The position numbers and the translations under genes were made by a program. A stretch of 57,945 nucleotides of DNA from an uncultured Elusimicrobia bacterium. GTDB lineage: Bacteria > Elusimicrobiota > Elusimicrobia > UBA1565 > UBA9628. Within the stretch, counting starts at the first letter, position 1. The number at the start of each line of letters is the position of its first letter. The stretch spans positions 1-57,945 of the forward strand of contig CAZGVK010000093.1 in NCBI GenBank assembly GCA_964529095.1, in the 5' to 3' direction. The notes under the pieces are model-generated. The model saw nothing but the letters and a program-made list of their open reading frames with translations. It had not been told where the DNA came from and searched no databases. Below are positions 1 through 57,945 of the stretch, piece by piece.

Positions 1-189
1 CAGTGTTCAGGAGACGCATATCGATCTGCCGGATTGGATGCAGTGAATCTATTTTCTTTTAGGCCCTTCGGCCCGCCGGACCTTCTCACAGCGCACGGCC
101 TTGTCGTCCTTGGGCAGGGCGAATGAACCGAGCCATAAGGGCGAGGCCGCTTTGCCAACGGATATTGGAAGCTGCATTTCCGCGCCCAT

Positions 190-294
190 GGCGCGGTCAG
201 AAGTGCCCCTTCCAAAATCCTAAAGAAATGGATCGAGCAACGCAGTTAGCGTGAAGCGTCGGCATCAAAACACATAGTTATTTTGCGCCAACCC
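190..294 (-). repeat. Intergenic repeat element, copy A (head GGTTGGCGCAA, about 105 nt)
   Basis: Read on the minus strand it begins directly after the TAA stop of the glycosyltransferase. It aligns by hand along its whole length with 43786..43891 on the plus strand. Single-nucleotide indels between the copies break every reading frame. Confidence 0.7.
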
Positions 295-1383
295 TTAGGA
301 AGCGTACAGCCGCGATAGATTTTCAAGCATGAGCTCGCGGGAGAATTTCCGCCGAACGCGCTCGCGCCCGGCGGCGCCGAGCTTGCGGCGGAGGGCCGTA
401 TCGTCAATAAGTTGCTGGCAACGCTCAAGCAACTCCATCTCGCTCTTGACGATAAACCCGGTGACGCCGTCTTCGATGGCGTCGCGATTGCCCGTATTGT
501 CGGAGGCAACGACGGGCAATCCGGCGGCCATGGCCTCAAGGACCGCGTTGGGCAGAGCGTCCCAGCGCGAGTAGTGGACAAACAAATCCAGAGCGCGCAT
601 GCGCTCACGCGCCTGCTCCGCCGTCAGCCAGCCGGTGAGCTCCACGCGGCCGGAGAGATTCATATTTTCGATGTGAGTTCGTATGCGCGGTTCGTCTTCG
701 CCACCGCCGATCCAGACGCAATTGATCCCGTTGCGCGAGTCGCTGAGACGCTGGGTGAGGAGAATCCAGGCGTCTGAATTGCGCGCGTAGGTCAGGCGCC
801 CGCAGGAACCGACGGCGAGGCCGTCGTGCGGCAGCGGTTCGCTGAAATTGCCGAGGTAAGCGTCGCAGATCGTGTGCACGAGGCCGCCGCCCAGAGCCGC
901 GGCGATAACGGCCTCTCCGGGAGCGCAGGCGATCGTCGTGCCCAGGTGCGAGGCGGCCTTCTCTATGGTCTTGTACAGGAAACGCATGGCCGCTGATCGG
1001 TCCTGCTGAAGAAAGCCGTAGCCGTGAGGTGTGTAGAACACGGTCTTGATGCCCGCCGCTTTGGCGGCGGCACGCGCGAGCGCCCCCGCTTTTGATGAGT
1101 GCGCGTGCACGATGTCGGGCTGGAGTTCAATAAAGAGTTTTTGGAGCTTGCGCATCGCGCCGAGGTCATTCATCAAGCTTATCTCGCGCATCATCTCCGG
1201 CACGAAGTAGGCGGTCTTAGCGCCGACGCACTTCGCGCGGTACTCCTCCGGCGAGCCCTCGCGCACGGCATAAACCAAAGTGACCTCAAAGCGCGAGGGA
1301 TCGAGGCCGTTACAGATTGCGGCCACCTGCTCGCCCGTGCCGCCGGGACCTCCGCACTCGACGACTTGTAATATTTTTCGCAT
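295..1383 (-). CDS. GT-B fold glycosyltransferase (GT4/GT1-like)
   Basis: Track ORF 295..1422 trimmed to ATG 1383, the first ATG after the upstream stop at 1392. The C-terminal stretch NAVLEAMAAGLPVVASDNTGNRDAIEDGVTGF is the typical GT4 nucleotide-sugar binding region. Confidence 0.8.
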   Translation of the reverse strand: MRKILQVVECGGPGGTGEQVAAICNGLDPSRFEVTLVYAVREGSPEEYRAKCVGAKTAYFVPEMMREISLMNDLGAMRKLQKLFIELQPDIVHAHSSKAGALARAAAKAAGIKTVFYTPHGYGFLQQDRSAAMRFLYKTIEKAASHLGTTIACAPGEAVIAAALGGGLVHTICDAYLGNFSEPLPHDGLAVGSCGRLTYARNSDAWILLTQRLSDSRNGINCVWIGGGEDEPRIRTHIENMNLSGRVELTGWLTAEQARERMRALDLFVHYSRWDALPNAVLEAMAAGLPVVASDNTGNRDAIEDGVTGFIVKSEMELLERCQQLIDDTALRRKLGAAGRERVRRKFSRELMLENLSRLYAS

Positions 1384-1391
1384 TGATGCGA

Positions 1392-2081
1392 TCAGTCGTC
1401 CACGCGATAGCGCAGGAGGCACCAGAGGTAGACGAAGCCGTCCTTCCAGGTGATTTTTTTTCCTTCAGCGTAGGTGCGTCCGGAATAGGAGATGGGGGTT
1501 TCGTAAAGGCGCAGACCGTTCTTGCAGATTTTTGCCGTCATCTCAGCTTCGATGCCGAAGCGATCGCTTTTGAGCCGGATCTCTTTTATTTTATCGGCGA
1601 CAAAGACCTTGTAGCAGGTCCCCATGTCGCTGAGGTTGACGTTGTAGAGCATATTCGTCAGCAATGTGAAGAGCTTGTTGGCTAAATAGTTCCAAAAAAA
1701 TAGAACCCGGTGCGGTCCGCCGAGAAAGCGCGATCCGTACACAGCGTCGGCGCGGCCGTCGAGAATCGGAACGAGGAGTTTCGGGTAATCCGCCGGATCA
1801 TATTCGAGATCGGCATCCTGGATGAGCACGATATCTCCGGTCGCGCGTTCCAGCGCCGTTCTAATGGACGCGCCCTTCCCCCGATTAAGTTCGTGCCGGA
1901 TCACGATCACGCGGCTTCCAAGACCGGCGAGCAGATCGCGCGTGCCGTCGGTGGAGCCATCGTCGACGATGATGATCTGCTTGGCGAGGCTCAGCGGCAC
2001 CATCTCGACGCGCCGCACGAGTTCGAGTATGGTGGCCTGTTCATTGTAGACCGGAATCAGGATAGAGAGTGTTTGGAACAT
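1392..2081 (-). CDS. GT2 family glycosyltransferase (Dpm1-like)
   Basis: 229 aa. LSILIPVYNEQ, IIIVDDGSTDGT and LIQDADLEYDP match the GT-A/DXD architecture. The start overlaps the upstream stop. Confidence 0.85.
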   Translation of the reverse strand: MFQTLSILIPVYNEQATILELVRRVEMVPLSLAKQIIIVDDGSTDGTRDLLAGLGSRVIVIRHELNRGKGASIRTALERATGDIVLIQDADLEYDPADYPKLLVPILDGRADAVYGSRFLGGPHRVLFFWNYLANKLFTLLTNMLYNVNLSDMGTCYKVFVADKIKEIRLKSDRFGIEAEMTAKICKNGLRLYETPISYSGRTYAEGKKITWKDGFVYLWCLLRYRVDD

Positions 2082-3565
2082 CAGGCGCAGGCAACGAGGA
2101 TTTCCGCTAGACGTCCCGCAAGGTCCTTGATTGCGGCTGCGTCCTTGATCCCGGCTATATTGATGCGCACGTTCTCAGCCGCACACAGCGCTGCGGCCTT
2201 GAGCAGATGTGCGGCGCAATTGATGTCCGAGGCCACGGCAGCGCCTGCAAGCGGCGCCGCCTGGCGCGCCGCAGCCAGCGCTCGGGCTGAGATTTGAGCG
2301 GTCTTGAGAGGAACCTCCGCTGCGTGCAGGAGCGCTGTCTGCATCTTTTCAGCGCGTGACTTGTCATCCTTCGGAAGCGATAGCGCCTCCATGAACCGCT
2401 CGAAAGCAGAGGCGTCCTCAGCCGCCAGTCGGTCGAAAATCGCGCGCATCTCTTCAAGCGACCGGCGCGCGACTTCAAGGGGCGCGCGCTGCACCTCGTC
2501 AAGTTTCTTCGACTTTAAAGTGATGCCGATGGCCATCTCCGCCAAGCCGCACCCCATCGCACCTGAAATCGCCGCTGCCGATCCTCCGCCTGGTGTCGCC
2601 TCTGTGTTCGACAAGGCTTCAGCGACGCGTTGCCCCGCCGCACGCCAATCGCCTTCCCTAATGGCACCGACGGCCTCAAGGCGGCTTTCAAGAATTTGAG
2701 CTTCAGGGTTAAAGTTTTCAAGCTGAAGCGTCTCGATCGCGAAATCCACAAGCGCCTGGCGCGGCAGGAGGCCGACGATTTCAGTGCTCTTAATGCGGGT
2801 CTTATGTTCCTTCACCAGAGCCAGAGTCGTTTCGAGAACCTTGGCTATCGAACTTTTTTTATAGTCCGTCAGCACGGTCGATATCTGCGTCTGTTTGCGT
2901 GCGACAAGATCAATCTCCTTGCCCCGCACCGACGGCAGGCCGCCACCGGAGGCGCGCACGCGCTTGGCGATGTCCTTTCCCACAGCCATGTCGTGAGTGT
3001 CGAGATTAAGATTGAAATTTACGATCTGTTGGCGCGCGCCCACGGCAACGGCCCCCGCCGTGGAATGAATGGCATTGGGGCCGAAGTCGGGCGTGCGCGT
3101 CTCATCTTTGCCGATCAAATCGCGCAGGCCTTCGAATTGTCCTTTCCGCACGTTGGCCAGATCTTTCCGTTCCGGGCGTCGCGCGGCATGATCGTATAGA
3201 TAGGCCGGTATTTTGAGCTCGTTGCCGATGCGCGCGGCAAGCGTCTCGGCGAGCTTGACGCAGTCTGCGATCGTCACGCCTGCGACGGGTATGAATGGAA
3301 TCACGTCGACAGCTCCCATGCGCGGGTGCTCGCCCTGATGGGCATTGAGGTCGATGAGTTCTGCGGCCATTTTCGCCGCGCGAAAACAGGCCTCGACGCA
3401 TGCCTCGGGTGCGCCGACGAAAGACAAAACACAGCGATGATGATCGGCGTCCGTCTCGACATCAAGGATCGCGACCCCGGCGGACTTCGCGGCGTCGACG
3501 ATTTTGCAAACCTTCGCCTGGTCGCGGCCTTCTGAAAAATTAGGGACGCATTCCACGAGCTTCAT
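2081..3565 (-). CDS. Glutamate formimidoyltransferase fused to a cyclodeaminase domain (FTCD-like)
   Basis: 494 aa. The N-terminal KLVECVPNFSEGRD is a formiminotransferase signature. The C-terminal 190 aa or so are Ala-rich, helical and cyclodeaminase-like. Confidence 0.8.
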   Translation of the reverse strand: MKLVECVPNFSEGRDQAKVCKIVDAAKSAGVAILDVETDADHHRCVLSFVGAPEACVEACFRAAKMAAELIDLNAHQGEHPRMGAVDVIPFIPVAGVTIADCVKLAETLAARIGNELKIPAYLYDHAARRPERKDLANVRKGQFEGLRDLIGKDETRTPDFGPNAIHSTAGAVAVGARQQIVNFNLNLDTHDMAVGKDIAKRVRASGGGLPSVRGKEIDLVARKQTQISTVLTDYKKSSIAKVLETTLALVKEHKTRIKSTEIVGLLPRQALVDFAIETLQLENFNPEAQILESRLEAVGAIREGDWRAAGQRVAEALSNTEATPGGGSAAAISGAMGCGLAEMAIGITLKSKKLDEVQRAPLEVARRSLEEMRAIFDRLAAEDASAFERFMEALSLPKDDKSRAEKMQTALLHAAEVPLKTAQISARALAAARQAAPLAGAAVASDINCAAHLLKAAALCAAENVRINIAGIKDAAAIKDLAGRLAEILVACA

Positions 3566-3586
3566 ATTGGTTGTCAGTTTTAAGGC

Positions 3587-4066
3587 TTACTGCGCAGCGG
3601 CGGGCGCCGTCGGCGTTCCGATCTTTTCGGCGATCATTGCCTTGGCGCCCTCGATAGCTTTATTCACATCCGCGGCGCGGTACTTCGCATGCTTGGCCTG
3701 GAATGTTTCAAGGACCTTGAGCCCTTCCCTGATATCCCCCTTGGTGAGTTGATCGACAGCCCCCTCAAGGACCATGTCGTAGCCGGTCTCTTTCCTGGCC
3801 TTCACGCTCTTGGAGTCTCCCTTGAGGAAGGGTTCATTGAGATCGGAGATGTTCTTCTTCACTTGCTCCTCCCCACGCACGGCCGCGACCGCTTGTGAAC
3901 TTCGACCCTTTTTGCGTTCACCGCCGACAGCGGACTTGGAGAGGGTGTTCTTTAGGTTTTTTAGAAAATCCGACCAGCTGGACTTGGCCAAGACGGCGGA
4001 TTTTTCCTCGGCATGCGCGGGCAGAATGAGCAACGCGGCAACTATGGCGATCAGTGTGATTTTCAC
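3587..4066 (-). CDS. Hypothetical secreted protein
   Basis: 159 aa with an N-terminal signal-like segment (MKITLIAIVAALLILPAHA). Same strand and tightly packed with its neighbours. No recognised domain. Confidence 0.5.
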   Translation of the reverse strand: MKITLIAIVAALLILPAHAEEKSAVLAKSSWSDFLKNLKNTLSKSAVGGERKKGRSSQAVAAVRGEEQVKKNISDLNEPFLKGDSKSVKARKETGYDMVLEGAVDQLTKGDIREGLKVLETFQAKHAKYRAADVNKAIEGAKAMIAEKIGTPTAPAAAQ

Positions 4067-4083
4067 GGTTTCTTCCTCCTCAA

Positions 4084-7000
4084 TCAGCTTCCTTTGATAA
4101 GGCTGTTCACGACCGGCTCAAAAGCGGGGGTCAGCGCTACGGCCTTTGCGCCCATCTCTCGAGCCTTCCCCATTTTCTTGAGGCGGATCGAGGTTTTGAC
4201 AAGGTTCATCCAGATCATCGCGTCATCGGCATCGACCTCGGCCGCCTGCATGTAGAGCTTCTCGGCAAGGATGTTGTCGCCCTCAATAAAGGCCACGCAA
4301 CCGAGGTTGTTGAGCGCCGCTGAATTAGCCGGATCAAGCGCCAGCGCCTTGTTGAACTCGACTACAGCCGCCTCGCGGTTTCCGAACTGATACTCAATGA
4401 TTCCCAACTGCAGCTGGGCCTCGACATCTTTGCCGTTTTTGCTGAGCTCGGACTCATAGTGCTTTTTTAAGAATTCATGTCGGTCCTTGGCAAGCATGTT
4501 GACCTGCTCGTTGTAGCGGCGCTCGAGCGTGGAAGCCTCCGGGACTTTCGGGCTGAAGTCGGTGGGCGGCATCGTAACCGGCTCGTAGGTGACCCAGGCT
4601 TGGTGCAGGCCGTACACCTTCACTCGACCCTTATCCGCCTCGGCTTTGTAGGCGGATGCCGCTTTAGAGACCGCATCCACAAACGGCTTGCCGATATAGG
4701 TCACCTCAATGGGAACCCACATCGTTCCCTCGTGTTCAACGAGCAGGTCGGCGGGCATCCCGGCTTCGGCCGCATCCTCGGCCTCAGTATCAAACATCAT
4801 AGTCATGTGGCCGGGGTAGTCGAGGATCGCGACACGGATATTGCTGTCCTCAAGCATGGCCGAGTACAGGGACGTGAGGTCGGAACACTGGCCGCTTTTG
4901 CTGCGCAAAGTCTCCCGCGGAAACTGCGTATAGTCCACTGGGAAGTTGGGATCATCGTGGGCGGTCTCAAATGGATTGGCCGAATTGGCGAAGAACTTGA
5001 GGCCGTACTCCGACAGCGCGTTCCAGAGACGCATCGCCTTGACTGTCGGCTCGTTGAGCGCTGTTGCCTTGGGATTCTTGAACTCAAAAGCGGAGACTCC
5101 GCGCACGAAGTCGCGCACCGGCGGGTCCTTTTGCGTCACAAAGTTTGCGATGCGCTGGGGATCCTGCCAGGTGATCGCGTTGCGCGAGTACAGGCGCAGA
5201 GGCTTTGTGATCGAAACCGTCTGCTGCTTGCCGCTCTCGAAGTAGGTCATCGTAAACTCTGCCTGGATCGGCGTGTCTTCGGTCACCTCAAGCACTTTAT
5301 TGTTGAGAGTTGCGATCAGCGGGACCGACACGGTTTGCTTAGGATCGAGCTTCTTGATCTCGGTGTCGAAGCCGAAATCCATGTAATCCTTAAGCTTAAA
5401 GGTCAGCTTGACGTTCTGAAAGGGCGCGTTGACGTTATTGGTGAGGAGCGCTGTTCCCATGGGGTTGAGCAGGTACCACTTATAGTTCGCGGCGAAAATA
5501 TCGCCGAGCGTGACCGTCGAGATCTCGACGGGCGAGCGGTTGAAGGATCCGGTGACGAACACCGGGGTCGCATGGCTGGCCGGGCCCACGTCTAAGGTTT
5601 TGGACTTGGTGGCGATGCGGTACCAGTAACTCTCGAACGGCGCGACCTCGCTATCCAGGAATGACTCGGTCTTCGTCTCGCCTACCGTCATCCACGGGCC
5701 CAATGTGGCTGTCGCGCGGGACACGATGTAGCTGTTCGTCCATGGGTCGGCGACGGGTATCCAGGAGATCAAGACAGCGCCGTCCGCCGTCTTTGTCGAG
5801 ATGCCGGCCGGCGCTGCGAGCAGAGGGTGCAGATCGTAGCTGAGGAGACGGCCCTTGCCCTTGTCGGCGATCATCAACTTGTCGCCCGAGACGGAGACGG
5901 CGATCGGCTCAAGGAGTTCGCGCTCCTGCTTGCCTCCCGCAAAGAAGTCCGTGAGCCATTTCCCATCCTTGGTATGGACGCTGATACGGCGCAACTGGGA
6001 ATCGAGAGTGTAGAGGTAGTTCTGACCATCGAAGGCGATCGAGATGGGCGACTTAAACTCACCGGGGCCGTCACCCTCTGAACCCCACGAGTTGATGTAA
6101 GCGCCGGAAGGTTCACACTTAAAAACCCGCTTGAGACCCTTGTCAACGAAGTAGACGAAGCCGTCTTTGTCCCAGGCGATCGCCACGGGTTCAATGAGCA
6201 TGTAGGCCCCGACCTTGGGTCCGAAGCCAAATAAGAATACGCCCTCGGGGCTGAACGCATCGATGCGCTGGTTGCCGGTGTCGGCCACATAAACCACCCC
6301 CTCGCCGTTGATCGCCACACCGCCCGGATTCTTCATACGGCCTTCCCGACGCTTATTGTCGAAAAAGCTCTGGGCCTCACCAACATTTGATTTCCATTTG
6401 CCGTCTAAACCGAACAGCTGCAGGCGGTGGTTGAGAACATCCGTCACATACAGGCCCTCGACCTTCGCCGATTTAATCGCCGCCATGCCGCCGACGCTGC
6501 GGGTGATGCCGGCTCCTTTTCCCTTCGAGACGCCGAAGCGAATACTTTCTTTGCCTTGAGCGTCGATCCGTATGAACTGCATTTCCTTCTGCAGCCAGGC
6601 GTACAGCTCGTCACCATGCGGTGCGATGATGGCGGCTGAATAGGGCCATGCCCGCGAAGGCCCGGAAACCGACATCTTCGTCTTAACATTCATTGGCAAC
6701 GGCTTTATTTTCAGCTTATTGGTCAGTTCGACGCGGTGAATGCGATTGTTGCCCGTGTCGAGCACAAGCAGAATTCCGTCCGGCGCCATCGCGATGCCCT
6801 CCGCCTTCTTCATTTGGCCGACACCTGATCCCAGTGAGCCAAAACGCCCCATAATAAAGCCTTCGCCGGACTGCTCAATAACCTTCCCATTCTTGCCGTC
6901 TACAATGTAAAAAAATCCGTATTGATCCACAACGAAGTCGTTGCCGAGCAAAGCGTATTCTTTTATAAACTTCGTGGAGGCGTCGAATTTCTGTAGGCGC

Positions 7001-7587
7001 TCATTGTTACGGTCGAGCACATAGATGTTGTCTGAAAGGTCCACGGCGACGCGCGCTGGATGATTGAGCAGGCCCGGATCCTTACCGTATCGACCGAACA
7101 GAAATAGGAGGATGCCCTCCTTGGTGAACACCTGGATGCGATTGTTGCCTGTATCAGAGACATAGATGCGGCCATCGGCGCCGACGGCAACCGACTCCGG
7201 ATTTTTAAGACGACCCGGTTCGGACCCCTTTTCGCCAAATGCGTAGACGAAGTTTCCGTCACGGTCAAAAATTTCGATGCGGTTGTTGCCGGTGTCGGCG
7301 ACATAGACATTGCCGCTGGGCCCAACGGCAATGCCGCGAGGCATGCTGAAGGATCCTTCATGGCTGCCGGATCGGCCAACGGATTTGATTAATTTCCCGG
7401 ACAAATCATAAAGGAGCATCGTGTTCTTCTTTTCGTCCACGACATAGAATCGATCGGTCGCCGCCGCGGCGGCGACGGGTTTGGCCAACTCGTCGCCCTT
7501 GATGGGTTCCAAAAATCGGATAGTGTCGTACGCGCGCGCGGACGCAGACAACAACAGGGCGAAAGCGACAAGTTTCATGCGGTTCAT
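4084..7587 (-). CDS. Large secreted multidomain protein: two NHL-repeat beta-propellers, an FN3-like module, a transglutaminase-like Cys-protease core, and C-terminal TPR
   Basis: 1167 aa with a signal peptide. Repeated motifs of the type V(A/S)DTGNNRI..F are NHL repeats. GQCSDLTSLYSAMLED...YPGHMTMMFD resembles a transglutaminase-like C/H/D core. TPR-like repeats sit at the C-terminus. Confidence 0.8.
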   Translation of the reverse strand: MNRMKLVAFALLLSASARAYDTIRFLEPIKGDELAKPVAAAAATDRFYVVDEKKNTMLLYDLSGKLIKSVGRSGSHEGSFSMPRGIAVGPSGNVYVADTGNNRIEIFDRDGNFVYAFGEKGSEPGRLKNPESVAVGADGRIYVSDTGNNRIQVFTKEGILLFLFGRYGKDPGLLNHPARVAVDLSDNIYVLDRNNERLQKFDASTKFIKEYALLGNDFVVDQYGFFYIVDGKNGKVIEQSGEGFIMGRFGSLGSGVGQMKKAEGIAMAPDGILLVLDTGNNRIHRVELTNKLKIKPLPMNVKTKMSVSGPSRAWPYSAAIIAPHGDELYAWLQKEMQFIRIDAQGKESIRFGVSKGKGAGITRSVGGMAAIKSAKVEGLYVTDVLNHRLQLFGLDGKWKSNVGEAQSFFDNKRREGRMKNPGGVAINGEGVVYVADTGNQRIDAFSPEGVFLFGFGPKVGAYMLIEPVAIAWDKDGFVYFVDKGLKRVFKCEPSGAYINSWGSEGDGPGEFKSPISIAFDGQNYLYTLDSQLRRISVHTKDGKWLTDFFAGGKQERELLEPIAVSVSGDKLMIADKGKGRLLSYDLHPLLAAPAGISTKTADGAVLISWIPVADPWTNSYIVSRATATLGPWMTVGETKTESFLDSEVAPFESYWYRIATKSKTLDVGPASHATPVFVTGSFNRSPVEISTVTLGDIFAANYKWYLLNPMGTALLTNNVNAPFQNVKLTFKLKDYMDFGFDTEIKKLDPKQTVSVPLIATLNNKVLEVTEDTPIQAEFTMTYFESGKQQTVSITKPLRLYSRNAITWQDPQRIANFVTQKDPPVRDFVRGVSAFEFKNPKATALNEPTVKAMRLWNALSEYGLKFFANSANPFETAHDDPNFPVDYTQFPRETLRSKSGQCSDLTSLYSAMLEDSNIRVAILDYPGHMTMMFDTEAEDAAEAGMPADLLVEHEGTMWVPIEVTYIGKPFVDAVSKAASAYKAEADKGRVKVYGLHQAWVTYEPVTMPPTDFSPKVPEASTLERRYNEQVNMLAKDRHEFLKKHYESELSKNGKDVEAQLQLGIIEYQFGNREAAVVEFNKALALDPANSAALNNLGCVAFIEGDNILAEKLYMQAAEVDADDAMIWMNLVKTSIRLKKMGKAREMGAKAVALTPAFEPVVNSLIKGS

Positions 7588-9020
7588 GCTTTGACGGCCT
7601 CCTTAATAAGCTTATTGACGAGAGCTGGATTCGCCTTTCCCTGAGACAGCTTCATAACGCCGCCCACGATGGAACCAATGGCGGCTTGCTTTCCTTTCTT
7701 TAAATCCTCGGCGGCCTTGGGGTTGGCTGAGAGGGCTTGTTGAACCCACTCGCCGACCTGCTTGTCGTCGGAGATCTGGGAGAGGCCCAACTCGACGACG
7801 AGTGTTTTTGGGGACCTGCCCGTCTCCCACATATGAGCGAAGACATCTTTGGCGCCTCGGGAGGATAATACGCCGCCGAGAATGAGCCCCGCGAGCTCGC
7901 CCAAATGCGCGGCGGCGACCGGCGACTCCGGCATGGTCTTTCCTTCGGCATTGAGGCGGGCCAGCATCTCGGTGGTGAGCAAATTGGACACGGTTTTAGC
8001 GGACCCTGCGGGAGCCGCGGCGACGGCTTTCTCGAAGTATTCGGCGAGCAGTTTGTCGCTGGTTAGAACCTCGGAGTCGTAGGAGGATAGCCTGAAATCG
8101 GAAATAAATCGAGCCCTTTTTTTTGCGGGCAGTTCGGGAAGATTCGCCTTGAGATCCTCGACCCAGCGCATGTCTGCAACGAGAGGCGCGAGGTCGGGAT
8201 CGGGGAAATAACGGTAGTCGTGCGCGTCTTCTTTGGAACGCATTGAGCGCGTCGCCTGGAGCGCGACATCCCAAAGACGCGTCTCCTGGATAATAGCGCC
8301 GCCCGACTCGATGACGGCGATCTGACGCCTGTGTTCATGCTCAATTGCGTCCTTTACGTTTTTGAACGAGTTTAGATTTTTTATTTCCGTGCGCGTGCCT
8401 AACTGATCCTGGCCAACGGGACGCACCGAGACGTTTGCATCGCAACGCATCTCCCCCTTCTCCATGTCGCAGCGCGAAACGCCGGTGAATTGGATGATCT
8501 CCTTCAGCGCGGCGAGATACGCGTACGCCTCCGCAGAGGAGCGCATGTCGGGCTCGCTCACGATCTCGATGAGCGGTATGCCCGCACGATTAAGGTCCAC
8601 CAGCGAGCCGCCGAGATCGTGGATGAGTTTGCCCGCGTCCTCCTCCAGGTGGATGCGCGTGATGCCTATCGTTTTCGCCTTGCCGTCAACGGTGATCGCG
8701 AGCTTGCCGTGCACGGAGAAAGGCTGATCGTATTGCGATATCTGGTAGGCCTTCGGCAGATCGGGGTAGAAATAATTTTTTCGGGAAAAAATCGACCGTG
8801 CGCTCAAGCGAGCCTCGAGCGCCAGCGCCGATTGAAAAGCGAGCTCGACCGCGCGGCGGTTGAGCGTCGGCAGGACTCCCGGCTGGGCCGAACACACGGG
8901 GCAGACACGGCTATTTGGATCTGAGCCAAAGCCGTCGGTGGCGCAGCCGCAGAAAAGTTTTGTCTTCGTGGCCAACTGACAGTGCACCTCAAGGCCGATG
9001 ATCAGTTCGTATTGTTTCAT
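7584..9020 (-). CDS. gatB: Asp/Glu-tRNA amidotransferase subunit B
   Basis: 478 aa with the canonical N-terminus YELIIGLEVHCQLATKTKLFCGC and full-length GatB-like sequence. Confidence 0.95.
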   Translation of the reverse strand: MKQYELIIGLEVHCQLATKTKLFCGCATDGFGSDPNSRVCPVCSAQPGVLPTLNRRAVELAFQSALALEARLSARSIFSRKNYFYPDLPKAYQISQYDQPFSVHGKLAITVDGKAKTIGITRIHLEEDAGKLIHDLGGSLVDLNRAGIPLIEIVSEPDMRSSAEAYAYLAALKEIIQFTGVSRCDMEKGEMRCDANVSVRPVGQDQLGTRTEIKNLNSFKNVKDAIEHEHRRQIAVIESGGAIIQETRLWDVALQATRSMRSKEDAHDYRYFPDPDLAPLVADMRWVEDLKANLPELPAKKRARFISDFRLSSYDSEVLTSDKLLAEYFEKAVAAAPAGSAKTVSNLLTTEMLARLNAEGKTMPESPVAAAHLGELAGLILGGVLSSRGAKDVFAHMWETGRSPKTLVVELGLSQISDDKQVGEWVQQALSANPKAAEDLKKGKQAAIGSIVGGVMKLSQGKANPALVNKLIKEAVKA

Positions 9021-9090
9021 GCGGCCTCTATTGTGAGTAAATTTTAGCGATAATGCCAGGCCGAAATGGATACGAGCCTTGGAACTCCAG

Positions 9091-9519
9091 TCACGCCTTC
9101 TGCATCGTCACGGTTAAGTATCGGGCAATCAGCCTTAAATCGCCGGAATACCGGAGCGACTTCGCCGCCGCTCTCTTGGCTACCCACTTCGTCTTCATGA
9201 TCTCGACTGCGTCTGAACGCCCCGTCTTCCTCAGCGCGACCATGCGATACCACTTAACTTTTTTAGCCACGGAGCGGCCGTTGCGATTAAAACGATAACG
9301 AATCAAGGCAAGCGGTCCGCTGCTCCGGCAACGCCAACCGGTCTCCTCCTCCACCTCGCGCAGCGCCGCTTGAAGCGGCGTCTCGCTCTTTTCTAAGTGA
9401 CCTTTTGGGAATGTCCAAACGATCTCGCCCTGAAGATTTATTATTTGCACAAGCAGAATTTTTCCGTTCCTTTCGACGATCCCGCCAGCGGCGTACTCTT
9501 TAGCTTCTTGCATTCCCAA
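9091..9519 (-). CDS. NUDIX hydrolase
   Basis: 142 aa with a Nudix box (GHLEKSETPLQAALREVEEETG). Confidence 0.8.
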   Translation of the reverse strand: MGMQEAKEYAAGGIVERNGKILLVQIINLQGEIVWTFPKGHLEKSETPLQAALREVEEETGWRCRSSGPLALIRYRFNRNGRSVAKKVKWYRMVALRKTGRSDAVEIMKTKWVAKRAAAKSLRYSGDLRLIARYLTVTMQKA

Positions 9520-10034
9520 GTCCTGCTCCGAACCAGCGGGCTATCGCAGCAGCGATAGGTTCGGATGCGTGCCCATCGCCGTAAGGATTTCGGCCCATCC
9601 TCCGTCGAAAGGAGGCATTCGTCAACAAGCGCGTTGTCCAAAATTCAAGACGGCGGGGCTCAAGGCCGACAAGCAGGCTCGCGCCGCAGGCCATGCTTTC
9701 GGTCCGCTCTGTTTTCCTGCGGACGATCAAGACTGGTTTGCCCAAGCTTACCGCCTCCTCCTGTAGTCCACCGGAATCCGTGATGACAAAAAGAGACCGC
9801 CGTAGTATGGCCAAAAACTCCGCATAAGGCTGCGGCGTCAGAAGACGGATGCGTGGATGCCGCAAGAGTCTTCGTGCCATTTTCGACACGACCGGATTAG
9901 GATGAACGGGATAGACGAAATTAAGATCAACATGCTTCTCTAAGAGCCTGATTAAGGCCGCGCAGATTTTGGCGGCGCAACGCCGCCACGACGGGGACAA
10001 GTTTAATGGCCTCGGGCCGCGTGCCCATGACCAC
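9500..10034 (-). pseudogene. wecB: UDP-N-acetylglucosamine 2-epimerase remnant with an internal deletion and frameshift
   Basis: The C-terminal half is intact in one frame (FVYPVHPNP...ITDSGGLQEE...NPYGDGHAS). The extreme N-terminus (VVMGTRPEAIKLVPVVAALRRQ) sits in another frame at 10034..9970. About 170-180 codons that normally lie between them are missing. Confidence 0.75.
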
Positions 10035-10042
10035 CAGTATTT

Positions 10043-11095
10043 TTACTTGCGGGCTTTGCACAGTTTACAGCTGAGGAAGGTCCAGGCGATGAGCTTGTAT
10101 AAAAGCCGCATGCCGACGTTGGCGTCCCATTCGTCCTTGACTTCGGGACCAGGGGAGACTTCGTTGAGGTCAAAGCCGATGATCTTTCTTCCCGAGCGCG
10201 CGACGAGTTCGATGAGGTGCGCGGCCTCCGCGAACTCGAGGCCGCCGGGGACGGGCGTGCCCGTATGAGGACAAAGTTTGGGATCGAGGCCGTCGATGTC
10301 GAAGGTGATCCAGACCTGTTGAGGCAAGGAGTCGACGATCCTTCCGGCGGTTTTTGTCCAGGGCTCTCCGGCGAAGCGGAAGCGGCCGAGGTCTCCGTCG
10401 TTGAATATTTTCGCGCGCTCCCCCAGGGCGCGCGCGTATTCATTCTCCTGTTCGCAGAAGTCGCGAATGCCGACCGAGGTGATCCGTATGATCTGGGGAA
10501 TGTTCTCCATCGCGTTATACATGATGGAGGCATGCGACCAAGTGAAGCCCTCGTAGGCGAGACGCATATCTAAATGAGCGTCGAAATGCAGCAGTCCGAA
10601 ATCGCCGTGTTTCTCCGCTGCGGCGCGAAAGGCCCCATAGGGGACGCTGTGATCGCCGCCGACAATGCCCGCGATCTTTCCCGCGTCCAGGAGGCTTTTG
10701 ACTTCACGATAGACCCAGTCGTTCACCTTCGCGCCGAGTTCGTTCGTGATTTTCAACGCCTTCTCCAGATCCTTGCGTCCTTCGATTCGTCCTCCAGCCT
10801 TAATGACCTTTTGAGCCGCGGACTTTGCCGTCCTATTCCATGCGCGCACAATCGGCGATTGCGCGCGCATGAAGATTCCCGGCTCATAGGGCCGGTGCAC
10901 CTCTGCGTCGAATAGGTCGATTTGCCCGCTGGCGGCGCGGATAGCGGTTGGACCTTGCGCGGTGCCGCCGCCGTAGGAGGTCGTCGCTTCCCAGGGCACG
11001 GGAACTAGAACGAGGGCTGAGTTCTTTTCTTCGTAGGGCAAACCAAAGATGCCGGCACCTTTAGTGGGCGCGGAGTTGGGATCAAAGTTGAGCAT
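10043..11095 (-). CDS. Agmatinase/ureohydrolase family protein
   Basis: 350 aa with the arginase-fold metal motifs GGDHSV, DAHLDMR and TFDIDGLDP. Confidence 0.8.
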   Translation of the reverse strand: MLNFDPNSAPTKGAGIFGLPYEEKNSALVLVPVPWEATTSYGGGTAQGPTAIRAASGQIDLFDAEVHRPYEPGIFMRAQSPIVRAWNRTAKSAAQKVIKAGGRIEGRKDLEKALKITNELGAKVNDWVYREVKSLLDAGKIAGIVGGDHSVPYGAFRAAAEKHGDFGLLHFDAHLDMRLAYEGFTWSHASIMYNAMENIPQIIRITSVGIRDFCEQENEYARALGERAKIFNDGDLGRFRFAGEPWTKTAGRIVDSLPQQVWITFDIDGLDPKLCPHTGTPVPGGLEFAEAAHLIELVARSGRKIIGFDLNEVSPGPEVKDEWDANVGMRLLYKLIAWTFLSCKLCKARK

Positions 11096-11127
11096 TGGCG
11101 CGGAGCATCACTTTTCCGGACGATCTG

Positions 11128-12186
11128 TTATCGAAGGGCGACGGGAATCGCCGCCTTCACGTCATTGAGCAATGCGTTGAAGCGCCGTTCACGGCGCTTC
11201 TTCCAGCTGCCTTTGTGATAGCCGTATGACGCAAGAACAGGAAGGGCGAGGGTGGCTTCAGAGAATACCATCTGTTCGTCGGTCACGGCGACCTTTCCCC
11301 ACGAGCAGGCCTCGCGCAAGGTTGAACCGGAGAGCGCGCCGTCGCGTTCGTCGGCCACGGTGATCTGCACTGCGTACTTATGCATGATCGGATCGAGGCC
11401 TATCATCTCAGCGCCAACCGTCACATCCTGGGCAAAATTTTTCGGCACGCCGCCGCCGATCATCAGGAGACCGGTGTCGCCGCAGGCGATCTTCACGCGA
11501 ACCAGCTCGCGGAAGTCCTTGGCCGAATCGATCGAAGCGTGGCTTTCGGGATTGTGCCACTGATGATGCAGGAAGCCGAAGCCCGCCGAACAGTCCGAGA
11601 AGGCGGGCACGAAGATCGGAACGCCTTTCTTATACGCGGACAAAACGATTGAATCTTTGACTTTGCCGTGTTTGACGAGGTACTTGCCCATCTCCTCAAG
11701 GATCTCGCGCGAGGAATAAGGCTTCGGTTGCAAGGATCCCACGATCTCGGAGATTTTATTGTCGCACGCGCCGAGTTCATCCTCGTCTATGAACGTGTCG
11801 TAAATGCGGTCGATCCGCGCGCCGCGCAGGGCCATGTCATCCTGCCACTTCGAACCCCTGTAGTGCTTGTAGCCCAGAGCCTCGAAGAAATCTTGGTCGA
11901 CGATGTTCGCTCCGGTGGAGACGATGGCGTCAACCATATTGCTCTCGATCATCTGCCAGATCACTTTCTTGAGCCCTGCGGAGATCAGCGAGCCCGCGAG
12001 GCAGAGGATCACCCCGCAGTCCTTGTCGGCGAGCATCTTATCGTAGATGGCGCTTGCGCGCGCGAGGTCGCGGGCGGAGAAGGCCATCTTAGAGAAGGCG
12101 TCGACGAGAGGGCGCATGTCGATCTTGGTGATGTCGACATGCTCGATCTCTTCCTTCAGTAGATCTGATTTTTTTATATTCGCCAT
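11128..12186 (-). CDS. Deoxyhypusine synthase-like protein (possible homospermidine synthase type)
   Basis: The track ORF extends to 12438. I place the start at ATG 12186 (MANIKKSDLL), preceded by GGAGGG. The DHS-like core is AGSLISAGLKKVIWQMIESNMVDAIVSTGANIVDQDFFEALG. Confidence 0.85.
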   Translation of the reverse strand: MANIKKSDLLKEEIEHVDITKIDMRPLVDAFSKMAFSARDLARASAIYDKMLADKDCGVILCLAGSLISAGLKKVIWQMIESNMVDAIVSTGANIVDQDFFEALGYKHYRGSKWQDDMALRGARIDRIYDTFIDEDELGACDNKISEIVGSLQPKPYSSREILEEMGKYLVKHGKVKDSIVLSAYKKGVPIFVPAFSDCSAGFGFLHHQWHNPESHASIDSAKDFRELVRVKIACGDTGLLMIGGGVPKNFAQDVTVGAEMIGLDPIMHKYAVQITVADERDGALSGSTLREACSWGKVAVTDEQMVFSEATLALPVLASYGYHKGSWKKRRERRFNALLNDVKAAIPVALR

Positions 12187-12330
12187 ATCAAGCTCGGTGA
12201 TCCCTCCGCAGAAATGCGCCTTTATTTTATAACATTGCTTAATGATGCCGGGAAAAAATCGGGCTGTCGGGTTGATTGACAGGTCCATCGCCGTTGCGCT
12301 CAAGTTATTTTCCCGCTTCGCGGAGAGGCT

Positions 12331-12633
12331 ATGATTGATGTAAATTCGCAGGAAGAGGTCGGTGACCTTTTTGTCACAGAAACTTCTTTGACCCTTAAGC
12401 TGTTGCCCAGCCGCAAAAGCGGCACTGTCCCGATCCATTGGTTTGCCAAAGAGGGGGTCACCAATGTCCGCCTGGCGGCGAAAGATATATCGACGCTCGT
12501 CGGCAAGCTTCGCGGTCGTGGCCGCGTCGTCCGCAATTTGACCGTGACGACCAATCGCGGGCTCGACACCGACCTGGGAAGAACGCGCCTCGGTGAGGCC
12601 GTGAAGAAGGCCGGCTTTCTCATCATTTCATGA
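12331..12633 (+). CDS. Hypothetical small protein, possibly translationally coupled to the SDR gene
   Basis: 100-aa ORF in an otherwise 440-bp gap. Its TGA overlaps the SDR ATG (ATGA). The third-codon positions of the 3' two thirds are G/C-rich like real genes here. No recognisable domain, and the start is uncertain. Confidence 0.3.
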   Translation: MIDVNSQEEVGDLFVTETSLTLKLLPSRKSGTVPIHWFAKEGVTNVRLAAKDISTLVGKLRGRGRVVRNLTVTTNRGLDTDLGRTRLGEAVKKAGFLIIS

Positions 12634-13406
12634 GCGGCGGGAGGCTCCCCGGTACTGTCGTTCTGATCACCGGCGCTGGTTCAGGAATGGGCGCGGAAGC
12701 GACGTCCCGCTTCGCCCATGAAGGTGCCAAAGTGGTCGCTTGCGATGTGAACCTTGAGGCCGTCGAGCGCGTCGTGCGGACGGTGAAAGACTCCGGTGGA
12801 CAGGCGCTCGCAGTCAAGATGAACGTCGCGCAAGAGATGGACGTGAAGGCGGGAATCGCCCTCGCCGTAAAGACCTACGGCAAGATCGACTGCCTTTACA
12901 ATAATGCCGGGATATTCCCTAACGATGATTGTTCGGTCACGGATACCGAAGAAAAAGTCTGGGATGCGGTGCTGGCCGTGAATGTCAAAGGCGTGTATCT
13001 TGTTTGCAAGCACGGCATTCCGGAGTTGCTGGCCAATGGGGGCGGGTCGATCATCAATGTCGCGAGCTTTGTGGCCCTGGTCGGCTGTTCCGTTCCACAG
13101 GACGCCTACACCGCGTCAAAAGGCGCTGTGATCGCGCTGACCAAGTCTCTGGCGGTGCAGTATGGGCCTCGGGGCATCCGCTCCAATGCGATTTGCCCCG
13201 GGCCGATCGAGACGCCTCTGCTGACAAAATGGTTGTTGAAAGAGCCCGCCGAGAAGGCGAAGCGCCTTAACCGTATACCAATGGGCCGCTTCGGCAAGTC
13301 CGAGGACATCGTCAATATGGCATTGTATTTAGCGTCTGAGGAGTCGCGTTGGACCAATGGCGCGGCTTTGGTCGTTGACGGCGGCATTACTTCCAACTAT
13401 TTTTGA
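12630..13406 (+). CDS. Short-chain dehydrogenase/reductase (SDR)
   Basis: 258 aa with TGAGSGMG Rossmann, NNAG, and YTASKGAV (YxxxK) motifs. Confidence 0.9.
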   Translation: MSGGRLPGTVVLITGAGSGMGAEATSRFAHEGAKVVACDVNLEAVERVVRTVKDSGGQALAVKMNVAQEMDVKAGIALAVKTYGKIDCLYNNAGIFPNDDCSVTDTEEKVWDAVLAVNVKGVYLVCKHGIPELLANGGGSIINVASFVALVGCSVPQDAYTASKGAVIALTKSLAVQYGPRGIRSNAICPGPIETPLLTKWLLKEPAEKAKRLNRIPMGRFGKSEDIVNMALYLASEESRWTNGAALVVDGGITSNYF

Positions 13407-13407
13407 C

Positions 13408-14844
13408 ATGCTGACCAAGCTGTGGATCGACGGCAAGGCCGTCTCCGCCCGGTCCGGCATGACCTTCCCTGTTTCCAATCCGGCCGACGGGAGCCTTGTG
13501 GCGAAAGTGGCGCAGGGCGGAGCGCCGGACATCGGCGCCGCCGTGACTGCCGCCGTGAAGGCGGCTTCCGGTCCTTGGGCAAAAATGACCGCGCGTGAGC
13601 GCGGACGGATCCTTCTCAAGATATCAGGGCTCATCCGCGACAATTTAGATTCATTAGCCCTGCTCGAGTGCCGCACGGCGGGCAAGCCTCTTGGCGATGC
13701 CCGCGAGGAGATGGGCCTTGCCGCCGATACCTTTGAGTACTACGGCGGCGCCGCCAATAAATATTTTGGCGAAACGATCCCGGTCGCGGGCCAGGGCCTC
13801 GATTACACCTTGCGCGAGCCGGTCGGTGTGTGCGGCCTCATCGTGCCGTGGAATTTTCCGCTTGTGATCGCGGCATGGAAGCTCGGCCCCGCGCTTGCGT
13901 GCGGCAACACCGTAGTGCTGAAGCCCTCGCCCGAGACCCCGCTCACAGCGTTGGCGTTGGCCAAGCTTGCCGCTGCAGCGGGGCTTCCCGAGGGCGTGCT
14001 CAACGTGGTCCCCGGTCCGGGACCTGGCTGCGGCTCCATCCTCGTGGAGCATGAGCTTGTGCGCAAGATCTCCTTTACCGGTTCGACGGCGACCGGCACG
14101 AAGATCATGAAGGCGGCGGCCGACGGGATCAAGCGCATTTCTCTCGAACTTGGCGGCAAATCACCCACCATTGTTTTTGACGACTGCGACTTTGATCTCT
14201 GTGTTGAAAAATCAGTTTGGTCTGTCTTCTATAATGCCGGTCAGGATTGTTGCGCGCGTTCTCGTATTCTGGTCCAGCGCTCTATCCACGACAGGTTCGT
14301 GGCCGCTCTCGTGGCTCGAACAAAGAAATTCGTCGTAGGCCATCCCGAAAAAAAAGGAACGCAGATCGGCCCGCTCATTTCCGCGCGCCAGCATGACAGG
14401 GTCTCTGGTTATATCGCTTCAGGCAAGGCTGAAGGAGCAAATCTTTTATGCGGCGGCATCCGGCCCGGAGGAGCGCCGCCGAAAGGCCACTATATGACGC
14501 CCGTTATTTTTTCCGGCGCCGAAAACAATATGCGGATCGTCCGTGAAGAAATTTTCGGACCTGTCGCGGCCGTCATCCCCTTCAAGGATGAGGCGGAGGC
14601 GATTCAGCTCGCCAATGACTCGGCCTATGGCCTGTCCGCAAGCCTCTGGACGCGTGATGTCGGCCGTGTTCTGAGAGTGACGCGCTCCGTGCAGAGCGGC
14701 GTCATCTCGGTGAACACAAGCTCAAGCGTCCATCTGGAAGCGCCATTCGGCGGTTATAAAAGCTCGGGCCTTGGCCGCGAGCTCGGCTTTAAGGCGCTCG
14801 ACTTATATTCCGAGATCAAGAATATTTTCATCTCTAATTTATGA
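13408..14844 (+). CDS. NAD(P)-dependent aldehyde dehydrogenase
   Basis: Start moved to ATG 13408 (MLTKLWIDGK), just after the SDR stop. ALDH motifs are present: VPWNFP, ELGGKSP, and GQDCCARSR with the catalytic Cys. Confidence 0.9.
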   Translation: MLTKLWIDGKAVSARSGMTFPVSNPADGSLVAKVAQGGAPDIGAAVTAAVKAASGPWAKMTARERGRILLKISGLIRDNLDSLALLECRTAGKPLGDAREEMGLAADTFEYYGGAANKYFGETIPVAGQGLDYTLREPVGVCGLIVPWNFPLVIAAWKLGPALACGNTVVLKPSPETPLTALALAKLAAAAGLPEGVLNVVPGPGPGCGSILVEHELVRKISFTGSTATGTKIMKAAADGIKRISLELGGKSPTIVFDDCDFDLCVEKSVWSVFYNAGQDCCARSRILVQRSIHDRFVAALVARTKKFVVGHPEKKGTQIGPLISARQHDRVSGYIASGKAEGANLLCGGIRPGGAPPKGHYMTPVIFSGAENNMRIVREEIFGPVAAVIPFKDEAEAIQLANDSAYGLSASLWTRDVGRVLRVTRSVQSGVISVNTSSSVHLEAPFGGYKSSGLGRELGFKALDLYSEIKNIFISNL

Positions 14845-15667
14845 GAGAGGCCGCGTCGCGATCGCAGGCTCCAAGCCTGGGCCAACGGTAAAGCGCGTCG
14901 GCGTTGGCGCTCGTGCGGCGGGCGACCTCCTCAAGAGAAATACCCCACACCTCGGCCAGTTTCGCTGCGATCTCAATGATGGCAACGGGCTCATTGCGCT
15001 TTCCGCGGGAGCTTTGCGGAGGAAGATAGGGGGAGTCGGTTTCAAGCACGACGGCGTCTGGGCCGACGCGGCCAAAGGCCGCGCGCAAAGCGTCATTTTT
15101 CTTGTAGGTGATCGGGCCGTCGGCGCCAAGCGCTAAGCCCAGCGCTGCGCATTCCGCGGCATCATCCGGCGTGCCGGTAAAACAGTGAACGACGCCCCAG
15201 AAGCGCCGGTCGGCGGGCCGGCCGCCATGAATATTTTTTAGAATCGGAAGAAGATCGAGAAATGCGTCGCGGCAATGAATGACGACCGGAATGTCCCAGG
15301 ATTTGGAGGCCAAGGCTATTTTTTCGAACGCGTGCCGCTGGATATCGCGCGGGACCGAGGCCTTCGCGTAGTCAAGCCCGATCTCACCGATGGCAACCGC
15401 TTGTGGGGCGGTATTGAGCGCCGCGCGTAAATGAGGGATGAAGGCGGCGTTGTATCGATCCGCATAGTATGGATGCAGGCCCAAAGCGCAACGCACGCTA
15501 TCGGGTCGTTCTCTCGCGATGGCGATGGCGCGCGTCCATTCATCGGGATGATCGGCGATTTCGACGATGCGGGCGACTCCAGCCGCAGCCGCGCGCGCGA
15601 AGACGCAGTCGCGGTCGGCGTCAAACTGCGGATCGCCGAGATGGGCATGCGTATCGACAAAGGTCAT
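14834..15667 (-). CDS. TatD family metal-dependent hydrolase
   Basis: 277 aa. FVDTHAHL at the N-terminus, with the conserved His/Asp pattern along the sequence. Confidence 0.9.
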   Translation of the reverse strand: MTFVDTHAHLGDPQFDADRDCVFARAAAAGVARIVEIADHPDEWTRAIAIARERPDSVRCALGLHPYYADRYNAAFIPHLRAALNTAPQAVAIGEIGLDYAKASVPRDIQRHAFEKIALASKSWDIPVVIHCRDAFLDLLPILKNIHGGRPADRRFWGVVHCFTGTPDDAAECAALGLALGADGPITYKKNDALRAAFGRVGPDAVVLETDSPYLPPQSSRGKRNEPVAIIEIAAKLAEVWGISLEEVARRTSANADALYRWPRLGACDRDAASLIN

Positions 15668-17109
15668 TGCGCGGAGAAGCGCGCCAATAAAGACAGCGCT
15701 TCGGGGTCATTCTCTGAAGCGAGGTAGCGTGCGCGGATTGGGGCGGCCTCCGGCAGCGTGGCGAAGTAATGGTCAAGAACCATCACCTTGGCGAAGGCAC
15801 GGACGGCGGGATCGGCGTCGCGCAAGGCGTTCGTCAGCGCGGGAAAGGCATTCTTGCCGTCAAGATCGGCGAATAGGTTGAGCGCGCGGATTCGCACGAG
15901 CGGCTTGCCGCTGCCGAGCCAGGCGTCTCGGCGCGCATGGACGGCCGCGCGTTCTTTTTTCCCGATTTCAAACAGCGCGAAATCGGCGTTGCGGCGCACG
16001 ATCTCGGCATCGTCATTGAGGAGCTCGCCTAAACGGTCAATCCAGCGAGGGTCCTGGAACGAGGCCGCGCGCTCGCAGGCCTCGGCGCGCAGCGAGGCGT
16101 CATCAAGGGAGAATCGGGCGCCGAGGCTTTCGACCGGCGCGTTTTGGAGCAGAGACTTGCGGCGCACGTCGAGGATCTCGCGGATGCGTCGCTCGATGGG
16201 ATCTCCGCCGACGGCAAAATCGGGATTCATTCGATAGAGAGCCAGATAAAAAGGCAGAGCGCTTTCAGAGTCGGCGTGGTGCTTGTCATAGATTTGCGCC
16301 AGCTTCGCGGCGGTATATAAATTGTCGGGATTCCCATCCCATGCTAAAGTGAGCCAGCGCAGCGCGTCGTCTATGGCCTTATTTTGGAGCGCCAACGCGC
16401 CCATGATCTGCGCGGCGCCGGCGTGATTCGGATTCTTAGAGAGAGCCTCGGAGGCGACGGCATGGGCGAGGGGAAGGTTGCCGCGCGCAAAGAACGCCAT
16501 GCCCAGGGCCTCCAGTTTCCCGGGGTGTCCGGGATCAGCATGATGAATATCCTCCAGAGCGGTCCGGGCGAGGTAAGCGCTTTGCGAGTTTTCCTCGCCT
16601 GCGGACAGGCGCGACAGGGTGTCGAGGGATTGGCGACCTTCGGGCGTGTCGGGATATCTGCGCGCGATCTCAGCGTGGATGGGGATGCTCAGCGAGGCTT
16701 CTCGCAGGCCCTTGAGGCGGAGGCGTATTAATTCCGCCGGCCCGCCGGCGCCGAGTGTAACTTCAGCGTGGGCGCGCAGGAAGGAGTCGTGGCTGAACAT
16801 CTGCCGCGCGGCATAGAGGACGTAAAAGGAGTCAATCGATCGGCCCGCTTTCCACAGCGCGTTCGATAGGCGCAGATGCGCATGGATATTGAGAAGGCGG
16901 GCGCGGAATTCATTGCGGGCGGAGGTCAGGCCCTCGTCAGCCTCGGTTCGAGACGCAGGGTTTAAGAGCATGACGGAACTCGTGTCGGCGGCTGACTTGA
17001 ACCAATTCAGCGCCATGATCGCGTAGGCGGAAAACGCGGCCGCGATCATGAAAAGCGAAATCGCGATCAGCCCGTTCGTTCGACGCGACTCTTTCATCTC
17101 GCTTATCAT
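15664..17109 (-). CDS. Membrane-anchored TPR/HEAT-repeat protein
   Basis: Track ORF trimmed to M at 17109 (MISEMKESRR), followed by a TM helix (LIAISLFMIAAAFSAYAIMAL). TPR-like repeats in the middle and HEAT-like repeats at the C-terminus. Confidence 0.6.
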   Translation of the reverse strand: MISEMKESRRTNGLIAISLFMIAAAFSAYAIMALNWFKSAADTSSVMLLNPASRTEADEGLTSARNEFRARLLNIHAHLRLSNALWKAGRSIDSFYVLYAARQMFSHDSFLRAHAEVTLGAGGPAELIRLRLKGLREASLSIPIHAEIARRYPDTPEGRQSLDTLSRLSAGEENSQSAYLARTALEDIHHADPGHPGKLEALGMAFFARGNLPLAHAVASEALSKNPNHAGAAQIMGALALQNKAIDDALRWLTLAWDGNPDNLYTAAKLAQIYDKHHADSESALPFYLALYRMNPDFAVGGDPIERRIREILDVRRKSLLQNAPVESLGARFSLDDASLRAEACERAASFQDPRWIDRLGELLNDDAEIVRRNADFALFEIGKKERAAVHARRDAWLGSGKPLVRIRALNLFADLDGKNAFPALTNALRDADPAVRAFAKVMVLDHYFATLPEAAPIRARYLASENDPEALSLLARFSAQ

Positions 17110-17167
17110 AGAAAAAATGCCCGCCCCTAGGACGGCGGGGCGGGCGGCGCCAACGCTTAAAAGCGTC

Positions 17168-17422
17168 CTATTTCGAGAAGAATTTCCAGCGCCGGTCGGA
17201 GTCGCCGGGACGCTTGAGCAGGTGCTCCTCGACGTGAGTCCAGGATTCGGCCTCATCAGGCGGCATCGTCATGCGCTGCCAAGCCTTTTCGCTGTCTTCA
17301 AAGCGTTTGACTAGAACTTCGAGATGCGAAACTTCATCGGCGGACATTGCCTCGACAGCGGCGATCTTGCGGTTTTTGCGGGGGGGCGTCTTGATGGCGG
17401 CGCGTAAAACCTTCTTTTTCAT
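17168..17422 (-). CDS. Hypothetical small charged protein
   Basis: 84 aa with an AGGAGG 8 nt upstream of the ATG. No recognisable family. Confidence 0.4.
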   Translation of the reverse strand: MKKKVLRAAIKTPPRKNRKIAAVEAMSADEVSHLEVLVKRFEDSEKAWQRMTMPPDEAESWTHVEEHLLKRPGDSDRRWKFFSK

Positions 17423-17430
17423 TGGTGAAC

Positions 17431-17470
17431 CTCCTAGCCCGAGACGCTGTGAAGAGGCTCGGGCTAGGAG
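17431..17470 (-). promoter_or_regulatory. Perfect 13-bp stem-loop overlapping the Shine-Dalgarno of the 84-aa ORF
   Basis: ctcctagcccgag (17431-17443) is the exact reverse complement of ctcgggctaggag (17458-17470), with a 14-nt loop. On the minus strand the 3' arm contains the GGAG of the AGGAGG upstream of ATG 17422. Confidence 0.4.
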
Positions 17471-17556
17471 TGTAGCCGGACTTCACGGTTTCCGCAAGGG
17501 AGGCAGGATCGAAACAATATCCATGGGCACTGAAGGGCTAGCCAACGCGAAAAGAC

Positions 17557-17934
17557 CTATTCCGATCCAGCCCCATGTTGCTTAAACAGATTAAAAAACC
17601 ATGCTATCGGATCGGCGAAAAATGTATTTGCAGAGGGCCTGCCTATTTCATCAGAGCGACTCCCGCGAGCATCACTCACTGGAGACTTTTTAATCAATTC
17701 TACTTGCAGTGTCTTGGGTGCGCCTTTGCTTCCATGAACCAAGGGCGTCAATGTCTTGGCCGGCAATTCGCCGCCCAGGATCACGGCAGGGGCCTCCTCC
17801 TGAGAACACAGGAAGGCAGGCTGGGTGCAGTTAACTGCTGCATTCAGGTCTGGCCACCGCGCCGGACGCGCCCCGGCCTGGGAAGCGAAGCTTCCAGCAA
17901 CGACCGCAGACAGCAATAGATTTTTCTGTTTCAT
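17557..17934 (-). CDS. Hypothetical secreted protein
   Basis: Start set at MKQKNLLLSAVVAGSFASQAGA (signal-like), preceded by GGGGAGAAG. No domain recognised. Confidence 0.4.
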   Translation of the reverse strand: MKQKNLLLSAVVAGSFASQAGARPARWPDLNAAVNCTQPAFLCSQEEAPAVILGGELPAKTLTPLVHGSKGAPKTLQVELIKKSPVSDARGSRSDEIGRPSANTFFADPIAWFFNLFKQHGAGSE

Positions 17935-18142
17935 AATCTTCTCCCCAACAGTGCCGACACCGATAGGGTATCCTCGTTCCAAATGCTGCGCCTGGGCCGA
18001 AAGGGTAATCTCGAAAAGTCTTTAGACCTATATGAATGAGCCGACAATGAGGGCACAGCGGCGGCCAAATTTGGCGCGGCTTTTGGCCGCACTCATCTCA
18101 TTGACCCGACATCACCATCTTTCTTACTCTTAATGGAGTCAC

Positions 18143-20827
18143 ATGCACAATCAAGCCAAGGTCCACCAAGACGCGCCATCTTCCGCGCTTCTTGATTTTT
18201 TTCTGCCGCTGCACAACGCTTTTGAGCCTCGCCGCCGTCTCCTGCTTGACGCGCGCCGGCGATCTCTTGAAAATGCGCATGCGGGCGTGCTGCCAGGCTA
18301 TCTTCCGGCGTCAGAGGCGACTGCTGGAAAATGGCGCTTGGCGGTGCCCTCATGGGCGCAAGACCAGCGCAACCAGATTACCGGCCCAGCCGACAACGCC
18401 AAGCTTCTTGTCGCGATGTGCAATACCCAAGATCCCGGCTGCATGCCCGACGGCGAGGACTCGATTACGGATGATTGGGATCATGTGAGGACGGCCCATC
18501 GCAATACGGTCGCCGCGATCAAGGGCACCTTGACCTTTACCGACGCTTCCGGCAAGAGGGTGGCAATTAAGCCCTCACGCCAGGTCATGTTTTACCGACC
18601 CCGCGGCCTTCACCTGCATGAGACCAACCTGGTCGCCGTTGGCGCCGTCTCCGCGTCGCTGTTCGATCTTGCCGCTGTTTTTTTCGAAACCGCGGACAAG
18701 CGCCGCGAGGCCGCAAAAAAGGCGGAGCGGCAGGCCAAGCTGTGCTTCTATATTCCCAAAACGGAGTCGTTTGAAGAGGCGGCCTGGTTTTCCGACATGA
18801 TTGCGGCGATGGAAACGGCTATCGGCATCCCTGTCGGTACGACCAAAATAATGTTCCTGATTGAATCGCTTCCAGCGGCCCATCAGGTTGAGGAGATTTT
18901 ATTTGCGGCGCGCCGCCACGCTATCGGTCTCAACCTCGGTCGTTGGGACTACATGGCGAGCATTCTTCATTTCAAGCTGGCCGATCCGGATTGGATTCTT
19001 CCCGACCGCAACACCATACCCCACGACATTCCTTTTTTCCAGAACATAAGAAAGCGAATCGTGGACGCTTGCCATCGGCGAGGGGCGCTCGCCATCGGCG
19101 GCATGAGCGCGTTGTTCCCGGATCGCACGAATGCGGAAGTCAACGCGCGTGCGCAGGAACGGCTTATCGCCGACAAGAAGAACGAGTCTCAAATTGGCTT
19201 TGACGGCGCTTGGACGGGTCATCCCGATCAACACAAGGGTGCCATTTCCCAGTTTCCCCTCCCCAATCAACTCTCAATCAAGCACGCAAAGGCCAAGCGC
19301 CTCGACCTCACGCCCTCGCCTGTCGGCGTCGGTGCGATCACTGTTGCCGGCACGCGCGATGCGATTCGGACCTGCATCGAATACCGTTTCGGCGTACTCT
19401 CGGGCCTTGGCGCGCGCCTGATCAAGGGCTACGACAAGACCGGCGCTTTGATCGGCAATTTCATGGAGGACTTGGCGACCGACCGAATCTACCGTCTCAT
19501 GATTGCCCAGCGCGTTCGCCACGGCGTCGTGACGGCCGAGGGCGTGAAGATATCGTCTGAGCTCGTGGATGCTTGGTTCGATGAGGAACTCCGGAATATT
19601 TTGGCTGCGAATTCAGGAGCCGCTTCGGCGGATCAATACAAGCAAGCCAGCGTGTGGAGCCAGCAAATGATCAAGCAAACAGCCGCGCCTAAACCCGTAG
19701 GAATTAAAACCTGGAAGTATCCCGCCGCCGAATTCGCGAAGATGTATGCGCCTGCCGAGAAGGGACATCCCGCCGACAAACTGCGCGCGCTTCTAAAGAA
19801 AAAATCAGCCAACCGCTTTAAAAATCCGGCGCAGTCCTTCCTGCACACTGCGGGCGCTTACGATGCGATAACCGCCTCGTTGCTCACGGATCTCGGCTTT
19901 GAGGCAATCTACGCCAGCGGCTGGCAGTTGGCCGTCGCCCACAACATGTATCCCGATATCGGCATCTACCCGTCGCATCAGATGGTCGATCTGGCGCGTG
20001 AACTCGTGCGCGGCATTGAGGGCACCCGCGACCGTCACTTTTATGATGATGACGGAAAAGTTCTCAATACGCCGCCGATCTTCGCCGACATCGAGGCTGG
20101 GTTCGGCGGACCGACCCAAACATTTACGCTGACGCGCGAGTTGATCCGCGCGGGCGTGGGCGGCGTTCACCTTGAAGATCAGGATCCGGCGGAGCGCACG
20201 TGCGGCCACATCGTGGCGCACCACGGCGTCAAGCGCGAGAAGGTTCTCGTGCCGACCAATAAGTGGATCGAGAAGCTCATCGCGGTGAAGGCTGCGGCAC
20301 AGGCTGCCGAAACGAACCTGGTCGTGATCGCGCGCACCGATGCAGTCGACGGCGCGGTCCCTGGCGGTCGGACCGGCAGTGTCGCGCACGCGATCGACCG
20401 CGCGCTTGAGGCGGCTTCGCTCGGCGTTGACGTGATCTGGCCTGAGTTCAACAACACCGATATCGAGGGGCCGCAGGAGTTTGCCGAGGGTGTGCATAAA
20501 TATTATCCGAACCAGATACTCGGATTCAACCTCTCTCCTTCGTTGCACTGGGGCAAGGCCAAGAAGGACGGCGTTTTAATCACCAATGAGATGTTGGGAA
20601 AAATAGGCTTTACGCTCCAGTTCTCGACCTTGCTCGCCTTTCGCACGATCGGCATGGCGCTGGAAAGTTCCCTGAAAAGCTTCCGCGAGCGCGGCATTGA
20701 CGCGCTCGCAGACCTGCAGATTTCAGAGATCGCTCAACCCAACGGCGAGCCGCGTACCCGCATGCACCAGAAGTTCGCCGGCACCAACCGCTGGCTCACG
20801 CTCGAGAAAGTCAGCAGGGGCGCATGA
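18143..20827 (+). CDS. Bifunctional malate synthase (N-terminal, A-type) and isocitrate lyase (C-terminal) fusion
   Basis: 894 aa. The N-terminal 520 aa or so carry malate synthase A features (ITGPAD, PDGEDS, GGMSALFP, FDGAWTGHPDQ). The C-terminal 335 aa or so carry ICL features (SGWQ, YPD..IYP, ADIEAGFGG, LEDQ...CGH, VLVPT, ARTDA, NLSPSLHW, LQFSTL). Confidence 0.85.
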   Translation: MHNQAKVHQDAPSSALLDFFLPLHNAFEPRRRLLLDARRRSLENAHAGVLPGYLPASEATAGKWRLAVPSWAQDQRNQITGPADNAKLLVAMCNTQDPGCMPDGEDSITDDWDHVRTAHRNTVAAIKGTLTFTDASGKRVAIKPSRQVMFYRPRGLHLHETNLVAVGAVSASLFDLAAVFFETADKRREAAKKAERQAKLCFYIPKTESFEEAAWFSDMIAAMETAIGIPVGTTKIMFLIESLPAAHQVEEILFAARRHAIGLNLGRWDYMASILHFKLADPDWILPDRNTIPHDIPFFQNIRKRIVDACHRRGALAIGGMSALFPDRTNAEVNARAQERLIADKKNESQIGFDGAWTGHPDQHKGAISQFPLPNQLSIKHAKAKRLDLTPSPVGVGAITVAGTRDAIRTCIEYRFGVLSGLGARLIKGYDKTGALIGNFMEDLATDRIYRLMIAQRVRHGVVTAEGVKISSELVDAWFDEELRNILAANSGAASADQYKQASVWSQQMIKQTAAPKPVGIKTWKYPAAEFAKMYAPAEKGHPADKLRALLKKKSANRFKNPAQSFLHTAGAYDAITASLLTDLGFEAIYASGWQLAVAHNMYPDIGIYPSHQMVDLARELVRGIEGTRDRHFYDDDGKVLNTPPIFADIEAGFGGPTQTFTLTRELIRAGVGGVHLEDQDPAERTCGHIVAHHGVKREKVLVPTNKWIEKLIAVKAAAQAAETNLVVIARTDAVDGAVPGGRTGSVAHAIDRALEAASLGVDVIWPEFNNTDIEGPQEFAEGVHKYYPNQILGFNLSPSLHWGKAKKDGVLITNEMLGKIGFTLQFSTLLAFRTIGMALESSLKSFRERGIDALADLQISEIAQPNGEPRTRMHQKFAGTNRWLTLEKVSRGA

Positions 20828-20948
20828 GTCGACTCGGGGAGCAGCGCCTCCGGTTTTTAGTAGGCGCGCCGCGCGAAGGCGTTTCCACTAAAAGAAGTTG
20901 CAACAGAAATATGATTCAATAGCCGTCGCCTGTCGGGCTCTCCAAACT

Positions 20949-21683
20949 ATGGCTCTGACAAAAGAAGTTCTCCAAGCGCTCGTCGCCCTTCAAGAGCAAG
21001 ATAGGCATCTTGACTCCATACAGGCCGAGATCGACGCGGTGCCGCCGCGCATCGCAGCGCTCAAGGCCGACCTCGAAGGCGAAAAACAGCGGCGAGACTC
21101 GGCAAAGGCGAGGAGAGTCGGGCTCGAGAAAAACAAAAAGTCTTCGGAGCTCGATGTCGCGGTCAAGGACGAAGCCGTGCGCAAGCACTCCGCCCAACTC
21201 AACGACCTTAAATCCAATGATGCGTACAAGGCGATGCAGGCTGAGATTGAGGCCGAGAAGGCCGCCGCCGGCGACATCGAAACCATTATCCTGCAGATCA
21301 TGGAAGACCTCGATAAGGCTCAGGCCGAGGAGAACGTCGCGACCGTCGAATTCAAGAAGGCTGAAGAATTTTTTCACAAGGACATCGAAAAGTTGGAGGC
21401 GGAGATGTCCTATGCGAAGGGCCGCTTTGATACCGCAAAAGTCGAGCGCGACACCGTCGCCGCGCTTGTTGCCGCCGTCGAACTCAAGATATACAATCAC
21501 ATCCGTAGCCGCGGCAAGCCCGACGCGGTCGTGCCTGTCGTCGCCGGTCACTGCGGCGCTTGCCAGATCACTCTCACGTCGGCGCTGATTATCGAGGCCT
21601 CAAAGCTCAAAACCTTGGTCACCTGCGAAAGCTGTCAACGCATCCTGTACAGGCCCGAGATGCTTGTCGCGACGGTGGCATAA
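20949..21683 (+). CDS. Coiled-coil / C4 zinc-ribbon protein (COG1579/DUF164-like)
   Basis: Start placed at MALTKEVLQAL. Long coiled coil followed by CGAC...CESC zinc-ribbon cysteines. Confidence 0.75.
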   Translation: MALTKEVLQALVALQEQDRHLDSIQAEIDAVPPRIAALKADLEGEKQRRDSAKARRVGLEKNKKSSELDVAVKDEAVRKHSAQLNDLKSNDAYKAMQAEIEAEKAAAGDIETIILQIMEDLDKAQAEENVATVEFKKAEEFFHKDIEKLEAEMSYAKGRFDTAKVERDTVAALVAAVELKIYNHIRSRGKPDAVVPVVAGHCGACQITLTSALIIEASKLKTLVTCESCQRILYRPEMLVATVA

Positions 21684-21689
21684 AATTTC

Positions 21690-22045
21690 AGGGACGGCCG
21701 GAGGGCCGCTGGTCCGCAAGGACGGGAGGAACTTCCGGACTCCGTAGAGCGTGATGCCCGTTGAAAGGCGGGGAGGCGGGGCCCATAAGCCCCGTCGACG
21801 GAAAGTACCACAGAAAATAACCGCCCTCGCGTGAGGGTAAGGGTGAAAAGGTGGGGTAAGAGCCCACCGCGGCCGCCGCGAGGCGTCCGGCAACGGTAAA
21901 CCCCGTCGGGAGCAAGGCAGTGGGGCGGAGGGCGCTGCTCGCGCCAGAACTCGCGCAAGCGAGTCGCGGCCGCCCGGTAGCCGCTGAGAGAAATGGTCCT
22001 CGAGCCCGCAAGGGTGGACAGAATCCGGGGTACAGGCCGTCCCTG
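21690..22045 (+). ncRNA. rnpB: RNase P RNA, bacterial type A
   Basis: Conserved blocks read directly: GGUAAGGGUGAAAAGGUGGGGUAAGAGCCCACCGCG, CCACAGAAAAUAACCGCC, GGUAAACCCC..GGGAGCAAGGC and GGACAGAAUCCGGGGUAC. The P1 termini pair (GGGACGGCC / GGCCGUCCC). The overlapping track ORFs are artefacts. Confidence 0.9.
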
Positions 22046-22057
22046 ATTAAAATCAAG

Positions 22058-22087
22058 GAAGCGGGTCCGCGAGAGCGGGCCCGCTTC
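22058..22087 (+). terminator. Stable 13-bp stem with a GAGA tetraloop just downstream of rnpB
   Basis: gaagcgggtccgc-gaga-gcgggcccgcttc, with one G-U pair. There is no U-tract after it, so it may be a processing or stability hairpin rather than an intrinsic terminator. Confidence 0.45.
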
Positions 22088-22116
22088 TGCCTGCGCGATG
22101 ATGTAAAATCCACTTC

Positions 22117-23088
22117 ATGTCTTTCCCAATGACGCGCCTGCGCCGCCTCCGCTCAAGCCCCACGCTTCGCGCTTTGATTCGCGAGACGGAACTGTCCGTC
22201 AAGGACCTCATTTTTCCGCTGTTCATTCGCCCCGGCCGCGGCGAGACGAGGCCGATCTCCTCTCTGCCCGGGCACTTCCAATACTCAGTGGACACGGCGG
22301 TGAAGGCCGCCGGCGTCGCGGTGAACGCGGGCATTCCCGGCCTGATCCTCTTCGGCATTCCAGAGACGAAGGACGCGAAAGCCTCCGGTGCCTACGCGGA
22401 CAACGGCATCGCGCAGAAGGCCGCCAAGGCGATCAAGGGCCAATATCCGGATCTCCTGCTGATCGCAGATCTGTGCTTCTGCGAATACACCGATCACGGC
22501 CATTGCGGCATCGTGCAAGACGGCCGAGTGCTTAATGATCCGACCCGAGCGCTCGCGGCCAAGACCGCCGTGTCGCAGGCGAAGGCCGGCTTCGACATTA
22601 TTGCGCCCTCGGGCATGATGGACGGCCAGGTCGCCGCAATCCGCAAGTCCCTCGACGCCTCAGGCTATCTCGACACACCGATCCTCGCTTACGCCGCCAA
22701 ATACGCGAGCGCCTACTATGGACCTTTCCGCGAAGCGGCGGAAAGCCCACCTTGTTTCGGCGATCGCTCGACCTACCAGATGGATCCGGCCAACTTCAAC
22801 GAGGCGTTGCGCGAGGTGGCGCTCGATGTCGAGGAGGGGGCGGATATGGTGATGGTCAAGCCCGCCCTGCCCTATCTCGACGTGCTCAAAGCCGTCAAGA
22901 CGCGCTTTAGCCTGCCCACTGCGGCCTATCAGGTGTCGGGAGAGTTTGCGCTGATCAAGGCCGCGGCCGCCAACGGCTGGGTCGACGAGAAGAAGATCGC
23001 ACTCGAGTCATTGACTTCCATCAAGCGCGCCGGCGCCGATTTTATCATCACTTACTTCGCGCTCGAGGCGGCCCGGTGGCTCGCATGA
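22117..23088 (+). CDS. hemB: Porphobilinogen synthase (delta-aminolevulinate dehydratase)
   Basis: 323 aa. RLRRLR, the active-site region [12 protein letters not shown] (Schiff-base Lys), and YQVSGEFA. Confidence 0.95.
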
Positions 23089-23142
23089 AAAAATTTCAAT
23101 GAGCGCCGACGGACACGGCGACAGCCTCAATCGGGAGCGGCG

Positions 23143-24492
23143 TTGAAGCCGGCCAATCTTAAGAAGTTGTTTGCGCGCGCTCGCCGGTCGCTTGTCGGAG
23201 GCGTCAATTCACCGGTGCGCGCCTTCAAATCGGTCGGCGGGACGCCGCTCTTCGTGCGCTCCGGCGCCGGCGCGCGTCTTCAGGGCGCCGACGGACGCTC
23301 GTATGTGGACTTCTGCCTTTCATGGGGCCCGCTCATGTTCGGTCACGCGCGGCGCGAGATCGTCACGGCAGCCCAGGCCGCTATGGCTCGCGGCTCGACC
23401 TTCGGCGCTGCGACCGAGGCCGAGTTTATTCTCGCCGAGAAGATCATCTCCGCCCTGCCTTCAATCGAGCTGGTGCGCATGACAAGCTCCGGCACCGAGG
23501 CGAGCATGAGCGCTGCGCGCGCCGCGCGCGCGTTTACCGGACGCGATCTCATTATTAAATTTGCGGGCTGTTATCATGGGCATGCAGACTCCCTGCTGGT
23601 CGCCGCCGGTTCAGGCGCCACCACGCTTGGAATTCCCGATTCGGCCGGCGTGCCGAGGGCCGTGGCGGCCACCACCGTGGTGGTTCCGTTCAATGATCTT
23701 CAGGCCGTCAGGAACGCGTTTAAAAAATACCCCGGGAAAATTGCGGCTCTTTTTGTCGAGCCCATCTGCGCCAACATGGGCGTCGTATTTCCAGCCGACG
23801 GATTCTTGGAGAAACTTCGACGCATCACGAAAAAAGAAAAAGCATTGCTTGTTTTTGATGAGGTCGTCACCGGCTTTCGCTTGGCTTACGGCGGCGCTCA
23901 AACTCTTTTTGGCATAAAACCTGATCTCACGATTTTAGGAAAAATCGTCGGCGGCGGCCTGCCCCTGGCTGCGTACGGTGGGCGCAAGGACGTGATGTCC
24001 ATGATCTCACCTGAGGGTCCGGCGTATCAGGCGGGAACCTTGTCCGGCAATCCGGTCGCCGTCGCAGCCGGAATCGCGATGCTTGACTTGCTTAAGCGCT
24101 TGAACCCTTATCCGCGAATGGCAAAGCTCACGGAACACTACTGCGCGGGCCTGCGCGACGCGGCGATCGCCTGCGGGGTGCCGGTGCGCATTCAATCGTT
24201 CGGTTCAATGTTCACCCCCTTCTTCATTGACGGCGGTCCGGTCACCGATTACGCGCGCGCCCTCCTGGCCGACAAAAAATCATACGGACGCTTCTTCCAT
24301 GGCATGCTCAAGGGCGGCGTGTACCTGCCGCCGGCGCAGTGGGAGGCGGCTTTTATCTCCTACGCGCATACTGAACGCGAGCTTGATTTTTCTCTGTCAG
24401 CCGCACGCAACGCTCTGAAATCAATTGGGGGCGGCCACTTTAAGACGACACGCCTCTCCTCCCGACCACCGGCGCCTAAGCCCTATCAATGA
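23143..24492 (+). CDS. hemL: Glutamate-1-semialdehyde 2,1-aminomutase
   Basis: 449 aa with a TTG start. GGVNSPVRAF, MTSSGTEA, DEVVTGFR and LGKIVGGGLP (PLP Lys). Confidence 0.95.
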   Translation: MKPANLKKLFARARRSLVGGVNSPVRAFKSVGGTPLFVRSGAGARLQGADGRSYVDFCLSWGPLMFGHARREIVTAAQAAMARGSTFGAATEAEFILAEKIISALPSIELVRMTSSGTEASMSAARAARAFTGRDLIIKFAGCYHGHADSLLVAAGSGATTLGIPDSAGVPRAVAATTVVVPFNDLQAVRNAFKKYPGKIAALFVEPICANMGVVFPADGFLEKLRRITKKEKALLVFDEVVTGFRLAYGGAQTLFGIKPDLTILGKIVGGGLPLAAYGGRKDVMSMISPEGPAYQAGTLSGNPVAVAAGIAMLDLLKRLNPYPRMAKLTEHYCAGLRDAAIACGVPVRIQSFGSMFTPFFIDGGPVTDYARALLADKKSYGRFFHGMLKGGVYLPPAQWEAAFISYAHTERELDFSLSAARNALKSIGGGHFKTTRLSSRPPAPKPYQ

Positions 24493-25559
24493 TAAATCCA
24501 TTGATGAAATGGGTCGAGATAGACCTGTCCATAATCGCCGGCAACGCCGCGTGGGTTAAAGCCCAGTTGCCCAAGGGTGCGGGCTTTGTCGCTGTCGTGA
24601 AGACCGATGCCTATGGGCACGGGGCAGTGGAGGTCGCAAAGGTTGTCCTTAAGGCCGGAGCGGAGCGCCTCGGCGTGCGCGACCTCGCGGAAGCCGGCGT
24701 CCTACGAAAGGCAGGCATCACCGCGCCGATTCAGATGCTAGCTCCCTTCCTCCCTGAGCAGTCCGCCCTTGCCGTACGCTTGGGAGTCATCCCGGTGATC
24801 GACTCCCTCACACAGGCCAAGGCGCTCTCGCGCGCAGCGCGCGGCAGAGGCGTGCGCCTACAGTTGGATCTCGACTTCGGCCTCGCGCGTTGGGGCCTCG
24901 CTCCAAAGAAGTTGCCCGCGTTGATGAAGACGCTTGGCTTATTGCCGGGCATAACGGTCGACGGCATCTCAACACATCTCGGGTATATGCCCGGGAAAAA
25001 TGCCGTCGAGGCTGAAGATAAACTAGGCGCTTTTGAGAAGCTCGCGGCCCCCTATAAGCGCCGCGATCCGAAATTACGCTTACGCGCGGCCAACTCGACT
25101 GTCTTTATGGATTTTCCGCATCGCCGCTTCGATCTTGCCTGCGTTGGGAATCTGCTCTACGGCATCAACCGCTCAAAAATACAACCGCCTGCGCTCAGGA
25201 TGCCATGGCGTTTTTTTGCGCGGGTGATCTCAGTGCGCGAGGTCTCAAAAGGATCCTCCATTGGCTACGCAAGCGAGTATCTCGTCCCTCGTCGCATGAC
25301 AGTCGCGACCTTGCCCGTCGGGTACGCAGACGGCCTCACGATGCAGCCTGTCGAGCGCTTGATCGGTCTGGGCGCCAAGCAGTCATTTTGGGCAAAGCGC
25401 TGCAACTCTCGCCTGAACTTTGTCGGGCGCTGCGGCATCTCGCATGTCCTCATCGACGCAACTGACCTGCCTCAAATCAAGCCCGGCGACGCGGTCGAGC
25501 TTCCTGTTCGCCGCACGGCCGCGCATGCTCCACGCGTCTACCTCACGCCGGCATCCTAA
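24489..25559 (+). CDS. alr: Alanine racemase
   Basis: 356 aa with the PLP-lysine motif VVKTDAYGHG and the C-terminal beta domain. ATGA overlap with hemL. Confidence 0.85.
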   Translation: MINPLMKWVEIDLSIIAGNAAWVKAQLPKGAGFVAVVKTDAYGHGAVEVAKVVLKAGAERLGVRDLAEAGVLRKAGITAPIQMLAPFLPEQSALAVRLGVIPVIDSLTQAKALSRAARGRGVRLQLDLDFGLARWGLAPKKLPALMKTLGLLPGITVDGISTHLGYMPGKNAVEAEDKLGAFEKLAAPYKRRDPKLRLRAANSTVFMDFPHRRFDLACVGNLLYGINRSKIQPPALRMPWRFFARVISVREVSKGSSIGYASEYLVPRRMTVATLPVGYADGLTMQPVERLIGLGAKQSFWAKRCNSRLNFVGRCGISHVLIDATDLPQIKPGDAVELPVRRTAAHAPRVYLTPAS

Positions 25560-25569
25560 GAACGGACGC

Positions 25570-27831
25570 CTACTCGATGTTTCCGTCGCTCGGCAACGAG
25601 AGCGCGTCAGGATCGTCATTCGGCCTGAGAGCCGGGGAGGCAGCCGCAGTCGACGGCACGACCTGGCCGTAGCCGGCGCCGGGCAAAGCCGTCGAATGAA
25701 TGGAGTCGGTCGCGACCTCGATGATCGTCGATCCAATATTGTTCGGGTCGCAGTACTCTTTAGGCTCGGTCCCTTGCGCGAACGCCTCAAGAATCTTGTT
25801 GGCTTTAGGGCACGCCGGCTGATAGAGCAACCCCTGTACTTTGTCAATGGCCGAGAAGACTATGCCTGAGGGCACGGGGAAGTCGCGCTTCGGATAATCC
25901 TTCAAAATTGCGCCCATAATCTCAGTCCACCAGGGCACGACGGTGGATCCTCCGGTCCAATCCTTGCGGCCGAGCGCGCCAAAATCGTCATAACCCATCC
26001 ACGCGCCTGCGACGAGATCGGGCGTAAATCCAATAAACCAGAGGTCTCGGTTATCATTGGAGGTTCCGGTCTTGCCGCCGATCGCGCGGCCAAGTCTGTT
26101 CGCGTAGATTCCCGTGCCGTTCTGCACGACGCCTTTTAGCAGATTTGTGACGAGATAGGCGAGTTGCGGCGTCATCGCCTCGCGATCGGACGGGATGTGG
26201 CCCTCAAGAGGCTTACCGCTTGAGTCCTCGGCGCGGTCGAGCGTATAAGGAGTGACCGCGATACCTCCATTGGCGAAAGTGCCGAAGGCTGAGGTCATCT
26301 CAAGCGGAGTCACGACGGAGGCGCCGAGGCCGAGAGCGGGGATCGGTTCAAGACTGGAATGGATGCCGACGCGCTTGGCCAGCTCGACAACGAGCGGCGG
26401 GCCGACCTGAGTGATCAAATTGATCGAGGCGATGTTGCGCGAACTGGCGAGCGCTTTGCGTAAGGTGATTTGCCCCAGGAACTTGCCGTCAAAATTGTTC
26501 GGCACCCAAATTTTAAAGTCGGGCGATGCGGAAAACGGCTGGGTTGCCAAGTTGATCGAGTAATAGTCGGTCGCGCCCTCAAGCAGGCGCCAGTCGCGGC
26601 CATCGGTGTAGAATGCAAGCGGGGAGTCGTTGACCATCGAGGCGGCAGTCATGCCTTCGCTGAGCGCTGCGGCCCAGACGAACGGCTTAAACGTCGAGCC
26701 GGGCTGGCGCTTTGCCTGGGTCACGCGGTTGAAGTGCGAGTCGCGCCCGCCGATCATCGCGCGCACAGCGCCAGTCTTGATATCAATGATGACAAACGCG
26801 CCTTGTATCTTCGCGAGCGGCGCGGTCGAAATATCGGGTGAAAAAGACTCTCCTGTCGCGAGAAGATCCTGAATCTTCTTGTCGTGCTCGGCCTGAGCCT
26901 TGATGTCGAACGCGACGAGAGCTTTTTCCATGATCGCTTCGGCCTTCTTCTGCATGTCCAGATCAAGCGTCGTATAAACCTTAAGCCCGCCGCGCCAAAC
27001 GGCGGCTGTTCCATATTGACGCTCCAAGCGACGGCGCACGTGCTCGACGAAAAACGGCGCTGACGAATTGAAATCGGGCGGCTTCTCAAGAGGCACCGCC
27101 GTGGCGGACGCCGCGTCGGCCTCAACTGAAGTCGTGAGCTTCTCATCGAGCATTCGCTGAAGCACGACCGCGCGTCGGCGACGCGCGTTTTCGGGCTTAA
27201 AAAATGGAGAATTGGCGCGTGGCGCGCGGATGAGGCCCGCGAGCAAGGCGCAGTCGGCCAAGGTCAACTCCGCGACTTCTTTGCCGAAGTAATTATGCGC
27301 CGCGGACTGGACTCCATAAGCGCCTTCGCCGAAGTAGACCTGGTTGAGATACATCTGAAGAATCTCGGGCTTGGAAAAGTTTCGCTCGATCTCGAGCGCC
27401 AACAGTATTTCACGCAATTTGCGCGTGAACTTGCGCTCCGGCTTAAGGAATATCTGCTTGGCAAGTTGTTGGGTGATGGTGGAAGCGCCCTGCACGACAC
27501 GCCGCGCAAGAATATTTCGCAGAGAGGAGCGCAGGATACCCTTCGGCGAGATGCCCCAGTGTTTAAAGAAGGCGTCATCCTCTACGGCGATGACGGCATT
27601 TTGCAAATCGACCGGGATTTTAGACAGCGGCAACAACGCGCGCTTTTCGATGGAAAGTTCCGAGATCACAACGCCGCGAGAGTCGTAGACGCGCGTGGTC
27701 AACGAGGGCATATAGTCCTCGAGGGTGTGTATCGGAGGCATCCCCTCTAAGAGTTGGCGCAGGTAACCGGACCCGGCGACAACGGCGAGCAACGCTGCAA
27801 CCACAAGAAAGTAAAAACGAACGCGGGTCAT
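25570..27831 (-). CDS. Class A penicillin-binding protein (PBP1A-type transglycosylase/transpeptidase)
   Basis: 753 aa. GT51 motifs (AVIAVEDDAFFKHWG, GASTITQQL, RKLRE) and transpeptidase motifs (STFKP, SRN, KTGT). Confidence 0.9.
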   Translation of the reverse strand: MTRVRFYFLVVAALLAVVAGSGYLRQLLEGMPPIHTLEDYMPSLTTRVYDSRGVVISELSIEKRALLPLSKIPVDLQNAVIAVEDDAFFKHWGISPKGILRSSLRNILARRVVQGASTITQQLAKQIFLKPERKFTRKLREILLALEIERNFSKPEILQMYLNQVYFGEGAYGVQSAAHNYFGKEVAELTLADCALLAGLIRAPRANSPFFKPENARRRRAVVLQRMLDEKLTTSVEADAASATAVPLEKPPDFNSSAPFFVEHVRRRLERQYGTAAVWRGGLKVYTTLDLDMQKKAEAIMEKALVAFDIKAQAEHDKKIQDLLATGESFSPDISTAPLAKIQGAFVIIDIKTGAVRAMIGGRDSHFNRVTQAKRQPGSTFKPFVWAAALSEGMTAASMVNDSPLAFYTDGRDWRLLEGATDYYSINLATQPFSASPDFKIWVPNNFDGKFLGQITLRKALASSRNIASINLITQVGPPLVVELAKRVGIHSSLEPIPALGLGASVVTPLEMTSAFGTFANGGIAVTPYTLDRAEDSSGKPLEGHIPSDREAMTPQLAYLVTNLLKGVVQNGTGIYANRLGRAIGGKTGTSNDNRDLWFIGFTPDLVAGAWMGYDDFGALGRKDWTGGSTVVPWWTEIMGAILKDYPKRDFPVPSGIVFSAIDKVQGLLYQPACPKANKILEAFAQGTEPKEYCDPNNIGSTIIEVATDSIHSTALPGAGYGQVVPSTAAASPALRPNDDPDALSLPSDGNIE

Positions 27832-27874
27832 GGGTGCCTGATTCTACTATTAAGAGAGTTGGTACACTCTGCGC

Positions 27875-29221
27875 GTGTATGATCTCGTGATTGTCGGCGC
27901 GGGCGTCACCGGCGCGGGCATCGCCCGCGATGCTGCTCTTCGGGGACTGCGCGTTATTCTTGTGGAGCGGGGCAAGCCCGGCGGCGGCACGACTGCGGCC
28001 TCCACGCACCTCATCCACGGAGGCGTGCGCTACTTGCTCTATGATCGTCTTACCACGCATTCATCGTGTTTAGATTCGGGCCATATCGTGCGCACCGCAG
28101 GAGGCCTTCTCACGCGCCTGCCCATCCTCTGGCCGATCTATAAAGGACACGCGCGCGGTCTCGAAATCGTGGAGACCTTATTCGAGCAGTATGATCGCTT
28201 TCAGGCGATGAAGTACGGCCGCCCGCATCTGCGCCTGAGCGCTTCCGCAACCCTGCGCGTCGTGCCGGGCCTCTCGCCCAAGGGCTTACTCGGGGCGTTG
28301 GTGTTCGACGAGTGGTGGGTGGACGCGGAAAATTTAGCGCGCCGCACGCTTGATTCAGCGCGCGCGGCCGGCGCTGAGGCGCTGCTTGAAACTCCGGTGA
28401 CATCCGTGCTGAAAGACGGCGCGCGCGTGATTGGCGTTCGCGCCGGCGACCGAGAGTTGCGGGGCAGGATCACGGTCAATGCCGCCGGCCCCTGGATCGA
28501 CAAGGTATCAACACTCGCCGGCGTAAGCCTGCCTCTGCGTCTCATGAAGGGAACGCACCTGATCTATCATGAAAAAAAGCTGACGACGGTCGGGCTTCTT
28601 TTAGAGGCAGAGGACCGGACCCGCTACGTCTTCGTCGTGCCCTCTCCTCTGGGCACCTGGGTCGGCCCCACCGACATCCCCGGACCTCTTGACCCCGATC
28701 AGACGCGCACGACCGATGTGGAGATTGGTTATTTAACGCGGTCGGTCAAACGCTATTTCCCCAACTGGCCGGAACGCCACGACGCCACTATCGTAGGCAC
28801 GCGCCCAATCCTAGGCCAGCCTGGCGCAGAAAAGCTCTTGTCGCGCGATTTCGAGGTCTTTGATCACCAGGTGCGCGACGGGGTCGCGGGCTTTCTCACG
28901 ATCGGCGGCGGCAAGATGTCGGACTACCGCGCGATGGCCGAGGCCACGGTGGACGTTGCCTGTCGAATGCTCGGCACAGGCGGCCCCTGCCGAACCCATT
29001 TAGAAACATTGGATGGCAAGCCCGTTGGCGCCATTGCCGATTGGCCGCCGCCCTCGCCGGAGCTGAAGAAATTTTTGCGCGCCAAACCGCTTCTGCGCGA
29101 ACTTCACGCGCTGTCTTATCTCGGCGCGGGCCTAATCTCCCACCTCTTCCGGCGCGCGACGGGCCTTTCCGGGATCAGCGATGAGAAGGAGTTCCACCGC
29201 CGCTACGCGGATGCTCATTGA
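27875..29221 (+). CDS. FAD-dependent glycerol-3-phosphate dehydrogenase-like oxidoreductase
   Basis: 448 aa with a GTG start. DLVIVGAGVTGAGIARDAALRG FAD fold, then HGGVRYL. Confidence 0.8.
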   Translation: MYDLVIVGAGVTGAGIARDAALRGLRVILVERGKPGGGTTAASTHLIHGGVRYLLYDRLTTHSSCLDSGHIVRTAGGLLTRLPILWPIYKGHARGLEIVETLFEQYDRFQAMKYGRPHLRLSASATLRVVPGLSPKGLLGALVFDEWWVDAENLARRTLDSARAAGAEALLETPVTSVLKDGARVIGVRAGDRELRGRITVNAAGPWIDKVSTLAGVSLPLRLMKGTHLIYHEKKLTTVGLLLEAEDRTRYVFVVPSPLGTWVGPTDIPGPLDPDQTRTTDVEIGYLTRSVKRYFPNWPERHDATIVGTRPILGQPGAEKLLSRDFEVFDHQVRDGVAGFLTIGGGKMSDYRAMAEATVDVACRMLGTGGPCRTHLETLDGKPVGAIADWPPPSPELKKFLRAKPLLRELHALSYLGAGLISHLFRRATGLSGISDEKEFHRRYADAH

Positions 29222-29481
29222 ACAAAACAGCAAGACCAGACGGCGTCCTGTACTGGAATGAAAGGAGAGAGGAAGCAGTCGCTTCATGAAATTCAGAACG
29301 TTTGTGTTCTTCCGGCAGGTGCGCGTGAGCAGACTTTCAGCCATGGGTGAGAATGTCGCGAAATTCCTTGCGCAGGGGGTAGCGGTCAAGGCGGGAGCCG
29401 ATATTATCGCCTCCTAATGGCTCGTGCGTCGTTCTCCGCCCGCCGGGCGCGGAATTTTATTTTTTTAGGATATAAATTGAG

Positions 29482-30630
29482 TTATTTGTTTGCGCTCAAT
29501 TCGGCCGCCTCGACAAGCTTGGACAAGCGCGCGAAAACGACATCCTCGTCATGCGCGTGCGCCTTGACGATGCGCGCGCGGCGCGCATCGTCAGAGTCCA
29601 TGGACCCGGCCGCGGCGATCCACTCGGCGGGCGTGCGGCAGATCGTCAGGAGCGAAGACAATCCCGAAAGCGCAGGCAAGGGGCTGGCCAATACCAGACG
29701 GCCCGTCGCCAAGCATTCGTAGGTCTTGGCCGGTATGACGCCGCGATTATACGCATCGTCAACATACGGCAGAAGCAAGGCGTCCATTCCAGAGAGCAAG
29801 GCCGGCAAGTCTTCGTGGGGGCAAGGGCCGCGCAATGCGACTGACGGAGGCAACGGCGGCGGCGGTTCCTTAATCGGGCCGATGAGTTCAACCTCAAAAC
29901 CGGCCTCCGCCAGCGCTCGTATGGGCGCGTAGTCAATCGCCCGCCATAAAGTCCCGAAGTAGCAAAGACGCCGCCGTCGTCGGCTCGGCGGCGGGGGAAT
30001 AAAGAACGCGGGGCTTACGCCATGATGCAGTTCAAAGACGTTATGATGCAGCGGCTTCTTCTCTTCGTACAGCGTATGCGAGGTCGTCAGCACGAGACCG
30101 GCGCGCGCCATCAGCGCGGCCTCGGTCTGAGCCAGATCCGGGGGCGAGGAAAGCAGGCCGTAGAAATTGTCTACGCAGTCATAGACGACAAGCGCCGGCT
30201 TAAGCTGGTCAAGCATATCCAGAGTCGTCGACGTTGGAAGATAGGCGAAGACCACGGGGTTCTGCCGCATGCCGCGATTATAAAGGATGCTGACGAGGCG
30301 TGGCGCCAGCAGGGACGCGTTGGCCTTGCGAAACAGCCGGCGCGTGGGCGGCAGAACGAGCGGGCTGACGACGACAATCCCCTGAGGCGCGCGTACGCGG
30401 CGAGAATGTTCGCCGCGCAGACTGCGGAGGAGGCGGCGCCAGATGCGCCCCATCTCGCTTAGACGCGGCTCGCGAAAGCCGGTGTTCTCGACAAAAAAGA
30501 CGCGATGCCCGGCGCGCGCCCACTGCGCGGCGAAAGCGTGATGGCGCTGCCGGGCCGCATCCCAATCAACGCTTGAAAGAATGACGACGTCGCCGCGCTG
30601 ATCGCTCACAGGACGCTTATGATACAGCAA
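29482..30630 (-). CDS. Glycosyltransferase (GT1/TuaH-like), last gene of the polysaccharide operon
   Basis: 382 aa with a TTG start at 30630. Its 5' end lies inside direct-repeat copy 1. GT-B-like C-terminal half. Confidence 0.75.
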   Translation of the reverse strand: MLYHKRPVSDQRGDVVILSSVDWDAARQRHHAFAAQWARAGHRVFFVENTGFREPRLSEMGRIWRRLLRSLRGEHSRRVRAPQGIVVVSPLVLPPTRRLFRKANASLLAPRLVSILYNRGMRQNPVVFAYLPTSTTLDMLDQLKPALVVYDCVDNFYGLLSSPPDLAQTEAALMARAGLVLTTSHTLYEEKKPLHHNVFELHHGVSPAFFIPPPPSRRRRRLCYFGTLWRAIDYAPIRALAEAGFEVELIGPIKEPPPPLPPSVALRGPCPHEDLPALLSGMDALLLPYVDDAYNRGVIPAKTYECLATGRLVLASPLPALSGLSSLLTICRTPAEWIAAAGSMDSDDARRARIVKAHAHDEDVVFARLSKLVEAAELSANK

Positions 30631-30661
30631 AAATCGGCGTTGGCGTCCGAAACCTCAGCCG
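30591..30661. repeat. 71-bp direct repeat, copy 1 (left boundary of the insert)
   Basis: Identical to 33114..33184 except C30653 versus T33176. It contains the glycosyltransferase start and the upstream junction sequence. Confidence 0.95.
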
Positions 30662-30996
30662 ACCGGGCTGGGACCGACCCCTTGATTAATCCCAGGAGAG
30701 GGTCTATCCTGGGCCCGCGAGGGCGGCTGCGGCGGAAAGCGGGCTGATTTTGCCTAGCTTGTACCGGACGTAGATCGGGTTGGGGGTATGCGGCTCCGGT
30801 CAACTTTGTCAAAAATACTGTAGTTGCGCAGTCACTGATAGCGTTCATGGGGTAGCTGGAATAGAACGACGATGGATCATGCGGTCGGTAAATATGGCCG
30901 ACTTCTGGAAGGTAAGAAACCTCATGAACGTTCGCGTCTATTGAGGAGTTTGTTCAGTCAATCCAAAGCGAGGGTCTCGATTTCGAGTACGTCCCT

Positions 30997-31191
30997 ATGG
31001 GCAGCGGCACGACGCGCAAGGATTCCCTGGTCGTTGAAGTGGACACGCAGAACAAGGAAAAGGACCTCGACAAGCTCGATATCCCGCTGCCGAGAATCAC
31101 CCGCCGTTTTCACCGGGACTTCAAGGATCTCGACGCGCTCGACCCCATTTCGCTAAGTCCTTTGCGCGCGAGCGCATTCCTCGGTGCATGA
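30997..31191 (+). CDS. Orphan ORF or gene fragment inside the insert
   Basis: The open frame actually extends back to about 30928 (..IEEFVQSIQSEGLDFEYVPMGSGTT..), and a neighbouring frame continues upstream, suggesting a frameshifted remnant. It vaguely recalls helicase/restriction-subunit C-termini, but I cannot verify that. Confidence 0.25.
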   Translation: MGSGTTRKDSLVVEVDTQNKEKDLDKLDIPLPRITRRFHRDFKDLDALDPISLSPLRASAFLGA

Positions 31192-31227
31192 ACCAGTTCA
31201 GAATAGTCATATTTCGTTGCTTGTGAG

Positions 31228-31305
31228 GTCTAACGCCGAGGATGAACCGCGGGCGCTCTAAGGCCTTCATCATGAGCGCCCGGCGGCTCTATCCGATGGT
31301 TAGCC
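31228..31305 (-). repeat. attC-like recombination site 1
   Basis: Imperfect palindrome with GTCTAAC ... GTTAGCC ends, an unpaired spacer next to the end boxes, and a GC-rich inner stem (CCGC/GGGCGCTC). Two single-base bulges (G and T) both sit on the plus-strand 3' arm. It abuts the RelE/ParE-like stop at 31307. Confidence 0.6.
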
Positions 31306-31306
31306 C

Positions 31307-31582
31307 CTATAAATAGTGCTTCAAAAATTGCCGGACCTCGTTGTGATTGCCGACGAATAGGAATGTCACGGTCTGTTTATCCCACTGGAACAAGATGCGA
31401 GTGGCCAGGTCTATCCGAAATTCCCAGACCGATCCACCCATTTTTTTTATTCCAAAACCAACCGGAAGATTTCTTGCATCAAAGGCACGGACGAGTGCAT
31501 CAATATTCCTCTGAATTTCCATGCGTTCCGCCGGATGGCGGCGCCTAAGGATTCTTTCGAATCCTCCGCCGAGAAGGTACAT
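31307..31582 (-). CDS. RelE/ParE-superfamily type II toxin
   Basis: 91 aa, ATG at 31582. The pattern is GGSVWEFRIDLATRILFQWDKQTVTFLFVGNHNEV. It lies directly downstream of an RHH antitoxin gene. Confidence 0.75.
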   Translation of the reverse strand: MYLLGGGFERILRRRHPAERMEIQRNIDALVRAFDARNLPVGFGIKKMGGSVWEFRIDLATRILFQWDKQTVTFLFVGNHNEVRQFLKHYL

Positions 31583-31585
31583 CAA

Positions 31586-31819
31586 TCAAAGGCTCCAGAG
31601 ATGCTTAAGAAATGCTGCGGAGTTCTTAAATTTCCTGGTCCCCTTGCCTCGCTTCGCATCGGTCGCCATTCGCTTGATCTCACCATCCGCGAACCGTGAG
31701 GTATAGGAACTGTCGATGGCCTCTCTAACGAGCTGGGAATAGCTCTTCCCGGATTCAGCTGCCTCCCGGCGAAGGGCCAAAACCTCTTTCTTTTCTAGGA
31801 GAATCTGGACTCTAATCAT
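31586..31819 (-). CDS. Ribbon-helix-helix (CopG-like) antitoxin
   Basis: 77 aa. The N-terminal IRVQILLEKKEVLALRREAAESGKSYSQLVREAI is a typical RHH fold sequence. Confidence 0.75.
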   Translation of the reverse strand: MIRVQILLEKKEVLALRREAAESGKSYSQLVREAIDSSYTSRFADGEIKRMATDAKRGKGTRKFKNSAAFLKHLWSL

Positions 31820-31836
31820 ATTATACCCCTATATTG

Positions 31837-31865
31837 TGTATAACATGTGTAATTGCTCGTGTCAA
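31837..31865 (-). promoter_or_regulatory. Sigma70-like promoter for the RHH/RelE pair
   Basis: Minus strand reads TTGACA, 17 nt, TATACA. A TATAAT also lies just before the antitoxin ATG. Confidence 0.5.
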
Positions 31866-31869
31866 GAGG

Positions 31870-32031
31870 CTAATTTGCGGTGATTAGCCAGGCGAGCAGA
31901 AAGCCACTTAACTGATGCCAGCCCGTGAATGTAAATTTTAAAACCCTACTGCTAAGCACATATGTAATTGGGAAAAGAACGACCACACATGGCAGCGTGA
32001 AAGCAGCGATTAGGGAGAGAAAATAAGACAT
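31870..32031 (-). CDS. Small two-helix membrane protein (53 aa)
   Basis: Internal ATG preceded by AAGGAGGAA. MSYFLSLIAAFTLPCVVVLFPITYVL...LSGFLLAWLITAN gives two hydrophobic helices. It is in the same attC-delimited unit as the RHH/RelE pair. Confidence 0.4.
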   Translation of the reverse strand: MSYFLSLIAAFTLPCVVVLFPITYVLSSRVLKFTFTGWHQLSGFLLAWLITAN

Positions 32032-32069
32032 CTGCCGTTCCTCCTTGTCCGAAATATCATCGCAAATGC

Positions 32070-32112
32070 GCCTAACGCAGAGGCTGACCAGCGGCGGCTT
32101 CAATGGTTCGGC
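32070..32112 (-). repeat. Short or degenerate attC-like site 3
   Basis: GCCTAAC ... GTTCGGC ends share the AACGC.GAGG and ATGGTT flanks seen in the other two sites. At only 43 bp with a weak stem, it is below normal attC length. It abuts the BrnA stop. Confidence 0.35.
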
Positions 32113-32122
32113 CCGGGGGTGC

Positions 32123-32341
32123 CTATGCCGCCCATTTCAGTGCGAGCTTCTTGTGATGCGCTGCACAATCGCGCAGGTACAGGTTAATCAAGTTCTGATA
32201 TGGCATCCCAACCTCAGATGCCAGCTCTTTGAAATACAAAACAGTCGCCTTATCCAGCCGAATGGTAATGGGCTGCTTTAGGCGAGAGATGTACGGGTTC
32301 TTTACGCCCTTCATCTTTGAAAAATCATAGTGCGTTCTCAT
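32123..32341 (-). CDS. brnA: BrnA-family antitoxin
   Basis: 72 aa from MRTHYDFSKMKGVKNPY, with an RHH-like C-terminal part. GGGAGG lies in the end of the upstream toxin gene. Confidence 0.8.
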   Translation of the reverse strand: MRTHYDFSKMKGVKNPYISRLKQPITIRLDKATVLYFKELASEVGMPYQNLINLYLRDCAAHHKKLALKWAA

Positions 32342-32346
32342 ATGGG

Positions 32347-32631
32347 TTACCTCCCGTAATCCTTCGACTCGCTCTTGCTCGCCTTCCTTGCGGAAATGAT
32401 GCGGATCACTGCATCGCCGTCTCTGAAGCAGTGGCATACAACGAGAACTTTCAGTTTGACGCTCATACCCAGAAGAATGAAGCGATCTTCGTCACCTGAA
32501 TCGTCAGGATCGATAAAACGAAAAGCCTTTTCATCAAAGAACGCGGTCTGGGCTTCCGCAAAAGCAACTCCGTGCTTTCGGATGTTCTCCTTATCCTTGG
32601 CTTTGTCCCATCCGAAGCGCAACTCACTCAT
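32347..32631 (-). CDS. brnT: BrnT-family (DUF497) toxin
   Basis: 94 aa. FGWDKAKDKENIRKHGVAFAEA...RIISARKAS is the typical BrnT pattern, and the toxin-first gene order is as in BrnTA. Confidence 0.85.
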   Translation of the reverse strand: MSELRFGWDKAKDKENIRKHGVAFAEAQTAFFDEKAFRFIDPDDSGDEDRFILLGMSVKLKVLVVCHCFRDGDAVIRIISARKASKSESKDYGR

Positions 32632-32637
32632 ACATAC

Positions 32638-32666
32638 AGTGTATGCACAGAAGTGAGAAAAGTCAA
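32638..32666 (-). promoter_or_regulatory. Sigma70-like promoter for brnTA
   Basis: Minus strand reads TTGACT, 17 nt, TACACT, ending 6 nt before the brnT ATG. Confidence 0.5.
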
Positions 32667-32702
32667 TCCCAATGCTGTTTCCGGGTTGTTTCTGGTTAGT
32701 GG

Positions 32703-32775
32703 GCCGAACGCTGAGGATCTCCAGCGCCCGCTATAAGGCCGTTCGGCGGGCGTCTGGAGAATCCCATGGTTAGAC
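32703..32775 (-). repeat. attC-like recombination site 2
   Basis: GCCGAAC ... GTTAGAC ends with a long inner stem (CTCCAG/CGCCCGC). Two single-base bulges again sit on the plus-strand 3' arm. The flank sequence is shared with site 1 (AACGCYGAGGAT ... ATGGTTAG). Confidence 0.55.
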
Positions 32776-32845
32776 CGCCGTTTTTACTCACCAGCGCCGA
32801 TGCATCAATTAAGTAGTGTCGAGGCACGTACTACTTCAGCGCTTC

Positions 32846-32986
32846 CTACAGCTCGCGAAATGTGACAGGCCTATCGCTTAGAGGAGGCAGGGAGTCAATG
32901 CGCTTGAAAATTTCTTTCACCTTGCGGCTCAGATTCTTCCAGCCTTTCTCACCATGCTCTTTTTTATAGATTTCCTGATGAGTCAT
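32846..32986 (-). CDS. Hypothetical 46-aa ORF in the first cassette-like unit
   Basis: It is below the track's apparent length cutoff (shortest listed ORF is 60 aa), so it is not listed there. The ATG is preceded by AAGAGGAGG. Sequence MTHQEIYKKEHGEKGWKNLSRKVKEIFKRIDSLPPLSDRPVTFREL. Confidence 0.3.
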   Translation of the reverse strand: MTHQEIYKKEHGEKGWKNLSRKVKEIFKRIDSLPPLSDRPVTFREL

Positions 32987-33113
32987 CGCGCCTCCTCTTG
33001 AAGTATGGGGTATTTTATAAAAAATTCAAGACCTGTTTCCCATCGAATGCGAGTTTATCCACATCGAGCCAACCGCGCCATGAAGCGCTCAAAAACGTCT
33101 TCGGGAACCTCGA

Positions 33114-33184
33114 CGCCGCGCTGATCGCTCACAGGACGCTTATGATACAGCAAAAATCGGCGTTGGCGTCCGAAATCTCAGCCG
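33114..33184. repeat. 71-bp direct repeat, copy 2 (right boundary of the insert)
   Basis: See copy 1. This copy holds the deacetylase stop codon (33178-33180) and a decoy glycosyltransferase start that runs into a 32-codon chimeric ORF. Confidence 0.95.
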
Positions 33185-33942
33185 TCGCGCAACAACGGGT
33201 CTGCTTGCCGCCAGGAAAACCAGTCCCAGGTTCCAGAGGCCTTGCCGATGAAGTCCCGCTCGTCATCGAAGCCCGTGATCTCGACGCGCTTGAGCAGCAG
33301 AGGCGCGCGGCCTGCTTGATTGATGCCGTAGAGCGAGCAGGCCGCGCGTGTAAAGCCGGCGGCACTAGCCGCAGCCTGCGTTCGCCGCGAGGCGGCACCG
33401 TGCGGCCAGGTCATCACCGTCACGCTTCGGCGGAGGGCTTTTTCCAGGCATTGCCGCGACTCGATAAGTTCATGGGCTAGATCCATGTCGCCGAGCGCGT
33501 CCAGGCGCCGATGCGTGAGGCCGTGTGCGCCGATCTCGCAGCCCGGCATGCGGGAGAGTTCCGTCAATTGCGGCCAGGAGAGGTGAGGATGCCCGGAGTC
33601 AAGCAGCCCGGGCGTAACACAGACGGTAAACGGCAAAGACAGTCGCGCGAGAATCGGGGCCGCTGTCATCAGCGTATCGAGATAACCATCGTCGAATGTG
33701 ATGCTGATTTCAGCGCCGCCGTCGATCTTAGCGTCGCCTATGTTGACAGGGCGTCCGAAGCGTTCCGAGCGGATCAGCTCCATCTGGCGCGCGAAGATGT
33801 TTGGCTGAGAGCTCAGTCCGTAACGATCACCGGGGATGTCGGTGCCGACGGCGTGATAGCCCAAGATGCGCAAACCCGTCGAGCGTGAGGCGCGCCCGGC
33901 GACGCGGGCGATCGTCCGCCAGAGCGAATGCTTCCAGCTCAC
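33178..33942 (-). CDS. Polysaccharide deacetylase (NodB homology domain)
   Basis: ISITFDDGY and GAHGLTHRRL motifs. Start placed at the GTG that overlaps the upstream TGA (GTGA), not at the track ATG 34017. Confidence 0.8.
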   Translation of the reverse strand: MSWKHSLWRTIARVAGRASRSTGLRILGYHAVGTDIPGDRYGLSSQPNIFARQMELIRSERFGRPVNIGDAKIDGGAEISITFDDGYLDTLMTAAPILARLSLPFTVCVTPGLLDSGHPHLSWPQLTELSRMPGCEIGAHGLTHRRLDALGDMDLAHELIESRQCLEKALRRSVTVMTWPHGAASRRTQAAASAAGFTRAACSLYGINQAGRAPLLLKRVEITGFDDERDFIGKASGTWDWFSWRQADPLLRDG

Positions 33943-34928
33943 GCGGCCTTCCCCAGCTTCCAGGCGATGAGCGCTCCCGCAGGGCGGCGCAAAAGAGCCG
34001 GAGCGGAGAAGTCCCACTCGCCGAGAGTCGTGATGAGGCGCGCATTGATGCCCTTTTTAAAGTCAGCCACGCCGGGCGTTGCCAGAGGGTCCGCGCCGCC
34101 GAGGTCGTAGGTCCGAGCGCCGAGATGTCGGGCTTCAAGCACGAGAGACCAGAGCAGAGCATAGGAGGCGTAAACCTTGCGCGCTTCCATATTCGCGGCC
34201 GCGAGGAGATCGACGGCTGAGCCCGCGAACACGGCGCAGCCGCGCAAAGCGACCGTGCGGCCGTTGACGACGGCGCGACGCAAGACCAACGATCCTCCGA
34301 GGGCGCGCACAAGCGATCCTAATTCCTTGGCGCGATGCTGGGGAGGAAGGCCCTTGAGCGATTCAAGAGAGCGATAGAGGCTTTCCATCTCGAGCGGGTC
34401 GGGGTCGGGCCATGGTGCCACCTCGGCGCGCGCGAGGCCTCTCTTGAGATTATGGCGCCAGTTGGACGAGAGGCGTTCTCTCAAGACAGCGGGGTCAGGA
34501 GTCAGTTCGAGGAGATACGTCTTATTGCAATCGAGCGGCGTTTGAGGACGCAGCCAGCCTTCGGCGCGCAGAGCGTCGGTTTCAAGAGGGTCGGACTCGC
34601 GATAGGAGCAAATGCGCCCATAGGCCAGAAGGCCTCCGGCCGCGGACAGCAAAGCCTTGCGCAGTTCCAAGTTGCAGAGAGAAATTTCGCCAACCGGCCC
34701 GCCGCGCGACCAGAGCAAGCGCGCACCTCCGGGGATATCCTTGACCAGCGCTTGGATTGCCGCTTGCGGCGCTCCGTCGTTTCCAGCCAGCGCGCGCACC
34801 GCCTGCCAGCCGGCGTCCGCTTTATGCCGCGCCCACGCCGAAGATTGGAAGGCGTTGGCGCCGGGCAATGCGGCCAGCGTTTTGTCCCAGTCCGCATCCG
34901 CTATTTTTATCGTGCGCCAGTTCACCAT
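33939..34928 (-). CDS. FemAB-family (GNAT-fold) acyl/aminoacyl transferase-like protein
   Basis: Start at MVNWRTIKI (ATG 34928, overlapping the upstream stop). AFQSSAWARHKADAGW and the overall FemAB-like layout. Confidence 0.7.
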   Translation of the reverse strand: MVNWRTIKIADADWDKTLAALPGANAFQSSAWARHKADAGWQAVRALAGNDGAPQAAIQALVKDIPGGARLLWSRGGPVGEISLCNLELRKALLSAAGGLLAYGRICSYRESDPLETDALRAEGWLRPQTPLDCNKTYLLELTPDPAVLRERLSSNWRHNLKRGLARAEVAPWPDPDPLEMESLYRSLESLKGLPPQHRAKELGSLVRALGGSLVLRRAVVNGRTVALRGCAVFAGSAVDLLAAANMEARKVYASYALLWSLVLEARHLGARTYDLGGADPLATPGVADFKKGINARLITTLGEWDFSAPALLRRPAGALIAWKLGKAA

Positions 34929-35947
34929 AAGAAGTGGACCAACGCAACATTGCGATGATGTTCCGGCGCGGAGGAGGCGAGTGCTGAGGGCAGGTCCGGC
35001 CAAGGCAGGACATTGAGACCCTCAGCGGCGAACCAAGGGCGAGCCTTGTTTCTGCCGCCGCGGAAGGCGTAGGCGTAAGGGACGGTCCCTGCGGGCAAAA
35101 ATGGGAAGACCGGTATCAGGCCCGCGCGGCGCGCAAGAGCGTCGCACCGCGTCCAGAGGGCGCGGCGGCGCTCTGATTCGAGGGCGGGATCGGCGCAGAC
35201 GAGAGCTCGCCCCAACTCAACGCACGGCTCGGCAGGTTTTGGCAGGACCCGCTCAGACTCAAAGCCGGGGCCGATATTTCCGCTGGCGTCGCCGCGAAGC
35301 GCGCGCCAAGCGGTTAGGCCCGCGTGCGCGCCGACGGCGCCGGCGAGCGCCAACAACGGACGCGCCGCCGCTTTTAGCATCGGCCGGTATCCGGGATGAG
35401 CTTTAAAGGACAACTGCGCCGGCATAGAGGCGGCCAGGGCCGGGTCATTGGCGAGGAGCGCTCCGCCATTGGGCAGGGGCAGGCTCTTGCGCAGGCTCAA
35501 TATCCCGAGAGGGGCGCGTGTCCCTAAGAGGCGGCCAGTCGAGTCGCGCGAGAAGAGGCCGTGGGCCGCGTCCTCGATGACGACAGCACCGCAACGCCGG
35601 GCGTAGGCCTCAAACGGGGAAAGGTCTGCGGCGAAGCCGAAATAGTCAACGGCAAGAACGGCGCGCGCGACGGGCCAGCGGGCGCTGTCCAGATCGGCGG
35701 AGAGATCGGCGGACGTGCCGTAGAACACCGCCTCAGCGCCGACCGCGGCGACGGACGAGAGCATGTCTCGACAAATGAATGCCGGCAAGAGCACTCGCCC
35801 CCCTGCGGCCCCTGCGAGGCGCAGGGCGGAAGCGAGGGCGTTGCGCCCGTGGCCATGCAGACGCAGCGCCGCGGGGGCGAATATGTCATTGAGGTGCCAG
35901 GGCGCTCGAGCGTGAGGCGGCGCGTAGACCGTGGCGGCGAGATTCAT
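34922..35947 (-). CDS. DegT/DnrJ/EryC1-family aminotransferase-like protein
   Basis: Start at MNLAAT (ATGA overlap with the upstream gene). GRNALASALRLAG, LPAFICRDM and VIEDAAHG. The region where the PLP lysine is expected reads SLRKSLP. Confidence 0.7.
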   Translation of the reverse strand: MNLAATVYAPPHARAPWHLNDIFAPAALRLHGHGRNALASALRLAGAAGGRVLLPAFICRDMLSSVAAVGAEAVFYGTSADLSADLDSARWPVARAVLAVDYFGFAADLSPFEAYARRCGAVVIEDAAHGLFSRDSTGRLLGTRAPLGILSLRKSLPLPNGGALLANDPALAASMPAQLSFKAHPGYRPMLKAAARPLLALAGAVGAHAGLTAWRALRGDASGNIGPGFESERVLPKPAEPCVELGRALVCADPALESERRRALWTRCDALARRAGLIPVFPFLPAGTVPYAYAFRGGRNKARPWFAAEGLNVLPWPDLPSALASSAPEHHRNVALVHFLW

Positions 35948-36849
35948 TTGCTTGCCGCGCGGAGCGCCCAGAAGGCCGCAGTCGCCGCATTTTTCCAGTC
36001 CCAGGGGCATAATGCGACGGCGCGCCGCGCGTAGGCACCGCCTGTCTTGAGGTCTCCCTGCGCGATCAAGAGGCGCGCGGCGGAGCGGCACATGACGCTG
36101 AGGCGACGGCTCATGCGCCGCCGGGTGCGCGCGTCGGGATTTTTAAAATTTTGGAAGTGGTGGCGTAGAAGCCTCTCCAGGTTGGTCGAGTGATAGACGA
36201 TTTGATTGGACGCGCCGCGCTCGACAAGCTGGTACTCGCCGAGGACTTCGGTTAGAAAGCGCATGCGGCATAGAGGGGCCAAGCGCATCCAAAGGTCGTA
36301 GTCTTCGACGGTGTTGAATTCCGGATTCTCCCGAAACAGGCCGGCCTCGAGCAGTTTAGACCTCTTGACCGTCACGGCCGATGGCGACAAGGCATTTCCT
36401 TCAAAGAGAAGACGCTCATACATGTCCATGACCCATGGGCCATTGCGCGACACGCGAACGAGTTCTCCGTTCTTGACGATATTTTCATCATGGCACACGA
36501 GGTCGGCGTCGAGGTGCGCATCGAACTCGGCGATGACGCGCGCGAGTTTTTCGGGAAACCAGAGATCGTCATGGTCGAGAAAGGCGACCAGGTCGGCTTC
36601 CGCCGCGCGGATGCCGGCATTGCGCGCCCCGGCAATTTTTTTATTCTCCTGCTTAAGACAGCGGCCGCGCAGACTTCGATCTTTCAAAAAATGATCGACG
36701 ACGGCTTTTGTATCATCGGAAGACCCGTCGTCGATGACGACGATCTCAAAGTCGGTGAAAGTCTGGGCAGCGACCGTCGCCAGCGTTTTTGATATGAAAG
36801 CGGCCGCGTTCCAAGCGGGGATGATGACTGAGACGCGGGGCTTTGCCAC
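35944..36849 (-). CDS. GT2 family glycosyltransferase
   Basis: 301 aa. VSVIIPAWNAA, IVVIDDGSSDDT and FLDHDD motifs. Confidence 0.85.
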   Translation of the reverse strand: MAKPRVSVIIPAWNAAAFISKTLATVAAQTFTDFEIVVIDDGSSDDTKAVVDHFLKDRSLRGRCLKQENKKIAGARNAGIRAAEADLVAFLDHDDLWFPEKLARVIAEFDAHLDADLVCHDENIVKNGELVRVSRNGPWVMDMYERLLFEGNALSPSAVTVKRSKLLEAGLFRENPEFNTVEDYDLWMRLAPLCRMRFLTEVLGEYQLVERGASNQIVYHSTNLERLLRHHFQNFKNPDARTRRRMSRRLSVMCRSAARLLIAQGDLKTGGAYARRAVALCPWDWKNAATAAFWALRAASK

Positions 36850-37751
36850 TAGGCTCGACTGGCCTTCATCGCCAAAAGCCCTTCGCGCAGGCCGGTTGGA
36901 CTGATGCCGAGCTCCCGCTCCATGCGCGCGGTAAGGAAGGTCGTGTTCGGCGGGCGCGCGGCGAGGCCGGGGAAGGCGTCGCTTGTTGCCTCCTTAATGA
37001 GAGACTTGTCGAGGCCGAACGTTTCCGCAACCTCGAGCGCGAATTCAAATCGGTTCACCTGATCGCGACCTGCGAGGTGAATAATGCCGGAGGGACGCTT
37101 GGCGATCGCGGCCCACAGCGCCTGGCCGCAGGAAATATTGTAAAGCGGGTTCTCCCGTATGTCGGTGACAAGCGATACCGCTTTGCCCTGCCGGAGATGA
37201 TCGTATATCCAGGTCGCCGGATTTTGCCGCGTGGCCTCATGGTTCCAGCCGTACATCAAAATCGGGCGCACGATCAGCCAATGCTTGAGAGTCTCTTGGA
37301 CGAGGCGCTCACATTCAACTTTCAAGCGCCCATATTGATTGACCGGATTGACGGGATCCTCCTCGCTGTAGGGTGCCTTCTTCCCATCGAAGACGGCATT
37401 GGTTGAAATATAGATCAGGTAAGAGTCGGTGCGCCGCGCCGCGGAGGTTATATTGAGAGTTCCGACGATGTTGGACTCCAGGCTCTCCGCGTAGTGCTTC
37501 TCGACATAGTCAACGCTGGCGATGCCGGCCGCGTGCACCACGGCATCAAAGCGCTTTTTTGCAAATAGACGGTCGACGGCGCGCTTGTCGCGGATATCAA
37601 GCGTGAGGTGCCGCGCTTTGGCGCCTATGATCTTGTAGTCGCGCTGATGGAGGCTGACGATATTCCAATCCAAGGGCAAGGTTTCTTCCATAGCCTTGCC
37701 GAGAAGCCCGGTGCCTCCGGTGATGATGACGGTCTTCTGTCCCATCGTCAA
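36849..37751 (-). CDS. NAD(P)-dependent sugar reductase/epimerase (RmlD-like)
   Basis: 300 aa. ITGGTGLLG Rossmann and a YGRLK (YxxxK) catalytic motif. Confidence 0.8.
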   Translation of the reverse strand: MTMGQKTVIITGGTGLLGKAMEETLPLDWNIVSLHQRDYKIIGAKARHLTLDIRDKRAVDRLFAKKRFDAVVHAAGIASVDYVEKHYAESLESNIVGTLNITSAARRTDSYLIYISTNAVFDGKKAPYSEEDPVNPVNQYGRLKVECERLVQETLKHWLIVRPILMYGWNHEATRQNPATWIYDHLRQGKAVSLVTDIRENPLYNISCGQALWAAIAKRPSGIIHLAGRDQVNRFEFALEVAETFGLDKSLIKEATSDAFPGLAARPPNTTFLTARMERELGISPTGLREGLLAMKASRA

Positions 37752-38749
37752 ACGTTATAACGCCCTGGTTTATAGTCCGTGAGATGGTTCCGGACATAGG
37801 CGGCAAGCTGTTCCAAGCCCTTCTCGAGCGTCCAGCGCGGTCGCCAGCCGAGCTCGCGCACAGCCTTGCGGTTGTCGCAGAGAAGGCGCATGACCTCGCT
37901 CTTGACGGGACGCACGCGTCGGTGGTCGGTTTTAAGCGGGATATTTTTTCCAGTGATCTTCATCAGCAGGCGCGCGGCGGCGCCGATGGTGACGCCCTGC
38001 CCTGAGCCCAGGTTGAAATCCGCGCCGACGGACTTTCGCGAGCGCGCGACCGCGATGAAGCCCGACACCGTATCCGCGATATAATTAAAATCCCGCACCG
38101 GCGCCATTGAGCCGATTTTGAGCGTGTTGGTGCCGGACAGCAACTGCGCTGCGATCGCGGGCAGGACCGCGCGTGCCGACTGGCGCGGTCCGTAGGTGTT
38201 GAAGGGGCGCGCGATTGCAACCGGCAGGCCAAAGGAGCGGTGAAAGCTCTCGGCGAGCGCGTCAGCGCCGATCTTTGTGGCGGAGTAGGGCGATTGCCCT
38301 TGGCGCGGATGCTTCTCATCAATCGGAGTGTAGAGCGCGGTGCCGAAAACCTCGGAAGTCGAGGTGTGCACGATCTTGGAAGTTTTGGCGCGCAGACAGG
38401 CTTCCAGGATATTGAGCGTGCCGTGCATGTTGGTCTCGACGTATTGGGCGGGGGCCTCGTAGGAGTAGGGGATCGCAATCAGCGCTCCGAGGTGAAAGAC
38501 GACATCCTGTCCGGCGACGAACTCGCGCACGAAGAAGGGATCCGCGAGGTCGCCGGCGCGAACCGTTATGCGCCGCATCAGTTGGGCGGGAGCGTTATCA
38601 AGAAAGCCCCAGCGTGAAGCCGAATTGTAGCGCACCATCGCGCGGACCTTCGCTCCGCGCCGCGCCAACTCCTCAGCCAGATGGCTGCCGATAAAGCCCC
38701 CGGCGCCGGTCACGGCGACAGACATGCCGCGCCAAAATGAGTCCGTCAC
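37748..38749 (-). CDS. NAD-dependent sugar epimerase/4,6-dehydratase family protein
   Basis: 333 aa. VTGAGGFIGSHL, TSTSEVFG and YSATK motifs. First gene of the operon. Confidence 0.85.
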   Translation of the reverse strand: MTDSFWRGMSVAVTGAGGFIGSHLAEELARRGAKVRAMVRYNSASRWGFLDNAPAQLMRRITVRAGDLADPFFVREFVAGQDVVFHLGALIAIPYSYEAPAQYVETNMHGTLNILEACLRAKTSKIVHTSTSEVFGTALYTPIDEKHPRQGQSPYSATKIGADALAESFHRSFGLPVAIARPFNTYGPRQSARAVLPAIAAQLLSGTNTLKIGSMAPVRDFNYIADTVSGFIAVARSRKSVGADFNLGSGQGVTIGAAARLLMKITGKNIPLKTDHRRVRPVKSEVMRLLCDNRKAVRELGWRPRWTLEKGLEQLAAYVRNHLTDYKPGRYNV

Positions 38750-38885
38750 CCAAGCCTCCTCACGGCTTTAATCGTCCGCATCAAATCACTCGTTATTATC
38801 TTAGCTTACAAAAGTATTGCCTGGCGGATAACAAAGTGCTAAAACTTTACCGCGACAGCCTTCCAGCGGCGTCCAAGGAGATATT

Positions 38886-39731
38886 ATGAATAAACTAGCG
38901 CTCATCCTTCTTCTTTCCGGCACGGCCCACGCGGTCCAGCCGTTGACTTTGGCGACCATTAATGGAACCGCGATTAAGCGTGCGGAGGCGATGAACCGCG
39001 CTTGGCGGCAATACGGTCCGCAGATCATCAATGAGATGACCGGGGAGATACTCATTCGCCAGGCCGCCGCGGAAGCCAAGATTTCGCCGGACACCGCGGC
39101 AGTCGATGCTCGCCTCAAGAGCGTCCGCGATCAGTTTCCGGATGAGAAGACGTTTAAGGAGCGCCTGAAGGTTTCCGGCATCAACCAGGCTGAGTTGCGC
39201 CGCTCCATCGAGGACCAGATCTTGCGCGAGACCATGACGATCAAGTCTAAGAACATCACCGTCACTGAGGATGAGCTCAAGACTTTGTTCGCGGCCAATA
39301 AGGAGCGCTTGGGCGTTCCCGAGGCGGTCCGCCTGCGGTATCTGGCGGTGACAAGCGAGAAAGAGGCGGCGGACTTTGTCGTCGCCGTCAAGGCCGGCGC
39401 TGATTTTTCAAAACTCGCCTCTCAGGTGTCGATTGACAACACGAGCAAGACGCAGGGAGGCGAAATCGGCTTCGTGCCTCGCGGGCAGCTCACCGCCGCC
39501 ATCGAGGCCGTCGTCTTCGCGCTCAAGCCTGGCGAGGTGAGCGCTCCGGTGAAAGCTCCCTTCGGCTGGCAGGTGTTCAAGGTGGAGGAGCGCCGTCCGT
39601 CCAAGGAGGCGGTCTATGAAGAGGTCCGCAGTGCGCTCGGTCAGCAGGCCCTTGTCGACAAGGTAGCCAAGGCGTCGCCGGTCTATCTGCAGGAACTGCG
39701 CGCCAAAGCCAAGATCGTTCCGGGGAAGTAG
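38886..39731 (+). CDS. Parvulin-type peptidyl-prolyl isomerase (SurA/PrsA-like), secreted
   Basis: 281 aa with a signal peptide. The parvulin core is [12 protein letters not shown]...[12 protein letters not shown]. Confidence 0.8.
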
Positions 39732-39769
39732 ACCGCGTCCGGCTCTGCGGACGCCACTTGATCGGTACT

Positions 39770-41161
39770 ATGCGCATCGAGAAGGACTCGATGGGGGATG
39801 TTCCCGTCGCAGTCGACCGCTACTGGGGCGCGCAGACCGAGAGATCTTTGCGCCATTTTCAAGCTTGTGCCGGCCGCGACACGTTGACGCGTGAGATGAT
39901 CCGCGCGTTGGGCCTGCTGAAGAAAGCGGCGGCGCTTGCCAACGCCGATCTGGGCCTCCTGTCTCGGGATAAAGAGAAGCTGATCGCCGCCGCCGCTGAG
40001 GAGGTGATCGTCGGTGCTCTTGACGGGCACTTTCCCCTCGTCGTTTGGCAGACGGGTTCGGGCACGCAGTCGAACATGAATGCCAATGAGGTGATTGCCA
40101 ACCGGGCCATCGAGCTGGCTTCCGGCGTCATGGGCTCGAAGAATCCAATCCACCCTAACGACGATGTGAATAAATCGCAGTCGTCCAATGATGCCTTCCC
40201 CACGGCGATGCATATCGCCGCTGTCGAGACTTTGGTGCAGGAACTGATCCCCGCCGTGAAGGGTCTGAGCGATGTTCTGAAAAATAAAGCCGTTAAATTC
40301 GACAAGATCGTCAAGATCGGCCGCACGCACCTCATGGATGCGGTTCCGCTGACCCTCGGCCAGGAGATCGGCGGCTGGGCCGCGATGCTCGACGCGGATA
40401 TTTCACGCATCAACGCCGTTTTGCCCGGACTTTGCGAGCTTGCCCTGGGAGGCACAGCGGTGGGCACCGGACTCAATACCCACCCGGATTTCGACAAAAT
40501 AGCAGTACGGCATATTGCCAGACTGACGAACCTCCCATTTCTTCCCGCTCCGAATAAATTTGAAGCCCTCGCGGGACATGACGCGCTCGTCTTCGCGCAC
40601 GGCGCGCTCAAAACTCTCGCCTGCTCGATGAATAAGATCGCCAACGACGTCCGCTGGCTCGCCTCGGGTCCGCGCGCGGGGCTGGGAGAGTTGCGCATCC
40701 CGGAAAACGAACCAGGCTCTTCGATCATGCCCGGCAAGGTGAACCCTACGCAAAGCGAGGCGGTCACGATGATCTGCGCCCAGGTGCTCGGCAACGACGC
40801 CGCGATTAATATCGGCGGCGCCTCGGGGAACTTCGAGCTTAACGTCTTCAAGCCGATGATTATCCACAATTTCCTGCATTCGGCAAAACTCCTGGCGGCC
40901 GGCATCCGCGGCTTTACCGCGCACTGCGCTTCCGGCATTGAGGCCGATGAGAAGCGCATTGACGAGCTCATGCGCCGCAGCCTGATGCTTGTCACGGCGC
41001 TCAATGTTCATATCGGCTATGACGCCGCGGCGAAAATCGCCAAGGCCGCGCATTCCGAAGGCTTGACGCTTAGGGAGGCGGCTCTCAAGCTCAAACTCAT
41101 CACCGACCAGCAGTTCACCGACTGGATCAAGCCTGAAGAAATGACTCGTCCGGGGCTTTAG
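39770..41161 (+). CDS. fumC: Class II fumarate hydratase
   Basis: Start at MRIEKDSMG (the track ORF begins 12 nt earlier at a TTG). Contains the [16 protein letters not shown] signature. Confidence 0.95.
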
Positions 41162-41172
41162 GGTTGGCGCAA
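41162..41172 (+). repeat. Head-only copy of the GGTTGGCGCAA motif
   Basis: It directly follows the fumC TAG and lies 17 nt before the histidine kinase ATG. Confidence 0.5.
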
Positions 41173-41188
41173 TAATATTCTCCATCCC

Positions 41189-41851
41189 ATGGACAAGGGA
41201 CAACAGGAAGTTCTGCGCCGAGCTGCGTCCATCATTGCTCACGACCTGCGAAATCCTCTTGCGGTGATCAATAATTCGTCCTACTTTGTGCGCGCCAAAC
41301 TCGGCGGCAGGGGCCTCGACCCGAAGGTTGAGAAGCACCTCAAGATCATTGAGAGCGAGATCGCGCGCGCCGACAAGATGCTGACCAATCTGTTGACCTT
41401 CTGCCGCCCATACGAGCCCGCCGCCGAGACTCTGTCTCTTGATGGCGTCATCCGTGACGCGGTTGCAAGCTTTCCCAAGCCCATCGGCGGCAAGATTGAC
41501 CTCAAGATCGGGACCCATGGATCGACCTCGAAGTTTGACGGCAAGGCGATCGGCGACGCGCTCCAATGCCTTCTCGACAATGCGTTCGCGGCGCAGGAAG
41601 AGAAGGGAACCGTGAAAGTCGCCACCGCGATCGGCAAAAATTGCCTCACCATCTCCGTCAGCGATGGCGGCCAAGGTGTCGATGCGAAAATAGAAAGCGT
41701 CATGTACGAGGCTTTCGTGACCACAAAACCCAAGGGCATGGGGTTGGGTCTGGCGCTGGCGCGCAAGTACCTGGAAGGCAACGGCGGCACGGTGACGCAT
41801 GAAGCCGGACGCAATGGCGCAACCTTCAGGCTCACCTTGCCGAAGGCCTGA
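41189..41851 (+). CDS. Minimal histidine kinase (DHp and catalytic ATPase domains only)
   Basis: 220 aa. H-box IIAHDLRNPL, N-box LDNAF, and G-box GMGLGLA. There is no sensor or TM region. Confidence 0.8.
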   Translation: MDKGQQEVLRRAASIIAHDLRNPLAVINNSSYFVRAKLGGRGLDPKVEKHLKIIESEIARADKMLTNLLTFCRPYEPAAETLSLDGVIRDAVASFPKPIGGKIDLKIGTHGSTSKFDGKAIGDALQCLLDNAFAAQEEKGTVKVATAIGKNCLTISVSDGGQGVDAKIESVMYEAFVTTKPKGMGLGLALARKYLEGNGGTVTHEAGRNGATFRLTLPKA

Positions 41852-41868
41852 TGATTTCCCGTTGATCG

Positions 41869-42888
41869 ATGAATAAATTCCCGGAGATTTTAAAGCTCGT
41901 TCTCGCCGGCCGCATGCTCAATCGCGTCCAGGCGCGCGGCGCCATGAATGCGCTCATCGATGGCGAGGTCACCGACGCGCAGGCGGGGGCTTTTCTCGCG
42001 GCTCTGCGCATGCGCGGCGAGACCGTCTCCGAACTCGTCGGATTTTCCGCGGCGCTGCGCGCGCGCGCCGTGAGAGTCTCACCTTCGCGCCAACCGTTGC
42101 TTGACACCTGCGGCACAGGTGGCGACGGGGCCGGCACTTTCAATATTTCAACAACCGTTGCCTTCATCGCGGCCGGCGCCGGGGCGGCGGTCGCCAAGCA
42201 CGGAAACCGCGCGGTCTCAAGCCGATCCGGTTCCGCCGACGTTTTGGAAGCCTTGGGAGTTAAGGTGGCGGTTTCTCCAAAACTGGCGGCCAAGTGCGTG
42301 GATGAAGCCGGCGTCGGTTTTCTCTTCGCCCCATGCTATCATCCGGGAGTCGCGCGGGTCGCTTCGGTGCGCCGCCAACTTGGCGTGCGCACGGCGTTCA
42401 ACCTGCTTGGCCCGCTCGCCAATCCCGCGCGGGCGAAGCGGCAATTGCTGGGCGTGTACTCGACCTCTTTAGTGCGTCCGCTCGCAGAGACGCTGAAGGC
42501 GCTGGGAAGCGTTGAGGCCATGGTCGTCGCCTCGCGGGACGGCCTTGATGAAATAGCCCTCTCGGCGGCAACGGTCATCGCGCGTCTTCGCGGGGGGCGC
42601 ATCACGGTTTCCGAAATAACTCCGCGCGCGCTCGGCCTGCGCGGGCGCCCGTTGAAGGCGCTCTCCGGCGGCAGCGCGAAGGAAAATGCGCTCATCACCC
42701 GCTCGGTGCTCAACGGCGTCAAGGGCGCTCCGCGCGAAGTGTGCCTGCTCAATGCCGCCGCCGCCCTCATGGTCGCGGGCCTGGCGGAGAATTGGAAGGA
42801 GGGCTTGGCGCTTGCCGCGGCCTCCATCGACTCCGGCCGCGCGGCCGCAGCGCTTGCTCGACTCGCACAGCTTACCTGCCGTGGCTGA
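41869..42888 (+). CDS. trpD: Anthranilate phosphoribosyltransferase
   Basis: 339 aa. DTCGTGGDG and KHGNRAVSS motifs. Confidence 0.9.
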   Translation: MNKFPEILKLVLAGRMLNRVQARGAMNALIDGEVTDAQAGAFLAALRMRGETVSELVGFSAALRARAVRVSPSRQPLLDTCGTGGDGAGTFNISTTVAFIAAGAGAAVAKHGNRAVSSRSGSADVLEALGVKVAVSPKLAAKCVDEAGVGFLFAPCYHPGVARVASVRRQLGVRTAFNLLGPLANPARAKRQLLGVYSTSLVRPLAETLKALGSVEAMVVASRDGLDEIALSAATVIARLRGGRITVSEITPRALGLRGRPLKALSGGSAKENALITRSVLNGVKGAPREVCLLNAAAALMVAGLAENWKEGLALAAASIDSGRAAAALARLAQLTCRG

Positions 42889-43675
42889 TCTCGGGGTCTT
42901 AGGCGCTATCGCCGCGCGTGCGATCGAGAGAATCGCCCGCGAAAAGACCCGGCGCTCCGTGGAGTCGTTGCGCGCTGAGCCGCTGTATGGACGCTCGCCG
43001 ATGTCGTTAGCCAAAGCGTTGTCATTTCCAGGTCCGCGCGTGATCGCGGAGGTTAAATTCACATCGCCATCCGAGGGGGTTTTGCGCCCCAATCCATCCT
43101 CAAGCGAGGCTTCTGAAATAGCGGCTTCTTATGTTTCCGCGGGAGCGGCCGCGATCTCAATCATAACGGAACCGGAATTCTTCGCCGGCGACGCGGCATT
43201 TCTCGCCGCCGCCCGCCGGAAGTGTTCGAACGTTCCTTTGTTGATGAAGGATTTTTTTGTGGATGAATATCAATTTGAAATAGCCCGTTCCGTCGGCGCG
43301 GACGCCATCCTCTTGATCGCGGCGCTCTTGGGCCCGAGACTTTCCGAGATGCATCAGTCCGCCCGGTTTTTGGGCCTTTCCGTATTGGTGGAAGTTCATG
43401 ACGAAAAAGAGGCGTTAGCGGCGATAGCGGCGGGGGCGGATATTATCGGCGTCAACAGCCGCGACCTGAGGACTCTTCGCGTCGATTTGTCCACCGCCCG
43501 TCGCTTGGCGCCGCTTGTCTGCCGCTCCGGAATCACCGCCGTGGCGGAAAGCGGCCTCAATTCCCGCGCCGATATCGATTCCTTGTTCTCTTTGGGCTAC
43601 AGTGGATTTTTGATCGGCTCTTCATTGATGAGGACGCCCGAACCCGGCGCCGCCCTGAAGATGCTCCTCGTTTAG
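42881..43675 (+). CDS. trpC: Indole-3-glycerol-phosphate synthase
   Basis: The track ORF is long only because its frame stays open inside trpD. I place the start at GTG 42881, overlapping the trpD end. Motifs are VIAEVKFTSPS, LLMKDFFVDEYQ and IGVNSRDL. Confidence 0.85.
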   Translation: MADLGVLGAIAARAIERIAREKTRRSVESLRAEPLYGRSPMSLAKALSFPGPRVIAEVKFTSPSEGVLRPNPSSSEASEIAASYVSAGAAAISIITEPEFFAGDAAFLAAARRKCSNVPLLMKDFFVDEYQFEIARSVGADAILLIAALLGPRLSEMHQSARFLGLSVLVEVHDEKEALAAIAAGADIIGVNSRDLRTLRVDLSTARRLAPLVCRSGITAVAESGLNSRADIDSLFSLGYSGFLIGSSLMRTPEPGAALKMLLV

Positions 43676-43785
43676 AGTTGGCGCAAGAACAGATCATGCA
43701 CCGCGCAGGACCGATGAGCATTCATGAGCGCGGCCTCAAGTGCTGGTGTACATGTGTACACTTGCGGAAGGACACAGTGAGTTGT
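43676..43785 (+). repeat. Intergenic repeat element, diverged copy C
   Basis: Starts right after the trpC TAG with AGTTGGCGCAAGAACA. It shares CCGATG.GC.TTCA and GGAAGG.ACAC blocks in the same order as copies A and B. It is directly followed by copy B, so the two are in tandem. Confidence 0.5.
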
Positions 43786-43891
43786 GGTTGGCGCAAAAAC
43801 AACCATCTGTTTTTGCATGCCGATGCTTCACTCTAACCGCGTTGCCCGATCCCTGTCTTTAGGATTTGGAAGGGGCACTTCTGACTGCGCC
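43786..43891 (+). repeat. Intergenic repeat element, copy B
   Basis: Aligns with 190..294 (minus strand) from GGTTGGCGCAAAA through GGAAGGGGCACTTCTGAC.GCGCC. It contains the hairpin GCAAAAACA-ACCATC-TGTTTTTGC. Confidence 0.7.
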
Positions 43892-43924
43892 CTGTTAGAG
43901 CATCGCCTCGCCATCGAAAAATCA

Positions 43925-44515
43925 TCAGTTCAGCGTCAGCGCCGCGGCCAGCAATTCTGCCGATTTGAGGGAGGCTGACAATCCGCAGCTGCGGCGTTGC
44001 TCTTTAATGCGCTCCCGCATTTTGGCGACATCATTCGTGCTCGCGAGCATATCCTTCTCCGCTTTGGTGAGATCCTTCACCTCATCAAAAAAACGTTCTT
44101 CCTGCCACGAAGAGATGAATCTCTGGTAAGTCTTATCATACGCGAGACCCAGAACAAACCTGGTGCAGCCATAACCGCCAACCATGCAGTGGATCTTTTG
44201 GAACAACTTCAGTATCTGCTGATCGGTGAGCTTGGCCGGATCTTTTAAGAGCGGGAAACCTGCCTGGATCTGGAGAGCGGCTTCATCTCTCATGGCCGAC
44301 GTGCCCCTCTTGACCTGTTCGCGCGCGTCGTCTAGAGTTTCTTTCTGAAAGCCCTCGGATTCTTCAAGGTTCAACAACTGGCTCCTTAAGCTCTTCAGCA
44401 GGTCGCGGCATTCCAAAGACATTTTCCAGTTCTCATCTTCACCCGCCCGCGCAACGACAGAAGCGCCCGCGCTTAAATAGAGACCGACAACCGCCAACAC
44501 CGTCAGGTAGCGCAT
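43925..44515 (-). CDS. Hypothetical secreted protein
   Basis: Start set at MRYLTVLAVVGLYLSAGASVVARA (signal peptide). No domain recognised. Confidence 0.5.
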   Translation of the reverse strand: MRYLTVLAVVGLYLSAGASVVARAGEDENWKMSLECRDLLKSLRSQLLNLEESEGFQKETLDDAREQVKRGTSAMRDEAALQIQAGFPLLKDPAKLTDQQILKLFQKIHCMVGGYGCTRFVLGLAYDKTYQRFISSWQEERFFDEVKDLTKAEKDMLASTNDVAKMRERIKEQRRSCGLSASLKSAELLAAALTLN

Positions 44516-44884
44516 GATTTTTTCTCCAGTCTTCAACGACTTCATTATTTTAATAGATTTCGGATTCCGCGCATCTGGGTCCAATGGGGCACGGAACGTC
44601 AGCCAATGGACCTGCTTGTTTTTGGGTCTTTGGGCCCTGGAGGAGAACGTCGCGCTGAGAATAATCATTTCACGCGAACGCTGTGGAACTTTTTCAAGAG
44701 GTCAATCGTCTATTGAGTGAGGGCGCAGGCTGCCCGAGGAGGATGAACCATGAAAAACGAGGAGACAGGCAGGGAAACGCGACGACTACTGGCGCGGCTC
44801 AGAAGACGGGAGGAGGCAGAAGCGACAGATGAGGCGCGCGATGAGGCGCAGATGGCGCTGCTGGCGCGGCATTTAGCGCGCGCC

Positions 44885-46144
44885 CTAACGCCCGACGGGG
44901 GACCAGTGAGGAGTGACGCTGACGCCGGGAACATCAGCCATCAAACGCGGCGCTGAACCATCGGCGTCCATCACCCATATCTGGGAGCGGCGGCTTCGTG
45001 TCGAAGAGAATGCCAGGAAGCGTCCGTCGGGTGACCAGGCTGGATCCTCGTTTGCGCCTTCGTTGCGTGTGAGCTGGCGGAGTTGGCCGCCGGTGATGTC
45101 TACGAGGAAGATGTCCATCATGTCCTTGTTGTGGGCGCGGCCGGCGAAGGCGATCCACTCACCTGTCGGCGACCACGCCGGCGCATCGCACCAATTCAGG
45201 TCGGTCAGGCGCGTGATCTTTTTCGTCAAGATGTCGAGGATGTGTATTTGGGGATTTCCGGAGCGGTCTGAAACGAACGCCACTTGGCGCGCGTCAGGGG
45301 AAAACGTCGGTGTGCTGTCGGCGCCGAAGTGGCTTGTCAGGCGCTCCGCCGGACCGTCGGCGATTTTTTTCAAGTAGAGATTGGGGCTCTTGCCCCGCGA
45401 GAGGGTCATTAAAATCAGGGTCCCATCGGGGGAGAATCCGCCGGCGATGTTGAGGCCCTGATCGTGCGAGAATATCTTGGAGTGGCCTGTTTCTAGATCC
45501 AGAAACCATAAGTCCGGGTTGCCGTCTTTGTAGCTCGTGTAGGCGAGGCTCCTCCCATCGGGGGAAAAGCGCGGCAAGAGCGAGATTGAACGATTGTCGG
45601 TCAGGCGCTTGAGGGCGTCGCCATCGTAGTCCATCACCCAGATTTCCTTATGCCCGGTGTGGCTGTTGGCGAAGGCGATGCGCGTGCGCGCAATTCCATC
45701 CCGTCCGGTCGCGGCCTTGACGATGTCGTCGGCGATTCGATGGGCAAGAGCGCGGGTCCAAGAGGCGTCCTGCCGGTAGTAGCGTTCAAATACGGATTGG
45801 CGACCGCCTTCTGCGTTGGCGAGTTGCACATGAACAGAGACCTTGTCGGCGTTTTTGGCGGCTTTGGCTGTCAGGCGCCAAGTGGCGCCCCTGACAGGTT
45901 CGGATGCGTTATTCTCATCGGTCACCTCGAAGCGGCGGGAGAGCATCAAGTCCTGACGCACGATCTCCCGCAGTTTCTTGGCGAGCAACCAGTCAGCGCT
46001 GACTTTGGGATCCTCAGCCTCAAACGGCGGGAGCGCAAGTCCCGGATTCGGCTGGTTGGCAGCGCCTGTCAGCGCCAGCTTGACCTCGGTTGCTGCGGAG
46101 GCAGGCATAGCCAGAAGCAAGGTCAGCAGAAAGGATTGGGTCAT
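44885..46144 (-). CDS. tolB: Tol-Pal system beta-propeller protein TolB
   Basis: 419 aa with a signal peptide. Repeated P.FSPDG..(L/I)AF propeller motifs. Confidence 0.9.
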   Translation of the reverse strand: MTQSFLLTLLLAMPASAATEVKLALTGAANQPNPGLALPPFEAEDPKVSADWLLAKKLREIVRQDLMLSRRFEVTDENNASEPVRGATWRLTAKAAKNADKVSVHVQLANAEGGRQSVFERYYRQDASWTRALAHRIADDIVKAATGRDGIARTRIAFANSHTGHKEIWVMDYDGDALKRLTDNRSISLLPRFSPDGRSLAYTSYKDGNPDLWFLDLETGHSKIFSHDQGLNIAGGFSPDGTLILMTLSRGKSPNLYLKKIADGPAERLTSHFGADSTPTFSPDARQVAFVSDRSGNPQIHILDILTKKITRLTDLNWCDAPAWSPTGEWIAFAGRAHNKDMMDIFLVDITGGQLRQLTRNEGANEDPAWSPDGRFLAFSSTRSRRSQIWVMDADGSAPRLMADVPGVSVTPHWSPVGR

Positions 46145-46908
46145 TTTTGAGGTTTCAGCAGGAGCTTGAGGGCGGCGGCGGTATCCCTGGCCTCAGCGCT
46201 TTTGGGGAAATCCGTCCGCACGGACTCGAGGTAGGCTCGAGCCTCATCGTCGTTTTTCTTGAGATTGATCAATGAGAGCGCGTAGTGCAGGCGCGCGCCC
46301 GGCGTCTGGCCGCTTTTAGGATAGCGCTCAAGGACAAGCGCGAATTCGCGCCCGGACTTTTCCCATAAACCGAGTCCGTAGTAGGCTAGCCCTAGATCGT
46401 AGGTTGCGACGTCGAGGAGGTCTCCTTTGGGAAAATCACGAAGATATTGATCGAAGCCCTTCGCTGCCTGGGCGTGATCTCGGGCCTCCAGTCTTTTTTC
46501 AGCGGTGTAGAACATATCGGTGGCGGCGTTTTCGCGTTTGATTTCGGCGAGCGCCACCTTTTGCTCTTCCAGACCTTTAGTCTGGACTTGACTGATAGTC
46601 TGGCCGAGGGCCGCAACCTTTCCGGAGAGCTGCGCGCCAAGTTCATCGAGCTTGGCCGCGAGCCTGTTCATGTCGCCTCGCGAGGCTTTCACGGTTTCGG
46701 TGTAGGCGGTCAATTCTTCACGGAGCTGCTTGATTGAGACGGACAGATCAGCCTGGTTGGCCTGAAGCGAGCCGACCGTTTTTTTTAGATCCTCGATCTG
46801 AGTTTTAACCTCGTCGGACTGCTGTGAGAGGTCAAGCATGTCCCTCTGAGTGGCGATGCAGGAAGACAGCATCAACGCTAAAACTGCGACACCAGGACCG
46901 TGCCTCAC
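46141..46908 (-). CDS. cpoB: Tol-Pal associated coiled-coil/TPR protein (YbgF/CpoB-like)
   Basis: Start placed at GTG 46908, giving a lipoprotein-like leader (VAVLALMLSSC). A coiled coil is followed by TPR repeats. The start is uncertain. Confidence 0.7.
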   Translation of the reverse strand: MRHGPGVAVLALMLSSCIATQRDMLDLSQQSDEVKTQIEDLKKTVGSLQANQADLSVSIKQLREELTAYTETVKASRGDMNRLAAKLDELGAQLSGKVAALGQTISQVQTKGLEEQKVALAEIKRENAATDMFYTAEKRLEARDHAQAAKGFDQYLRDFPKGDLLDVATYDLGLAYYGLGLWEKSGREFALVLERYPKSGQTPGARLHYALSLINLKKNDDEARAYLESVRTDFPKSAEARDTAAALKLLLKPQK

Positions 46909-46957
46909 AGGCAGCGGCGGCGCCCTACCCGCTCGCCGCCGGAACAATCCTGCGCAT

Positions 46958-47503
46958 TCACTGCGCGGCCGTGTCGGTCTTGGTTCGAACGCCGGTGACG
47001 GCGCGACGGCTTTTCGACCGGCATGCTTCGGTCGCATCGGAACATTCCGGCTGCTCCTTGCCATAGGAAATTGTCGCCACGCGGCCACCATCCACGCCGA
47101 GGCGGATGTAATAGTCGCGAACTTCCTTTGCGCGCTTCTGGCCGAGTGCGAGGTTGTAGGCCACGGTGCCGCGGTCGTCGCAGTGTCCGGAAACAAGGAA
47201 CTCGGAGTCCCTTCGAGTTTTCAGGATCGCCGCGTTGGCCTTGAGGATGTTAAGCGTCTCCACGGAAAGATGAGCGCTGTCGTAGTCAAAACGCACGGGT
47301 TTAATGTCGGGGTCTACCTCGAACCCGGCACCGCGCAGGCTTGCCTCGCTGACATCGATGTCCGGAGGAAGCGGCGCCGCTTCAGAGCTGTCGATTTTTT
47401 CCGTGCCGGCCTTCTCCCCGAGGGCAAGCGGGATCTTCTTCTGCGGCGCCGCGCAGGAGGAAAGCAGAGACGCCGTCAAAACCATAAAAAGAATATTTTT
47501 CAT
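46958..47503 (-). CDS. pal: Peptidoglycan-associated lipoprotein (OmpA-like C-terminal domain)
   Basis: MKNILFMVLTASLLSSC lipobox. The OmpA-like region is GHCDDRGTVAYNLALGQKRA. Confidence 0.9.
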   Translation of the reverse strand: MKNILFMVLTASLLSSCAAPQKKIPLALGEKAGTEKIDSSEAAPLPPDIDVSEASLRGAGFEVDPDIKPVRFDYDSAHLSVETLNILKANAAILKTRRDSEFLVSGHCDDRGTVAYNLALGQKRAKEVRDYYIRLGVDGGRVATISYGKEQPECSDATEACRSKSRRAVTGVRTKTDTAAQ

Positions 47504-47543
47504 GGCGGTATTATACAAAAATAGTTAGGGCGGGATGCCGCGA

Positions 47544-48551
47544 TTACGAGTTGCTCGAGCTTTCCGAAACCGTCTTTGCGATGACGCCGCCCATCGGCCC
47601 TATGTCGTAGCAAATGGGGCGGCAGGTTTCGATGTTCACGGTCATGATCTGTTCGGGCGTAAGACCCTCCAGGTTCATGACGATGGCACGCAGCGAGTTG
47701 CCGTGTGCGGAGACAAGAACGTTCTTGCCTGCCGCGGCTACGGGCAGTATCGATTGACGGAAATAGGGGACTGTCCGGTCTGCGGTATCCCTCAGGCTTT
47801 CTCCGTTCGGGGGCTTCACATCAAAGGAGCGCCGCCAAATATGCACTTGCCGCTCGCCGAATTTATCCTTGGTTTCAGCTTTATTGAGTCCTTGCAGATC
47901 CCCGTAATGCCGCTCATTGAGGGCCTTGTCCTTCTCGATCGGAATATTTTTTTGGCCGAGATCGTCTAAGATGATCTCCAAAGTCTGGTTCGCGCGCTTG
48001 AGTTCCGAAACGAAGGCGCGGTCAAAGCGTATTCCCATCAGTTCTCGGCCGGCGCGATGCGCCTCCTGCTCTCCGAGCGCTGTAATCGGAACGTCCACCC
48101 AGCCCGTAAATCTGTTTTCCAGGTTCCACAGAGACTGTCCGTGCCGGAGAAGAATGAGCTTGCCCGTGCGAGAGGCCTCTTGCGGTTCCGCGAGCATCTC
48201 GCGGATGGCGCGGCGGAAATCTTCGAGCTTGACCGGCTTGGGCAGGAATCGAGCGCCGGTCTGATCGGACACCTCGCTCATGATGCGCGCGGGATCGGCT
48301 TCTCCGCTCATAAACAGGATCGGGGTGTGCCGGGTGGCGTTGTTGCGCCGCAGGGACTCGAACAGATGGGCGCCGGTGTTGCCCGGCATGTGATAGTCAA
48401 GGACGATCAGATCCGGCTCGGCCTTGCGGGCCATCTGCATGCCCGATACCGGCTCACCGGCTGAGAAGACCTCGTGACCAGCCTGCTTGAGTATTTCGGC
48501 GAGGAGGGCGACGATCTCCAAATCGTCGTCGATGATCAGAACCCGAGCCAT
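47544..48551 (-). CDS. Response-regulator receiver domain fused to a 2,3-BPG-dependent phosphoglycerate mutase (histidine phosphatase) domain
   Basis: 335 aa. REC features are VLIIDDD, LIVLDYHMPG and LPKP. The following dPGM features are LLRHGQSLWNLENRFTGWVDV, LKRA, NERHYGDLQGLNK, IWRRSFD and SAHGNSLRA. Confidence 0.85.
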   Translation of the reverse strand: MARVLIIDDDLEIVALLAEILKQAGHEVFSAGEPVSGMQMARKAEPDLIVLDYHMPGNTGAHLFESLRRNNATRHTPILFMSGEADPARIMSEVSDQTGARFLPKPVKLEDFRRAIREMLAEPQEASRTGKLILLRHGQSLWNLENRFTGWVDVPITALGEQEAHRAGRELMGIRFDRAFVSELKRANQTLEIILDDLGQKNIPIEKDKALNERHYGDLQGLNKAETKDKFGERQVHIWRRSFDVKPPNGESLRDTADRTVPYFRQSILPVAAAGKNVLVSAHGNSLRAIVMNLEGLTPEQIMTVNIETCRPICYDIGPMGGVIAKTVSESSSNS

Positions 48552-48590
48552 GCGGCCGCATGATATCTTTTTTTTGCGAACTCGACAGAA

Positions 48591-49553
48591 TTATGCGGAA
48601 ATCCGCCATGTTTTTGCGTAGGCACGGGTGATGTTGGCGCTATGGTGGCGCACGCTTGCCTTGGAAGTTTTCATCTTGAACATGGCGGAGTCAGCCGCGC
48701 GCACAAACTCGGAGACGTCTCCCGAGGAGGGCAATTGCGCCACGCCCCAGCTCGCAGTGACGCCATCCTGAGCCAGCGGCTCGGTGGCTCTTACGATGCG
48801 ATGCGCGACTCGTGCGCCCTTGACCGCGGTCGTTCCCGGCAGAAGCAGGACGAACTCATCGCCGCCATAGCGGAAGCATAGGTCCACCTCGCGGCGCACG
48901 CTGTTGCCGATGGCCGTCGAGAAATCCCGAAGAATTCGGTCACCTTCAAGATGGCCGCGCCTGTCGTTGATCTGCTTGAAGCCGTCGAGGTCGAATAGGA
49001 TGATGGACAAAGGCTCGCCCTGCCGGCGCGCGCGCGCGGCCTCCATGCGCAGACGGTCATGGAAGTGGCGATGGTTATAGAGACCGGTCAGATCGTCGGT
49101 ACGGGTCATCTCGCGCAGGCGGCGTTCGAGTTCGACGCGCTCGCTGATATCTTTGGCAATGCCGAGCGTTCCGATCACGCGGCTGTGAGCGTCCTTAAGA
49201 TAAGAAAGCGACATGCTGATGTGGAGCACGCGATGAGCGGAGGCTTTCACTCGCATCTCGTGGTTGTGCACGCGCCCGTCAACGCTTTTACGCAACAAGT
49301 CCATGAGGCGCTTGGCGGCAACGCGGCCCTCGACGTAGAAATCATGAGCAGGGCGACCGATCGCCTCCGTAGCGGTGATGCCGAGCATCGTTTCCGCGCC
49401 GGGTGAAAAATACATAACGCGGCCCGTAATATCCGTCGTGCAAATAAGATCGCCGGAGGATGCGACTATCGCCTCAAAATACTCCTTGACCCTGATGAAA
49501 TCTGTCGAAAGCGCGATCAGCGGTCCTTGAGGACGGTTGGCGATGATAGGCAT
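48591..49553 (-). CDS. PAS-domain diguanylate cyclase (GGDEF)
   Basis: 320 aa. PAS-like N-terminus and an RYGGDEF active site, with an RxxD-like site upstream. Confidence 0.85.
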   Translation of the reverse strand: MPIIANRPQGPLIALSTDFIRVKEYFEAIVASSGDLICTTDITGRVMYFSPGAETMLGITATEAIGRPAHDFYVEGRVAAKRLMDLLRKSVDGRVHNHEMRVKASAHRVLHISMSLSYLKDAHSRVIGTLGIAKDISERVELERRLREMTRTDDLTGLYNHRHFHDRLRMEAARARRQGEPLSIILFDLDGFKQINDRRGHLEGDRILRDFSTAIGNSVRREVDLCFRYGGDEFVLLLPGTTAVKGARVAHRIVRATEPLAQDGVTASWGVAQLPSSGDVSEFVRAADSAMFKMKTSKASVRHHSANITRAYAKTWRISA

Positions 49554-49643
49554 GACATAAATTTAACAGCCCGGGATGGTTAATAGCAGGGACTTAGGGC
49601 CTGTGGGCGGGGGGGCCAAAAGGCCCAGGGTGAAACGGATGGC

Positions 49644-50498
49644 TCATCGTCCGGACTTGAAGCCGCGCGCCATCATGAACTCGTAGGGGATGTTGATGCC
49701 CGCGCCGACCAAATTTTTAGCGGCGCGGCGGAGAACGGTTTTCTTGACCCAGGCTTGGCCTTTCTCGTCAAGATTTTTCAATAGAGCTCCAGTGCGGCCG
49801 CTCCCCGTGGTCATCGTCGTCCAGTAATCCTCGGGGGAGGAGAAACGGAAGGCGCCCGTGAGGCGCTTGGTCGATATTTCACGAAGGCCCGCGCGCGCGA
49901 AAGCGGCGTCGAGGATGCCGTCGGGGCCAAACGTATAAAGGGTAGGAGCGCCCTCGGGCGCTCTCAATGCCGGATCGCGCTCGATGATCGCGTGCAATAT
50001 GAGGGAGGTAAACAGCATCTTCTCACGACGGCCCTGGACGAGGCAGGCGACAGCGCCGCCGGGCTTGGCGACGCGTGTCATTTCCGAAAGCGCTTGGTCA
50101 GGGGAGGCGAACAGCATGAGACCGAGCTGAGAAATCACGGCGTCAAACAAGTTGTTCTCAAGCGTGAGCGCGTGTGCGTCCATCTCGGCGTATACAATCG
50201 AGGCTGCGCGCCTGGCGACGGGTGCTAGTTTCGCGCGGGCGAGCATTCCCGGCGCCAAATCAACTGCGAGTATGCTGCCATGCTCAGCGACCTTGACTGC
50301 GGCAGCGCGGCTTGCCACGCCCGGGCCGCAGGCGACATCAAGAACCCTCCACTTCTTGCGCAGGCCGACGAACTCCACAAATTGCTCGGACATGCGCGCG
50401 AACAGCGAGTTGGACAGCTTCTCATAGCGTTCCGCGGCTTCGTTCCAGGCGGCGCGCGATTCGGCGGTGTGGGCGGCGGGGTCAAAATCATTGATCAT
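49644..50498 (-). CDS. Class I SAM-dependent methyltransferase
   Basis: 284 aa. VLDVACGPG motif I and the methyltransferase fold pattern. Confidence 0.8.
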   Translation of the reverse strand: MINDFDPAAHTAESRAAWNEAAERYEKLSNSLFARMSEQFVEFVGLRKKWRVLDVACGPGVASRAAAVKVAEHGSILAVDLAPGMLARAKLAPVARRAASIVYAEMDAHALTLENNLFDAVISQLGLMLFASPDQALSEMTRVAKPGGAVACLVQGRREKMLFTSLILHAIIERDPALRAPEGAPTLYTFGPDGILDAAFARAGLREISTKRLTGAFRFSSPEDYWTTMTTGSGRTGALLKNLDEKGQAWVKKTVLRRAAKNLVGAGINIPYEFMMARGFKSGR

Positions 50499-50505
50499 CG
50501 CCTAA

Positions 50506-50694
50506 TTATATGACTTGCGGCGGTTCGCAAGAGGGAAATAAAGTATTCCCACCGCTCGGGTTGTGTTTCAATTCTACCGAGCGCCCCGGCTTGAGCCGTC
50601 CCCTGAAATCTCCGCCACCGCAGGTCGTGCAAGGGATATTCATGCACCAGTTATTGCGCGTCGCTTCGGCCACCAGCTGAGAGAACAAGTTCAT
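50506..50694 (-). CDS. Hypothetical 62-aa ORF (Cys-rich IPCTTCGGG)
   Basis: ATGA overlap with the upstream remnant. No family recognised, and it may itself be a fragment. Confidence 0.25.
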   Translation of the reverse strand: MNLFSQLVAEATRNNWCMNIPCTTCGGGDFRGRLKPGRSVELKHNPSGGNTLFPSCEPPQVI

Positions 50695-51125
50695 AATCCG
50701 CGTTCTAGAAACTGTTCCACGGAAAGGTCGGCATTTTCTCCGCCGATGAGAACCGGCCTCGTTTCCGGATAGCGACTCAGGAACGTTTTTAAGCCTGGCG
50801 TAGGGTGTCCGTCTCCGACCGTAACCTCCACCGCCAGCAGGTCCTTGCCGCGCTGCACGATAAAATCAACTTCTTTGTCTTTTCTCTCGGACCAATAAAA
50901 GACGCTGTCCCCGGCGTTGAGGAACGCCGCGCCGACGGCATTTTCTACGAGGCGACCGTAGAATGGGCGGTCCTCCATTGTCTCCTTAAAAGGCACTCCC
51001 CGCAGGGCCGTGACGATCGCGTTGTTGCGTGCGATGAGTTTGGGACTGGATGCCCGGACACGAATGGCGCGCGGACTATACTTGCGGACTGGTTCGACGA
51101 GGAACGCGCCTTTCGGTCGCTCTTA
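50691..51125 (-). pseudogene. C-terminal stub of a DUF4143-type AAA ATPase
   Basis: The frame is open from a TAA near 51128. ..SPKLIARNNAIVTALRG..FYGRLVENAV..EVDFIV..AVEV matches only the C-terminal third of these roughly 400-aa ATPases. The N-terminal ATPase part is absent. Confidence 0.6.
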
Positions 51126-51262
51126 TTTTAGAGTGCCTGTCCAACGGTATGACCCTCAAGGATATCGATGACAGCTTCGATCGTTCCTTCCCGCATGAGG
51201 CCCTCCCTGAGGTTCTGAAAGTCGCCGCGGAAGCGGCGAACTCCATCCATGTGGTTGCTTGA
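51050..51262 (+). CDS. DUF433-like protein, probably 5'-truncated
   Basis: RRGTRLSVALILECLSNGMTLKDIDDSF fits the DUF433 core. The 5' 75 nt overlap the ATPase stub on the other strand, so the listed ATG is doubtful. Confidence 0.5.
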   Translation: MPGHEWRADYTCGLVRRGTRLSVALILECLSNGMTLKDIDDSFDRSFPHEALPEVLKVAAEAANSIHVVA

Positions 51263-51517
51263 CGCCAACATGGACGTGCATCTGCTTTCGCTCCTTGAGC
51301 AATTGGGAGTGGAATGCCAGGCCACGACTCGGCGCGGCTGGCAGGCCTTGAATAATGGCGATCTGGTTTCAGCTGCGGTTGAGGCTGGTTTTTCCTGCGT
51401 GCTGACGCAGGATCGCCTCTTCGGAGAAGCTGCGGCGCGGGCGCTCAAGGCGCATCCGCGCTTGCGGTGGTCGTCATCCATCTTGCGCAGCTTCCTTCGA
51501 CACCCGATCCTCCGTGA
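51249..51517 (+). pseudogene. DUF5615-like (PIN-like) gene with an apparent frameshift near 51460
   Basis: MWLLDANMDVHLL...GFSCVLTQDRLFG fits DUF5615. After KAHPR the family-like continuation LAVVVIHLAQLP.. is in the -1 frame and stops at 51517. The 176-aa track ORF runs on in a non-protein-like frame. Confidence 0.45.
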
Positions 51518-52131
51518 TTATCGCGATGGGAACCAGCGGGGTCTGGCAGGAGGGGCAGAGCAGAGGATAGATCTCAAAGACCCGCCGAAGGCACACGGCC
51601 CACGATTTGGCCGCGGCGCTCGCTCGCCTTGCGCAGAACCCGCTCCGCTCCAGCCAGCGCCGCGCGGATGCCCGCCGTGGGCACGCCTTCGAGAAGCTCC
51701 TCGCAGGAAACCTTCTCCCGTACTGCTCGCGTCACGGCGGGACATGAGCAGCGACCTCGGTGCCAGTGCCCCATGGTAGTCTCCTACTTCGTGCCGAATT
51801 AGAGAAAAACTGGCGGGGATGGCGGGAGTAAAGCAGGAAAATTTTAATCGCCCCACCTGTTCCAAAATCCGAAGAAACGCATTTTATCCCTTCTATGGAC
51901 CTCACCTGGACCCTGGAGTGGGGTCGGATCACCAACGGGGAACTGGTAGCCATCGATGCAGCCTGTGTTCCCATCATCTCGCTATCGAGCTTCTATCCGG
52001 GACTTTTGGCGAAAGTTTGAATCCCATGGTTTACAGAACGGCGGGAGAAAAACGTAAACGCTTCCGATGTCCGAGTTATGCTGGCTGCACGTTATTATGC
52101 CTTTACACGGGCAAGAGTAGCTTTGGGAAAC

Positions 52132-52827
52132 TTAGGCAGATTTATAATTCTCGTGGATCAATAGATCCTCATAGAAGGCACCAAAGGGATTATCCGGATG
52201 ACAGATTTGGATCTCCAGCATCCATGCATCTGGAGAGGGTGCAAAGCCAACCTCGGCGAGGCCGCCTTTGAAGTAGATGGCATGAGGAAAGTCGGATAAG
52301 CGATGGCCATTGGCGCGCAGGTTGAGTCTCCAGCCTAGCTCCTCTGTTTTTCGGACTGCGAAATCATAGAGCCCCTTCCCCGTTTCGTGCTCTCTGCACC
52401 AGCGCTCCTTAACTGCGTTGAAAATCGTTTTGACATCGGCTTGACACCGCTTCATCTCCTTATCGAAGCCAGTGACAAAGGTACTGCCAGCGTCGCCCTC
52501 GTAGCCACCCCAAACGGGGCCAATGTCAATGAAAAAAATGTCCTCCTCCTTGAGATGCGCTCCACGAGTGGACAGGACCCCGTACGGCTTCAGAGTATTG
52601 ACGCCGAAACGGATCCATGGTCGATGCCAATTCTTGGCGGAACCCATCCCATTTAAGATCGTCCTGGCCGCCTCATAGGCATCCTCCTCCAGCATGCCAA
52701 CATGGATTGCCTGTGCTATCCGCTCCACAGCCCTCCAGGTCGTGGCTCGGGCAGCCATGAGCACCTCGCGGTTGAACCCGGGCCCGGTTTTTTCGACTTG
52801 TCGATCCTGAACTATCATCACTCTCAC
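52132..52827 (-). CDS. M24 (creatinase/aminopeptidase fold) family protein
   Basis: 231 aa with a pita-bread-like pattern (FFIDIGPVWGGYEGDAGSTF). Metal ligands not verified. Confidence 0.55.
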   Translation of the reverse strand: MRVMIVQDRQVEKTGPGFNREVLMAARATTWRAVERIAQAIHVGMLEEDAYEAARTILNGMGSAKNWHRPWIRFGVNTLKPYGVLSTRGAHLKEEDIFFIDIGPVWGGYEGDAGSTFVTGFDKEMKRCQADVKTIFNAVKERWCREHETGKGLYDFAVRKTEELGWRLNLRANGHRLSDFPHAIYFKGGLAEVGFAPSPDAWMLEIQICHPDNPFGAFYEDLLIHENYKSA

Positions 52828-52852
52828 ATTCTACCACTGAGGGGGAAGCGCT

Positions 52853-53545
52853 TCAAAGAGCCATGCTGTTAATGCTCTCTTTCTGGAGTCGGTCCAGAAA
52901 ATGACGTAGCTCTTCGACCCGATCCTGCGCTATTTTTCGCGCGGCCGGAGTTGAAAGAGACTGGGGTAGGTCCGTCTGCCATTTTTCTAACCGCTCAAGA
53001 CCATCCTTTAAGGTTGGTGCCCAGCCATTGTCACGGCCACCCGTTGAGAAAACACGCACGGCTCCAATGGCTCCGAGGCCATCCAGGGTGTCCGCATCGC
53101 GAAAGACAATCGCCTCGGGGCTGCTCCCAGGTTTTGAGTAGTACATGTGATGAAGAATCGTTTCCACGAGTGCCGATTGCTTTCCCATTGGGAATCCGGC
53201 GTCCTTCAAGATGGGCTCCATAACCTGCACGGCCCGGGGCTCATGCTTCATGCTCTCTTTTGCGAAAGGCTCCTGTGCGCCGATGTCATGCAGGAGCGCG
53301 GCCGCGAATAGAACGTCCGAGTCAACGACTAGGTTCTCCTCTTTGGCCAGTCTGAGCGAGAGTAGGTAGTCGCGTTCGGAATGCGCTAGGCCCCAGGCAG
53401 TATGAGTCGAATGCTTTTGCGCAAACCGATAGAGATTTGCTTTCCAAGAAGCGTCTAAAGGAATGCCCGCGCGAGTAGTCTCAGCCCCAAAAACTGTACA
53501 GCATGGATTTAACATCAACGTCAGAGCGACCGTTAATCGATTCAT
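52853..53545 (-). CDS. HD-domain phosphohydrolase
   Basis: 230 aa. AALLHDIG HD motif and further His/Asp motifs downstream. Confidence 0.75.
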   Translation of the reverse strand: MNRLTVALTLMLNPCCTVFGAETTRAGIPLDASWKANLYRFAQKHSTHTAWGLAHSERDYLLSLRLAKEENLVVDSDVLFAAALLHDIGAQEPFAKESMKHEPRAVQVMEPILKDAGFPMGKQSALVETILHHMYYSKPGSSPEAIVFRDADTLDGLGAIGAVRVFSTGGRDNGWAPTLKDGLERLEKWQTDLPQSLSTPAARKIAQDRVEELRHFLDRLQKESINSMAL

Positions 53546-53560
53546 TGCTCCCCCTTAGAT

Positions 53561-54364
53561 TTACTGTGTGGGATCGAAGGTCACGCGTCCGGTATCGACA
53601 TCGAAGATGGCGGACACTAATAGTATCTCGCCGCGAGCGAGCTGCTCTCGAAGCAACGGGCTGTTCCGCCGAATTTGCTCAGCGCTCTGCACGGCGTTCG
53701 TGTAACTCACCTCCGCGATATAGCGGCTATTAGCGGCTGTTCGTTCGCCGACCGCTTTGGCCCTCGCCGGGTCGGCGTCGAGCCGTGTCTGGGCAGAAGC
53801 GATCGCCGGTTTTATTTTCTCCAACAGTTGCGTTAAATGACCCATCTGGACGCCGCTGCATGCGGCCTTGACGCCTCCGCAGTTGGTGTGTCCGAGGACG
53901 ACGATTACCTTGGCCCCGGACTCCGCAGCGATCTCCAAACTACCCAGCACGTCATCGTTGATGATGTTGGCTCCGACTCGGACGGTAAAGAGGTCTCCGA
54001 CCGAAGTGTCGAATACGATTTCCGGAGCTGTCCGCGAATCAATGCATGACAGCACGGCGGCCAGCGGACGCTGTCCAGCGGCGGCGACTCGCAGCCGTTT
54101 GCGTGGGTCCGTTGGAAATCCACCGTGATTCGGCTCTCCCGCTGCGAACCGGTCATTGCCGGCTCGCAGCCAAGCTAGGACGGTCTTTGGCGTGGCGTCA
54201 GCCTGCCGTTGACGATACGAGTTCACGGCTGCGTCCTGATTTTTAGCCGCGGCCACGGGTTCCGCGTGGACTGAGCGCCCCAGACCAAGGCTCAGAAGGA
54301 ACGCGCTGAACACTAGACCGAAAACGGTGCGCCTAGCGAGAGGTGCTGTCGATCTAATAGGCAT
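53561..54364 (-). CDS. Beta-class carbonic anhydrase, exported
   Basis: 267 aa with a signal-like N-terminus. CIDSR and GHTNCGG zinc-ligand motifs. Confidence 0.85.
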   Translation of the reverse strand: MPIRSTAPLARRTVFGLVFSAFLLSLGLGRSVHAEPVAAAKNQDAAVNSYRQRQADATPKTVLAWLRAGNDRFAAGEPNHGGFPTDPRKRLRVAAAGQRPLAAVLSCIDSRTAPEIVFDTSVGDLFTVRVGANIINDDVLGSLEIAAESGAKVIVVLGHTNCGGVKAACSGVQMGHLTQLLEKIKPAIASAQTRLDADPARAKAVGERTAANSRYIAEVSYTNAVQSAEQIRRNSPLLREQLARGEILLVSAIFDVDTGRVTFDPTQ

Positions 54365-54380
54365 GATTCTCTATATCCTC

Positions 54381-54950
54381 TTAGTTGAAGAATCTTAGAA
54401 CAGCCTCGGTATCCAATACGGAGGCGAATTCGCCGTGCAATTCCGTCAAGCCGACCAGGTGCATAACTTCCACGGGATAAATCTTTCCATCGGGACCCTT
54501 CATGTCGAAGGTGGCCGTCGCGTCCGAAACGACATATGCTTCAAAGCCCAGGTTCCCGGCCATGCGCACAGTGGTCGAAACGCAGTGGTTCGTGTTGATT
54601 CCGGCCACCACGAGGGTCCTGATGCCTGCCTGACGAAGCTGTTGTTCAAGATCCGTCCCGATAAAAGAGCTGTTCACTGACTTTTGAGTGACAGCCTCGT
54701 CCGGCCAAGGCTTCGCAGCAGGCTTGAAGTCGTTGCCTTCTTGGCCGGGACGAAGTGGAGAGCGAGGATTTGTCGACATATGCTGGACATGATAGACATG
54801 GCGTTTGGCGTGACGCCAATCGGCAAGCAGTCTCGCAATGTTGCTCTCGGCCTGGGGATTGTTGCGCTGCCCCCAGACTGGATCATCGAAACCTTTCTGC
54901 ATGTCGATGACAATCAGCGCGGTCTTTTGCGAAAATTTTTCTGTTGTCAT
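54381..54950 (-). CDS. Isochorismatase-family cysteine hydrolase
   Basis: Start at MTTEKF, preceded by AGGAGA. ALIVIDMQ, and a catalytic Cys in NTNHCVSTT. Confidence 0.8.
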   Translation of the reverse strand: MTTEKFSQKTALIVIDMQKGFDDPVWGQRNNPQAESNIARLLADWRHAKRHVYHVQHMSTNPRSPLRPGQEGNDFKPAAKPWPDEAVTQKSVNSSFIGTDLEQQLRQAGIRTLVVAGINTNHCVSTTVRMAGNLGFEAYVVSDATATFDMKGPDGKIYPVEVMHLVGLTELHGEFASVLDTEAVLRFFN

Positions 54951-55039
54951 GGTTGGTCTCCTACGAGCCATTATAGAGCTTTGGATAGGTCTCTGAAAAA
55001 TGGTATGTTTTCAACAGTATTGATGAGAATAATTCAATA

Positions 55040-55936
55040 ATGAAATTGGATCAGCTCAGGTACTTTCTGGAGACGGCGCGTCAGGGGCACGTAGGCAAGG
55101 CCTCCGGCATCCTCTCCATCAGCCCCAGTGCAATTAGTCACAGCATTGCTTCCCTGGAGAAAGAGCTTGGCCGAGAGCTTTTTCTCAAGCAAGGCAAGAA
55201 CATCGTCTTAACGAGCCACGGCCGCCTCTTAATGGAAAGGGCGCGAGGCCTTCTTGAAGCGGTCGAGTCCGTGCGGGAAGAGGTGGCGTCGGACCAAGTG
55301 GAACTGCAAGGCCATTACCGCATGGCCGCCACCCATGTGTTGAGCTCGAAATTCTTGACCCCCGCCTGGAGCCGCTTGCAAAAGGGGAATCCTCGTCTGA
55401 CGGCTGAGATATATTCACTGCGTTCCGCCGAAGTGGTTTCGCAAGTGGCCTCCGCAAAACTAGATTTCGGCCTTTGCATAAATCCCCAGCCTCATCCGGC
55501 ATTGATTGCTCAAAAGATCTACGACGGACAGATGGTTGTAACTGTTGGCCGGAACCACCCTTTGCGCAAGATCGAGAAATCGAAGGCCCTTCGGGCACTT
55601 TCCAGTTATCCTGCCGCTCTTCCCAAAGCTTTCCAGGGCGTAGACAATTGCGAATCCCATCCTATTTTCGGCAAGTTCGGAATCGTTCCAGATATACGAT
55701 TTATCTTTGACAACTACGACGTGGCGGTCGAGCACTTGTTGAGCTCTCGATCTTGGGCTCTTCTCCCGTGTTGGATCGTGCGTTCCAACCGTGACAAGAT
55801 CGCGTGGATACTCCCCAAAGGATGGGAAGCGCCAGTCTTTGCCTCGGCGCTATGGCCGAAGAGTCGACCGATGACAAAGGTTTTTCAAAGATTGATCGCC
55901 CATCTCAAGGACCGGTTTAAGGCGTTGCCTGTATGA
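55040..55936 (+). CDS. LysR-family transcriptional regulator
   Basis: 298 aa. The N-terminal wHTH is LDQLRYFLETARQGHVGKASGILSISPSAISHSIASLE. It is divergent from the hydrolase gene. Confidence 0.9.
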   Translation: MKLDQLRYFLETARQGHVGKASGILSISPSAISHSIASLEKELGRELFLKQGKNIVLTSHGRLLMERARGLLEAVESVREEVASDQVELQGHYRMAATHVLSSKFLTPAWSRLQKGNPRLTAEIYSLRSAEVVSQVASAKLDFGLCINPQPHPALIAQKIYDGQMVVTVGRNHPLRKIEKSKALRALSSYPAALPKAFQGVDNCESHPIFGKFGIVPDIRFIFDNYDVAVEHLLSSRSWALLPCWIVRSNRDKIAWILPKGWEAPVFASALWPKSRPMTKVFQRLIAHLKDRFKALPV

Positions 55937-56051
55937 CGCATAGGAAGGATCAATGTCGAGGTGTACAATAGGAGACACCCAAGACGGGTGCTTGCTTGCC
56001 GGGCTGGACCGAAGGTAGTGTGTCACTGCCCATGAGGCAGGAGGCCACACG

Positions 56052-56357
56052 ATGGTCAGCAAGCGCAAGAAGTCAGAGATCAAGTTCCCCGAGGACGTCC
56101 TGAAGCTGCCGTTCCCCGTATTCACAATAGATATTCCCATCAAATGGAAGCGGATCGCCAACGGTGAGCCGGTCATCGTTGAGACCGGACCAGCCGAGAT
56201 CATGGTGGATGGATCGGATGTCGAAGCCCTGTTAAAGAAGTACGAGAAAATGGGCGTGGCTCTTTACCGCGAGCAGTTGCCAAAATCGAAGCAACGCAGT
56301 AAGCGTCCCGGTAACAAAAGTTTAAATCCCGCCGTCTTAGCCCAACTTCCGCAGTAA
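56052..56357 (+). CDS. Hypothetical protein
   Basis: 101 aa with AGGAGG 7 nt before the ATG. No family recognised. Confidence 0.45.
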   Translation: MVSKRKKSEIKFPEDVLKLPFPVFTIDIPIKWKRIANGEPVIVETGPAEIMVDGSDVEALLKKYEKMGVALYREQLPKSKQRSKRPGNKSLNPAVLAQLPQ

Positions 56358-56638
56358 ACTTTGTAAGTAATTCCAGGGCACAATGACTCAACATTCGTTC
56401 CCGCAGCGGAGAGCGCAGCGCCAAAATCAGTTTCCGTCAAGGCCGGTCCCGGAGGTCCGGTCCTAGAGGAAAGTCCCCAATCGAGAGCCTTCCCTTCCCC
56501 GCATGAGGCCATGGCCCCCTGCGGAACTCGTCCTAATGAATGCCGGGCAACAAGGCCCCTACGGTCCGCACATGAGCTTTCGCGCGTAGTTGGCCGTTTA
56601 TTCTTCCGCCGATGGTTGGTCTACGCCATCGCAAGCAT

Positions 56639-56985
56639 CTATGGCGGGATCGATCTGCGAGTCCTCGCCGCCATAGGGAGACGGCGGGCCGCGCGCGGGC
56701 TTGGGCCGGGACCCTTCGGGCCCGGCACAGACGCGGCTGAGGAAATCCTGAGAGCGTCTAGTCTTGGAAACTCGGTGGGCAGGCCCAGATGCGCGAGCAA
56801 TCGGGTCAGCTCGATGCGCCTGAGAATTCGCCGCCGCAGCGTCTGGCTTAACAAGGCTCGGGCTCGAGCGTAGGCGCGGACGCGGGATGGAACTTGAGCG
56901 CTGAGCCTGGGAACTCGAAGACCCCGTTGGAGACGACCGCGTGCACATGAACATCCAGCACTCTCCCCGACTCAGATACAGTAGA
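56639..56985 (-). pseudogene. IS91/ISCR-like transposase remnants (middle and C-terminal pieces in different frames)
   Basis: VLDVHVHAVVSNGVFEF..KFHPASAPT resembles the HUH-region block of Y2 rolling-circle transposases. A second frame gives RIELTRLLAHLGLPTEFPR, like their C-terminal ...HLG.PT..P tail. Most of the gene is missing. Confidence 0.45.
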
Positions 56986-57450
56986 TCATTTATAAAAAAA
57001 GCTGTCGATAGCGACGGGGGCATCAAGATCATTGCGTAAGGGCGACACATGCAGGCTCAAGCAGGCCGTTTTGCCGGAAATGGAACTGCGGACTTGCGCC
57101 GTCGTATTGTTCGTGGAACTGCAAGCATTCTCCAAAGCTCTGAAATGGGTCCTCCCCAGATAGGATTTATCTCCCTTTACTAATTTAAAAAAAACGTTGT
57201 AGGCCCTGTCATCCTGCACCCCTAACAGTCTGAATGGCGAATAATTCCACACCGTGTTCATTATGTCGCCCCAAGTCTCCATAGTGAGCGAATTCTCATC
57301 CAATTTAAAATCCGCCTCCGCAGCTATTTTGCCAATAGTGGTTTTAAGATAACTCATTTCATCGGCCGTCGACACCGGTCTGGCTTCGGCGGGCGCAACG
57401 AGTAGGCCAATCAGAACCGCAGCCGCAATCATCCTGGTCACGCTCTTCAT
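56986..57450 (-). CDS. Hypothetical secreted protein
   Basis: Start at MKSVTRMIAAAVLIGLLVAPAEA, preceded by AGGAGG. Visibly AT-richer than its flanks. No family recognised. Confidence 0.5.
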   Translation of the reverse strand: MKSVTRMIAAAVLIGLLVAPAEARPVSTADEMSYLKTTIGKIAAEADFKLDENSLTMETWGDIMNTVWNYSPFRLLGVQDDRAYNVFFKLVKGDKSYLGRTHFRALENACSSTNNTTAQVRSSISGKTACLSLHVSPLRNDLDAPVAIDSFFYK

Positions 57451-57538
57451 GGGGAATGCCTCCTGGCGCTTCAAATGTAGCCCCCATCTTCATTTTTGTC
57501 AAGGCCCCGACTTTCCCTGTCAATCGAAAGTTAAAATG

Positions 57539-57829
57539 TCAGGTCCAAACGAAAGTAAGTTGGGGTAGCGCATGACACCGAAGCGTGGAATGTGACCGGG
57601 CCATATGGCGAGAAATGTCGCTTCCCAATCCGTTGAAAAGCGACCCGCACTCAAGAACAGCCCGCAGCGAATCGGTGGCGCAAGAACTGGGCGCGGGATC
57701 GGGGCCTTGCCCCCTCTGGGCAAGCAGCCTCTCCAGGTGGTTAAGGATCACCCGGTAAAGCGGGCTCTCAGCCGCGCGCCGGGGCTGGTAAGCGCGGCTT
57801 GTCGCAAGGACGGCAGGAGATGGGCTCAC
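57539..57829 (-). pseudogene. IS91-like transposase N-terminal (zinc-binding domain) remnant
   Basis: YQPRRAAESPLYRVILNHLERLLAQ...LRAVLECGSLFNG matches the start of IS91-family transposases. The following Cys-rich part is lost or frameshifted. Confidence 0.4.
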
Positions 57830-57945
57830 TCATATTTCATACGAGTGAGCCCTCGTTAATGTTCCATTCTCCTCGACGATTTCCAACTCGTGCGGCGCAG
57901 ATCCCGTCGTGCGGTTCGAGAAGGGTGCCGACCGCCTCGCGGTCT

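What the first reader, a model, noticed from the sequence alone, without database searches (positions are those of the whole stretch)
190..294. A conserved non-coding element of about 105 nt is present on opposite strands 43 kb apart
- **Full-length match:** the minus strand of 190-294 and the plus strand of 43786-43891 align along their whole length. The shared sequence is GGTTGGCGCAAAA, an A/U-rich hairpin, then ATGCCGA.GCTTCAC.CTAAC.GCGTTGC.CGATCC....CTTTAGGATTT(T)GGAAGGGGCACTTCTGAC.GCGCC.
- **Degree of identity:** by hand alignment, about nine in ten positions match over the 3' 75 nt or so.
- **Non-coding:** three or four single-nucleotide indels between the copies destroy any common reading frame, so conservation is at the nucleic-acid level.
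- **Possible structure:** the hairpin changes sequence but keeps pairing (GCAAAAACA/TGTTTTTGC versus CAAAATA/TGTTTTG). ATCC...GGAT and GAAG...CTTC stems are also kept. The 5' GGCGCA can pair with the 3' UGCGCC as a closing helix.
- **Not recognised:** I do not recognise it as any known riboswitch or sRNA. It could be a structured RNA (3'-UTR element or sRNA) or a miniature mobile repeat.
- **Context of copy A:** it starts right after a stop codon and ends at the ATG of a 46-codon ORF (49-189, minus strand).
Basis: seen in the sequence. Interest (0 to 1): 0.65.

Follow-up and report, generated by a model that had tools for sequence, protein, structure and literature searches.

The report
High-copy intergenic palindromic repeat, Elusimicrobiota
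The two matching 105-nt stretches are two members of a family of roughly 60-150 near-identical short non-coding repeats scattered through one uncultured Elusimicrobiota genome. It is a REP/MITE-like "selfish or domesticated" hairpin element whose first bases form the stop codon of the gene in front of it, and it is not a unique regulatory RNA.

Summary
Window 187-297(-) and 43782-43894(+) are 89% identical with 3 indel events (nhmmer E 2e-18).

It is not just a pair. Contigs from the two public runs that hold this genome pile up on the element at 280-735x word depth, against 4.6-10x on its flanks. Dozens of contigs carry different flanks at the genome's own depth, so there are tens to more than 100 copies.

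- **Known families:** there is no Rfam match.
- **Coding:** there is no coding signal. The copies differ by a frameshift and show 5 non-synonymous to 1 synonymous change. The 46-codon ORF has no homologue.
- **Relatives:** the element is absent from 61 kb of syntenic DNA of relatives (70-74% TrpC identity).
- **Assembly:** the contig breaks in or near repeats at both ends.
- **Anatomy:** a highly conserved 5' unit of about 55-60 nt forms one long imperfect palindrome. It runs T-W-A-G-R-G, then GTTGGCGCAAAAA...TTTTTGC..GCCGA, then GCTTCA-CTCTAAC (z -3 to -4.5). Variable 3' modules follow.
- **Stop codon:** the 5' TAA/TAG is the stop codon of the upstream gene, at the ancestral position, in 3 of 3 testable cases.
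- **Enzyme:** no transposase is visible in the 58 kb.

Verdict: this is a new family of a known kind, a REP/BIME- or MITE-like mosaic repeat. Its stop-codon-abutting geometry is unusual. How it moves (an HUH-type enzyme fits best) and what it does in RNA are inferred, not shown.

The parts
292..297 (-). Copy A, 5' terminus TAAGGG. TAA (295-297) is the stop codon of the glycosyltransferase gene 295..1383.
   Evidence: The same T-W-A-G-R-G precedes GTTGGCGC in the other assembled copies.
244..297 (-). Copy A, conserved 5' unit. It is a long imperfect palindrome: stop region, then GTTGGCGCAAAAUA, a loop, UGUUUUG-A-UGCCGAC, then GCUUCACGCUAAC.
   Evidence: RNA fold -23.5 kcal/mol with z -4.1, DNA fold z -3.2. 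The antisense strand folds only at z -1.3. This part has the highest repeat depth, 400-480x.
180..243 (-). Copy A, 3' half: GCGTTGC.CGATCC...TTTAGGATTTTGG, the GGAAG-GGGCA-CTTC hairpin, and the CCGCGCC-ATG-GGCGCGG hairpin (180-196).
   Evidence: Depth here is 100-280x, and the other copies are more diverged.
127..179 (-). Extra repeated module after copy A. It contains a degenerate second start, CGTTGGCAAAG, fused to CCTCGCCCTTATGGCTCGGT, which is the 3' hairpin of the dominant subfamily.
   Evidence: Depth is 71-146x (X1) and 17-26x (X2), against 6.5-7.4x further out. The dominant subfamily reads ...CACTTC|CTCGCCTTATGGCGCGGTCGTCGGTCACAC (5 contigs).
49..189 (-). 46-codon ORF, judged spurious.
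   Evidence: The only hit in 5.8 billion proteins is the window's own call. Its start lies in the hairpin loop of the repeat.
43782..43837 (+). Copy B, conserved 5' unit. It has a degenerate terminus TTGTGG (TTATGG in the X1/X2 contigs), a 15-bp stem-loop at 43787-43824, then GCTTCA-CTCTAAC.
   Evidence: z -3.1. Depth is 280-735x. A short form of the family ends right after CTCTAAC (loose ends behind 43836 in both runs).
43838..43924 (+). Copy B, 3' half and tail: CGCGTTGCCCGATCC...TTTAGGATTTGG, the GGAAG/CTTC hairpin, TGACTGCGCC, then the tail CTGTTAGAGCATCGCCTCGCCATCGAAAAATC. The tail abuts the stop (43925-43927) of the convergent gene.
   Evidence: The tail matches another copy seen as protein P0122 (ALLEYRLDIQNS, with a 16-codon gap in B) and one more X1 contig.
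43673..43781 (+). A second, low-copy element in tandem in front of copy B. It starts TAG-A-GTTGGCGCAAGAACA at the trpC stop codon and contains the palindrome GTGTACATGTGTACAC (43746-43761).
   Evidence: 15-nt direct repeat with the start of copy B at 93%. Depth is baseline. In relatives, trpF follows trpC at this place.
41159..41188 (+). Solo start motif: TAG + GGTTGGCGCAATAATATTCTCCATCCC. It is a 27-28-nt insert lying exactly between the fumC stop and the ATG of the histidine-kinase gene.
   Evidence: Relatives have CTCTAATGG, with stop and start overlapping, and the same protein ends. The motif GTTGGCGCAA occurs 4 times against 0.23 expected.

Best explanation
The two stretches are members of a lineage-specific, high-copy family of non-autonomous interspersed repeats in an uncultured Elusimicrobiota genome. 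The family is REP/BIME-like or MITE-like and has tens to more than 100 copies.

**Shown.**
- The family is multi-copy, sits at unrelated loci on both strands and is non-coding.
- It is mosaic. A very conserved 5' palindromic unit of about 55-60 nt starts T-W-A-G-R-G-TTGGCGC and ends CTCTAAC. Variable 3' modules follow, and truncated, tandem and 'solo' forms exist.
- It is absent from the syntenic sites of relatives.
- Where it follows a gene in the window, its first TAA/TAG serves as that gene's stop codon at the ancestral position.

**Inferred.**
- It spread as DNA, mobilised in trans by an enzyme encoded elsewhere in the genome. The anatomy fits a single-strand HUH/Y1 enzyme (IS200/IS605 TnpA or a RAYT-type enzyme) best. 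The element has strand-specific imperfect hairpins with G·T pairs, a conserved tetranucleotide at the hairpin foot or left flank, same-orientation tandems, no long terminal inverted repeats and no clear target duplication.
- It is co-transcribed with the upstream gene. A hairpin of -16 to -23 kcal/mol then starts 0-3 nt after the stop codon and partly includes it. By analogy with E. coli REPs lying less than 16 nt from a stop codon, it should affect termination, ribosome release or 3'-end stability of the upstream mRNA.
For: - **Copy number.** Depth on the element is 280-735x, against 4.6-10x on the flanks, in two independent runs. Between 19 and 40 contigs were laid per run. The contigs that carry unique flanks have the genome's own depth, 2.4-8.5x.
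- **Assembly breaks.** A Logan contig breaks at the end of copy A. The window is a whole contig with repeats near both ends.
- **Shared 5' junction.** TAAGGG/TAAGAG/TTAGAG + TTGGCGC is seen in at least 9 other assembled copies.
- **Third copy at protein level.** P0122 is the translation of another copy.
- **Palindrome.** Fold z is -3.1 to -4.5 on the sense strand and -1.3 to -1.4 on the antisense strand.
- **Matching arm-length variants.** Majority variants add an A to the 5' arm and a T to the 3' arm.
- **Relatives.** They lack the element in 61 kb. The FumC and TrpC C-termini have the same length as in relatives, and the insert lies exactly at the stop codon.
- **Not a known RNA.** No Rfam family matches, even at E<=10.
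- **Not coding.** The copies differ by a frameshift and show 5 non-synonymous to 1 synonymous change. The ORF is an orphan.
- **Definitions.** Those of REP and IS200/IS605 ends, and the effect of stop-proximal REPs, come from PMC6006769 and PMC12306157.
Against: - No transposase, RAYT or integrase is present among about 55 ORFs of the window.
- No empty or filled polymorphism was seen in the two runs (no joints).
- The nearest relatives are distant, so 'absent in relatives' does not date or prove insertion.
- Only two full copies could be read. The others are known from 30-nt loose ends, one translated ORF and depth tables, so boundaries and subfamilies are partly reconstructed.
- The canonical REP tetranucleotide GT[AG]G is replaced by AG[AG]G or TWAG.
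- In IS608-type ends the guide lies between the cleavage site and the hairpin, and there is no room for that here.
- Random insertion at TWAG followed by purifying selection would put only about 10% of copies at stop codons (9 of 84 harmless sites). Something else, either target choice or selection for function, must therefore explain the stop-codon position.
- There are no transcription data.
Confidence: 0.75

Rival explanations
1. A family of functional structured RNAs. It would be either a cis-acting 3'-UTR element (terminator, stabiliser or translation-termination modulator) or a multi-copy sRNA, kept by selection at RNA level. Its spread would be secondary and mobility would not be its main feature.
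For: The structure is specific to the sense strand and uses G·U pairs. Both window copies have the orientation of the upstream gene. The stop codon lies inside or next to the outer stem. The 5' 60 nt is very highly conserved across copies, with few variants at 10% share or more. Stop-proximal REPs are reported to regulate translation in E. coli.
Against: There is no compensatory change between copies A and B. No Rfam family matches. No intrinsic-terminator pattern is present. Relatives at 70-74% TrpC identity lack the element. The truncated, solo, tandem and mosaic forms are typical of selfish repeats. One copy follows a hairpin rather than a gene end. No RNA run is available.
Confidence: 0.15
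2. Recombination sites of a site-specific recombinase. These would be attC-like cassette boundaries or sites of a Xer/integrase-type system, explaining both the position right after stop codons and the loss of trpF next to one of them.
For: The elements begin right at stop codons, as many attC sites do. GTTGGC resembles the core site GTTRRRY. A synteny break (trpC without trpF) lies exactly at a motif.
Against: The copies are dispersed among housekeeping genes on both strands and do not form a one-orientation array. GTTGGCG fails GTTRRRY at two positions, and the orientation relative to the ORF is the reverse of attC (read directly from the sequence). There is no integrase in the window.
Confidence: 0.05
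3. A repeated small protein-coding gene, the 22-codon ORF MP(T/M)LH..KGHF inside the element, or the leader and start of the 46-codon ORF.
For: An ATG-initiated frame is open in copy A (22 codons), copy B (53 codons) and P0122 (103 codons).
Against: A 1-nt indel changes the frame between A and B. Of the six substitutions in the shared 66 nt, only one is synonymous. The C-termini are unrelated. Only one such ORF exists in 5.8 billion proteins. The 46-codon ORF has no homologue.
Confidence: 0.03
4. A plain segmental duplication or an assembly artefact confined to this contig.
For: Only two copies are present in the window, and copy A lies 190 nt from the contig end.
Against: Independent Logan contigs from two runs span both junctions. 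Dozens of other contigs carry the element with different flanks.
Confidence: 0.01

Closest known systems
REP elements and BIMEs (repetitive extragenic palindromes, bacterial interspersed mosaic elements) with their RAYT/TnpA_REP enzymes
   Same: It is a high-copy, extragenic, imperfect palindrome of REP size; the 5' unit is about 40-60 nt. A conserved tetranucleotide sits at the 5' foot of the hairpin. It has a mosaic or cluster organisation and lies at gene 3' ends. As with the subset of E. coli REPs lying less than 16 nt from a stop codon, it should meet the terminating ribosome.
   Different: The tetranucleotide is AG[AG]G or TWAG, not GT[AG]G. The upper stem is A/U-rich. The clusters are in direct rather than alternating orientation. 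The palindrome is followed by 50-150 nt of further conserved modules. The phylum is Elusimicrobiota. No RAYT was seen, though only 58 kb could be read.
IS200/IS605-derived non-autonomous elements (PATEs, palindrome-associated transposable elements)
   Same: There are no long terminal inverted repeats and no evident target duplication. The hairpins are subterminal and strand-specific. A conserved 4-6-nt sequence lies at the left junction. Insertions are tandem and same-orientation. An internal sequence (CTCTAAC) is complementary to the left-junction sequence, which recalls guide and target pairing.
   Different: The hairpin starts directly at the junction, leaving no room for a 5' guide. The left and right hairpins are unlike each other. 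No tnpA or tnpB was seen.
Bacterial MITEs (e.g. Correia/NEMIS, RUP, Nezha)
   Same: The element is 100-230 nt, non-coding, high in copy number and intergenic. It can fold into a long stem-loop and may be co-transcribed with neighbouring genes.
   Different: Only a 6-nt inverted repeat (TTAGAG/CTCTAA) bounds the 5' unit. No terminal inverted repeats were found at the ends of the long form, and no consistent target-site duplication.
MIRUs of mycobacteria (from my own knowledge: Supply et al. 1997)
   Same: They are short intergenic repeats whose ends overlap the stop codon of the upstream gene and the start codon of the downstream gene. The solo insert between fumC and the kinase gene fits this picture.
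   Different: MIRUs are tandem direct repeats with small ORFs that keep translational coupling. Here the unit is a palindrome, the copies are mostly single, and no frame is conserved.

Membership tests
REP / BIME | Imperfect palindrome of about 21-65 nt, present in many extragenic copies | tested here: met
   The stem-loop is 38-40 nt, or 55-60 nt with the outer stem, with z -3 to -4.5. Depth excess is 60-160-fold with many different flanks.
REP / BIME | Conserved 5' tetranucleotide GT[AG]G at the foot of the hairpin (PMC6006769) | tested here: not met
   The foot reads AGGG or AGAG, as part of T-W-A-G-R-G, in copy A and at least 9 other copies. Only copy B reads GTGG.
REP / BIME | A RAYT (TnpA_REP) gene flanked by REPs in the same genome | not testable with these tools
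   Only this 58-kb contig of the genome can be read, and none of its ORFs has a Y1/HUH or other transposase domain.
MITE | Terminal inverted repeats matching those of an IS | tested here: not met
   No terminal inverted repeats were found at the outer ends. There is only the 6-nt TTAGAG/CTCTAA pair around the 5' unit and a weak 28-nt, 71% internal inverted repeat in copy B.
MITE | Target-site duplication flanking each copy | tested here: inconclusive
   There is no duplication at the fumC/kinase insert when compared with relatives. TTAGAG occurs on both sides of the copy B cluster (43672-43677 and 43895-43900), but it is also the start motif of a module. The 3' ends of most copies are unknown.
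IS200/IS605-derived element (PATE) | Subterminal hairpins, insertion 3' of a fixed tetra- or pentanucleotide, no terminal inverted repeats or target duplication, mobilised by a Y1 TnpA | tested here: inconclusive
   The hairpins, the fixed left-junction sequence and the lack of terminal repeats and duplication are as expected. The spacing between junction and hairpin, and the unlike left and right hairpins, do not fit IS608. No tnpA could be looked for outside the window.
Integron attC site | R''/L''...L'/R' imperfect palindrome with RYYYAAC and GTTRRRY cores, in one-orientation cassette arrays next to intI | tested here: not met
   GTTGGCG does not fit GTTRRRY. The copies lie on both strands among housekeeping genes 43 kb apart, and there is no integrase.
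Any Rfam RNA family (riboswitch, sRNA, ribozyme, HEARO/omega RNA etc.) | Covariance-model score at or near the family threshold | tested here: not met
   Only RNase P reached the gathering score in the window. At E<=10, nothing overlaps either copy.
Intrinsic (Rho-independent) terminator | G+C-rich hairpin followed by a U tract | tested here: not met
   No terminator-like site was found in 1-600, and none overlaps copy B. The hairpin is followed by GCUUCAC.

The most novel reading that the evidence does not exclude
The family is a mobile element that targets stop codons. It inserts exactly at, and replaces, the native stop codon with its own 5'-terminal TAA/TAG. In both orientations the unit ends in TTAG or TAA. 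Target choice may work by pairing of the junction TTAGAG with the internal CTCTAAC. Each insertion would plant a stable hairpin that sequesters the stop codon, so one element family would retune translation termination or mRNA 3' ends at about 100 genes. Such a target specificity and genome-wide effect has not been described for REP, MITE or IS200-type elements.
Probability: 0.15. Interest if true: 0.65.

Novelty: new member of a known kind. Interest (0 to 1): 0.35.

Why it matters
Small dispersed repeats are well known in Proteobacteria, Firmicutes and cyanobacteria. I found no report for Elusimicrobiota, a phylum known almost only from metagenomes.

The family has two practical consequences. 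It fragments assemblies of this lineage, since the contig ends and Logan contig breaks coincide with repeats. It also generates spurious small ORFs, namely the 46-codon ORF and P0122.

Biologically, the interesting point is the geometry. A stable hairpin starts 0-3 nt after the stop codon and partly contains it, at the ancestral stop position, in many genes. If the position reflects target choice, it would be an unusual insertion specificity. If it reflects selection, it would be a natural genome-wide case of the stop-proximal REP effect on translation described in E. coli.

The finding is not a new class of regulatory RNA.

Tried and rejected
- **Collection scans.** Exact-pattern scans of GTDB genomes (21-mer) and JGI metagenomes (18-mer) returned only chance hits in unrelated or coding contexts. 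I spent both single-use scans on the 3' part, which later proved to be the variable part of the family. A scan of viral contigs with the 5' core found nothing.
- **Rfam.** Searches at gathering score and at E<=10 found nothing on the element.
- **Fishing for other copies through proteins.** The 46-codon ORF hit only itself. A profile of the element's open frame gave one hit, P0122. Its DNA could not be fetched and it carries no accession.
- **Relatives.** Nine loci (61 kb) around trpC homologues hold no copy by nhmmer --max or by motif search.
- **RNA evidence.** No RNA run holds the element, and only two DNA runs hold the genome.
- **Covariation.** Two sequences show no double changes, so the test has no power.
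- **Rejected ideas.**
  - sigma-54 or sigma-70 promoter in GTTGGCGCAA: no -12 TTGC, and no promoter-like site.
  - DGR template and variable repeat pair: the differences are not adenine-specific, and there are far more than 2 copies.
  - TA-duplicating IS630/mariner-type MITE: there is no TA at the right junctions.
  - A module boundary at the internal TTTAGGA: other copies remain homologous across it.

Full report

Yes. The minus strand of 180-300 and the plus strand of 43780-43900 align at 89% mean identity, with gaps at three places. The repeat finder lists the pair as its two longest inverted repeats. nhmmer gives E 2e-18 for copy A against copy B. The shared 18-mer and 29-mer each occur exactly twice, where shuffles give 0.04 and 0.00. 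Copy A follows the TAA of a GT4 glycosyltransferase gene (295..1383, minus). Copy B lies between the trpC-like gene (ends 43675, plus) and a convergent gene of unknown function (43925..44668, minus).

**2. It is not a pair but a high-copy family.**

The window is a whole 57,945-nt contig of an Elusimicrobiota MAG. Source names of the TrpC homologues give the phylum, and the closest homologue is only 74% identical. Two public metagenome runs (X1, X2) hold the genome. I laid their Logan contigs on the two loci at 80% likeness or more.

| Locus and run | Flank depth | Depth on the element |
|---|---|---|
| Copy B, X1 | 4.6 | 460-735 |
| Copy B, X2 | 8.2 | 280-487 |
| Copy A, X1 | 6.5-10.4 | 390-480 |
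| Copy A, X2 | 5.9-7.4 | 260-480 |

- Between 19 and 40 contigs per run lie on the element, and many of them fit it only in part.
- The contigs that join the element to a unique flank have depths of 2.4-8.5, the same as this genome. Short contigs of 49-96 nt, made of repeat only, have depths of 26-87.
- The simplest reading is roughly 60-150 copies in this genome or its close co-occurring strains. Two copies in 58 kb fits that density.
- The other end of the window carries two further repeat families, so the contig ends within about 130 nt of repeated DNA on both sides.

**3. Anatomy.**

The most conserved and most repeated part is the 5' 55-60 nt (copy B 43782-43837, copy A 297-244).

- **5' terminus.** Nine further assembled 5' junctions, read from loose ends, all show the same register: T-W-A-G-R-G-TTGGCGC. 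They read TAAGGG, TAAGAG or TTAGAG. Copy B has a degenerate TTGTGG, which reads TTATGG in the X1/X2 contigs.
- **Main stem.** GUUGGCG-CAAAA(A)yA pairs with UGUUUU(U)G-(A/AU)-UGCCGA. This gives 14-15 bp, several of them G·U, at -16 to -17 kcal/mol.
- **Outer stem.** The stem is followed by GCUUCA-CUCUAAC. CTCTAA is the reverse complement of TTAGAG, so the whole unit is one long imperfect palindrome.
- **Strand specificity.** As RNA the unit folds at -19 to -23.5 kcal/mol with z -3.1 to -4.5. As DNA on the sense strand z is -2.3 to -4.6, but on the antisense strand only -1.3 to -1.4.
- **Arm lengths.** Majority variants in the population add one A to the 5' arm and one T to the 3' arm. This keeps the arms matched, but the counts are pooled and are not linked within single copies.
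- **Short form.** At least one short form ends right after CTCTAAC, with loose ends behind 43836 in both runs. On the opposite strand the flank there reads as an open frame ending in the element's TAG.
- **3' part.** It is modular and more diverged. The segment GCGTTGC.CGATCC..TTTAGGATTT(T)GG and a GGAAG/CTTCC hairpin are widespread. After CACTTC, the dominant subfamily continues CTCGCCTTATGGCGCGGTCGTCGGTCACAC (5 contigs). Copies A and B share a rarer tail, TGACYGCGCC.
- **Copy A tail.** It then carries a CCGCGCC-ATG-GGCGCGG hairpin (180-196). A further repeated piece (179-127) looks like a degenerate start (CGTTGGCAAAG) fused to the dominant 3' hairpin.
- **Third copy as protein.** A 103-aa ORF from a 6.2-kb NCBI contig (P0122, MPMLHSNCVARSLSSEFLKGHFLALWLGRRSLPIGMLPSRALLEYRLDIQNS...) is the translation of another copy. 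Against it, copy B has a 16-codon gap and then matches again at 43887-43924. One more X1 contig confirms that tail. Copy B therefore runs to about 43924 and abuts the stop codon of the convergent gene.

**4. Solos, tandems and what relatives show.**

The 10-mer GTTGGCGCAA occurs four times in the window, against 0.23 expected. Two occurrences start copies A and B. The other two directly follow the stop codons of fumC (41159) and trpC (43673).

Relatives at 70-74% TrpC identity keep the order fumC, histidine kinase, trpD, trpC, trpF, csp.

- **fumC and kinase junction.** Relatives read CTCTAATGG, with stop and start overlapping. The window has TAG + 27 nt (GGTTGGCGCAATAATATTCTCCATCCC) + ATG, and the protein ends are unchanged.
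- **trpC.** The protein has the same length as in relatives, but trpF is gone. The stop is now TAG, followed by A-GTTGGCGCAAGAACA. This begins a 110-nt low-copy element with its own palindrome (43746-43761), and copy B follows in tandem. The two starts form a 15-nt direct repeat at 93%.
- **No copies elsewhere.** None of 61 kb of relatives' DNA holds a copy or the junction motif.

In all three window cases where the motif follows a gene, the element's TAA/TAG is therefore the gene's stop codon at the ancestral position. A census of TWAG sites in the window gives 324 in all, of which 9 lie at annotated stop codons and 75 are intergenic. Insertion at any harmless TWAG would thus hit a stop codon only about 10% of the time.

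One caveat applies. For copies known only from 30-nt flanks I cannot verify that a gene ends there, and one of them (c5) follows a hairpin with in-frame stops, not a gene end. T-W-A-G-R-G is therefore best seen as part of the element, or as its obligatory left flank.

**5. What it is not.**

- **Not a known RNA family.** Only RNase P (21690-22048) passes in the window, and nothing overlaps the copies even at E<=10.
- **Not an intrinsic terminator or a sigma-70 promoter**.
- **Not coding.** The ATG-initiated frame differs between A and B by a 1-nt indel, and only one of the six substitutions in the shared 66 nt is synonymous. The 46-codon ORF has no homologue and starts in a hairpin loop of the repeat.
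- **Not phage-borne,** as far as an exact core scan of viral contigs shows.
- **No covariation evidence.** With two full sequences there are zero compensatory double changes.
- **No RNA data.** No RNA run holds the element.

**6. Most likely mechanism.**

Shown: this is a non-coding, palindromic, mosaic, lineage-specific repeat family with tens to more than 100 copies. It sits at gene 3' ends, and its first bases act as the stop codon.

Inferred, part one: it multiplied as DNA through an enzyme supplied in trans. None of about 55 ORFs in the window has a transposase or integrase domain, so the enzyme, if it still exists, is encoded elsewhere. The features fit the single-strand HUH/Y1 world (IS200/IS605 TnpA, RAYT), as described in PMC6006769, better than a cut-and-paste MITE (definition in PMC3184786). 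These features are:
- no long terminal inverted repeats and no consistent target duplication;
- strand-specific imperfect hairpins;
- a fixed short sequence at the hairpin foot or left flank;
- an internal sequence complementary to that flank;
- tandem copies in the same orientation.

The fit is imperfect. The tetranucleotide is not GT[AG]G. There is no spacer for a 5' guide. The 5' and 3' hairpins differ from each other. I put about 0.3 on the HUH sub-claim.

Inferred, part two: when transcribed with the upstream gene, the hairpin starts 0-3 nt after the stop codon and its outer stem includes stop-codon bases. A ribosome must therefore open it in order to terminate. E. coli REPs less than 16 nt from a stop codon stall ribosomes and lower expression (Liang et al. 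2015, as summarised in PMC12306157). A similar effect, or 3'-end protection, is plausible here but untested.

**7. Comparison, novelty and score.**

The closest known kinds are REP/BIME elements, IS200/IS605-derived PATEs and bacterial MITEs. MIRUs share the stop and start overlap. One defining feature of canonical REPs (GT[AG]G) and one of MITEs (terminal inverted repeats) were tested and not met. I therefore file the element as a new family of the general kind 'small dispersed palindromic repeat', not as a member of either family.

I found no report of such repeats in Elusimicrobiota. That search covers only open-access full text.

The finding is ordinary in kind. The systematic abutment to stop codons is worth a look once the full genome is in hand, so I score interest at 0.35. 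The most novel reading not excluded is a stop-codon-targeting mobile element that rewires termination at about 100 genes. I put it at about 0.15.

**8. Limits.**

- Only two copies could be read in full.
- Copy number rests on k-mer depth of Logan contigs.
- The subfamily sequences are stitched from 30-nt loose ends and one translated ORF.
'Not found elsewhere' is therefore weak for the conserved 5' core.

Noticed in passing
window 57518-57556 and 57690-57875: Two other dispersed repeat families lie at the 3' end of the contig. Depth is about 45x and up to 142x, against a 4.5-13.6x baseline. The second includes a perfect 10-bp palindrome, GGGCTCACTC...GAGTGAGCCC (57822-57852). One other copy is preceded by ...GTTAAGA. 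The genome seems generally rich in short repeats.
   Followed up: partly
window 57674-57687: GGTGGCGCAAGAAC matches the start of the trpC-adjacent element (GTTGGCGCAAGAAC) at 13 of 14 positions. It lies near where the second repeat family's depth begins to rise. Different repeat families may share one 5' start motif.
   Followed up: no
window 30588-33184: A 74-nt direct repeat (97% identical; 30588-30661 and 33111-33184) brackets a 2.5-kb stretch without long ORFs. The stretch holds a BrnA/CopG-type antitoxin ORF (32123-32437). It looks like an integrated islet or a duplication-flanked insertion between two cell-envelope genes.
   Followed up: partly
window 43676-43924 versus L015-L019, L022, L023: trpF (PRAI), which overlaps the trpC stop codon in every relative examined, is missing after trpC here. 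A convergent gene of unknown function (43925-44668, no Pfam match) follows instead. The synteny break lies exactly at the repeat cluster.
   Followed up: partly
window 18143-20827 (+): A single 894-aa ORF combines malate synthase (TIM barrel plus C-terminal domain) and isocitrate lyase/PEP-mutase domains. It is a fused glyoxylate-shunt enzyme.
   Followed up: no
window 9500-10000 (-) and 10003-10533 (-): The UDP-GlcNAc 2-epimerase match covers only profile positions 201-346 of 347, in a 166-aa ORF. The upstream ORF in another frame has no Pfam hit. This may be a truncated or frameshifted gene.
   Followed up: no
window 21690-22048 (+): Bacterial RNase P RNA class A (181.9 bits, E 3.6e-57). The 141-codon ORF 21688-22113 on the opposite strand is therefore spurious.
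   Followed up: yes
window 43746-43761: A perfect 16-nt palindrome, GTGTACATGTGTACAC, lies inside the low-copy 110-nt element between the trpC stop and copy B.
   Followed up: no

What the first reader, a model, noticed from the sequence alone, without database searches (positions are those of the whole stretch)
18143..20827. Both glyoxylate-shunt enzymes are fused in one polypeptide (malate synthase then isocitrate lyase)
- **Fusion:** one uninterrupted 894-codon ORF has an A-type malate synthase N-terminal part and a compact isocitrate lyase C-terminal part. A linker of about 40 residues (..AAPKPVGIKTWKYPAAEFAKMYAPAEKGHPADKLRALLKKK..) joins them.
- **Precedents:** bifunctional glyoxylate-cycle proteins are described in Caenorhabditis (ICL then MS) and in Euglena (MS then ICL). 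In bacteria the two are normally separate genes (aceB, aceA).
- **Variant catalytic loop:** the ICL loop reads EDQDPAERTCGHIVAHHGVKREKVLVPT (Cys at codon 687, nt 20201-20203) instead of the canonical K-K-C-G-H followed closely by GK.LVP. The loop is both substituted and lengthened.
Basis: partly seen in the sequence, partly recalled or inferred. Interest (0 to 1): 0.6.

Follow-up and report, generated by a model that had tools for sequence, protein, structure and literature searches.

The report
Fused malate synthase–isocitrate lyase gene
An uncultured Elusimicrobiota bacterium encodes both glyoxylate-shunt enzymes (malate synthase, then isocitrate lyase) as one 894-residue protein; the fusion is real and conserved in about 20 related species, but such fusions are already known, so the new part is that both halves belong to unstudied, divergent enzyme subfamilies.

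Summary
Window 18143-20827 (+) is one uninterrupted 894-codon ORF with malate synthase A-like domains at residues 17-510 and an isocitrate lyase domain at about 542-894.

- **Not an artefact.** Contigs from two other studies cross the junction without indels. 19 further species-level Elusimicrobiota genomes carry the same intact fusion.
- **Active sites look intact.** All catalytic and substrate-binding residues checked are kept in both halves. The ICL half groups with ICL, not with methylisocitrate lyase.
- **Origin.** The fusion is consistent with a single origin from an adjacent MS-then-ICL gene pair. That pair still exists as two genes in other Elusimicrobiota and in Acidobacteriota.
The flexible junction is about 5-12 residues, not 40. 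The rest of the "linker" is the native N-terminal segment of this compact ICL family. The RTCGH loop with its 7-residue insert marks that whole family, fused or free, including Gemmatimonadales. Fusions in bacteria were already reported, for Anaeromyxobacter.
- **Context.** This is the genome's only ICL and only MS. The genome also has citrate synthase, aconitase, succinate dehydrogenase, acetyl-CoA synthetase and GTP-PEPCK.

Most likely this is a bifunctional glyoxylate-shunt enzyme, a new variant of a known kind. Enzyme activity is untested.

The parts
18135..18138 (+). Shine-Dalgarno-like GGAG, 4 nt before the ATG
   Evidence: Read directly from the sequence.
18143..20827 (+). Whole fused ORF, 894 codons plus stop (P0001)
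   Evidence: The same ORF is conserved at 71-87% identity in about 48 full-length clusters, and the named ones are all Elusimicrobia MAGs. It is intact in 19 further GTDB species representatives.
18191..19672 (+). Malate synthase A-like half (residues 17-510): N-terminal helices, TIM barrel 149-371 and C-terminal plug 399-510
   Evidence: Pfam. TIGR01344 gives 320 bits, below the 594.5 cut-off. PDB 3cuz matches at E 8e-72. The model superposes on 3cuz/3cv2 with TM 0.84-0.86 normalised to the target.
18596..19471 (+). Span holding the MS catalytic residues: R152 (18596-18598), E241 (18863-18865), D269 (18947-18949), D443 (19469-19471)
   Evidence: These align with E. coli AceB R166, E250, D278 and D447 and are invariant in all 14 aligned sequences. 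Coordinates. The roles of the E. coli residues are from my knowledge of the MSA/MSG structure papers.
19685..19723 (+). True fusion junction (about residues 515-527, ..KQTAAPKPVGIKT..). This is where free MS proteins end and the free ICL leader begins
   Evidence: Alignments with free MS and free ICL. Residues 521-525 have pLDDT below 50. Adjacent two-gene forms are compared.
19703..20824 (+). Compact isocitrate lyase half (residues 521-894), including its native N-terminal leader (about 527-560)
   Evidence: Pfam ICL. NF011645 190 bits and TIGR01346 170 bits, against PrpB 88 bits. PDB ICLs match at E 1e-46. Free-standing 378-400 aa relatives are 62-80% identical.
20174..20257 (+). ICL catalytic loop, residues 678-705. 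It has RTCGH (Cys687 at 20201-20203) in place of KKCGH, and a 7-residue insert at about 690-696 (20210-20230)
   Evidence: The loop is conserved in every fused, adjacent and free family member among the species representatives examined.
19916..20785 (+). Span holding the ICL substrate- and metal-binding motifs: SGWQ 592, YPD 603, DIEAGFGG 649, ARTD 730, WPEF 766, NLSPS 796, QFSTL 826, HQKFAGT 875
   Evidence: Alignment with E. coli AceA and PrpB. Coordinates.
20834..20861 (+). Terminator-like hairpin plus T-run, 7 nt after the stop codon. It suggests a monocistronic unit
   Evidence: Consensus scan. This is a pattern match only. The region gave 7 such sites against 4.3 expected by chance.

Best explanation
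The gene encodes a genuine single-chain, bifunctional glyoxylate-shunt enzyme of a free-living, uncultured Elusimicrobiota bacterium.

**Proposed mechanism**
- The C-terminal compact ICL domain cleaves isocitrate to succinate and glyoxylate, with Cys687 of the RTCGH loop as the catalytic residue.
- The N-terminal malate synthase A-like domain condenses that glyoxylate with acetyl-CoA to give malate, using Asp443 as base, Arg152, and Mg2+ held by Glu241 and Asp269.
- The fusion fixes a 1:1 stoichiometry and keeps the reactive aldehyde glyoxylate close to the enzyme that consumes it.
- By analogy with known ICLs, the protein probably assembles around a tetrameric ICL core with four MS domains on short tethers.

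**Origin**
The fusion arose, probably once, inside one Elusimicrobiota family, by joining an adjacent MS-then-ICL gene pair. Both partners belong to divergent subfamilies.

**Shown here:** the ORF, the domains, residue conservation, the distribution across genomes, consistency with a single origin, and the pathway context.

**Inferred:** both activities, the substrate identities, any channelling benefit, and the quaternary structure.
For: **1. The ORF is real**
- It is uninterrupted.
- Independent contigs from two studies cross the junction without indels, and the variants seen in the ORF are synonymous or conservative.
- About 48 full-length clusters share it at 71-87% identity.
- 19 further GTDB species representatives have it in one open frame, and 11 genomes including this one do in the phylum survey.

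**2. The MS half looks active**
- It has the MS_N, TIM-barrel and MS_C domains, and its best solved relative is E. coli MSA.
- The counterparts of E. coli R166, E250, D278 and D447 are invariant.
- The model fits 3cuz with TM 0.84-0.86.

**3. The ICL half looks active on isocitrate**
- The motifs SGWQ, YPD, D-x-E-A-G-F-G-G, EDQ, C-G-H, ARTD, W-x-E, N-x-S-P-S, Q-F-x-T and H-Q..G-T are all kept.
- The F and T of QFSTL sit where ICL and MICL differ: E. coli AceA has F..T and PrpB has L..P. A 2025 JBC paper implicates the corresponding positions in substrate choice (PMC11982470).
- In the tree the compact family is sister to canonical ICL, with the MICLs outside it.

**4. The two types appear interchangeable**
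- Relatives pair the compact ICL with a canonical, unlinked MS (G398, G315, G374).
- One relative pairs the divergent MS with a canonical ICL (G265).
- In 5 of 5 Gemmatimonadales genomes tested, the compact ICL is the only ICL-family gene, and each has one canonical MS.

**5. Origin of the fusion**
- Adjacent two-gene forms exist in the same order (L061, L066, L067). In L067 one in-frame stop separates the two genes.
- A tree in which all fused-type ICL rows form one clade is not rejected (AU p 0.63).
- Fused MS halves form one clade with 98% support.

**6. Pathway context in this genome**
- This is the only ICL and the only MS. The one other weak MS_TIM-barrel hit is a DUF6986 protein.
- Also present: citrate synthase, aconitase, three Iso_dh-family genes, an SDH flavoprotein, AcsA at 980 bits against a 725 cut-off, and GTP-PEPCK.

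**7. Precedent**
Henry et al. 2016 tabulate an ICL/MS fusion with glyoxylate as the intermediate, in their section on fusions of neighbouring genes and unstable metabolites.
Against: - No activity has been measured for any member of either subfamily, and I found no paper on them.
- Both halves score far below NCBI's equivalog cut-offs: 320 against 594.5 for MSA, and 190 against 562 or 170 against 276 for ICL. PGAP therefore gives only generic names.
- The two lysines of the KKCGH signature are replaced by Arg and Thr, and the loop is 7 residues longer. The literature calls KKCGH essential for ICL function (PMC12088919).
- Some lineages have lost or broken the MS part of the fused gene (L042, L048, L036, L069). 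The covalent link is therefore dispensable.
- pTM is 0.62, so the model fixes no domain interface and gives no structural support for a channel.
- No RNA data were available.
Confidence: 0.72

Rival explanations
1. The two domains are active but not on the classical substrates. The compact RTCGH lyase would cleave a different 2-hydroxy-acid, such as 2-methylisocitrate or another substituted malate. Alternatively, the MS-like domain would condense glyoxylate with a different acyl-CoA. The fusion would then serve a pathway other than the glyoxylate shunt.
For: - Both halves are far below the equivalog cut-offs.
- Each sits on a long branch away from canonical ICL (length 3.96) and canonical MSA (length 2.59).
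- The catalytic loop is substituted and lengthened.
- The MS subfamily carries its own inserts, including about 10 residues just before the catalytic-Asp segment.
Against: - Every glyoxylate-, succinate- and Mg-binding motif of ICL is kept, including the F/T positions where ICL differs from MICL.
- MICL models score much lower: 88 bits against 190.
- Genomes mix the compact ICL with a canonical MS, and the divergent MS with a canonical ICL. That is expected if the types do the same job.
- This genome has no other ICL or MS, yet it has AcsA, the TCA enzymes and PEPCK.
Confidence: 0.15
2. One half is catalytically dead and serves a structural or regulatory role for the other. An example would be an acetyl-CoA-sensing domain, by analogy with the regulatory C-terminal domain of M. 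tuberculosis ICL2.
For: - The canonical KKCGH motif is absent.
- Some stand-alone relatives have lost the catalytic loop altogether: P0201, P0202, P0208, P0223 and P0203. Dead paralogues therefore do arise in this family.
- Some lineages delete the MS barrel and keep the ICL (L048, L042).
Against: - In the fused proteins, Cys-Gly-His and every ligand residue of both halves are invariant across about 20 species.
- This is the genome's sole ICL and sole MS.
Confidence: 0.06
3. The fusion is an assembly or sequencing artefact. A missed stop or frameshift would have joined two adjacent genes.
For: - The source is a fragmented MAG of 221 contigs.
- Close relatives exist with two adjacent genes (L061, L066, L067).
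- Two relatives show frameshifted versions (L036, L069).
Against: - Contigs from two different studies cross the junction with no indel.
- 19 independent assemblies from different habitats and groups have the same in-frame junction.
- About 48 protein clusters from NCBI, JGI, ENA and Logan are full length.
Confidence: 0.02

Closest known systems
Euglena gracilis bifunctional glyoxylate-cycle enzyme (MS then ICL), as described in Kondrashov et al. 2006, PMC1630690
   Same: One polypeptide with malate synthase at the N-terminus and isocitrate lyase at the C-terminus. It is thought to derive from an MS-ICL operon.
   Different: It is eukaryotic. No Euglena sequence was at hand, so relatedness was not tested. 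The other MS-then-ICL fusions found in public data have canonical-scoring halves: P0242 (986 aa), P0252 (1062 aa), P0261 (996 aa) and P0398-P0405. Their MS_TIM-barrel scores are 249-346 bits and ICL scores 248-338 bits, with only 33-37% identity to this protein. The Elusimicrobiota fusion is 894 aa and is built from divergent subfamilies, so it is an independent event.
Nematode ICL-MS bifunctional protein (C. elegans type; Strongyloides P0245)
   Same: Both shunt enzymes are in one chain, and bifunctional activity has been reported (cited in PMC1630690).
   Different: The domain order is reversed, with ICL first. Both halves are canonical, and identity to this protein is 34%.
Anaeromyxobacter ICL/MS fusion (Kondrashov 2006, PMC1630690; Henry et al. 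2016, PMC4921024, fig|404589.10.peg.3099)
   Same: It is a bacterial gene fusing the two shunt enzymes. Henry et al. tabulate it with glyoxylate as the intermediate.
   Different: It is from a different phylum (Myxococcota). I could not retrieve its sequence, so its domain order and subfamilies were not compared. It is known only from genome annotation.
E. coli AceB (malate synthase A) and AceA (isocitrate lyase), encoded by adjacent genes in the ace operon (L017)
   Same: Same gene order (aceB then aceA), same folds, and the same catalytic and ligand residues.
   Different: They are separate proteins. AceA is 434 aa with KKCGH-MGGKVLVPT and a roughly 20-30 residue segment after ARTDA that the compact ICL lacks. 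The MS half of this protein has its own inserts.
Free-standing compact ICL family (378-400 aa) of Gemmatimonadales, Acidobacteriota (Polarisedimenticolia) and Elusimicrobiota, with the adjacent MS-then-ICL pairs L061, L066 and L067
   Same: They are 62-80% identical to the ICL half, with the same RTCGH loop, insert and N-terminal leader. The adjacent pairs have the same two subfamilies in the same order.
   Different: They are not fused. In Gemmatimonadales the partner MS is canonical and unlinked. These proteins are uncharacterised and carry only generic annotation.

Membership tests
Isocitrate lyase (EC 4.1.3.1; Pfam PF00463, NCBIfam NF011645 / TIGR01346) | Match to the Pfam ICL model above its gathering score | tested here: met
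   140.3 bits against a cut-off of 26.
Isocitrate lyase (EC 4.1.3.1; Pfam PF00463, NCBIfam NF011645 / TIGR01346) | Score above the NCBIfam equivalog cut-off | tested here: not met
   NF011645 scores 189.7 against 562, and TIGR01346 scores 169.6 against 275.9. These are still the best-scoring models for this half. PrpB scores 87.7.
Isocitrate lyase (EC 4.1.3.1; Pfam PF00463, NCBIfam NF011645 / TIGR01346) | K-K-C-G-H catalytic-loop signature | tested here: not met
   The loop reads R-T-C-G-H, with a 7-residue insert before K-V-L-V-P-T. Cys, Gly and His are kept.
Isocitrate lyase (EC 4.1.3.1; Pfam PF00463, NCBIfam NF011645 / TIGR01346) | Mg2+, glyoxylate and succinate ligand motifs (S-G-W, Y-P-D, D-x-E-A-G-F-G-G, E-D-Q, A-R-T-D, W-x-E, N-x-S-P-S, Q-F-x-T) | tested here: met
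   All are present in the alignment with E. coli AceA. The roles of these residues are from my knowledge of the M. tuberculosis and E. coli ICL structures.
Isocitrate lyase (EC 4.1.3.1; Pfam PF00463, NCBIfam NF011645 / TIGR01346) | Groups with ICL rather than methylisocitrate lyase or PEP mutase relatives | tested here: met
   The compact family is sister to canonical ICLs, with E. coli PrpB and two MICL-like proteins as outgroup. The branches are long, so this is supportive rather than conclusive.
Isocitrate lyase (EC 4.1.3.1; Pfam PF00463, NCBIfam NF011645 / TIGR01346) | Cleaves isocitrate to glyoxylate and succinate | not testable with these tools
   This needs an enzyme assay.
Malate synthase A (EC 2.3.3.9; Pfam PF20656 / PF01274 / PF20659, TIGR01344) | Three-domain MS architecture above Pfam cut-offs | tested here: met
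   TIM barrel 190 bits and MS_C 43.3 bits are above their cut-offs. MS_N at 18.5 bits is just below its 23.5 cut-off.
Malate synthase A (EC 2.3.3.9; Pfam PF20656 / PF01274 / PF20659, TIGR01344) | Score above the TIGR01344 equivalog cut-off | tested here: not met
   320.4 bits against 594.5.
Malate synthase A (EC 2.3.3.9; Pfam PF20656 / PF01274 / PF20659, TIGR01344) | Catalytic Asp and Arg, and the two Mg2+ ligands (E. coli D447, R166, E250, D278) | tested here: met
   They correspond to D443, R152, E241 and D269 and are invariant in all 14 aligned sequences.
Malate synthase A (EC 2.3.3.9; Pfam PF20656 / PF01274 / PF20659, TIGR01344) | MSA fold | tested here: met
   The AlphaFold2 model (pLDDT 88.9) matches 3cuz and 3cv2 at E 1.5e-36, with TM 0.84-0.86 per target.
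Malate synthase A (EC 2.3.3.9; Pfam PF20656 / PF01274 / PF20659, TIGR01344) | Condenses glyoxylate with acetyl-CoA to give malate | not testable with these tools
   This needs an enzyme assay.
Bifunctional glyoxylate-cycle protein (MS-ICL or ICL-MS fusion) | Both domains in one uninterrupted reading frame, reproducible across assemblies | tested here: met
Bifunctional glyoxylate-cycle protein (MS-ICL or ICL-MS fusion) | Common descent with the Euglena, nematode or Anaeromyxobacter fusions | tested here: inconclusive
   The nematode form has the reverse order and canonical halves at 34% identity. The fused clade nests among unfused Elusimicrobiota and Acidobacteriota genes, which argues for an independent fusion.
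Bifunctional glyoxylate-cycle protein (MS-ICL or ICL-MS fusion) | Both activities shown in one protein | not testable with these tools
   This needs biochemistry.

The most novel reading that the evidence does not exclude
The compact RTCGH lyase and its divergent MS partner would be a previously unrecognised second type of glyoxylate-shunt enzyme pair.

- **Reach:** the compact lyase is at 344 loci among GTDB species representatives, in Gemmatimonadales, Acidobacteriota and Elusimicrobiota.
- **Altered chemistry:** the second signature lysine is replaced by Thr, and a conserved basic 7-residue insert (HHG-x-K-R-x) may supply the missing charge. This could change kinetics, regulation or substrate range relative to every ICL studied so far.
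- **Role of the fusion:** the Elusimicrobiota fusion would be a natural single-chain version with real glyoxylate channelling.
- **Annotation gap:** standard annotation (PGAP) does not name either protein, so the shunt would be systematically under-called in these phyla.
Probability: 0.25. Interest if true: 0.6.

Novelty: new variant of a known kind. Interest (0 to 1): 0.42.

Why it matters
- **Better metabolic reconstructions.** The glyoxylate shunt decides whether a bacterium can build biomass from acetate and fatty acids. In these soil, groundwater and glacier-stream lineages the two key enzymes are annotated only as "isocitrate lyase/PEP mutase family" and "aldolase/citrate lyase family". 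Recognising them changes the reconstructed metabolism of Elusimicrobiota, Gemmatimonadales and Polarisedimenticolia.
- **A test of the KKCGH signature.** The compact ICL departs from KKCGH, which is treated as diagnostic and essential. It therefore tests what the two lysines actually do.
- **A natural channelling experiment.** A naturally fused MS-ICL with a very short tether exists alongside unfused sister pairs and natural MS-deletion variants. This gives a ready-made comparison for asking whether fusion protects the cell from glyoxylate. It is also a compact part for engineering acetate assimilation.

Tried and rejected
I could not see the gene neighbourhoods, and hence the bacterial or eukaryotic origin, of the other MS-then-ICL fusions (P0242, P0252, P0261, P0398-P0405).
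- **Anaeromyxobacter fusion:** its sequence could not be fetched, so its domain order and subfamilies were not compared.
- **Expression:** no RNA holder was listed for this stretch, so nothing can be said about expression.
- **Runs X3 and X4:** they mostly hold related strains or other organisms. Their joints and loose ends were not interpreted.
- **Gene neighbourhood as a clue to function:**
  - The window gene sits between a divergently oriented hypothetical gene and a zinc-ribbon gene.
  - Neighbours of stand-alone compact ICLs in Gemmatimonadales (L074) and Elusimicrobiota (L059) are unrelated housekeeping genes.
  - This gave no operon evidence either way.
- **Literature:** searches for "RTCGH", for Elusimicrobia with ICL/MS, and for Gemmatimonadetes with the glyoxylate shunt found no description of this family.
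- **Weak second MS_TIM-barrel hit** in the genome (C56): rejected as a second malate synthase. It is a DUF6986 protein next to a molybdopterin-dehydrogenase FAD subunit.
- **The 40-residue linker** was considered and rejected.
- **Methylisocitrate lyase or PEP mutase identity** for the C-terminal half was considered and rejected.
- **The AlphaFold2 monomer model** (pTM 0.62) was not used to argue for or against a channel.


Full report
**1. The observation**

Window 18143-20827 (+) is a single 894-codon ORF with no internal stop. A GGAG sits 4 nt before the ATG. A terminator-like hairpin and T-run lie 7 nt after the stop.

- Pfam places MS_N (weak), MS_TIM-barrel (149-371, E 4.6e-56) and MS_C (399-510) in the first half. 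It places ICL (from 542, E 1e-40) in the second half.
- The closest solved proteins are E. coli malate synthase A, 3cuz (E 8e-72), and bacterial isocitrate lyases such as 6lrp (E 1e-46).
- An AlphaFold2 model built on 102 relatives has mean pLDDT 88.9. Its N-terminal half fits 3cuz and 3cv2 with TM 0.84-0.86. Its C-terminal half finds only ICL structures.

**2. Is the fusion real?**

- Logan contigs of two runs from different studies cross 19650-19850 with no gap.
- The five substitutions seen in the ORF are four synonymous changes and one conservative change, I576M.
- About 48 clusters of full-length proteins, 71-87% identical, come from NCBI, JGI, ENA and Logan assemblies. The named ones are all Elusimicrobia MAGs.
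- Among GTDB species representatives, 19 further genomes carry the fusion in one open frame of 883-1022 codons. They come from groundwater, glacier-fed stream, palsa and other samples.
- A survey of 401 genomes of the phylum found it intact in 11 genomes including this one, across six genera of one family.

An assembly artefact is excluded for practical purposes.

**3. What are the halves?**

Both halves are divergent. TIGR01344 (malate synthase A) scores 320 bits against a cut-off of 594.5. The ICL equivalogs score 190 against 562 and 170 against 276. This explains PGAP's generic names.

The active sites nevertheless look intact.

*MS half.* The counterparts of E. coli AceB R166, E250, D278 and D447 are R152, E241, D269 and D443. 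They are invariant in fused and free relatives.

*ICL half.*
- The motifs SGWQ, YPD, DIEAGFGG, EDQ, CGH, ARTD, WPE, NLSPS, QFSTL and HQ..GT all align with E. coli AceA.
- The F and T of QFSTL sit where AceA (F..T) and PrpB (L..P) differ. PMC11982470 implicates the corresponding positions in substrate choice.
- MICL models score only 88 bits.
- In a tree rooted on E. coli PrpB and two MICL-like proteins, the compact family is sister to canonical ICLs, though on a long branch.

**4. The variant loop**

The loop is as described: residues 678-705, Cys687 at nt 20201-20203, RTCGH in place of KKCGH, and 7 extra residues before KVLVPT.

It is not special to this gene or to the fusion.
- 162 of the 164 sequences the pattern matched have RTCGH with the same spacing.
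- Every species-representative locus examined has it, whether fused, adjacent or free, including Gemmatimonadales, which read NRTCGHIVNVGK.KR.KVLVP.
- Canonical ICLs from other Elusimicrobiota keep KKCGHMGGKVLVPT.

The loop is thus a conserved signature of a compact ICL family of about 380 aa. That family also lacks roughly 20-30 residues after ARTDA. It is present at 344 loci in the GTDB representative set.

**5. The linker**

- Free MS relatives end at ..MI(H/R)RGEF, where the fused protein reads ..MIKQTA.
- Free compact ICLs begin with a short variable tip, followed by KTW.YP..FAK.YAP.E..P..KLR.LL.
- That segment corresponds to residues from about 527 in the fused protein.

The true junction is therefore about residues 515-527. 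Only residues 521-525 are disordered in the model.

**6. Evolution**

Adjacent two-gene forms of the same two subfamilies, in the same order, exist in:
- an Elusimicrobiota genome of a sister family (L061 = G078; MS 65% and ICL 73% identical);
- Acidobacteriota/Polarisedimenticolia (L066, L067). In L067 the two genes share a frame and are separated by a single stop.

Evidence on the number of origins:
- All fused-type ICL rows held together as one clade is not rejected. The constrained tree is 0.74 log-likelihood units better than the free tree, and AU p is 0.63.
- Fused MS halves form one clade with 98% support.

A single fusion in one Elusimicrobiota family is the simplest reading.

Inside that clade there is secondary decay:
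- an in-frame deletion of the MS barrel (L048);
- loss of the MS part that leaves only its tail (L042);
- frameshifted copies (L036, L069);
- a free MS with no ICL downstream (G265).

**7. Function in context**

- The genome is a 2.56 Mb MAG, 96% complete. It has no other ICL or MS. The one other weak MS_TIM-barrel hit is a DUF6986 protein.
- It has citrate synthase, aconitase, three Iso_dh-family genes, an SDH flavoprotein, an acetyl-CoA synthetase above its equivalog cut-off, and GTP-PEPCK. This is everything needed to run the shunt on acetate and feed gluconeogenesis.
- Related genomes mix the types:
  - compact ICL with an unlinked canonical MS (G398, G315, G374);
  - divergent MS with a canonical ICL (G265);
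  - in 5 of 5 Gemmatimonadales genomes tested, the compact ICL is the only ICL-family gene, beside one canonical MS.

This interchangeability is the best genomic evidence that both subfamilies do the classical reactions.

**8. What is known**

- Fused MS/ICL proteins are established in nematodes (ICL then MS) and Euglena (MS then ICL). Kondrashov et al. 2006 count a third fusion in Anaeromyxobacter dehalogenans (PMC1630690).
- Henry et al. 2016 tabulate an ICL/MS fusion in Anaeromyxobacter sp. Fw109-5 with glyoxylate as the intermediate. It appears in their section on fusions of neighbouring genes and unstable metabolites (PMC4921024).
- A search of 1.84 billion representative proteins found further MS-then-ICL fusions of 982-1166 aa with canonical halves, of unknown origin. 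It also found the Strongyloides ICL-MS protein.
- I found no paper on the Elusimicrobiota fusion, the compact ICL family or the RTCGH loop.

**9. Verdict**

- This is a new variant of a known kind: an independent bacterial fusion in the MS-then-ICL order, built from two uncharacterised, divergent subfamilies.
- Activities, channelling and quaternary structure are inferred, not shown.
- Interest is moderate. The fusion itself is not surprising. The more useful lead is the widespread, poorly annotated compact ICL with a non-canonical catalytic loop.

Noticed in passing
Proteins P0201, P0202, P0208, P0223, P0203 (stand-alone compact ICL relatives from metagenomes): The catalytic loop is deleted or replaced in these proteins, while the rest of the protein stays 62-71% identical to the ICL half. 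Examples: HLEDQDPAEKAKVLLPT, HLEDQDSAQWIEKL, and ERGAGRF in place of ERTCGHI. They look like catalytically dead paralogues of the compact ICL.
   Followed up: partly
L048:3073-4665 (Elusimicrobiota MAG C5_metabat.bin.68): This is a fused-type gene in which MS residues of about 128-463, the whole TIM barrel, are missing in frame. The ICL part is intact and 91% identical. It is a natural MS-deletion variant.
   Followed up: partly
L042:3854-5122 (Elusimicrobiota MAG GFS_2774; same genome as L057): This is an ICL-only gene, 92% identical to the ICL half. It is preceded by a degenerate remnant of the MS C-terminal tail (..SATADKNHRACPEPTMIKEAAAPLP..), so the MS domain was lost from a fused ancestor. 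The same genome holds a second stand-alone compact ICL, L057, at 78% identity.
   Followed up: partly
L069 and L060 (CP096137.1, a closed 3.8 Mb Elusimicrobiota genome): The fused-type copy (L069) is read in three frames within about 400 nt around the junction. This is either indel errors or a true pseudogene. A second, stand-alone compact ICL paralogue (L060, 77% identical) lies 2.6 Mb away.
   Followed up: partly
Proteins P0242, P0252, P0261, P0398-P0405: These are other MS-then-ICL fusion proteins of 982-1166 aa with canonical-scoring halves, from metagenome assemblies. Their source organisms are unknown, on contigs of up to 292 kb. They could be bacterial or protist.
   Followed up: partly
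G000:C56 (L004:265-1614, minus strand): A 449-aa DUF6986 protein (593 bits) is a distant relative of the malate synthase barrel. It lies directly downstream of a molybdopterin-dehydrogenase FAD-binding subunit gene. Its function is unknown.
   Followed up: no
L033 (CALRXP010000125.1): The record is titled "Candidatus Endomicrobium trichonymphae", yet it carries the fused gene and clusters tightly with environmental Elusimicrobiota MAGs. The organism label looks doubtful.
   Followed up: no
window 12630-14844 (+) and 15664-17256 (-): An SDR (12630-13406) overlaps the start of an aldehyde dehydrogenase (13357-14844) upstream of the fused gene. A 530-aa HEAT/TPR repeat protein lies on the opposite strand. 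None appears to be co-transcribed with the fused gene.
   Followed up: no

What the first reader, a model, noticed from the sequence alone, without database searches (positions are those of the whole stretch)
30591..33184. A 2.5 kb insert splits a polysaccharide operon and is bounded by 71-bp direct repeats of the gene junction
- **Repeat identity:** 30591-30661 and 33114-33184 are identical at 70 of 71 positions (C30653 versus T33176).
- **What the repeat is:** it is the natural junction of two operon genes. It holds the deacetylase stop codon (33178-33180 in copy 2), a short spacer, and the TTG start plus the first 13 codons of the glycosyltransferase (30630 downward in copy 1).
- **Consequences:** copy 1 continues into the intact glycosyltransferase. 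Copy 2 continues into a 32-codon chimeric ORF (MLYHKRPVSDQRG, then VEVPEDVFERFMARLARCG, then stop).
- **Content of the insert:** the DNA between the copies is visibly AT-richer. It carries only toxin-antitoxin genes, small ORFs and attC-like sites.
- **Interpretation:** 71 bp is far longer than a transposase target-site duplication. The pattern fits integration of a circular element that carried its own copy of the junction, either by site-specific or by single-crossover homologous recombination. The single mismatch fits a foreign donor.
Basis: seen in the sequence. Interest (0 to 1): 0.75.

Follow-up and report, generated by a model that had tools for sequence, protein, structure and literature searches.

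The report
Integron cassettes splitting a polysaccharide operon
Three integron gene cassettes, mostly toxin-antitoxin genes, sit between two genes of a conserved sugar-polymer operon in an uncultured Elusimicrobiota bacterium, flanked by a 71-74 bp duplication of the gene junction that the usual integron insertion reaction would not produce.

Summary
This is the only long repeat in the 58-kb contig. The 2449 bp between the copies have about 50% GC, against about 60% in the flanks.

Fourteen related Elusimicrobiota genomes have the deacetylase and glycosyltransferase genes directly adjacent, so this is an insertion.

The insert is a cluster of integron cassettes without an integrase (a CALIN). 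It has two intact attC sites and one attC with a 38-nt internal deletion, all on the operon strand. They belong to an attC family found 173 times in 75 metagenome contigs, five of which carry integron integrases. The BrnT/BrnA cassette recurs at 92% identity in another array, with homology ending exactly at the cassette boundaries.

The insert ends lie 402 and 572 nt from the nearest attC crossover points, so the integron integrase did not make this insertion. The boundary sequences suggest a three-cassette circle opened inside one cassette.

The duplicated junction fits a single crossover with a junction-bearing circle (about 0.4), or fill-in of a staggered break or a template switch (about 0.3). 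The contig alone cannot separate these.

Verdict: a known kind of element with an unusual border. Interest is moderate.

The parts
30588..30661 (-). Junction repeat, copy 1 (J1). Strict 71-nt frame 30591-30661. It runs straight into the intact glycosyltransferase.
   Evidence: Its 30591-30608 part aligns with the native glycosyltransferase 5' end of relative L005.
33111..33184 (-). Junction repeat, copy 2 (J2). It follows the deacetylase and contains its stop codon at 33178-33180. Downstream it opens the 32-codon chimeric ORF 33055-33153.
29482..30609 (-). Glycosyltransferase gene. Probable start GTG 30609; the mechanical ORF start is TTG 30630.
   Evidence: Weak Pfam Glyco_trans_1_2 match. 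250 homologues, P0001 is 375 aa. N-terminus aligned with relatives.
33178..34017 (-). Polysaccharide deacetylase gene. The start codon is uncertain because the ORF overlaps the upstream FemAB/GNAT-like gene.
   Evidence: PF01522, 70.1 bits. Synteny DegT - FemAB-like - deacetylase - glycosyltransferase in relatives.
30662..33110 (-). The 2449-bp insert: a cluster of integron cassettes lacking an integrase (CALIN), oriented with the operon.
   Evidence: GC about 0.505. Absent from 14 relatives. attC model hits.
32703..32775 (-). attC 'C', intact. R'' is GTCTAAC and R' is GTTCGGC. It is 94% identical to an attC in groundwater contig L110.
   Evidence: Covariance model R1, 73.3 bits, E = 2.6e-22, against 10.5 bits on the other strand. 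DNA fold z = -3.5. BLAST to L110.
32070..32112 (-). attC 'B', inactivated by a 38-nt internal deletion. It keeps R'' GCCGAAC and R' GTTAGGC.
   Evidence: R1, 22.4 bits, with the ends matched and the middle missing. No fold, z = +0.5. The full-length 80-nt version is seen in L150 (alignment A2).
31228..31305 (-). attC 'A', intact. R'' is GGCTAAC and R' is GTTAGAC.
   Evidence: R1, 70.6 bits, E = 2.2e-21. Fold z = -2.7, with bulged G and T on the 3' arm of the plus (bottom) strand.
32076..32708 (-). BrnT/BrnA toxin-antitoxin cassette. BrnT is 32347-32631. BrnA is 32123-32344 (ORF listed to 32437). A promoter-like site lies at 32666->32638.
   Evidence: PF04365, 95.9 bits, and PF12441, 32.7 bits. 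92% nucleotide identity to L150 from G|TTCGGCC to the cassette's own R'. Promoter scan.
31234..32075 (-). Cassette with a small hydrophobic ORF (within 31870-32103), a ribbon-helix-helix antitoxin (31586-31819) and a 92-aa partner that is a probable toxin (31307-31585). A promoter-like site lies at 31842->31815.
   Evidence: PF01402 RHH_1, 22.2 bits. The partner has only a sub-threshold Gp49/HigB-like match, E = 0.022, so 'toxin' is an inference from gene order. Promoter scan.
32709..33110 (-). Upstream incomplete cassette piece. It holds a 46-aa ORF (32846-32986) with its promoter region, then only about 13 codons (32827->32790) of the partner gene before attC C. It has no 5' cassette boundary.
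   Evidence: Homologue P0127 (72% identity) in L167/L168 is followed by a 174-aa ORF that begins VPRHYLIDASA. The window's homology stops at 32790.
30662..31233 (-). Downstream incomplete cassette piece. It starts TTAGAC right after attC A and has no attC of its own. On the opposite strand (30945-31191, +) it carries a fragment similar to short proteins, one of which a source names 'type III restriction enzyme'.
   Evidence: 76% nucleotide identity to L085.

Best explanation
**What it is (shown).** The element is a foreign 2.45-kb cluster of integron gene cassettes with no integrase (a CALIN). It lies between the deacetylase and the glycosyltransferase of a conserved polysaccharide operon in an Elusimicrobiota genome, co-oriented with the operon. 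Its contents are:
- one BrnT/BrnA toxin-antitoxin cassette
- one ribbon-helix-helix antitoxin plus partner cassette
- two incomplete end pieces
- two intact attC sites and one dead attC

**How it got there (inferred).**
- The cassettes left an integron as a closed three-cassette circle.
- The circle entered the chromosome not through an attC, which is the integron integrase route, but at a point inside one cassette.
- The 71-74 bp duplication of the native junction is most simply the footprint of a single reciprocal (Campbell-type) crossover. The crossover would be between the chromosomal junction and a copy of it carried on the circle, probably RecA-dependent. The circle would have arisen by pop-out from an already occupied site in a sibling genome.

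**Consequences.**
- Shown: each flanking gene keeps an intact end.
- Inferred: recombination between the two repeats would excise the insert precisely and restore the operon.
- Inferred: the two self-promoted toxin-antitoxin modules penalise that loss.
- Inferred: their promoters, and read-through from the operon, point towards the glycosyltransferase.
For: **Insertion.** The two genes are adjacent in 14 relatives, and nine have overlapping stop and start codons. The insert is low in GC.

**Cassette identity.**
- The hairpin with two bulges is supported by covariation: 98.7% of cells paired, 12 of 17 stem pairs with compensatory changes, 0 of 500 shuffles reaching the observed values, and slid controls at 31-57%.
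- Model hits score 73, 71 and 22 bits on the minus strand only, with nothing else in 58 kb.
- The same family occurs 173 times in 75 metagenome contigs, with 12 or more sites in the 6.8-kb L109.
- Integron integrases lie next to five arrays (TIGR02249, 415-430 bits against a cut-off of 265).
- The BrnTA cassette is 92% identical in L150, with homology bounded exactly at the G|TT sites.

**Not made by the integron integrase.** The insert ends lie 402 and 572 nt from the nearest attC crossover points.

**Circle.** The TTAGAC after attC A pairs 4 of 4 with the GTCT of attC C. Within this family the rule holds in 16 of 26 consecutive sites, against 7.9% for random pairs.

**Duplication of native sequence.** L005 aligns into J1 as far as 30608.

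**Literature.** Toxin-antitoxin cassettes carry their own promoters and maintain arrays (PMC13108822). The origin of CALINs is an open question (PMC4889954).
Against: - No junction-bearing circle, donor or empty-site allele of the same species was found. The junction 38-mer is absent from the JGI metagenome contigs and from all 168 fetched loci.
- The first junction-flanked copy still needs a non-homologous origin, so the crossover model explains spread rather than genesis.
- 62-71 bp of identity is short for RecA-dependent recombination. From general knowledge it is above the minimal efficient processing segment of about 25-30 bp, but recombination at that length is inefficient.
- The circular-permutation argument rests on one 4-nt match (likelihood ratio about 8).
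- No homologue of the proposed intact end cassette was found.
- Everything rests on one metagenome-assembled contig, with no read data.
Confidence: 0.4

Rival explanations
1. Illegitimate insertion with a target duplication made on the spot. A cassette circle, or a linear array fragment, was captured at a staggered double-strand break whose ~74-nt overhangs were filled in. Alternatively, a replication template switch left the chromosome at the end of the junction, copied the circle once, and rejoined 74 nt upstream. No junction copy on the incoming DNA is needed.
For: - It explains the origin of the duplication without a prior junction-bearing circle.
- The insert ends lie at arbitrary points inside cassettes.
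- There is imperfect microhomology: the junction ends in CAGCGCGG and the insert ends in CAGCCCGG, 7 of 8 (P about 0.04 for random 20-mers).
- Another relative (L012) has an independent, unrelated insert at the same spot with no long repeat. This shows that illegitimate insertions do occur here.
Against: - A 74-nt stagger is unusual.
- The microhomology is marginal.
- The single mismatch needs a later mutation in an insert that otherwise looks recent: GC has not drifted towards the host value, and one cassette is 92% identical to a copy elsewhere.
- Whether this organism has end-joining enzymes is unknown.
Confidence: 0.3
2. Assembly or population artefact. The chromosome has a single junction, and the insert exists only as a separate molecule or in a minor strain. 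The assembler threaded a loop through the shared 62-nt core.
For: - The source is a single metagenome contig, and no reads are available.
- The exact shared core (62 nt) is within the range of assembler k-mer sizes.
Against: - A loop through the junction requires real reads that join the junction to both ends of the insert. A junction-bearing 2.5-kb molecule must therefore exist, and that in turn implies an integrated form.
- The two copies differ at one internal position.
- No other such repeat occurs in the contig.
- Both flanks continue seamlessly into conserved genes.
Confidence: 0.1
3. Site-specific integration by a tyrosine or serine recombinase supplied in trans, with the junction repeat acting as attL/attR. 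This would be an integrase-less, cis-mobilisable islet.
For: - Direct repeats of tens of bp that rebuild the ends of the target genes are typical of integrase-borne islands (general knowledge).
- 71 bp is within the known range of att identity segments (general knowledge).
Against: - No recombinase gene is present in 58 kb.
- The repeat has no inverted-repeat core or structure (z between 0 and +1.5).
- The target is a lineage-specific spacer that close relatives lack, which makes it a poor conserved att site.
- The cargo is integron cassettes, not island genes.
Confidence: 0.07
4. Integron-integrase insertion of cassettes at a secondary genomic site (attG), followed by rearrangements.
For: - The cargo is integron cassettes.
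- Integrase-mediated insertion outside att sites is documented (10.1101/2022.09.11.507474), and CALINs can arise this way (PMC4889954).
Against: - That reaction opens the circle at the attC R' box and places an attC against the target. Here both borders are 402-572 nt from the nearest attC crossover point.
- The attG paper does not mention a target duplication; the word 'duplication' occurs 0 times in its text.
- Two extra rearrangements would be needed.
Confidence: 0.05

Closest known systems
CALIN (cluster of attC sites lacking an integron integrase; Cury et al. 2016, PMC4889954)
   Same: - Three attC sites lie on one strand within 1.6 kb.
- No intI lies within 25-27 kb on either side.
- The array is small, with cassettes of unknown or toxin-antitoxin function.
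   Different: - It is flanked by a 71-74 bp duplication of the chromosomal target.
- Both array ends are broken inside cassettes.
- The end pieces look like a circularly permuted single cassette.
- The host phylum is Elusimicrobiota. A search of the paper library for integron + Elusimicrobia + attC returned no paper.
Toxin-antitoxin cassettes of sedentary chromosomal integrons (for example the Vibrio cholerae superintegron; PMC13108822)
   Same: - They are type II toxin-antitoxin pairs, each with its own promoter-like site, embedded as cassettes.
- They are expected to penalise loss of the surrounding DNA.
   Different: - Here they make up most of a very small array with no integrase.
- The loss they would counteract is homologous deletion between the junction repeats, not integrase-mediated excision.
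Campbell-type (single-crossover) integration of a circular DNA that carries a segment of chromosomal homology
   Same: - The product structure is identical: homology - insert - homology in direct orientation.
- Both flanking genes are kept intact.
- It is reversible by recombination between the repeats.
   Different: - The homology is only 71-74 bp.
- The circle would be a non-replicating set of integron cassettes.
- Neither the circle nor its junction copy has been observed.
Integron-integrase insertion of cassettes at genomic attG sites (10.1101/2022.09.11.507474)
   Same: Integron cassettes end up inside ordinary chromosomal genes or operons, away from any integron.
   Different: attG insertions are cut at the attC R' box and at a GWT target. 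Here the borders are not at an attC, and a long duplication is present.
Integrase-less islets flanked by att repeats (cis-mobilisable elements derived from integrative elements)
   Same: It is a short element without recombination genes, bounded by direct repeats that include the ends of the flanking genes.
   Different: No sign of an integrative-element origin, no recognisable recombinase core site, and the cargo is integron cassettes.

Membership tests
Integron gene cassette / attC site | An imperfect hairpin of the form R''(..AAC)-L''-loop-L'-R'(GTT..), with extrahelical bases on one arm that define the strand | tested here: met
   Sites A and C fold with z = -2.7 and -3.5. The family hairpin with two bulges on the 5' arm of the top strand has 98.7% of cells paired and 12 of 17 pairs covarying. 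Model scores are 73 and 71 bits on the minus strand against about 10 bits on the plus strand.
Integron gene cassette / attC site | The sites recur in same-strand arrays, spaced by cassette lengths, next to an integron integrase | tested here: met
   This was tested for the family in public metagenome contigs, not in the window itself. There are 173 hits in 75 contigs. TIGR02249 integron integrases at 415-430 bits lie beside arrays in L108, L115, L140, L143 and L162.
Integron gene cassette / attC site | A cassette is a discrete unit bounded at the G|TT of consecutive R' boxes and is found in different contexts | tested here: met
   The BrnTA unit is 92% identical in L150. Homology starts at G|TTCGGCC and ends at the cassette's own R'. 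The neighbours on both sides differ.
CALIN | [quoted passage not shown] | tested here: met
   The three hits are 32703-32775, 32070-32112 (with the internal deletion) and 31228-31305, all on the minus strand. The definition comes from PMC4889954.
CALIN | No integron integrase nearby | tested here: met
   No tyrosine-recombinase Pfam hit in any ORF of 150 aa or more in the contig. The rest of the genome was not available.
Complete integron | intI plus attI adjacent to the first cassette | tested here: not met
   The operon genes abut both ends of the insert, and there is no intI.
Integrase-mediated secondary-site (attG) insertion | The insert border coincides with the attC R' crossover point, and no target duplication is made | tested here: not met
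   The borders at 30661/30662 and 33110/33111 lie 572 and 402 nt from the nearest attC crossover points. A 71-74 bp duplication is present.
Insertion sequence / transposon | A transposase gene, terminal inverted repeats and a short fixed target duplication | tested here: not met
   No transposase. No inverted repeat at the insert ends. The duplication is 71-74 bp.
Integrase-type genomic islet (att-flanked) | A recombinase that recognises a core inside the direct repeats | not testable with these tools
   No recombinase is on the contig, and the repeat is unstructured. A trans-acting enzyme elsewhere in the genome cannot be excluded.
BrnT/BrnA type II toxin-antitoxin | An adjacent BrnT ribonuclease toxin and a BrnA/CopG-type antitoxin | tested here: met
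   PF04365 scores 95.9 bits (cut-off 34.5). PF12441 scores 32.7 bits (cut-off 28). The genes overlap or abut. Activity was not tested.

The most novel reading that the evidence does not exclude
Multi-cassette integron circles can colonise ordinary chromosomal sites without the integron integrase. After a first illegitimate capture that duplicates the target, the array plus one copy of the junction can pop out and re-enter sibling genomes by homologous recombination at that junction, while its toxin-antitoxin cassettes hold it in place. This would be a distinct, integrase-independent route by which CALINs form and spread, and a way for operons to acquire reversible insertions.
Probability: 0.2. 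Interest if true: 0.65.

Novelty: new variant of a known kind. Interest (0 to 1): 0.45.

Why it matters
**The open question it touches.** How integrase-less clusters of integron cassettes (CALINs) arise is unresolved; PMC4889954 lists four untested routes. In this example the borders can be read precisely:
- they are not at attC sites
- the chromosomal target is duplicated over 71-74 bp
- the two broken end pieces fit together as one cassette

Together these point to capture of an excised multi-cassette circle by the host's general recombination or repair machinery, not by the integron integrase.

**Other points of interest.**
- It places integron cassettes in Elusimicrobiota, a phylum for which a search of the paper library found no mention of attC or integrons.
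- It shows a cassette family shared across groundwater metagenomes.
- It illustrates how a tightly packed operon junction can accept foreign DNA without losing either gene.

**Caveat.** This is one contig, and the mechanism is inferred.

Tried and rejected
**Searches that found nothing**
- Exact-protein look-ups of the glycosyltransferase, deacetylase, BrnT and the RHH protein: nothing on record.
- The junction 38-mer in the JGI metagenome contigs: 0 hits.
- The insert against plasmids: no match.
- Rfam on 29000-35000: no family.
- A junction-like repeat around the inserts of relatives L004/L012 and L001/L015: none.
- attC sites in 53 loci from relatives: none except a weak 25-bit hit in L032.
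- An intact homologue of the proposed end cassette: the two halves have homologues only in unrelated, non-cassette contexts (L085; L167/L168), with no attC there.
- Long direct repeats flanking small attC clusters in the 75 metagenome loci: the only hit was a pair of attC sites. The junction duplication was therefore not shown to be a recurrent phenomenon.

**Ideas rejected**
- That the junction repeat is itself a recombination site: it does not fold.
- That attC B is a minimal functional attC: alignment with L150 shows a 38-nt internal deletion.
- That the whole repeat came in with the insert: its glycosyltransferase-proximal part is homologous to the native gene in L005.

**Weak or unconfirmed leads**
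- Microhomology at the insert borders is marginal.
- Family assignment of the 92-aa RHH partner: only sub-threshold Gp49-like and spurious S1 hits.
- Reading the 30945-31191 fragment as part of a restriction-enzyme helicase rests on one source's name and on a motif I recognised from memory. Pfam did not confirm it.

Full report
**1. The observation**

The repeat is real. The repeat finder reports 30588-30661 and 33111-33184 as a 74-nt direct repeat with 72 identities. A self-BLAST gives E = 2.5e-30. A scan of the whole contig finds no other near-perfect repeat of 28 nt or more. The 2449 bp between the copies have GC 0.505-0.508, against 0.596-0.638 on both sides.

All the genes concerned are on the minus strand:
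- DegT-type aminotransferase, 34922-36091
- FemAB/GNAT-like gene, 33939-35003
- polysaccharide deacetylase, 33178-34017
- the insert
- glycosyltransferase, 29482-30630

**2. It is an insertion into a conserved junction**

The window is a whole 57,945-base contig. Its glycosyltransferase has relatives almost only in Elusimicrobiota metagenome-assembled genomes, the best at 75-76% identity.

I fetched 80 related loci and located the four operon genes in them by tblastn. In 14 genomes the deacetylase and the glycosyltransferase are directly adjacent. In the nine closest of these (L003/L013, L006-L011, L014, L018) the stop and start codons overlap as (A/G)TGA, and the glycosyltransferase begins MTERPF-DVVILSS.

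Nucleotide homology between the window and these relatives stops at 30592 on the glycosyltransferase side and resumes at about 33197 on the deacetylase side.

**3. What the repeat is made of**

On the gene strand the 74-nt unit has four parts:
- the last 4 nt of the deacetylase
- its TGA stop
- a 45-nt spacer that the close relatives do not have
- the first 19-22 nt of the glycosyltransferase

The database copy of this protein is 375 aa (P0001), which puts the start at GTG 30609. That start gives an N-terminus (VSDQRG-DVV) of exactly the length seen in relatives. The alignment with the closest relative, L005, runs into the repeat as far as 30608. The glycosyltransferase-proximal part of the repeat is therefore native chromosomal sequence, and its second copy on the far side of the insert is a true duplication of the target.

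**4. What the insert is**

*Finding the attC family.* Two hairpins (31228-31305 and 32703-32775) rank first among all AAC...GTT candidates in the contig. They fold better than shuffled sequence, with z = -2.7 and -3.5. A pattern built from their shared ends (AACCATNGGAT ... ATCCTCNGCGTT) hits 75 metagenome contigs, several of them more than once.

*Testing the structure.* I aligned thirty-four of those sites. A hairpin with two bulged bases on the 5' arm of the top strand is supported as follows:
- 98.7% of cells are paired
- 12 of 17 stem pairs show compensatory changes
- 0 of 500 shuffles reach the observed values
- slid controls reach only 31-57% paired

*Searching with a model.* A covariance model built from these metagenome sites gives these results:
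- In the window it finds 32703-32775 (73.3 bits), 31228-31305 (70.6 bits) and 32070-32112 (22.4 bits). All are on the minus strand, and nothing else scores above 12.4 bits.
- In the 75 contigs it finds 173 sites in same-strand arrays, 12 or more of them in the 6.8-kb L109.
- In 53 loci of Elusimicrobiota relatives it finds essentially none.

*Link to integrases.* Five arrays lie beside integron integrases, with TIGR02249 scores of 415-430 bits against a cut-off of 265.

*A shared cassette.* The BrnT/BrnA unit recurs in contig L150 at 92% nucleotide identity. Homology begins exactly at G|TTCGGCC, the R' box of the upstream attC, and ends at the cassette's own R' box. The neighbours on both sides differ. 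The same alignment shows that the window's middle attC is the L150 attC with a 38-nt internal deletion, so it can no longer fold.

By the definition in PMC4889954, the insert is a cluster of integron cassettes lacking an integrase (a CALIN).

**5. Contents in operon order**

- An incomplete piece, 33110->32709. It holds a 46-aa ORF. The homologue of that ORF in L167/L168 is followed by a 174-aa gene, of which the window keeps only about 13 codons before attC C.
- The BrnT/BrnA cassette (PF04365 at 95.9 bits, PF12441 at 32.7 bits).
- A cassette with a small hydrophobic ORF, a ribbon-helix-helix antitoxin and a 92-aa partner. The partner has only a sub-threshold Gp49-like match.
- An incomplete piece, 31233->30662, with no attC. 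On the opposite strand it carries a fragment similar to short proteins, one of which a source names a type III restriction enzyme.

Promoter-like sites precede both toxin-antitoxin pairs and face the glycosyltransferase. No integrase, transposase or other recombinase is encoded anywhere on the contig. The surrounding genes are ordinary housekeeping genes.

**6. How it got there**

*Not the integron integrase.* The integron reaction opens a cassette circle at the R' box of an attC, so an attC ends up against the target. Here the borders lie 402 and 572 nt from the nearest attC crossover points. That route, with or without an attG-type secondary site, does not explain the structure. Nothing suggests a transposon either.

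*Signs of a circle.* In this attC family, the first bases of a cassette are the complement of the R'' box of that cassette's own attC. This holds in 16 of 26 consecutive site pairs, against 7.9% for random pairs. In the window the rule holds 4 of 4 for the BrnTA cassette and 3 of 4 for the RHH cassette. It also holds 4 of 4 between the TTAGAC that follows the last attC and the GTCTAAC of the first attC. That is expected if the two incomplete end pieces are halves of one cassette. The incoming DNA would then have been a closed circle of three cassettes, opened inside that cassette. The likelihood ratio is about 8.

*Two ways to get the duplication.* Either gives a duplicated native junction around such a circle:
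- (a) A single reciprocal crossover between the chromosomal junction and a copy of it on the circle.
- (b) A duplication made during illegitimate insertion, by fill-in of a staggered break or by a replication template switch that rejoined 74 nt upstream.

Route (a) explains the mismatch naturally and gives a plausible way for the element to spread among siblings. It presupposes an earlier event of type (b) to create the first junction-bearing circle. No such circle, donor or empty allele was found. Route (b) has marginal support from a 7-of-8 microhomology at one border. I rate (a) at about 0.4 and (b) at about 0.3.

*Other rivals.*
- An assembly or strain artefact, about 0.1. Any assembly loop through the junction still requires real molecules that join the junction to both ends of the insert.
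- A trans-acting site-specific recombinase, about 0.07.
- An integrase-mediated secondary-site insertion followed by rearrangement, about 0.05.

**7. Consequences**

*Shown*
- Both flanking genes keep intact ends.
- A 32-codon chimeric ORF is created at J2.
- The array is co-oriented with the operon.

*Inferred*
- Recombination between the repeats would excise the insert precisely.
- The two self-promoted toxin-antitoxin modules would select against that loss, by analogy with toxin-antitoxin cassettes in chromosomal integrons (PMC13108822).
- Transcription can still reach the glycosyltransferase.

**8. Comparison with what is known, and novelty**

The element is a member of a known class (CALIN), carrying known kinds of cassettes. 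Three features are unusual: the long target duplication, the borders inside cassettes, and the apparent circular permutation. Together they suggest integrase-independent capture of an excised multi-cassette circle. A search of the paper library found no paper that mentions integrons or attC together with Elusimicrobia; this is weak evidence of novelty. I could not show that the junction duplication recurs elsewhere. I file it as a new variant of a known kind, of moderate interest.

Noticed in passing
L012 (= L004) 1810-4425, MAG Elusimicrobia RBG_16_66_12: An independent, unrelated 2.6-kb insert of lower GC (0.588 against 0.655) sits at exactly the same deacetylase/glycosyltransferase junction. 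It carries two AAA_14/DUF4143 ATPase genes. A remnant of the native glycosyltransferase start (ATGACCGAGCAGCCCC) is left next to the deacetylase stop. There is no long flanking repeat and no attC. The junction looks like a recurrent insertion point.
   Followed up: partly
L015 (= L001/L002) about 5400-7000: In the relative whose glycosyltransferase is among the closest (75%), the deacetylase side is replaced. A HigA-like (dnstrm_HI1420) gene and small ORFs on the opposite strand lie directly upstream of the glycosyltransferase. This is another rearrangement ending at the same gene start.
   Followed up: no
L108 3650-4603, L115 2397-3338, L140 2788-3723, L143 1404-2363 (metagenome integrons): In four of the five integrase-bearing arrays the integrase gene is on the same strand as the cassettes and upstream of them, not divergent as in classical integrons. 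In the fifth, L162, the listed sites lie on both sides of the integrase.
   Followed up: partly
L110 265-337 (Hainich groundwater contig): An attC here is 94% identical to window attC C but is attached to a completely different cassette. Either the attC was exchanged between cassettes, or the window's first cassette acquired this attC by deletion or rearrangement.
   Followed up: partly
window 18143-20827 (+): A single 894-aa ORF combines malate synthase domains (MS_TIM-barrel, MS_C) with an isocitrate lyase / PEP-mutase domain. It appears to be a fused glyoxylate-shunt enzyme.
   Followed up: no
window 9500-10000 (-): A 166-aa ORF matches only the C-terminal part (profile positions 201-346 of 347) of UDP-GlcNAc 2-epimerase. 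The N-terminal half is missing or in another frame (10003-10533). This is either a truncated gene or a frameshift.
   Followed up: no
window 187-216 and 43865-43894: A 30-nt inverted repeat, 93% complementary, with arms 43.6 kb apart. Both arms are in intergenic-looking positions. Its meaning is unknown.
   Followed up: no
window 29221-29482, compared with L003 7140-8309: In relatives the glycosyltransferase is followed by a Wzy_C (O-antigen polymerase/ligase-like) gene. In the window it is followed by a convergent FAD-dependent oxidoreductase, so the operon also differs at its downstream end.
   Followed up: no
window 6260-7308, inside ORF 4084-7587: Four diverged copies of a 35-nt motif (69-89% identity) lie inside a 1167-aa ORF. 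This suggests an internally repetitive protein.
   Followed up: no

Follow-up and report, generated by a model that had tools for sequence, protein, structure and literature searches.

A polysaccharide deacetylase gene (33178..33942, minus strand; Polysacc_deac_1, 2.2e-19) and a glycosyltransferase gene (29482..30609, minus strand; Glyco_trans_1_2 match) are separated by a 2.45-kb segment in the window, i.e., the whole 57,945-bp stretch of DNA analysed here. The deacetylase gene is located upstream and the glycosyltransferase gene downstream of this segment, whose GC content is 0.45-0.55 versus 0.63-0.68 in the flanks. Relatives of the glycosyltransferase sharing 61-74% identity are found in eight metagenome loci. 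Because the deacetylase gene directly adjoins the glycosyltransferase gene in four related loci (L031, L032, L033, and L036), the 2.45-kb segment represents an insertion. The best named deacetylase homologues belong to Elusimicrobia MAGs (75% identity); no homologue exceeds this value, and the gene content following the deacetylase varies. The initial annotation had placed the locus in a sugar operon, which agrees with the polysaccharide gene cluster seen here and with the related loci devoid of the insert. An exact look-up of the PBP returned one 5.6-kb Logan contig, which ends before the insert.

The insert is bracketed by two copies of a 74-bp direct repeat (family D1) located at 30588..30661 and 33111..33184. 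The copies are 97% identical overall, with a 61-bp identical core and differences near the outer ends only. The left copy includes the true glycosyltransferase start (GTG at 30609, placed there by alignment with related loci) and the 47-nt spacer upstream of it. The right copy contains the deacetylase stop codon (33178-33180) and a dead glycosyltransferase start which runs into the insert. In the other compared loci, both the repeat and the end segments of the insert gave chance-level short matches only.

Three attC-like sites are located within the insert at the positions initially reported, all on the plus strand: S1 (31228..31305, 78 nt), S2 (32070..32112, 43 nt), and S3 (32703..32775, 73 nt). 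Their end boxes, which the initial annotation had described as resembling RYYYAAC and GTTRRRY, are at most one base off this consensus and are complementary at 5-6 of the seven positions. The common inner flanks are confirmed as well: across the 57,945-bp window, exactly three copies each of the motifs AACGCNGAGG and ATGGTTMGNC are present, at S1-S3 only, versus shuffle means of 0.56 and 0.69, respectively.

S1 comprises R' GTCTAAC, spacer GCCGA, L' GGAT, the stem/loop, a G bulge, a 6-bp stem with one A.C mismatch, a T bulge, L'' ATCC, spacer GATG, and R'' GTTAGCC; its predicted cleavage at AA|C falls between 31233 and 31234. In S3, R' GCCGAAC, spacer GCTGA, and L' GGAT are followed by the stem/loop, a T bulge (23), the 6-bp stem CTGGAG, an A bulge (16), L'' ATCC, spacer CATG, and R'' GTTAGAC, with the predicted cleavage between 32708 and 32709. 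Both sites fold into imperfect hairpins more stable than their shuffles (z = -2.7 for S1 and -3.0 for S3) and pass the geometry filter. An attC site normally has spacers of 5-6 nt per arm, a total length of 57-141 bp, and invariant AAC and GTT. It is further defined by extrahelical bases at positions 16 and 23/24, opposite the AAC arm (Nivina et al., 2016). The two single-base bulges claimed for both long sites do fall on the 3' arm of the plus strand (T16 and G23/24 in S1, A16 and T23 in S3), separated by the 6-bp stem, so that on folding their positions match the canonical geometry. S1 and S3 depart from the norm in their unpaired spacers of 5 nt (GCNGA) and 4 nt (NATG), one arm thus being 1 nt below the usual length, which the 4-bp L box offsets, and in their bulges, A or T at 16 and T or G at 23/24 instead of the usual G16/T23. 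Judged by sequence and predicted fold, both are attC sites with an intact structure, the plus strand being the predicted recombinogenic bottom strand.

S2 does not share this architecture, although all three sites had been assigned the same build. It keeps its R boxes (GCCTAAC/GTTCGGC) and the adjacent spacers, while the L box and the stem are lost: GGCT and CTTC stand in place of the L box and do not pair. Its fold is no better than chance (z = 0.04 versus shuffles), no bulges are present at positions 16 and 23/24, its 43 nt are below the attC size range, and neither the class 1 model described below nor the geometry filter matches it. S2 is therefore a decayed attC remnant and not a functional site.

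Two covariance models were used for the search of attC sites. R1 was built from 26 sites of the same family with the sites of the window left out; the family had been collected with a pattern taken from S1 and S3, which makes R1 partly circular in its end motifs but not in its stems and bulges. R1 scored 69.5 bits (E = 1e-18) at S3 and 64.4 bits (E = 4e-17) at S1 on the plus strand, versus 11 and 13 bits on the minus strand. At S2 it gave 19.2 bits (E = 0.0025) by aligning the end boxes alone and skipping 56 model positions. Beyond S1-S3, R1 had no match with E < 0.2 in the window. R2, which differs from the attC model of IntegronFinder, was built from seven trimmed class 1 attC sites alone (aadA2, aadB, blaVIM-2, aacA4, dfrA27, arr-3, and aac(6')-29a). 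In the whole-window ranking it placed S1 first (19.2 bits, E = 0.004) and S3 second (15.4 bits, E = 0.06), both on the plus strand; these scores are modest. R2 also matched at least 25 Elusimicrobiota sites. Thus, our own models match S1 and S3 with the plus strand as the bottom strand, which makes the minus strand the top one, as had been proposed. Two further candidates, 43166-43238 (a geometry filter match) and 52594-52628 (R1, E = 0.27), were rejected as chance matches: each lies inside a housekeeping gene and folds no better than shuffles. A scan of the window with Rfam, which has no attC family, found RNase P RNA alone at the gathering threshold.

The structure of the family is supported by its conservation. 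Among the 26 aligned sites, AAC and GTT are invariant (26/26), the main helix (helix 2) is 97.7% paired, and compensation by changes on both sides is seen in 9 of the 17 pairs of this helix. None of the 500 shuffles reached these pairing and covariation values, and slid controls were paired to 47% at most.

The same site family is present in other Elusimicrobiota. An exact pattern derived from S1 and S3 matched 29 genomic stretches, about 21 of which are in Elusimicrobiota MAGs; the remaining eight or so are close to our own estimate of about eight chance matches. The pattern sites are co-oriented in arrays, with up to 12 per 8 kb, and R1 found more than 60 co-oriented sites in arrays, including at least 11 in L027, 10 in L016, and 9 in L015. 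A tRNA search, which found no tRNA genes in L015 or in the window, did not bear out a tRNA-like stretch noticed on visual inspection where the L015 array ends. Three of the arrays (L021, L006, and L019) adjoin an integron integrase gene. Sites with the same flanks elsewhere, ideally next to intI, had been named as supporting evidence by the initial annotation. The L021 integrase scores 417 bits on TIGR02249 (cut-off 265) and aligns with IntI1 without gaps through the IntI-specific segment, while its N-terminal extension of about 80 residues does not align to IntI1. In L021, ORF ends at 7029 and 7873 fall at the sites 7022-7106 and 7866-7950, the ORFs being opposite to the pattern strand. In all three loci, intI is located upstream of the array and shares the strand of the cassette ORFs.

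Compared with class 1 attC sites, S1 and S3 have the same layout of RYYYAAC, spacer, L box, a 6-bp stem between bulges 16 and 23/24, and GTTRRRY, and the sequence following AAC is alike (AACGCCGGAG / AACGCCGAAG versus AACGCCGAGG). The differences are an L box of 4 bp instead of 3 bp, spacers of 5/4 nt instead of 6/5 nt, and the bulge bases (G16/T23 in aadA2, C16/T23 in blaVIM-2, and G16/T24 in aac(6')-29a); the cross-model scores reach 15-19 bits only. The related Elusimicrobiota loci resemble the superintegron type of Vibrio cholerae in that their attC sites are highly similar and form long arrays, with 9-11 per 8 kb, but these sites are about 73-85 nt long versus about 120-130 nt for VCRs. 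As in sedentary chromosomal integrons, the insert carries toxin-antitoxin cassettes with their own promoter-like sites; a regulatory and stabilising effect of such cassettes on arrays has been reported (PMC13108822). Unlike these integrons, the fragment in the window measures only 2.45 kb and lacks the platform (intI, attI, Pc), and the first bulge is A or T, not G. In Treponema integrons, intI is transcribed toward the cassettes (Coleman, 2004; Wu et al., 2013, PMC3607928). The co-stranded upstream intI of L021, L006, and L019 is similar in this respect, a likeness which concerns the parent integrons rather than the window, but the N-terminal extension sets the L021 integrase apart.

The cassettes read on the minus strand, i.e., in the direction of the host operon. 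Cassette B (32076..32708) codes for a BrnT toxin (32347-32631, minus strand; Pfam BrnT_toxin, 1.8e-27, 95.9 bits, cut-off 34.5) and a BrnA/CopG antitoxin (32123-32344, minus strand; CopG_antitoxin, 1.3e-07, 32.7 bits, cut-off 28). The BrnA_antitoxin profile scores slightly under its cut-off on the latter (24.2 versus 26.1 bits). These adjacent small genes with matching profiles constitute a BrnT/BrnA type II toxin-antitoxin system. A promoter-like site is located at 32666->32638, and the decayed S2 is the cassette's own attC. Over 615 bp, cassette B shares 89% identity with L015:1912-2526, a counterpart that has different neighbours in the nine-site Elusimicrobiota array of another MAG.

Cassette C (31234..32075, minus strand), counted from crossover to crossover, ends in S1 and contains three genes. 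A 53-aa two-helix membrane ORF with a strong Shine-Dalgarno sequence (31870-32031) is followed by a ribbon-helix-helix (RHH) antitoxin-like gene (31586-31819; RHH_1, 1.4e-4) and a 92-aa toxin-like gene (31307-31585), all on the minus strand. The last gene had been called RelE-like: its stop at 31307 stands, but the RelE label is poorly supported, the sole profile match being Gp49 (PF05973) below the threshold (E = 0.022, 15.3 bits, cut-off 23.9), with nothing relevant in NCBIfam, PADLOC, or PDB sequence searches. Other Elusimicrobia contigs also carry the RHH and 92-aa genes together as a module of two genes, and this conserved pairing supports their role as a toxin-antitoxin module. An exact-protein look-up had no record for either BrnT or the 92-aa protein. 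The expectation that each site lies directly 3' of a gene set on the minus strand is borne out by the BrnA stop at 32123 next to S2 and the 92-aa gene stop next to S1, and the measured cassette lengths of 633 and 842 bp match the estimates of about 630 and 840 bp.

The remainder of the insert is less complete. A remnant of cassette A (32709..33110, minus strand) contains a 46-aa ORF (orf46, 32846-32986, minus strand) and, downstream of it, the first 13 or so codons (32827->32789) of a gene cut off by S3. In L056/L057, an orf46 homologue with 72% identity is followed by a full gene of 174 aa, starting VPRHYLIDASAM and lacking a Pfam match, of which the window retains only MPRHYLIDASALV before S3. 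The distal segment (30662..31233) has no terminal attC; it gave no Pfam or PADLOC match and no similarity to any compared locus. Its open frame of about 85 codons on the plus strand (30935-31191) has no start codon and is probably a gene fragment. Altogether, the insert holds three modules of the toxin-antitoxin type: orf46 with its truncated partner, BrnT/BrnA, and RHH with the 92-aa gene.

The tyrosine recombinase reported missing by the initial annotation is indeed absent: the best tblastn hit for IntI-like or Xer-like sequences in the window has E = 1.4, and Pfam scans of its 38 long ORFs found no recombinase or transposase. Lacking intI, the window does not contain a complete integron (intI + attI + attC). 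A CALIN is defined as a cluster of two or more attC sites (within 4 kb) that lacks an integron integrase in its vicinity (Cury et al., 2016, IntegronFinder). S1 and S3 are 1.4 kb apart with no IntI in the 57.9-kb contig, so the 2.45-kb integrase-less element is a CALIN, a known class. Its decay is visible in the degenerate S2, the truncated gene next to S3, and the absence of a terminal attC. The reading as an integrase-less cassette array is therefore supported, each check suggested initially, or its nearest surrogate, having turned out favourably, with the S2 remnant, the decay, and the repeat-bounded ends as qualifications. As for the claim that the sites delimit the inserted genes, they do not enclose the whole insert, which is bounded by the 74-bp repeat instead of attC. 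Like the CALINs of Cury et al. (2016), the element is small (2-3 sites) and free of antibiotic-resistance genes, and as with most CALINs no intI pseudogene or transposase adjoins it. It differs from them in the 74-bp direct repeat of the target on either side, in having attC at neither end, in its Elusimicrobiota host, and in that one of the three sites is reduced to end boxes. Overall, we consider it very likely that the insert is a decayed piece of an integron cassette array of the Elusimicrobiota type, placed in a chromosomal polysaccharide cluster with the deacetylase gene on one side and the glycosyltransferase gene on the other.

Since attC sites and terminators are superficially alike, the GC-rich hairpins found just past stop codons might instead be intrinsic terminators marking transcript ends, or REP-like intergenic repeats unrelated to integrons. 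This explanation, of which the terminators had been named initially as an alternative, is extremely implausible. No T-tract follows any of the three sites, and a terminator scan was negative at S1-S3 on both strands. The sites are absent elsewhere in 58 kb of the chromosome, and the family occurs in dense arrays beside integron integrases. Moreover, conserved bulges at 16 and 23/24 and a strand asymmetry of about 50 bits are not properties of terminators, and a model made from class 1 attC sites singles out S1 and S3. A different concern is that the attC sites are real while the insertion is an assembly artefact, with a separate circular or tandem 2.5-kb element sharing the 61-bp identical core threaded by the assembler into the contig of a chromosome in which the deacetylase gene would in fact adjoin the glycosyltransferase gene. 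The window is an entire metagenome-derived contig; repeat copies identical over 61 bp and differing near the outer ends are the pattern of a graph walk; and the sole near-identical public contig (L030, 99.98%) ends at 29901, before the junction. However, Campbell-type integration gives the same arrangement, so this pattern does not discriminate between the two. The copies are 97% identical rather than identical, and the dead glycosyltransferase start reading into the insert is expected of a true junction. We regard such an artefact as very improbable; it would change the location alone, leaving the attC and CALIN identity intact.

The insert could also have been produced by an integron integrase acting at a secondary genomic site (attG), followed by decay through deletion. 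In E. coli, IntI efficiently mediates insertion at places other than att sites (Loot et al., bioRxiv 10.1101/2022.09.11.507474), and small CALINs and SALINs have been proposed to originate in this way (Loot et al.; also Cury et al., 2016). The array is visibly decayed, and the top strand of the right junction (GAG|GTTCCCG) contains GTT. As in the SALIN/attG cases of Loot et al., the cassettes lie off-platform among ordinary chromosomal genes of an operon and are oriented for host transcription. However, an insertion by this route ends downstream in a complete attC and does not duplicate the target, whereas here the downstream end at 30662 has no attC even at E <= 10, a 74-bp direct repeat brackets the insert, and GTTCCCG matches GTTRRRY poorly, so the junctions are unlike attC x attG products. 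The search with R1 and filters off at this threshold found no attC in 30662-31227, 32778-33110, or the repeat copies. As the insert has an attC at neither end and a 74-bp direct repeat flanks it, a simple integrase-mediated insertion of attC into a genome site is probably not the explanation, and we rate the attG route with subsequent deletions as quite unlikely.

With modest confidence, we prefer a Campbell-type crossover in which a circular DNA of 2,523 bp, carrying a 74-bp stretch that matched the deacetylase/glycosyltransferase junction, would have recombined with the chromosome. Integrase excision normally yields circular multi-cassette molecules. We speculate that the 2,523-bp unit (the insert plus one repeat copy) was such an excised circle, integrated via a 74-bp stretch inside one of its cassettes, and that Elusimicrobiota harbour an undescribed lineage of chromosomal integrons with co-oriented intI and its own attC family; taken as a whole, this extended scenario is unlikely. 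In this scenario, each of the three attC sites would represent one cassette of a circle that was opened within its third one (31227->30662, the repeat, and 33110->32778). Entry into the chromosome would bypass attC and proceed by homologous or some site-specific recombination, with no integrase action at the target. If true, this would be a route for seeding CALINs without such action.

Further movement of the array would depend on an integron integrase supplied in trans by the same genome or an incoming element. It would bind the folded plus strands of S3 and S1 and, by cleaving both at AA|C, would release a circle of 1,475 bp (31234-32708) in which BrnTA and the RHH/92-aa module form a single fused double cassette. 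The toxin-antitoxin modules have their own promoter-like sites and probably act as addiction modules retaining the insert.

CALINs are common and their origins are debated between integrase loss, rearrangement, and secondary-site insertion. The present locus is a clean case of a small CALIN with an empty site defined in relatives. Since its junctions misfit the integrase route, it could inform on how array fragments spread. Integrons have hardly been described in the phylum Elusimicrobiota until now, and our full-text literature searches found no paper describing Elusimicrobiota chromosomal integrons with a homogeneous attC family. [quoted passage not shown] In the window itself, the three toxin-antitoxin-type modules sit in the middle of a surface-polysaccharide operon and may affect the expression of the downstream glycosyltransferase gene.

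The motifs AACGCNGAGG and ATGGTTMGNC of the inner flanks occur exactly three times each in the 57,945-bp window (shuffle expectations 0.56 and 0.69, respectively), all on the plus strand and only in the attC-like sites S1 (31228-31305), S2 (32070-32112) and S3 (32703-32775), which is where the initial annotation had placed them. The end boxes of all three deviate from RYYYAAC / GTTRRRY by one base at most. S1 and S3 form imperfect hairpins that are better than shuffled controls (z = -2.7 and -3.0), but the fold of S2 gains nothing over shuffles (z = 0.04). The two single-base bulges described for the long sites, both on the plus-strand 3' arm, are present in the folds of S1 and S3. No T-tract was found after any of the three sites, which rules out intrinsic terminators, the alternative explanation of these palindromes.

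In the attC bottom strand, RYYYAAC lies in the R' box and the extrahelical bases occupy positions 16 and 23/24 of the arm opposite AAC; the stem between them measures 6 bp, the unpaired spacer 5-6 nt and the whole site 57-141 bp (Nivina et al., 2016). Bottom strands of class 1 attC sites were taken from plasmid integrons and folded together with the window sites. The bulges are G16 and T23 in the aadA2 attC, C16 and T23 in that of blaVIM-2, G16 and T24 in that of aac(6')-29a, A16 and T23 in S3, T16 and G23/24 in S1. Sites from two other Elusimicrobiota loci have A16 and T23 (L016) or T16 and G23/24 (L008). The bulge register is identical throughout, in agreement with the attC arrangement proposed for the window; the Elusimicrobiota sites, including those of the window, differ from class 1 in the identity of the bulged bases, and the boundary between their spacer (5/4 nt) and L box (4 bp) is displaced by one base. 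A script using the published attC geometry alone returned three matches in the window against a background of 0.75 per resampled window: S1, S3 and an unstructured stretch at 43166-43238, which lies inside a housekeeping gene, folds no better than shuffles and was rejected as a chance match.

Scanning bacteria and archaea (one genome per species) with the pattern AACGCNGAGGAT-N30-60-ATCCNATGGTT has found 29 stretches, about 21 of them in Elusimicrobiota MAGs; in a complete Elusimicrobiota chromosome, five exact matches fall within one 8-kb stretch. The remaining eight are scattered among phyla, fit in number the approximately eight chance matches estimated and reached just 21-27 bits when searched later with the covariance model. 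When 26 family members were aligned (85 columns), the main helix was 97.7% paired, with compensatory changes in 9 of 17 pairs. None of 500 shuffles attains the observed values, and slid partners reduce pairing to 22-47%.

A covariance model built from 26 family sites with the window's own sites left out (R1) detects S3 with 69.5 bits (E = 1e-18) and S1 with 64.4 bits (E = 4e-17) on the plus strand, versus 11.1 and 13.0 bits on the minus strand. S2 reaches 19.2 bits on the plus strand (E = 0.0025), with no minus-strand match listed, and is matched by its end boxes only, the stem being skipped. No further R1 match in the window has E < 0.2; the stretch at 52594-52628 (E = 0.27) is inside a housekeeping gene, folds no better than shuffles and was likewise put down to chance. 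The second model (R2), built from seven class 1 attC sites only, ranks S1 first (19.2 bits, E = 0.004) and S3 second (15.4 bits, E = 0.06) over the whole window, both on the plus strand with bulges in register. It also detects at least 25 of the Elusimicrobiota sites on the expected strand.

Judged by sequence and predicted fold, S1 and S3 are attC sites whose bottom strand is the plus strand and whose top strand is the minus strand, and S2 is a decayed attC. The strand assignment of the initial annotation also agrees with the gene order, as minus-strand genes stop directly beside the sites (31307 at S1, 32123 at S2). The window sites resemble attC in every criterion tested, and recombination of S1 and S3 by an integrase is predicted. 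The initial observation is confirmed and its interpretation supported.

Placing the crossover at AA|C delimits two units of 633 and 842 bp, close to the 630 and 840 bp first proposed. Cassette B (32076-32708, 633 bp) codes for BrnT and BrnA (Pfam 1.8e-27 and 1.3e-07) and has a promoter-like site upstream. Over 615 bp it shares 89% identity with L015:1912-2526, part of a nine-site array in another Elusimicrobiota MAG, where its neighbours on either side are unlike those in the window, as predicted by independent cassette movement. The L015 brnTA is the last recognisable cassette of its array, with no R1 site beyond it and no recognisable attC of its own; the attC of the window's brnTA, S2, is similarly decayed.

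Cassette C (31234-32075, 842 bp) has three ORFs: one for a 53-aa membrane protein, an RHH gene and one for a 92-aa protein. The last two (31307-31819) form a conserved two-gene module, often found amid housekeeping genes without attC (copies at L051:5767-6279, L053/L054:7764-8282, L055:1905-2423 and L052:1900-2412); in L052 the pair adjoins a family attC. The pair is a putative mobile unit. The 92-aa family comprises 17 proteins, all from Elusimicrobia-type contigs and devoid of Pfam matches. The gene does lie beside S1 as annotated, but its designation as RelE-like is weakly supported; the protein may belong to a toxin family not yet described.

Upstream of S3 on the minus strand we found a 46-aa ORF, orf46 (32846-32986), and then a gene that breaks off after ~13 codons (32789-32827) and abuts S3. 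A full-length relative of the broken gene codes for 174 aa, has no Pfam match and follows an orf46 homologue in L056/L057 (L056:1464-1988), suggesting that orf46 and the broken gene are a third, now disrupted, two-gene module. The 566 bp downstream of S1 on the minus strand, with an open frame lacking a start, contain no attC according to R1. The array is a decayed fragment.

GC content around the sites is 0.45-0.55 (30662-33110) versus 0.63-0.68 in the flanks. This block separates the polysaccharide deacetylase gene (33178-33942, minus strand) from the glycosyltransferase gene (29482-30609, minus strand). Upstream lie FemAB-like, DegT aminotransferase, GT2, RmlD-like and epimerase genes, which identify a surface-polysaccharide cluster. 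In four related loci (L031, L032, L033 and L036; 70-74% protein identity) the deacetylase gene directly adjoins or overlaps the glycosyltransferase gene, so the 2.45-kb block is an insertion. In L031:5950-6080, L032 and L036 the deacetylase stop overlaps the glycosyltransferase start (ATGA); compared with them, window positions 33130-33195 hold about 56 extra nt, mostly within a direct repeat. Which genes follow the deacetylase varies among the nearest relatives, making the insertion point a variable module boundary. The host is an Elusimicrobiota bacterium, given that the deacetylase has its best named homologues in Elusimicrobia MAGs (75% identity). The rest of the window, which is a complete contig, contains housekeeping genes only. 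Neither recombinase nor transposase was found in Pfam scans of 38 long ORFs, nor any IntI-like or Xer-like sequence by tblastn (best E = 1.4), in line with the reported lack of an integrase.

The direct repeat brackets the block: its 74-bp copies (30588-30661 and 33111-33184, 97% identity) comprise the deacetylase stop codon, a 47-nt spacer and the first eight glycosyltransferase codons. The copies share a 61-bp identical core, with both mismatches close to the outer ends. The native variant, GAC GTC (Asp-Val), which is conserved in relatives, stands in the copy beside the glycosyltransferase gene. This pattern is expected of a Campbell-type crossover, in which the chromosome would have recombined with a 2,523-bp circle sharing a 74-bp stretch with it, and we consider such an arrival the most likely reading, with modest confidence. 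The same repeat pattern would result if the assembler had threaded a 2,523-bp circle into the chromosome path, an artefact we regard as improbable. Sequencing run ERR4904393 contains a contig of 99.98% identity. Had an integrase inserted an attC into a genome site, the downstream end should carry a complete attC and the target should not be duplicated (Loot et al., bioRxiv 10.1101/2022.09.11.507474); since the downstream attC is absent and the 74-bp duplication present, this route is unlikely. Insertion with a long target duplication through template switching is possible.

By whichever route it arrived, the block holds two intact attC hairpins, one remnant and three TA-type modules, on a contig without an integrase and at a position where related loci have no insert. 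With an integrase supplied in trans, S3 would recombine with S1 on the folded plus strands, releasing a 1,475-bp circle; as S2 is unlikely to be functional, cassettes B and C would leave as a single unit. The TA modules may favour keeping of the block.

The element is not a complete integron and falls under the definition of CALIN, clustered attC sites without integrase (Cury et al., 2016). CALINs are a well-known class and fragments of this kind are frequent; what the present case adds is the phylum, a clean empty-site comparison and repeat-flanked junctions. No description of integrons in Elusimicrobia or Elusimicrobiota turned up in full-text searches, although tables of large automated surveys may list them.

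Sites with the same flanks exist elsewhere, a result that the initial annotation had named as supporting. R1 detects more than 60 further sites in Elusimicrobiota loci, uniformly oriented within each locus; L027 has at least 11 in 8 kb, L016 has 10 and L015 has 9. L027, L016 and L022 all derive from CP096137.1, a complete Elusimicrobiota chromosome (3.8-Mb genome). Its dense co-oriented arrays, with 11 (L027) and 10 (L016) sites per 8 kb, suggest a large sedentary chromosomal integron.

Searching with IntI1 has revealed homologues in three array loci: L021:5211-6410 (with L001, which has two more family sites and appears to extend the L021 contig), L006:1106-1905 and L019:7806-8000. The L021 product reaches 417 bits against TIGR02249, the integron-integrase model (cut-off 265), aligns to IntI1 without gaps across the IntI-specific segment and has an N-terminal extension of ~80 residues. 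Right behind it, ORFs 6574-7029 and 7112-7873, on the strand opposite to the pattern strand, end at sites 7022-7106 and 7866-7950. For L006, tblastn splits the match into two segments that by their coordinates lie in different frames, and this intI may therefore be a pseudogene. In all three loci intI lies upstream of the array and shares the strand of the cassette genes, an atypical arrangement also known in Treponema integrons (PMC3607928). Elusimicrobiota MAGs appear, by sequence, to carry complete integrons with intI upstream of and co-oriented with the cassettes. In the orientation of their integrase these parent integrons are like the Treponema type; their homogeneous attC sites and TA content recall sedentary chromosomal integrons.

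Elsewhere in the window, domains of malate synthase (TIM barrel and C-terminal) and of isocitrate lyase occur together in a single 894-aa ORF (18143-20827), apparently a fused glyoxylate-shunt enzyme. The sole Rfam match is a bacterial class A RNase P RNA at 21690-22048 (181.9 bits). At 10043-12438 an arginase-family gene adjoins a deoxyhypusine-synthase-like gene, and the two may be a polyamine (homospermidine-type) pathway pair.
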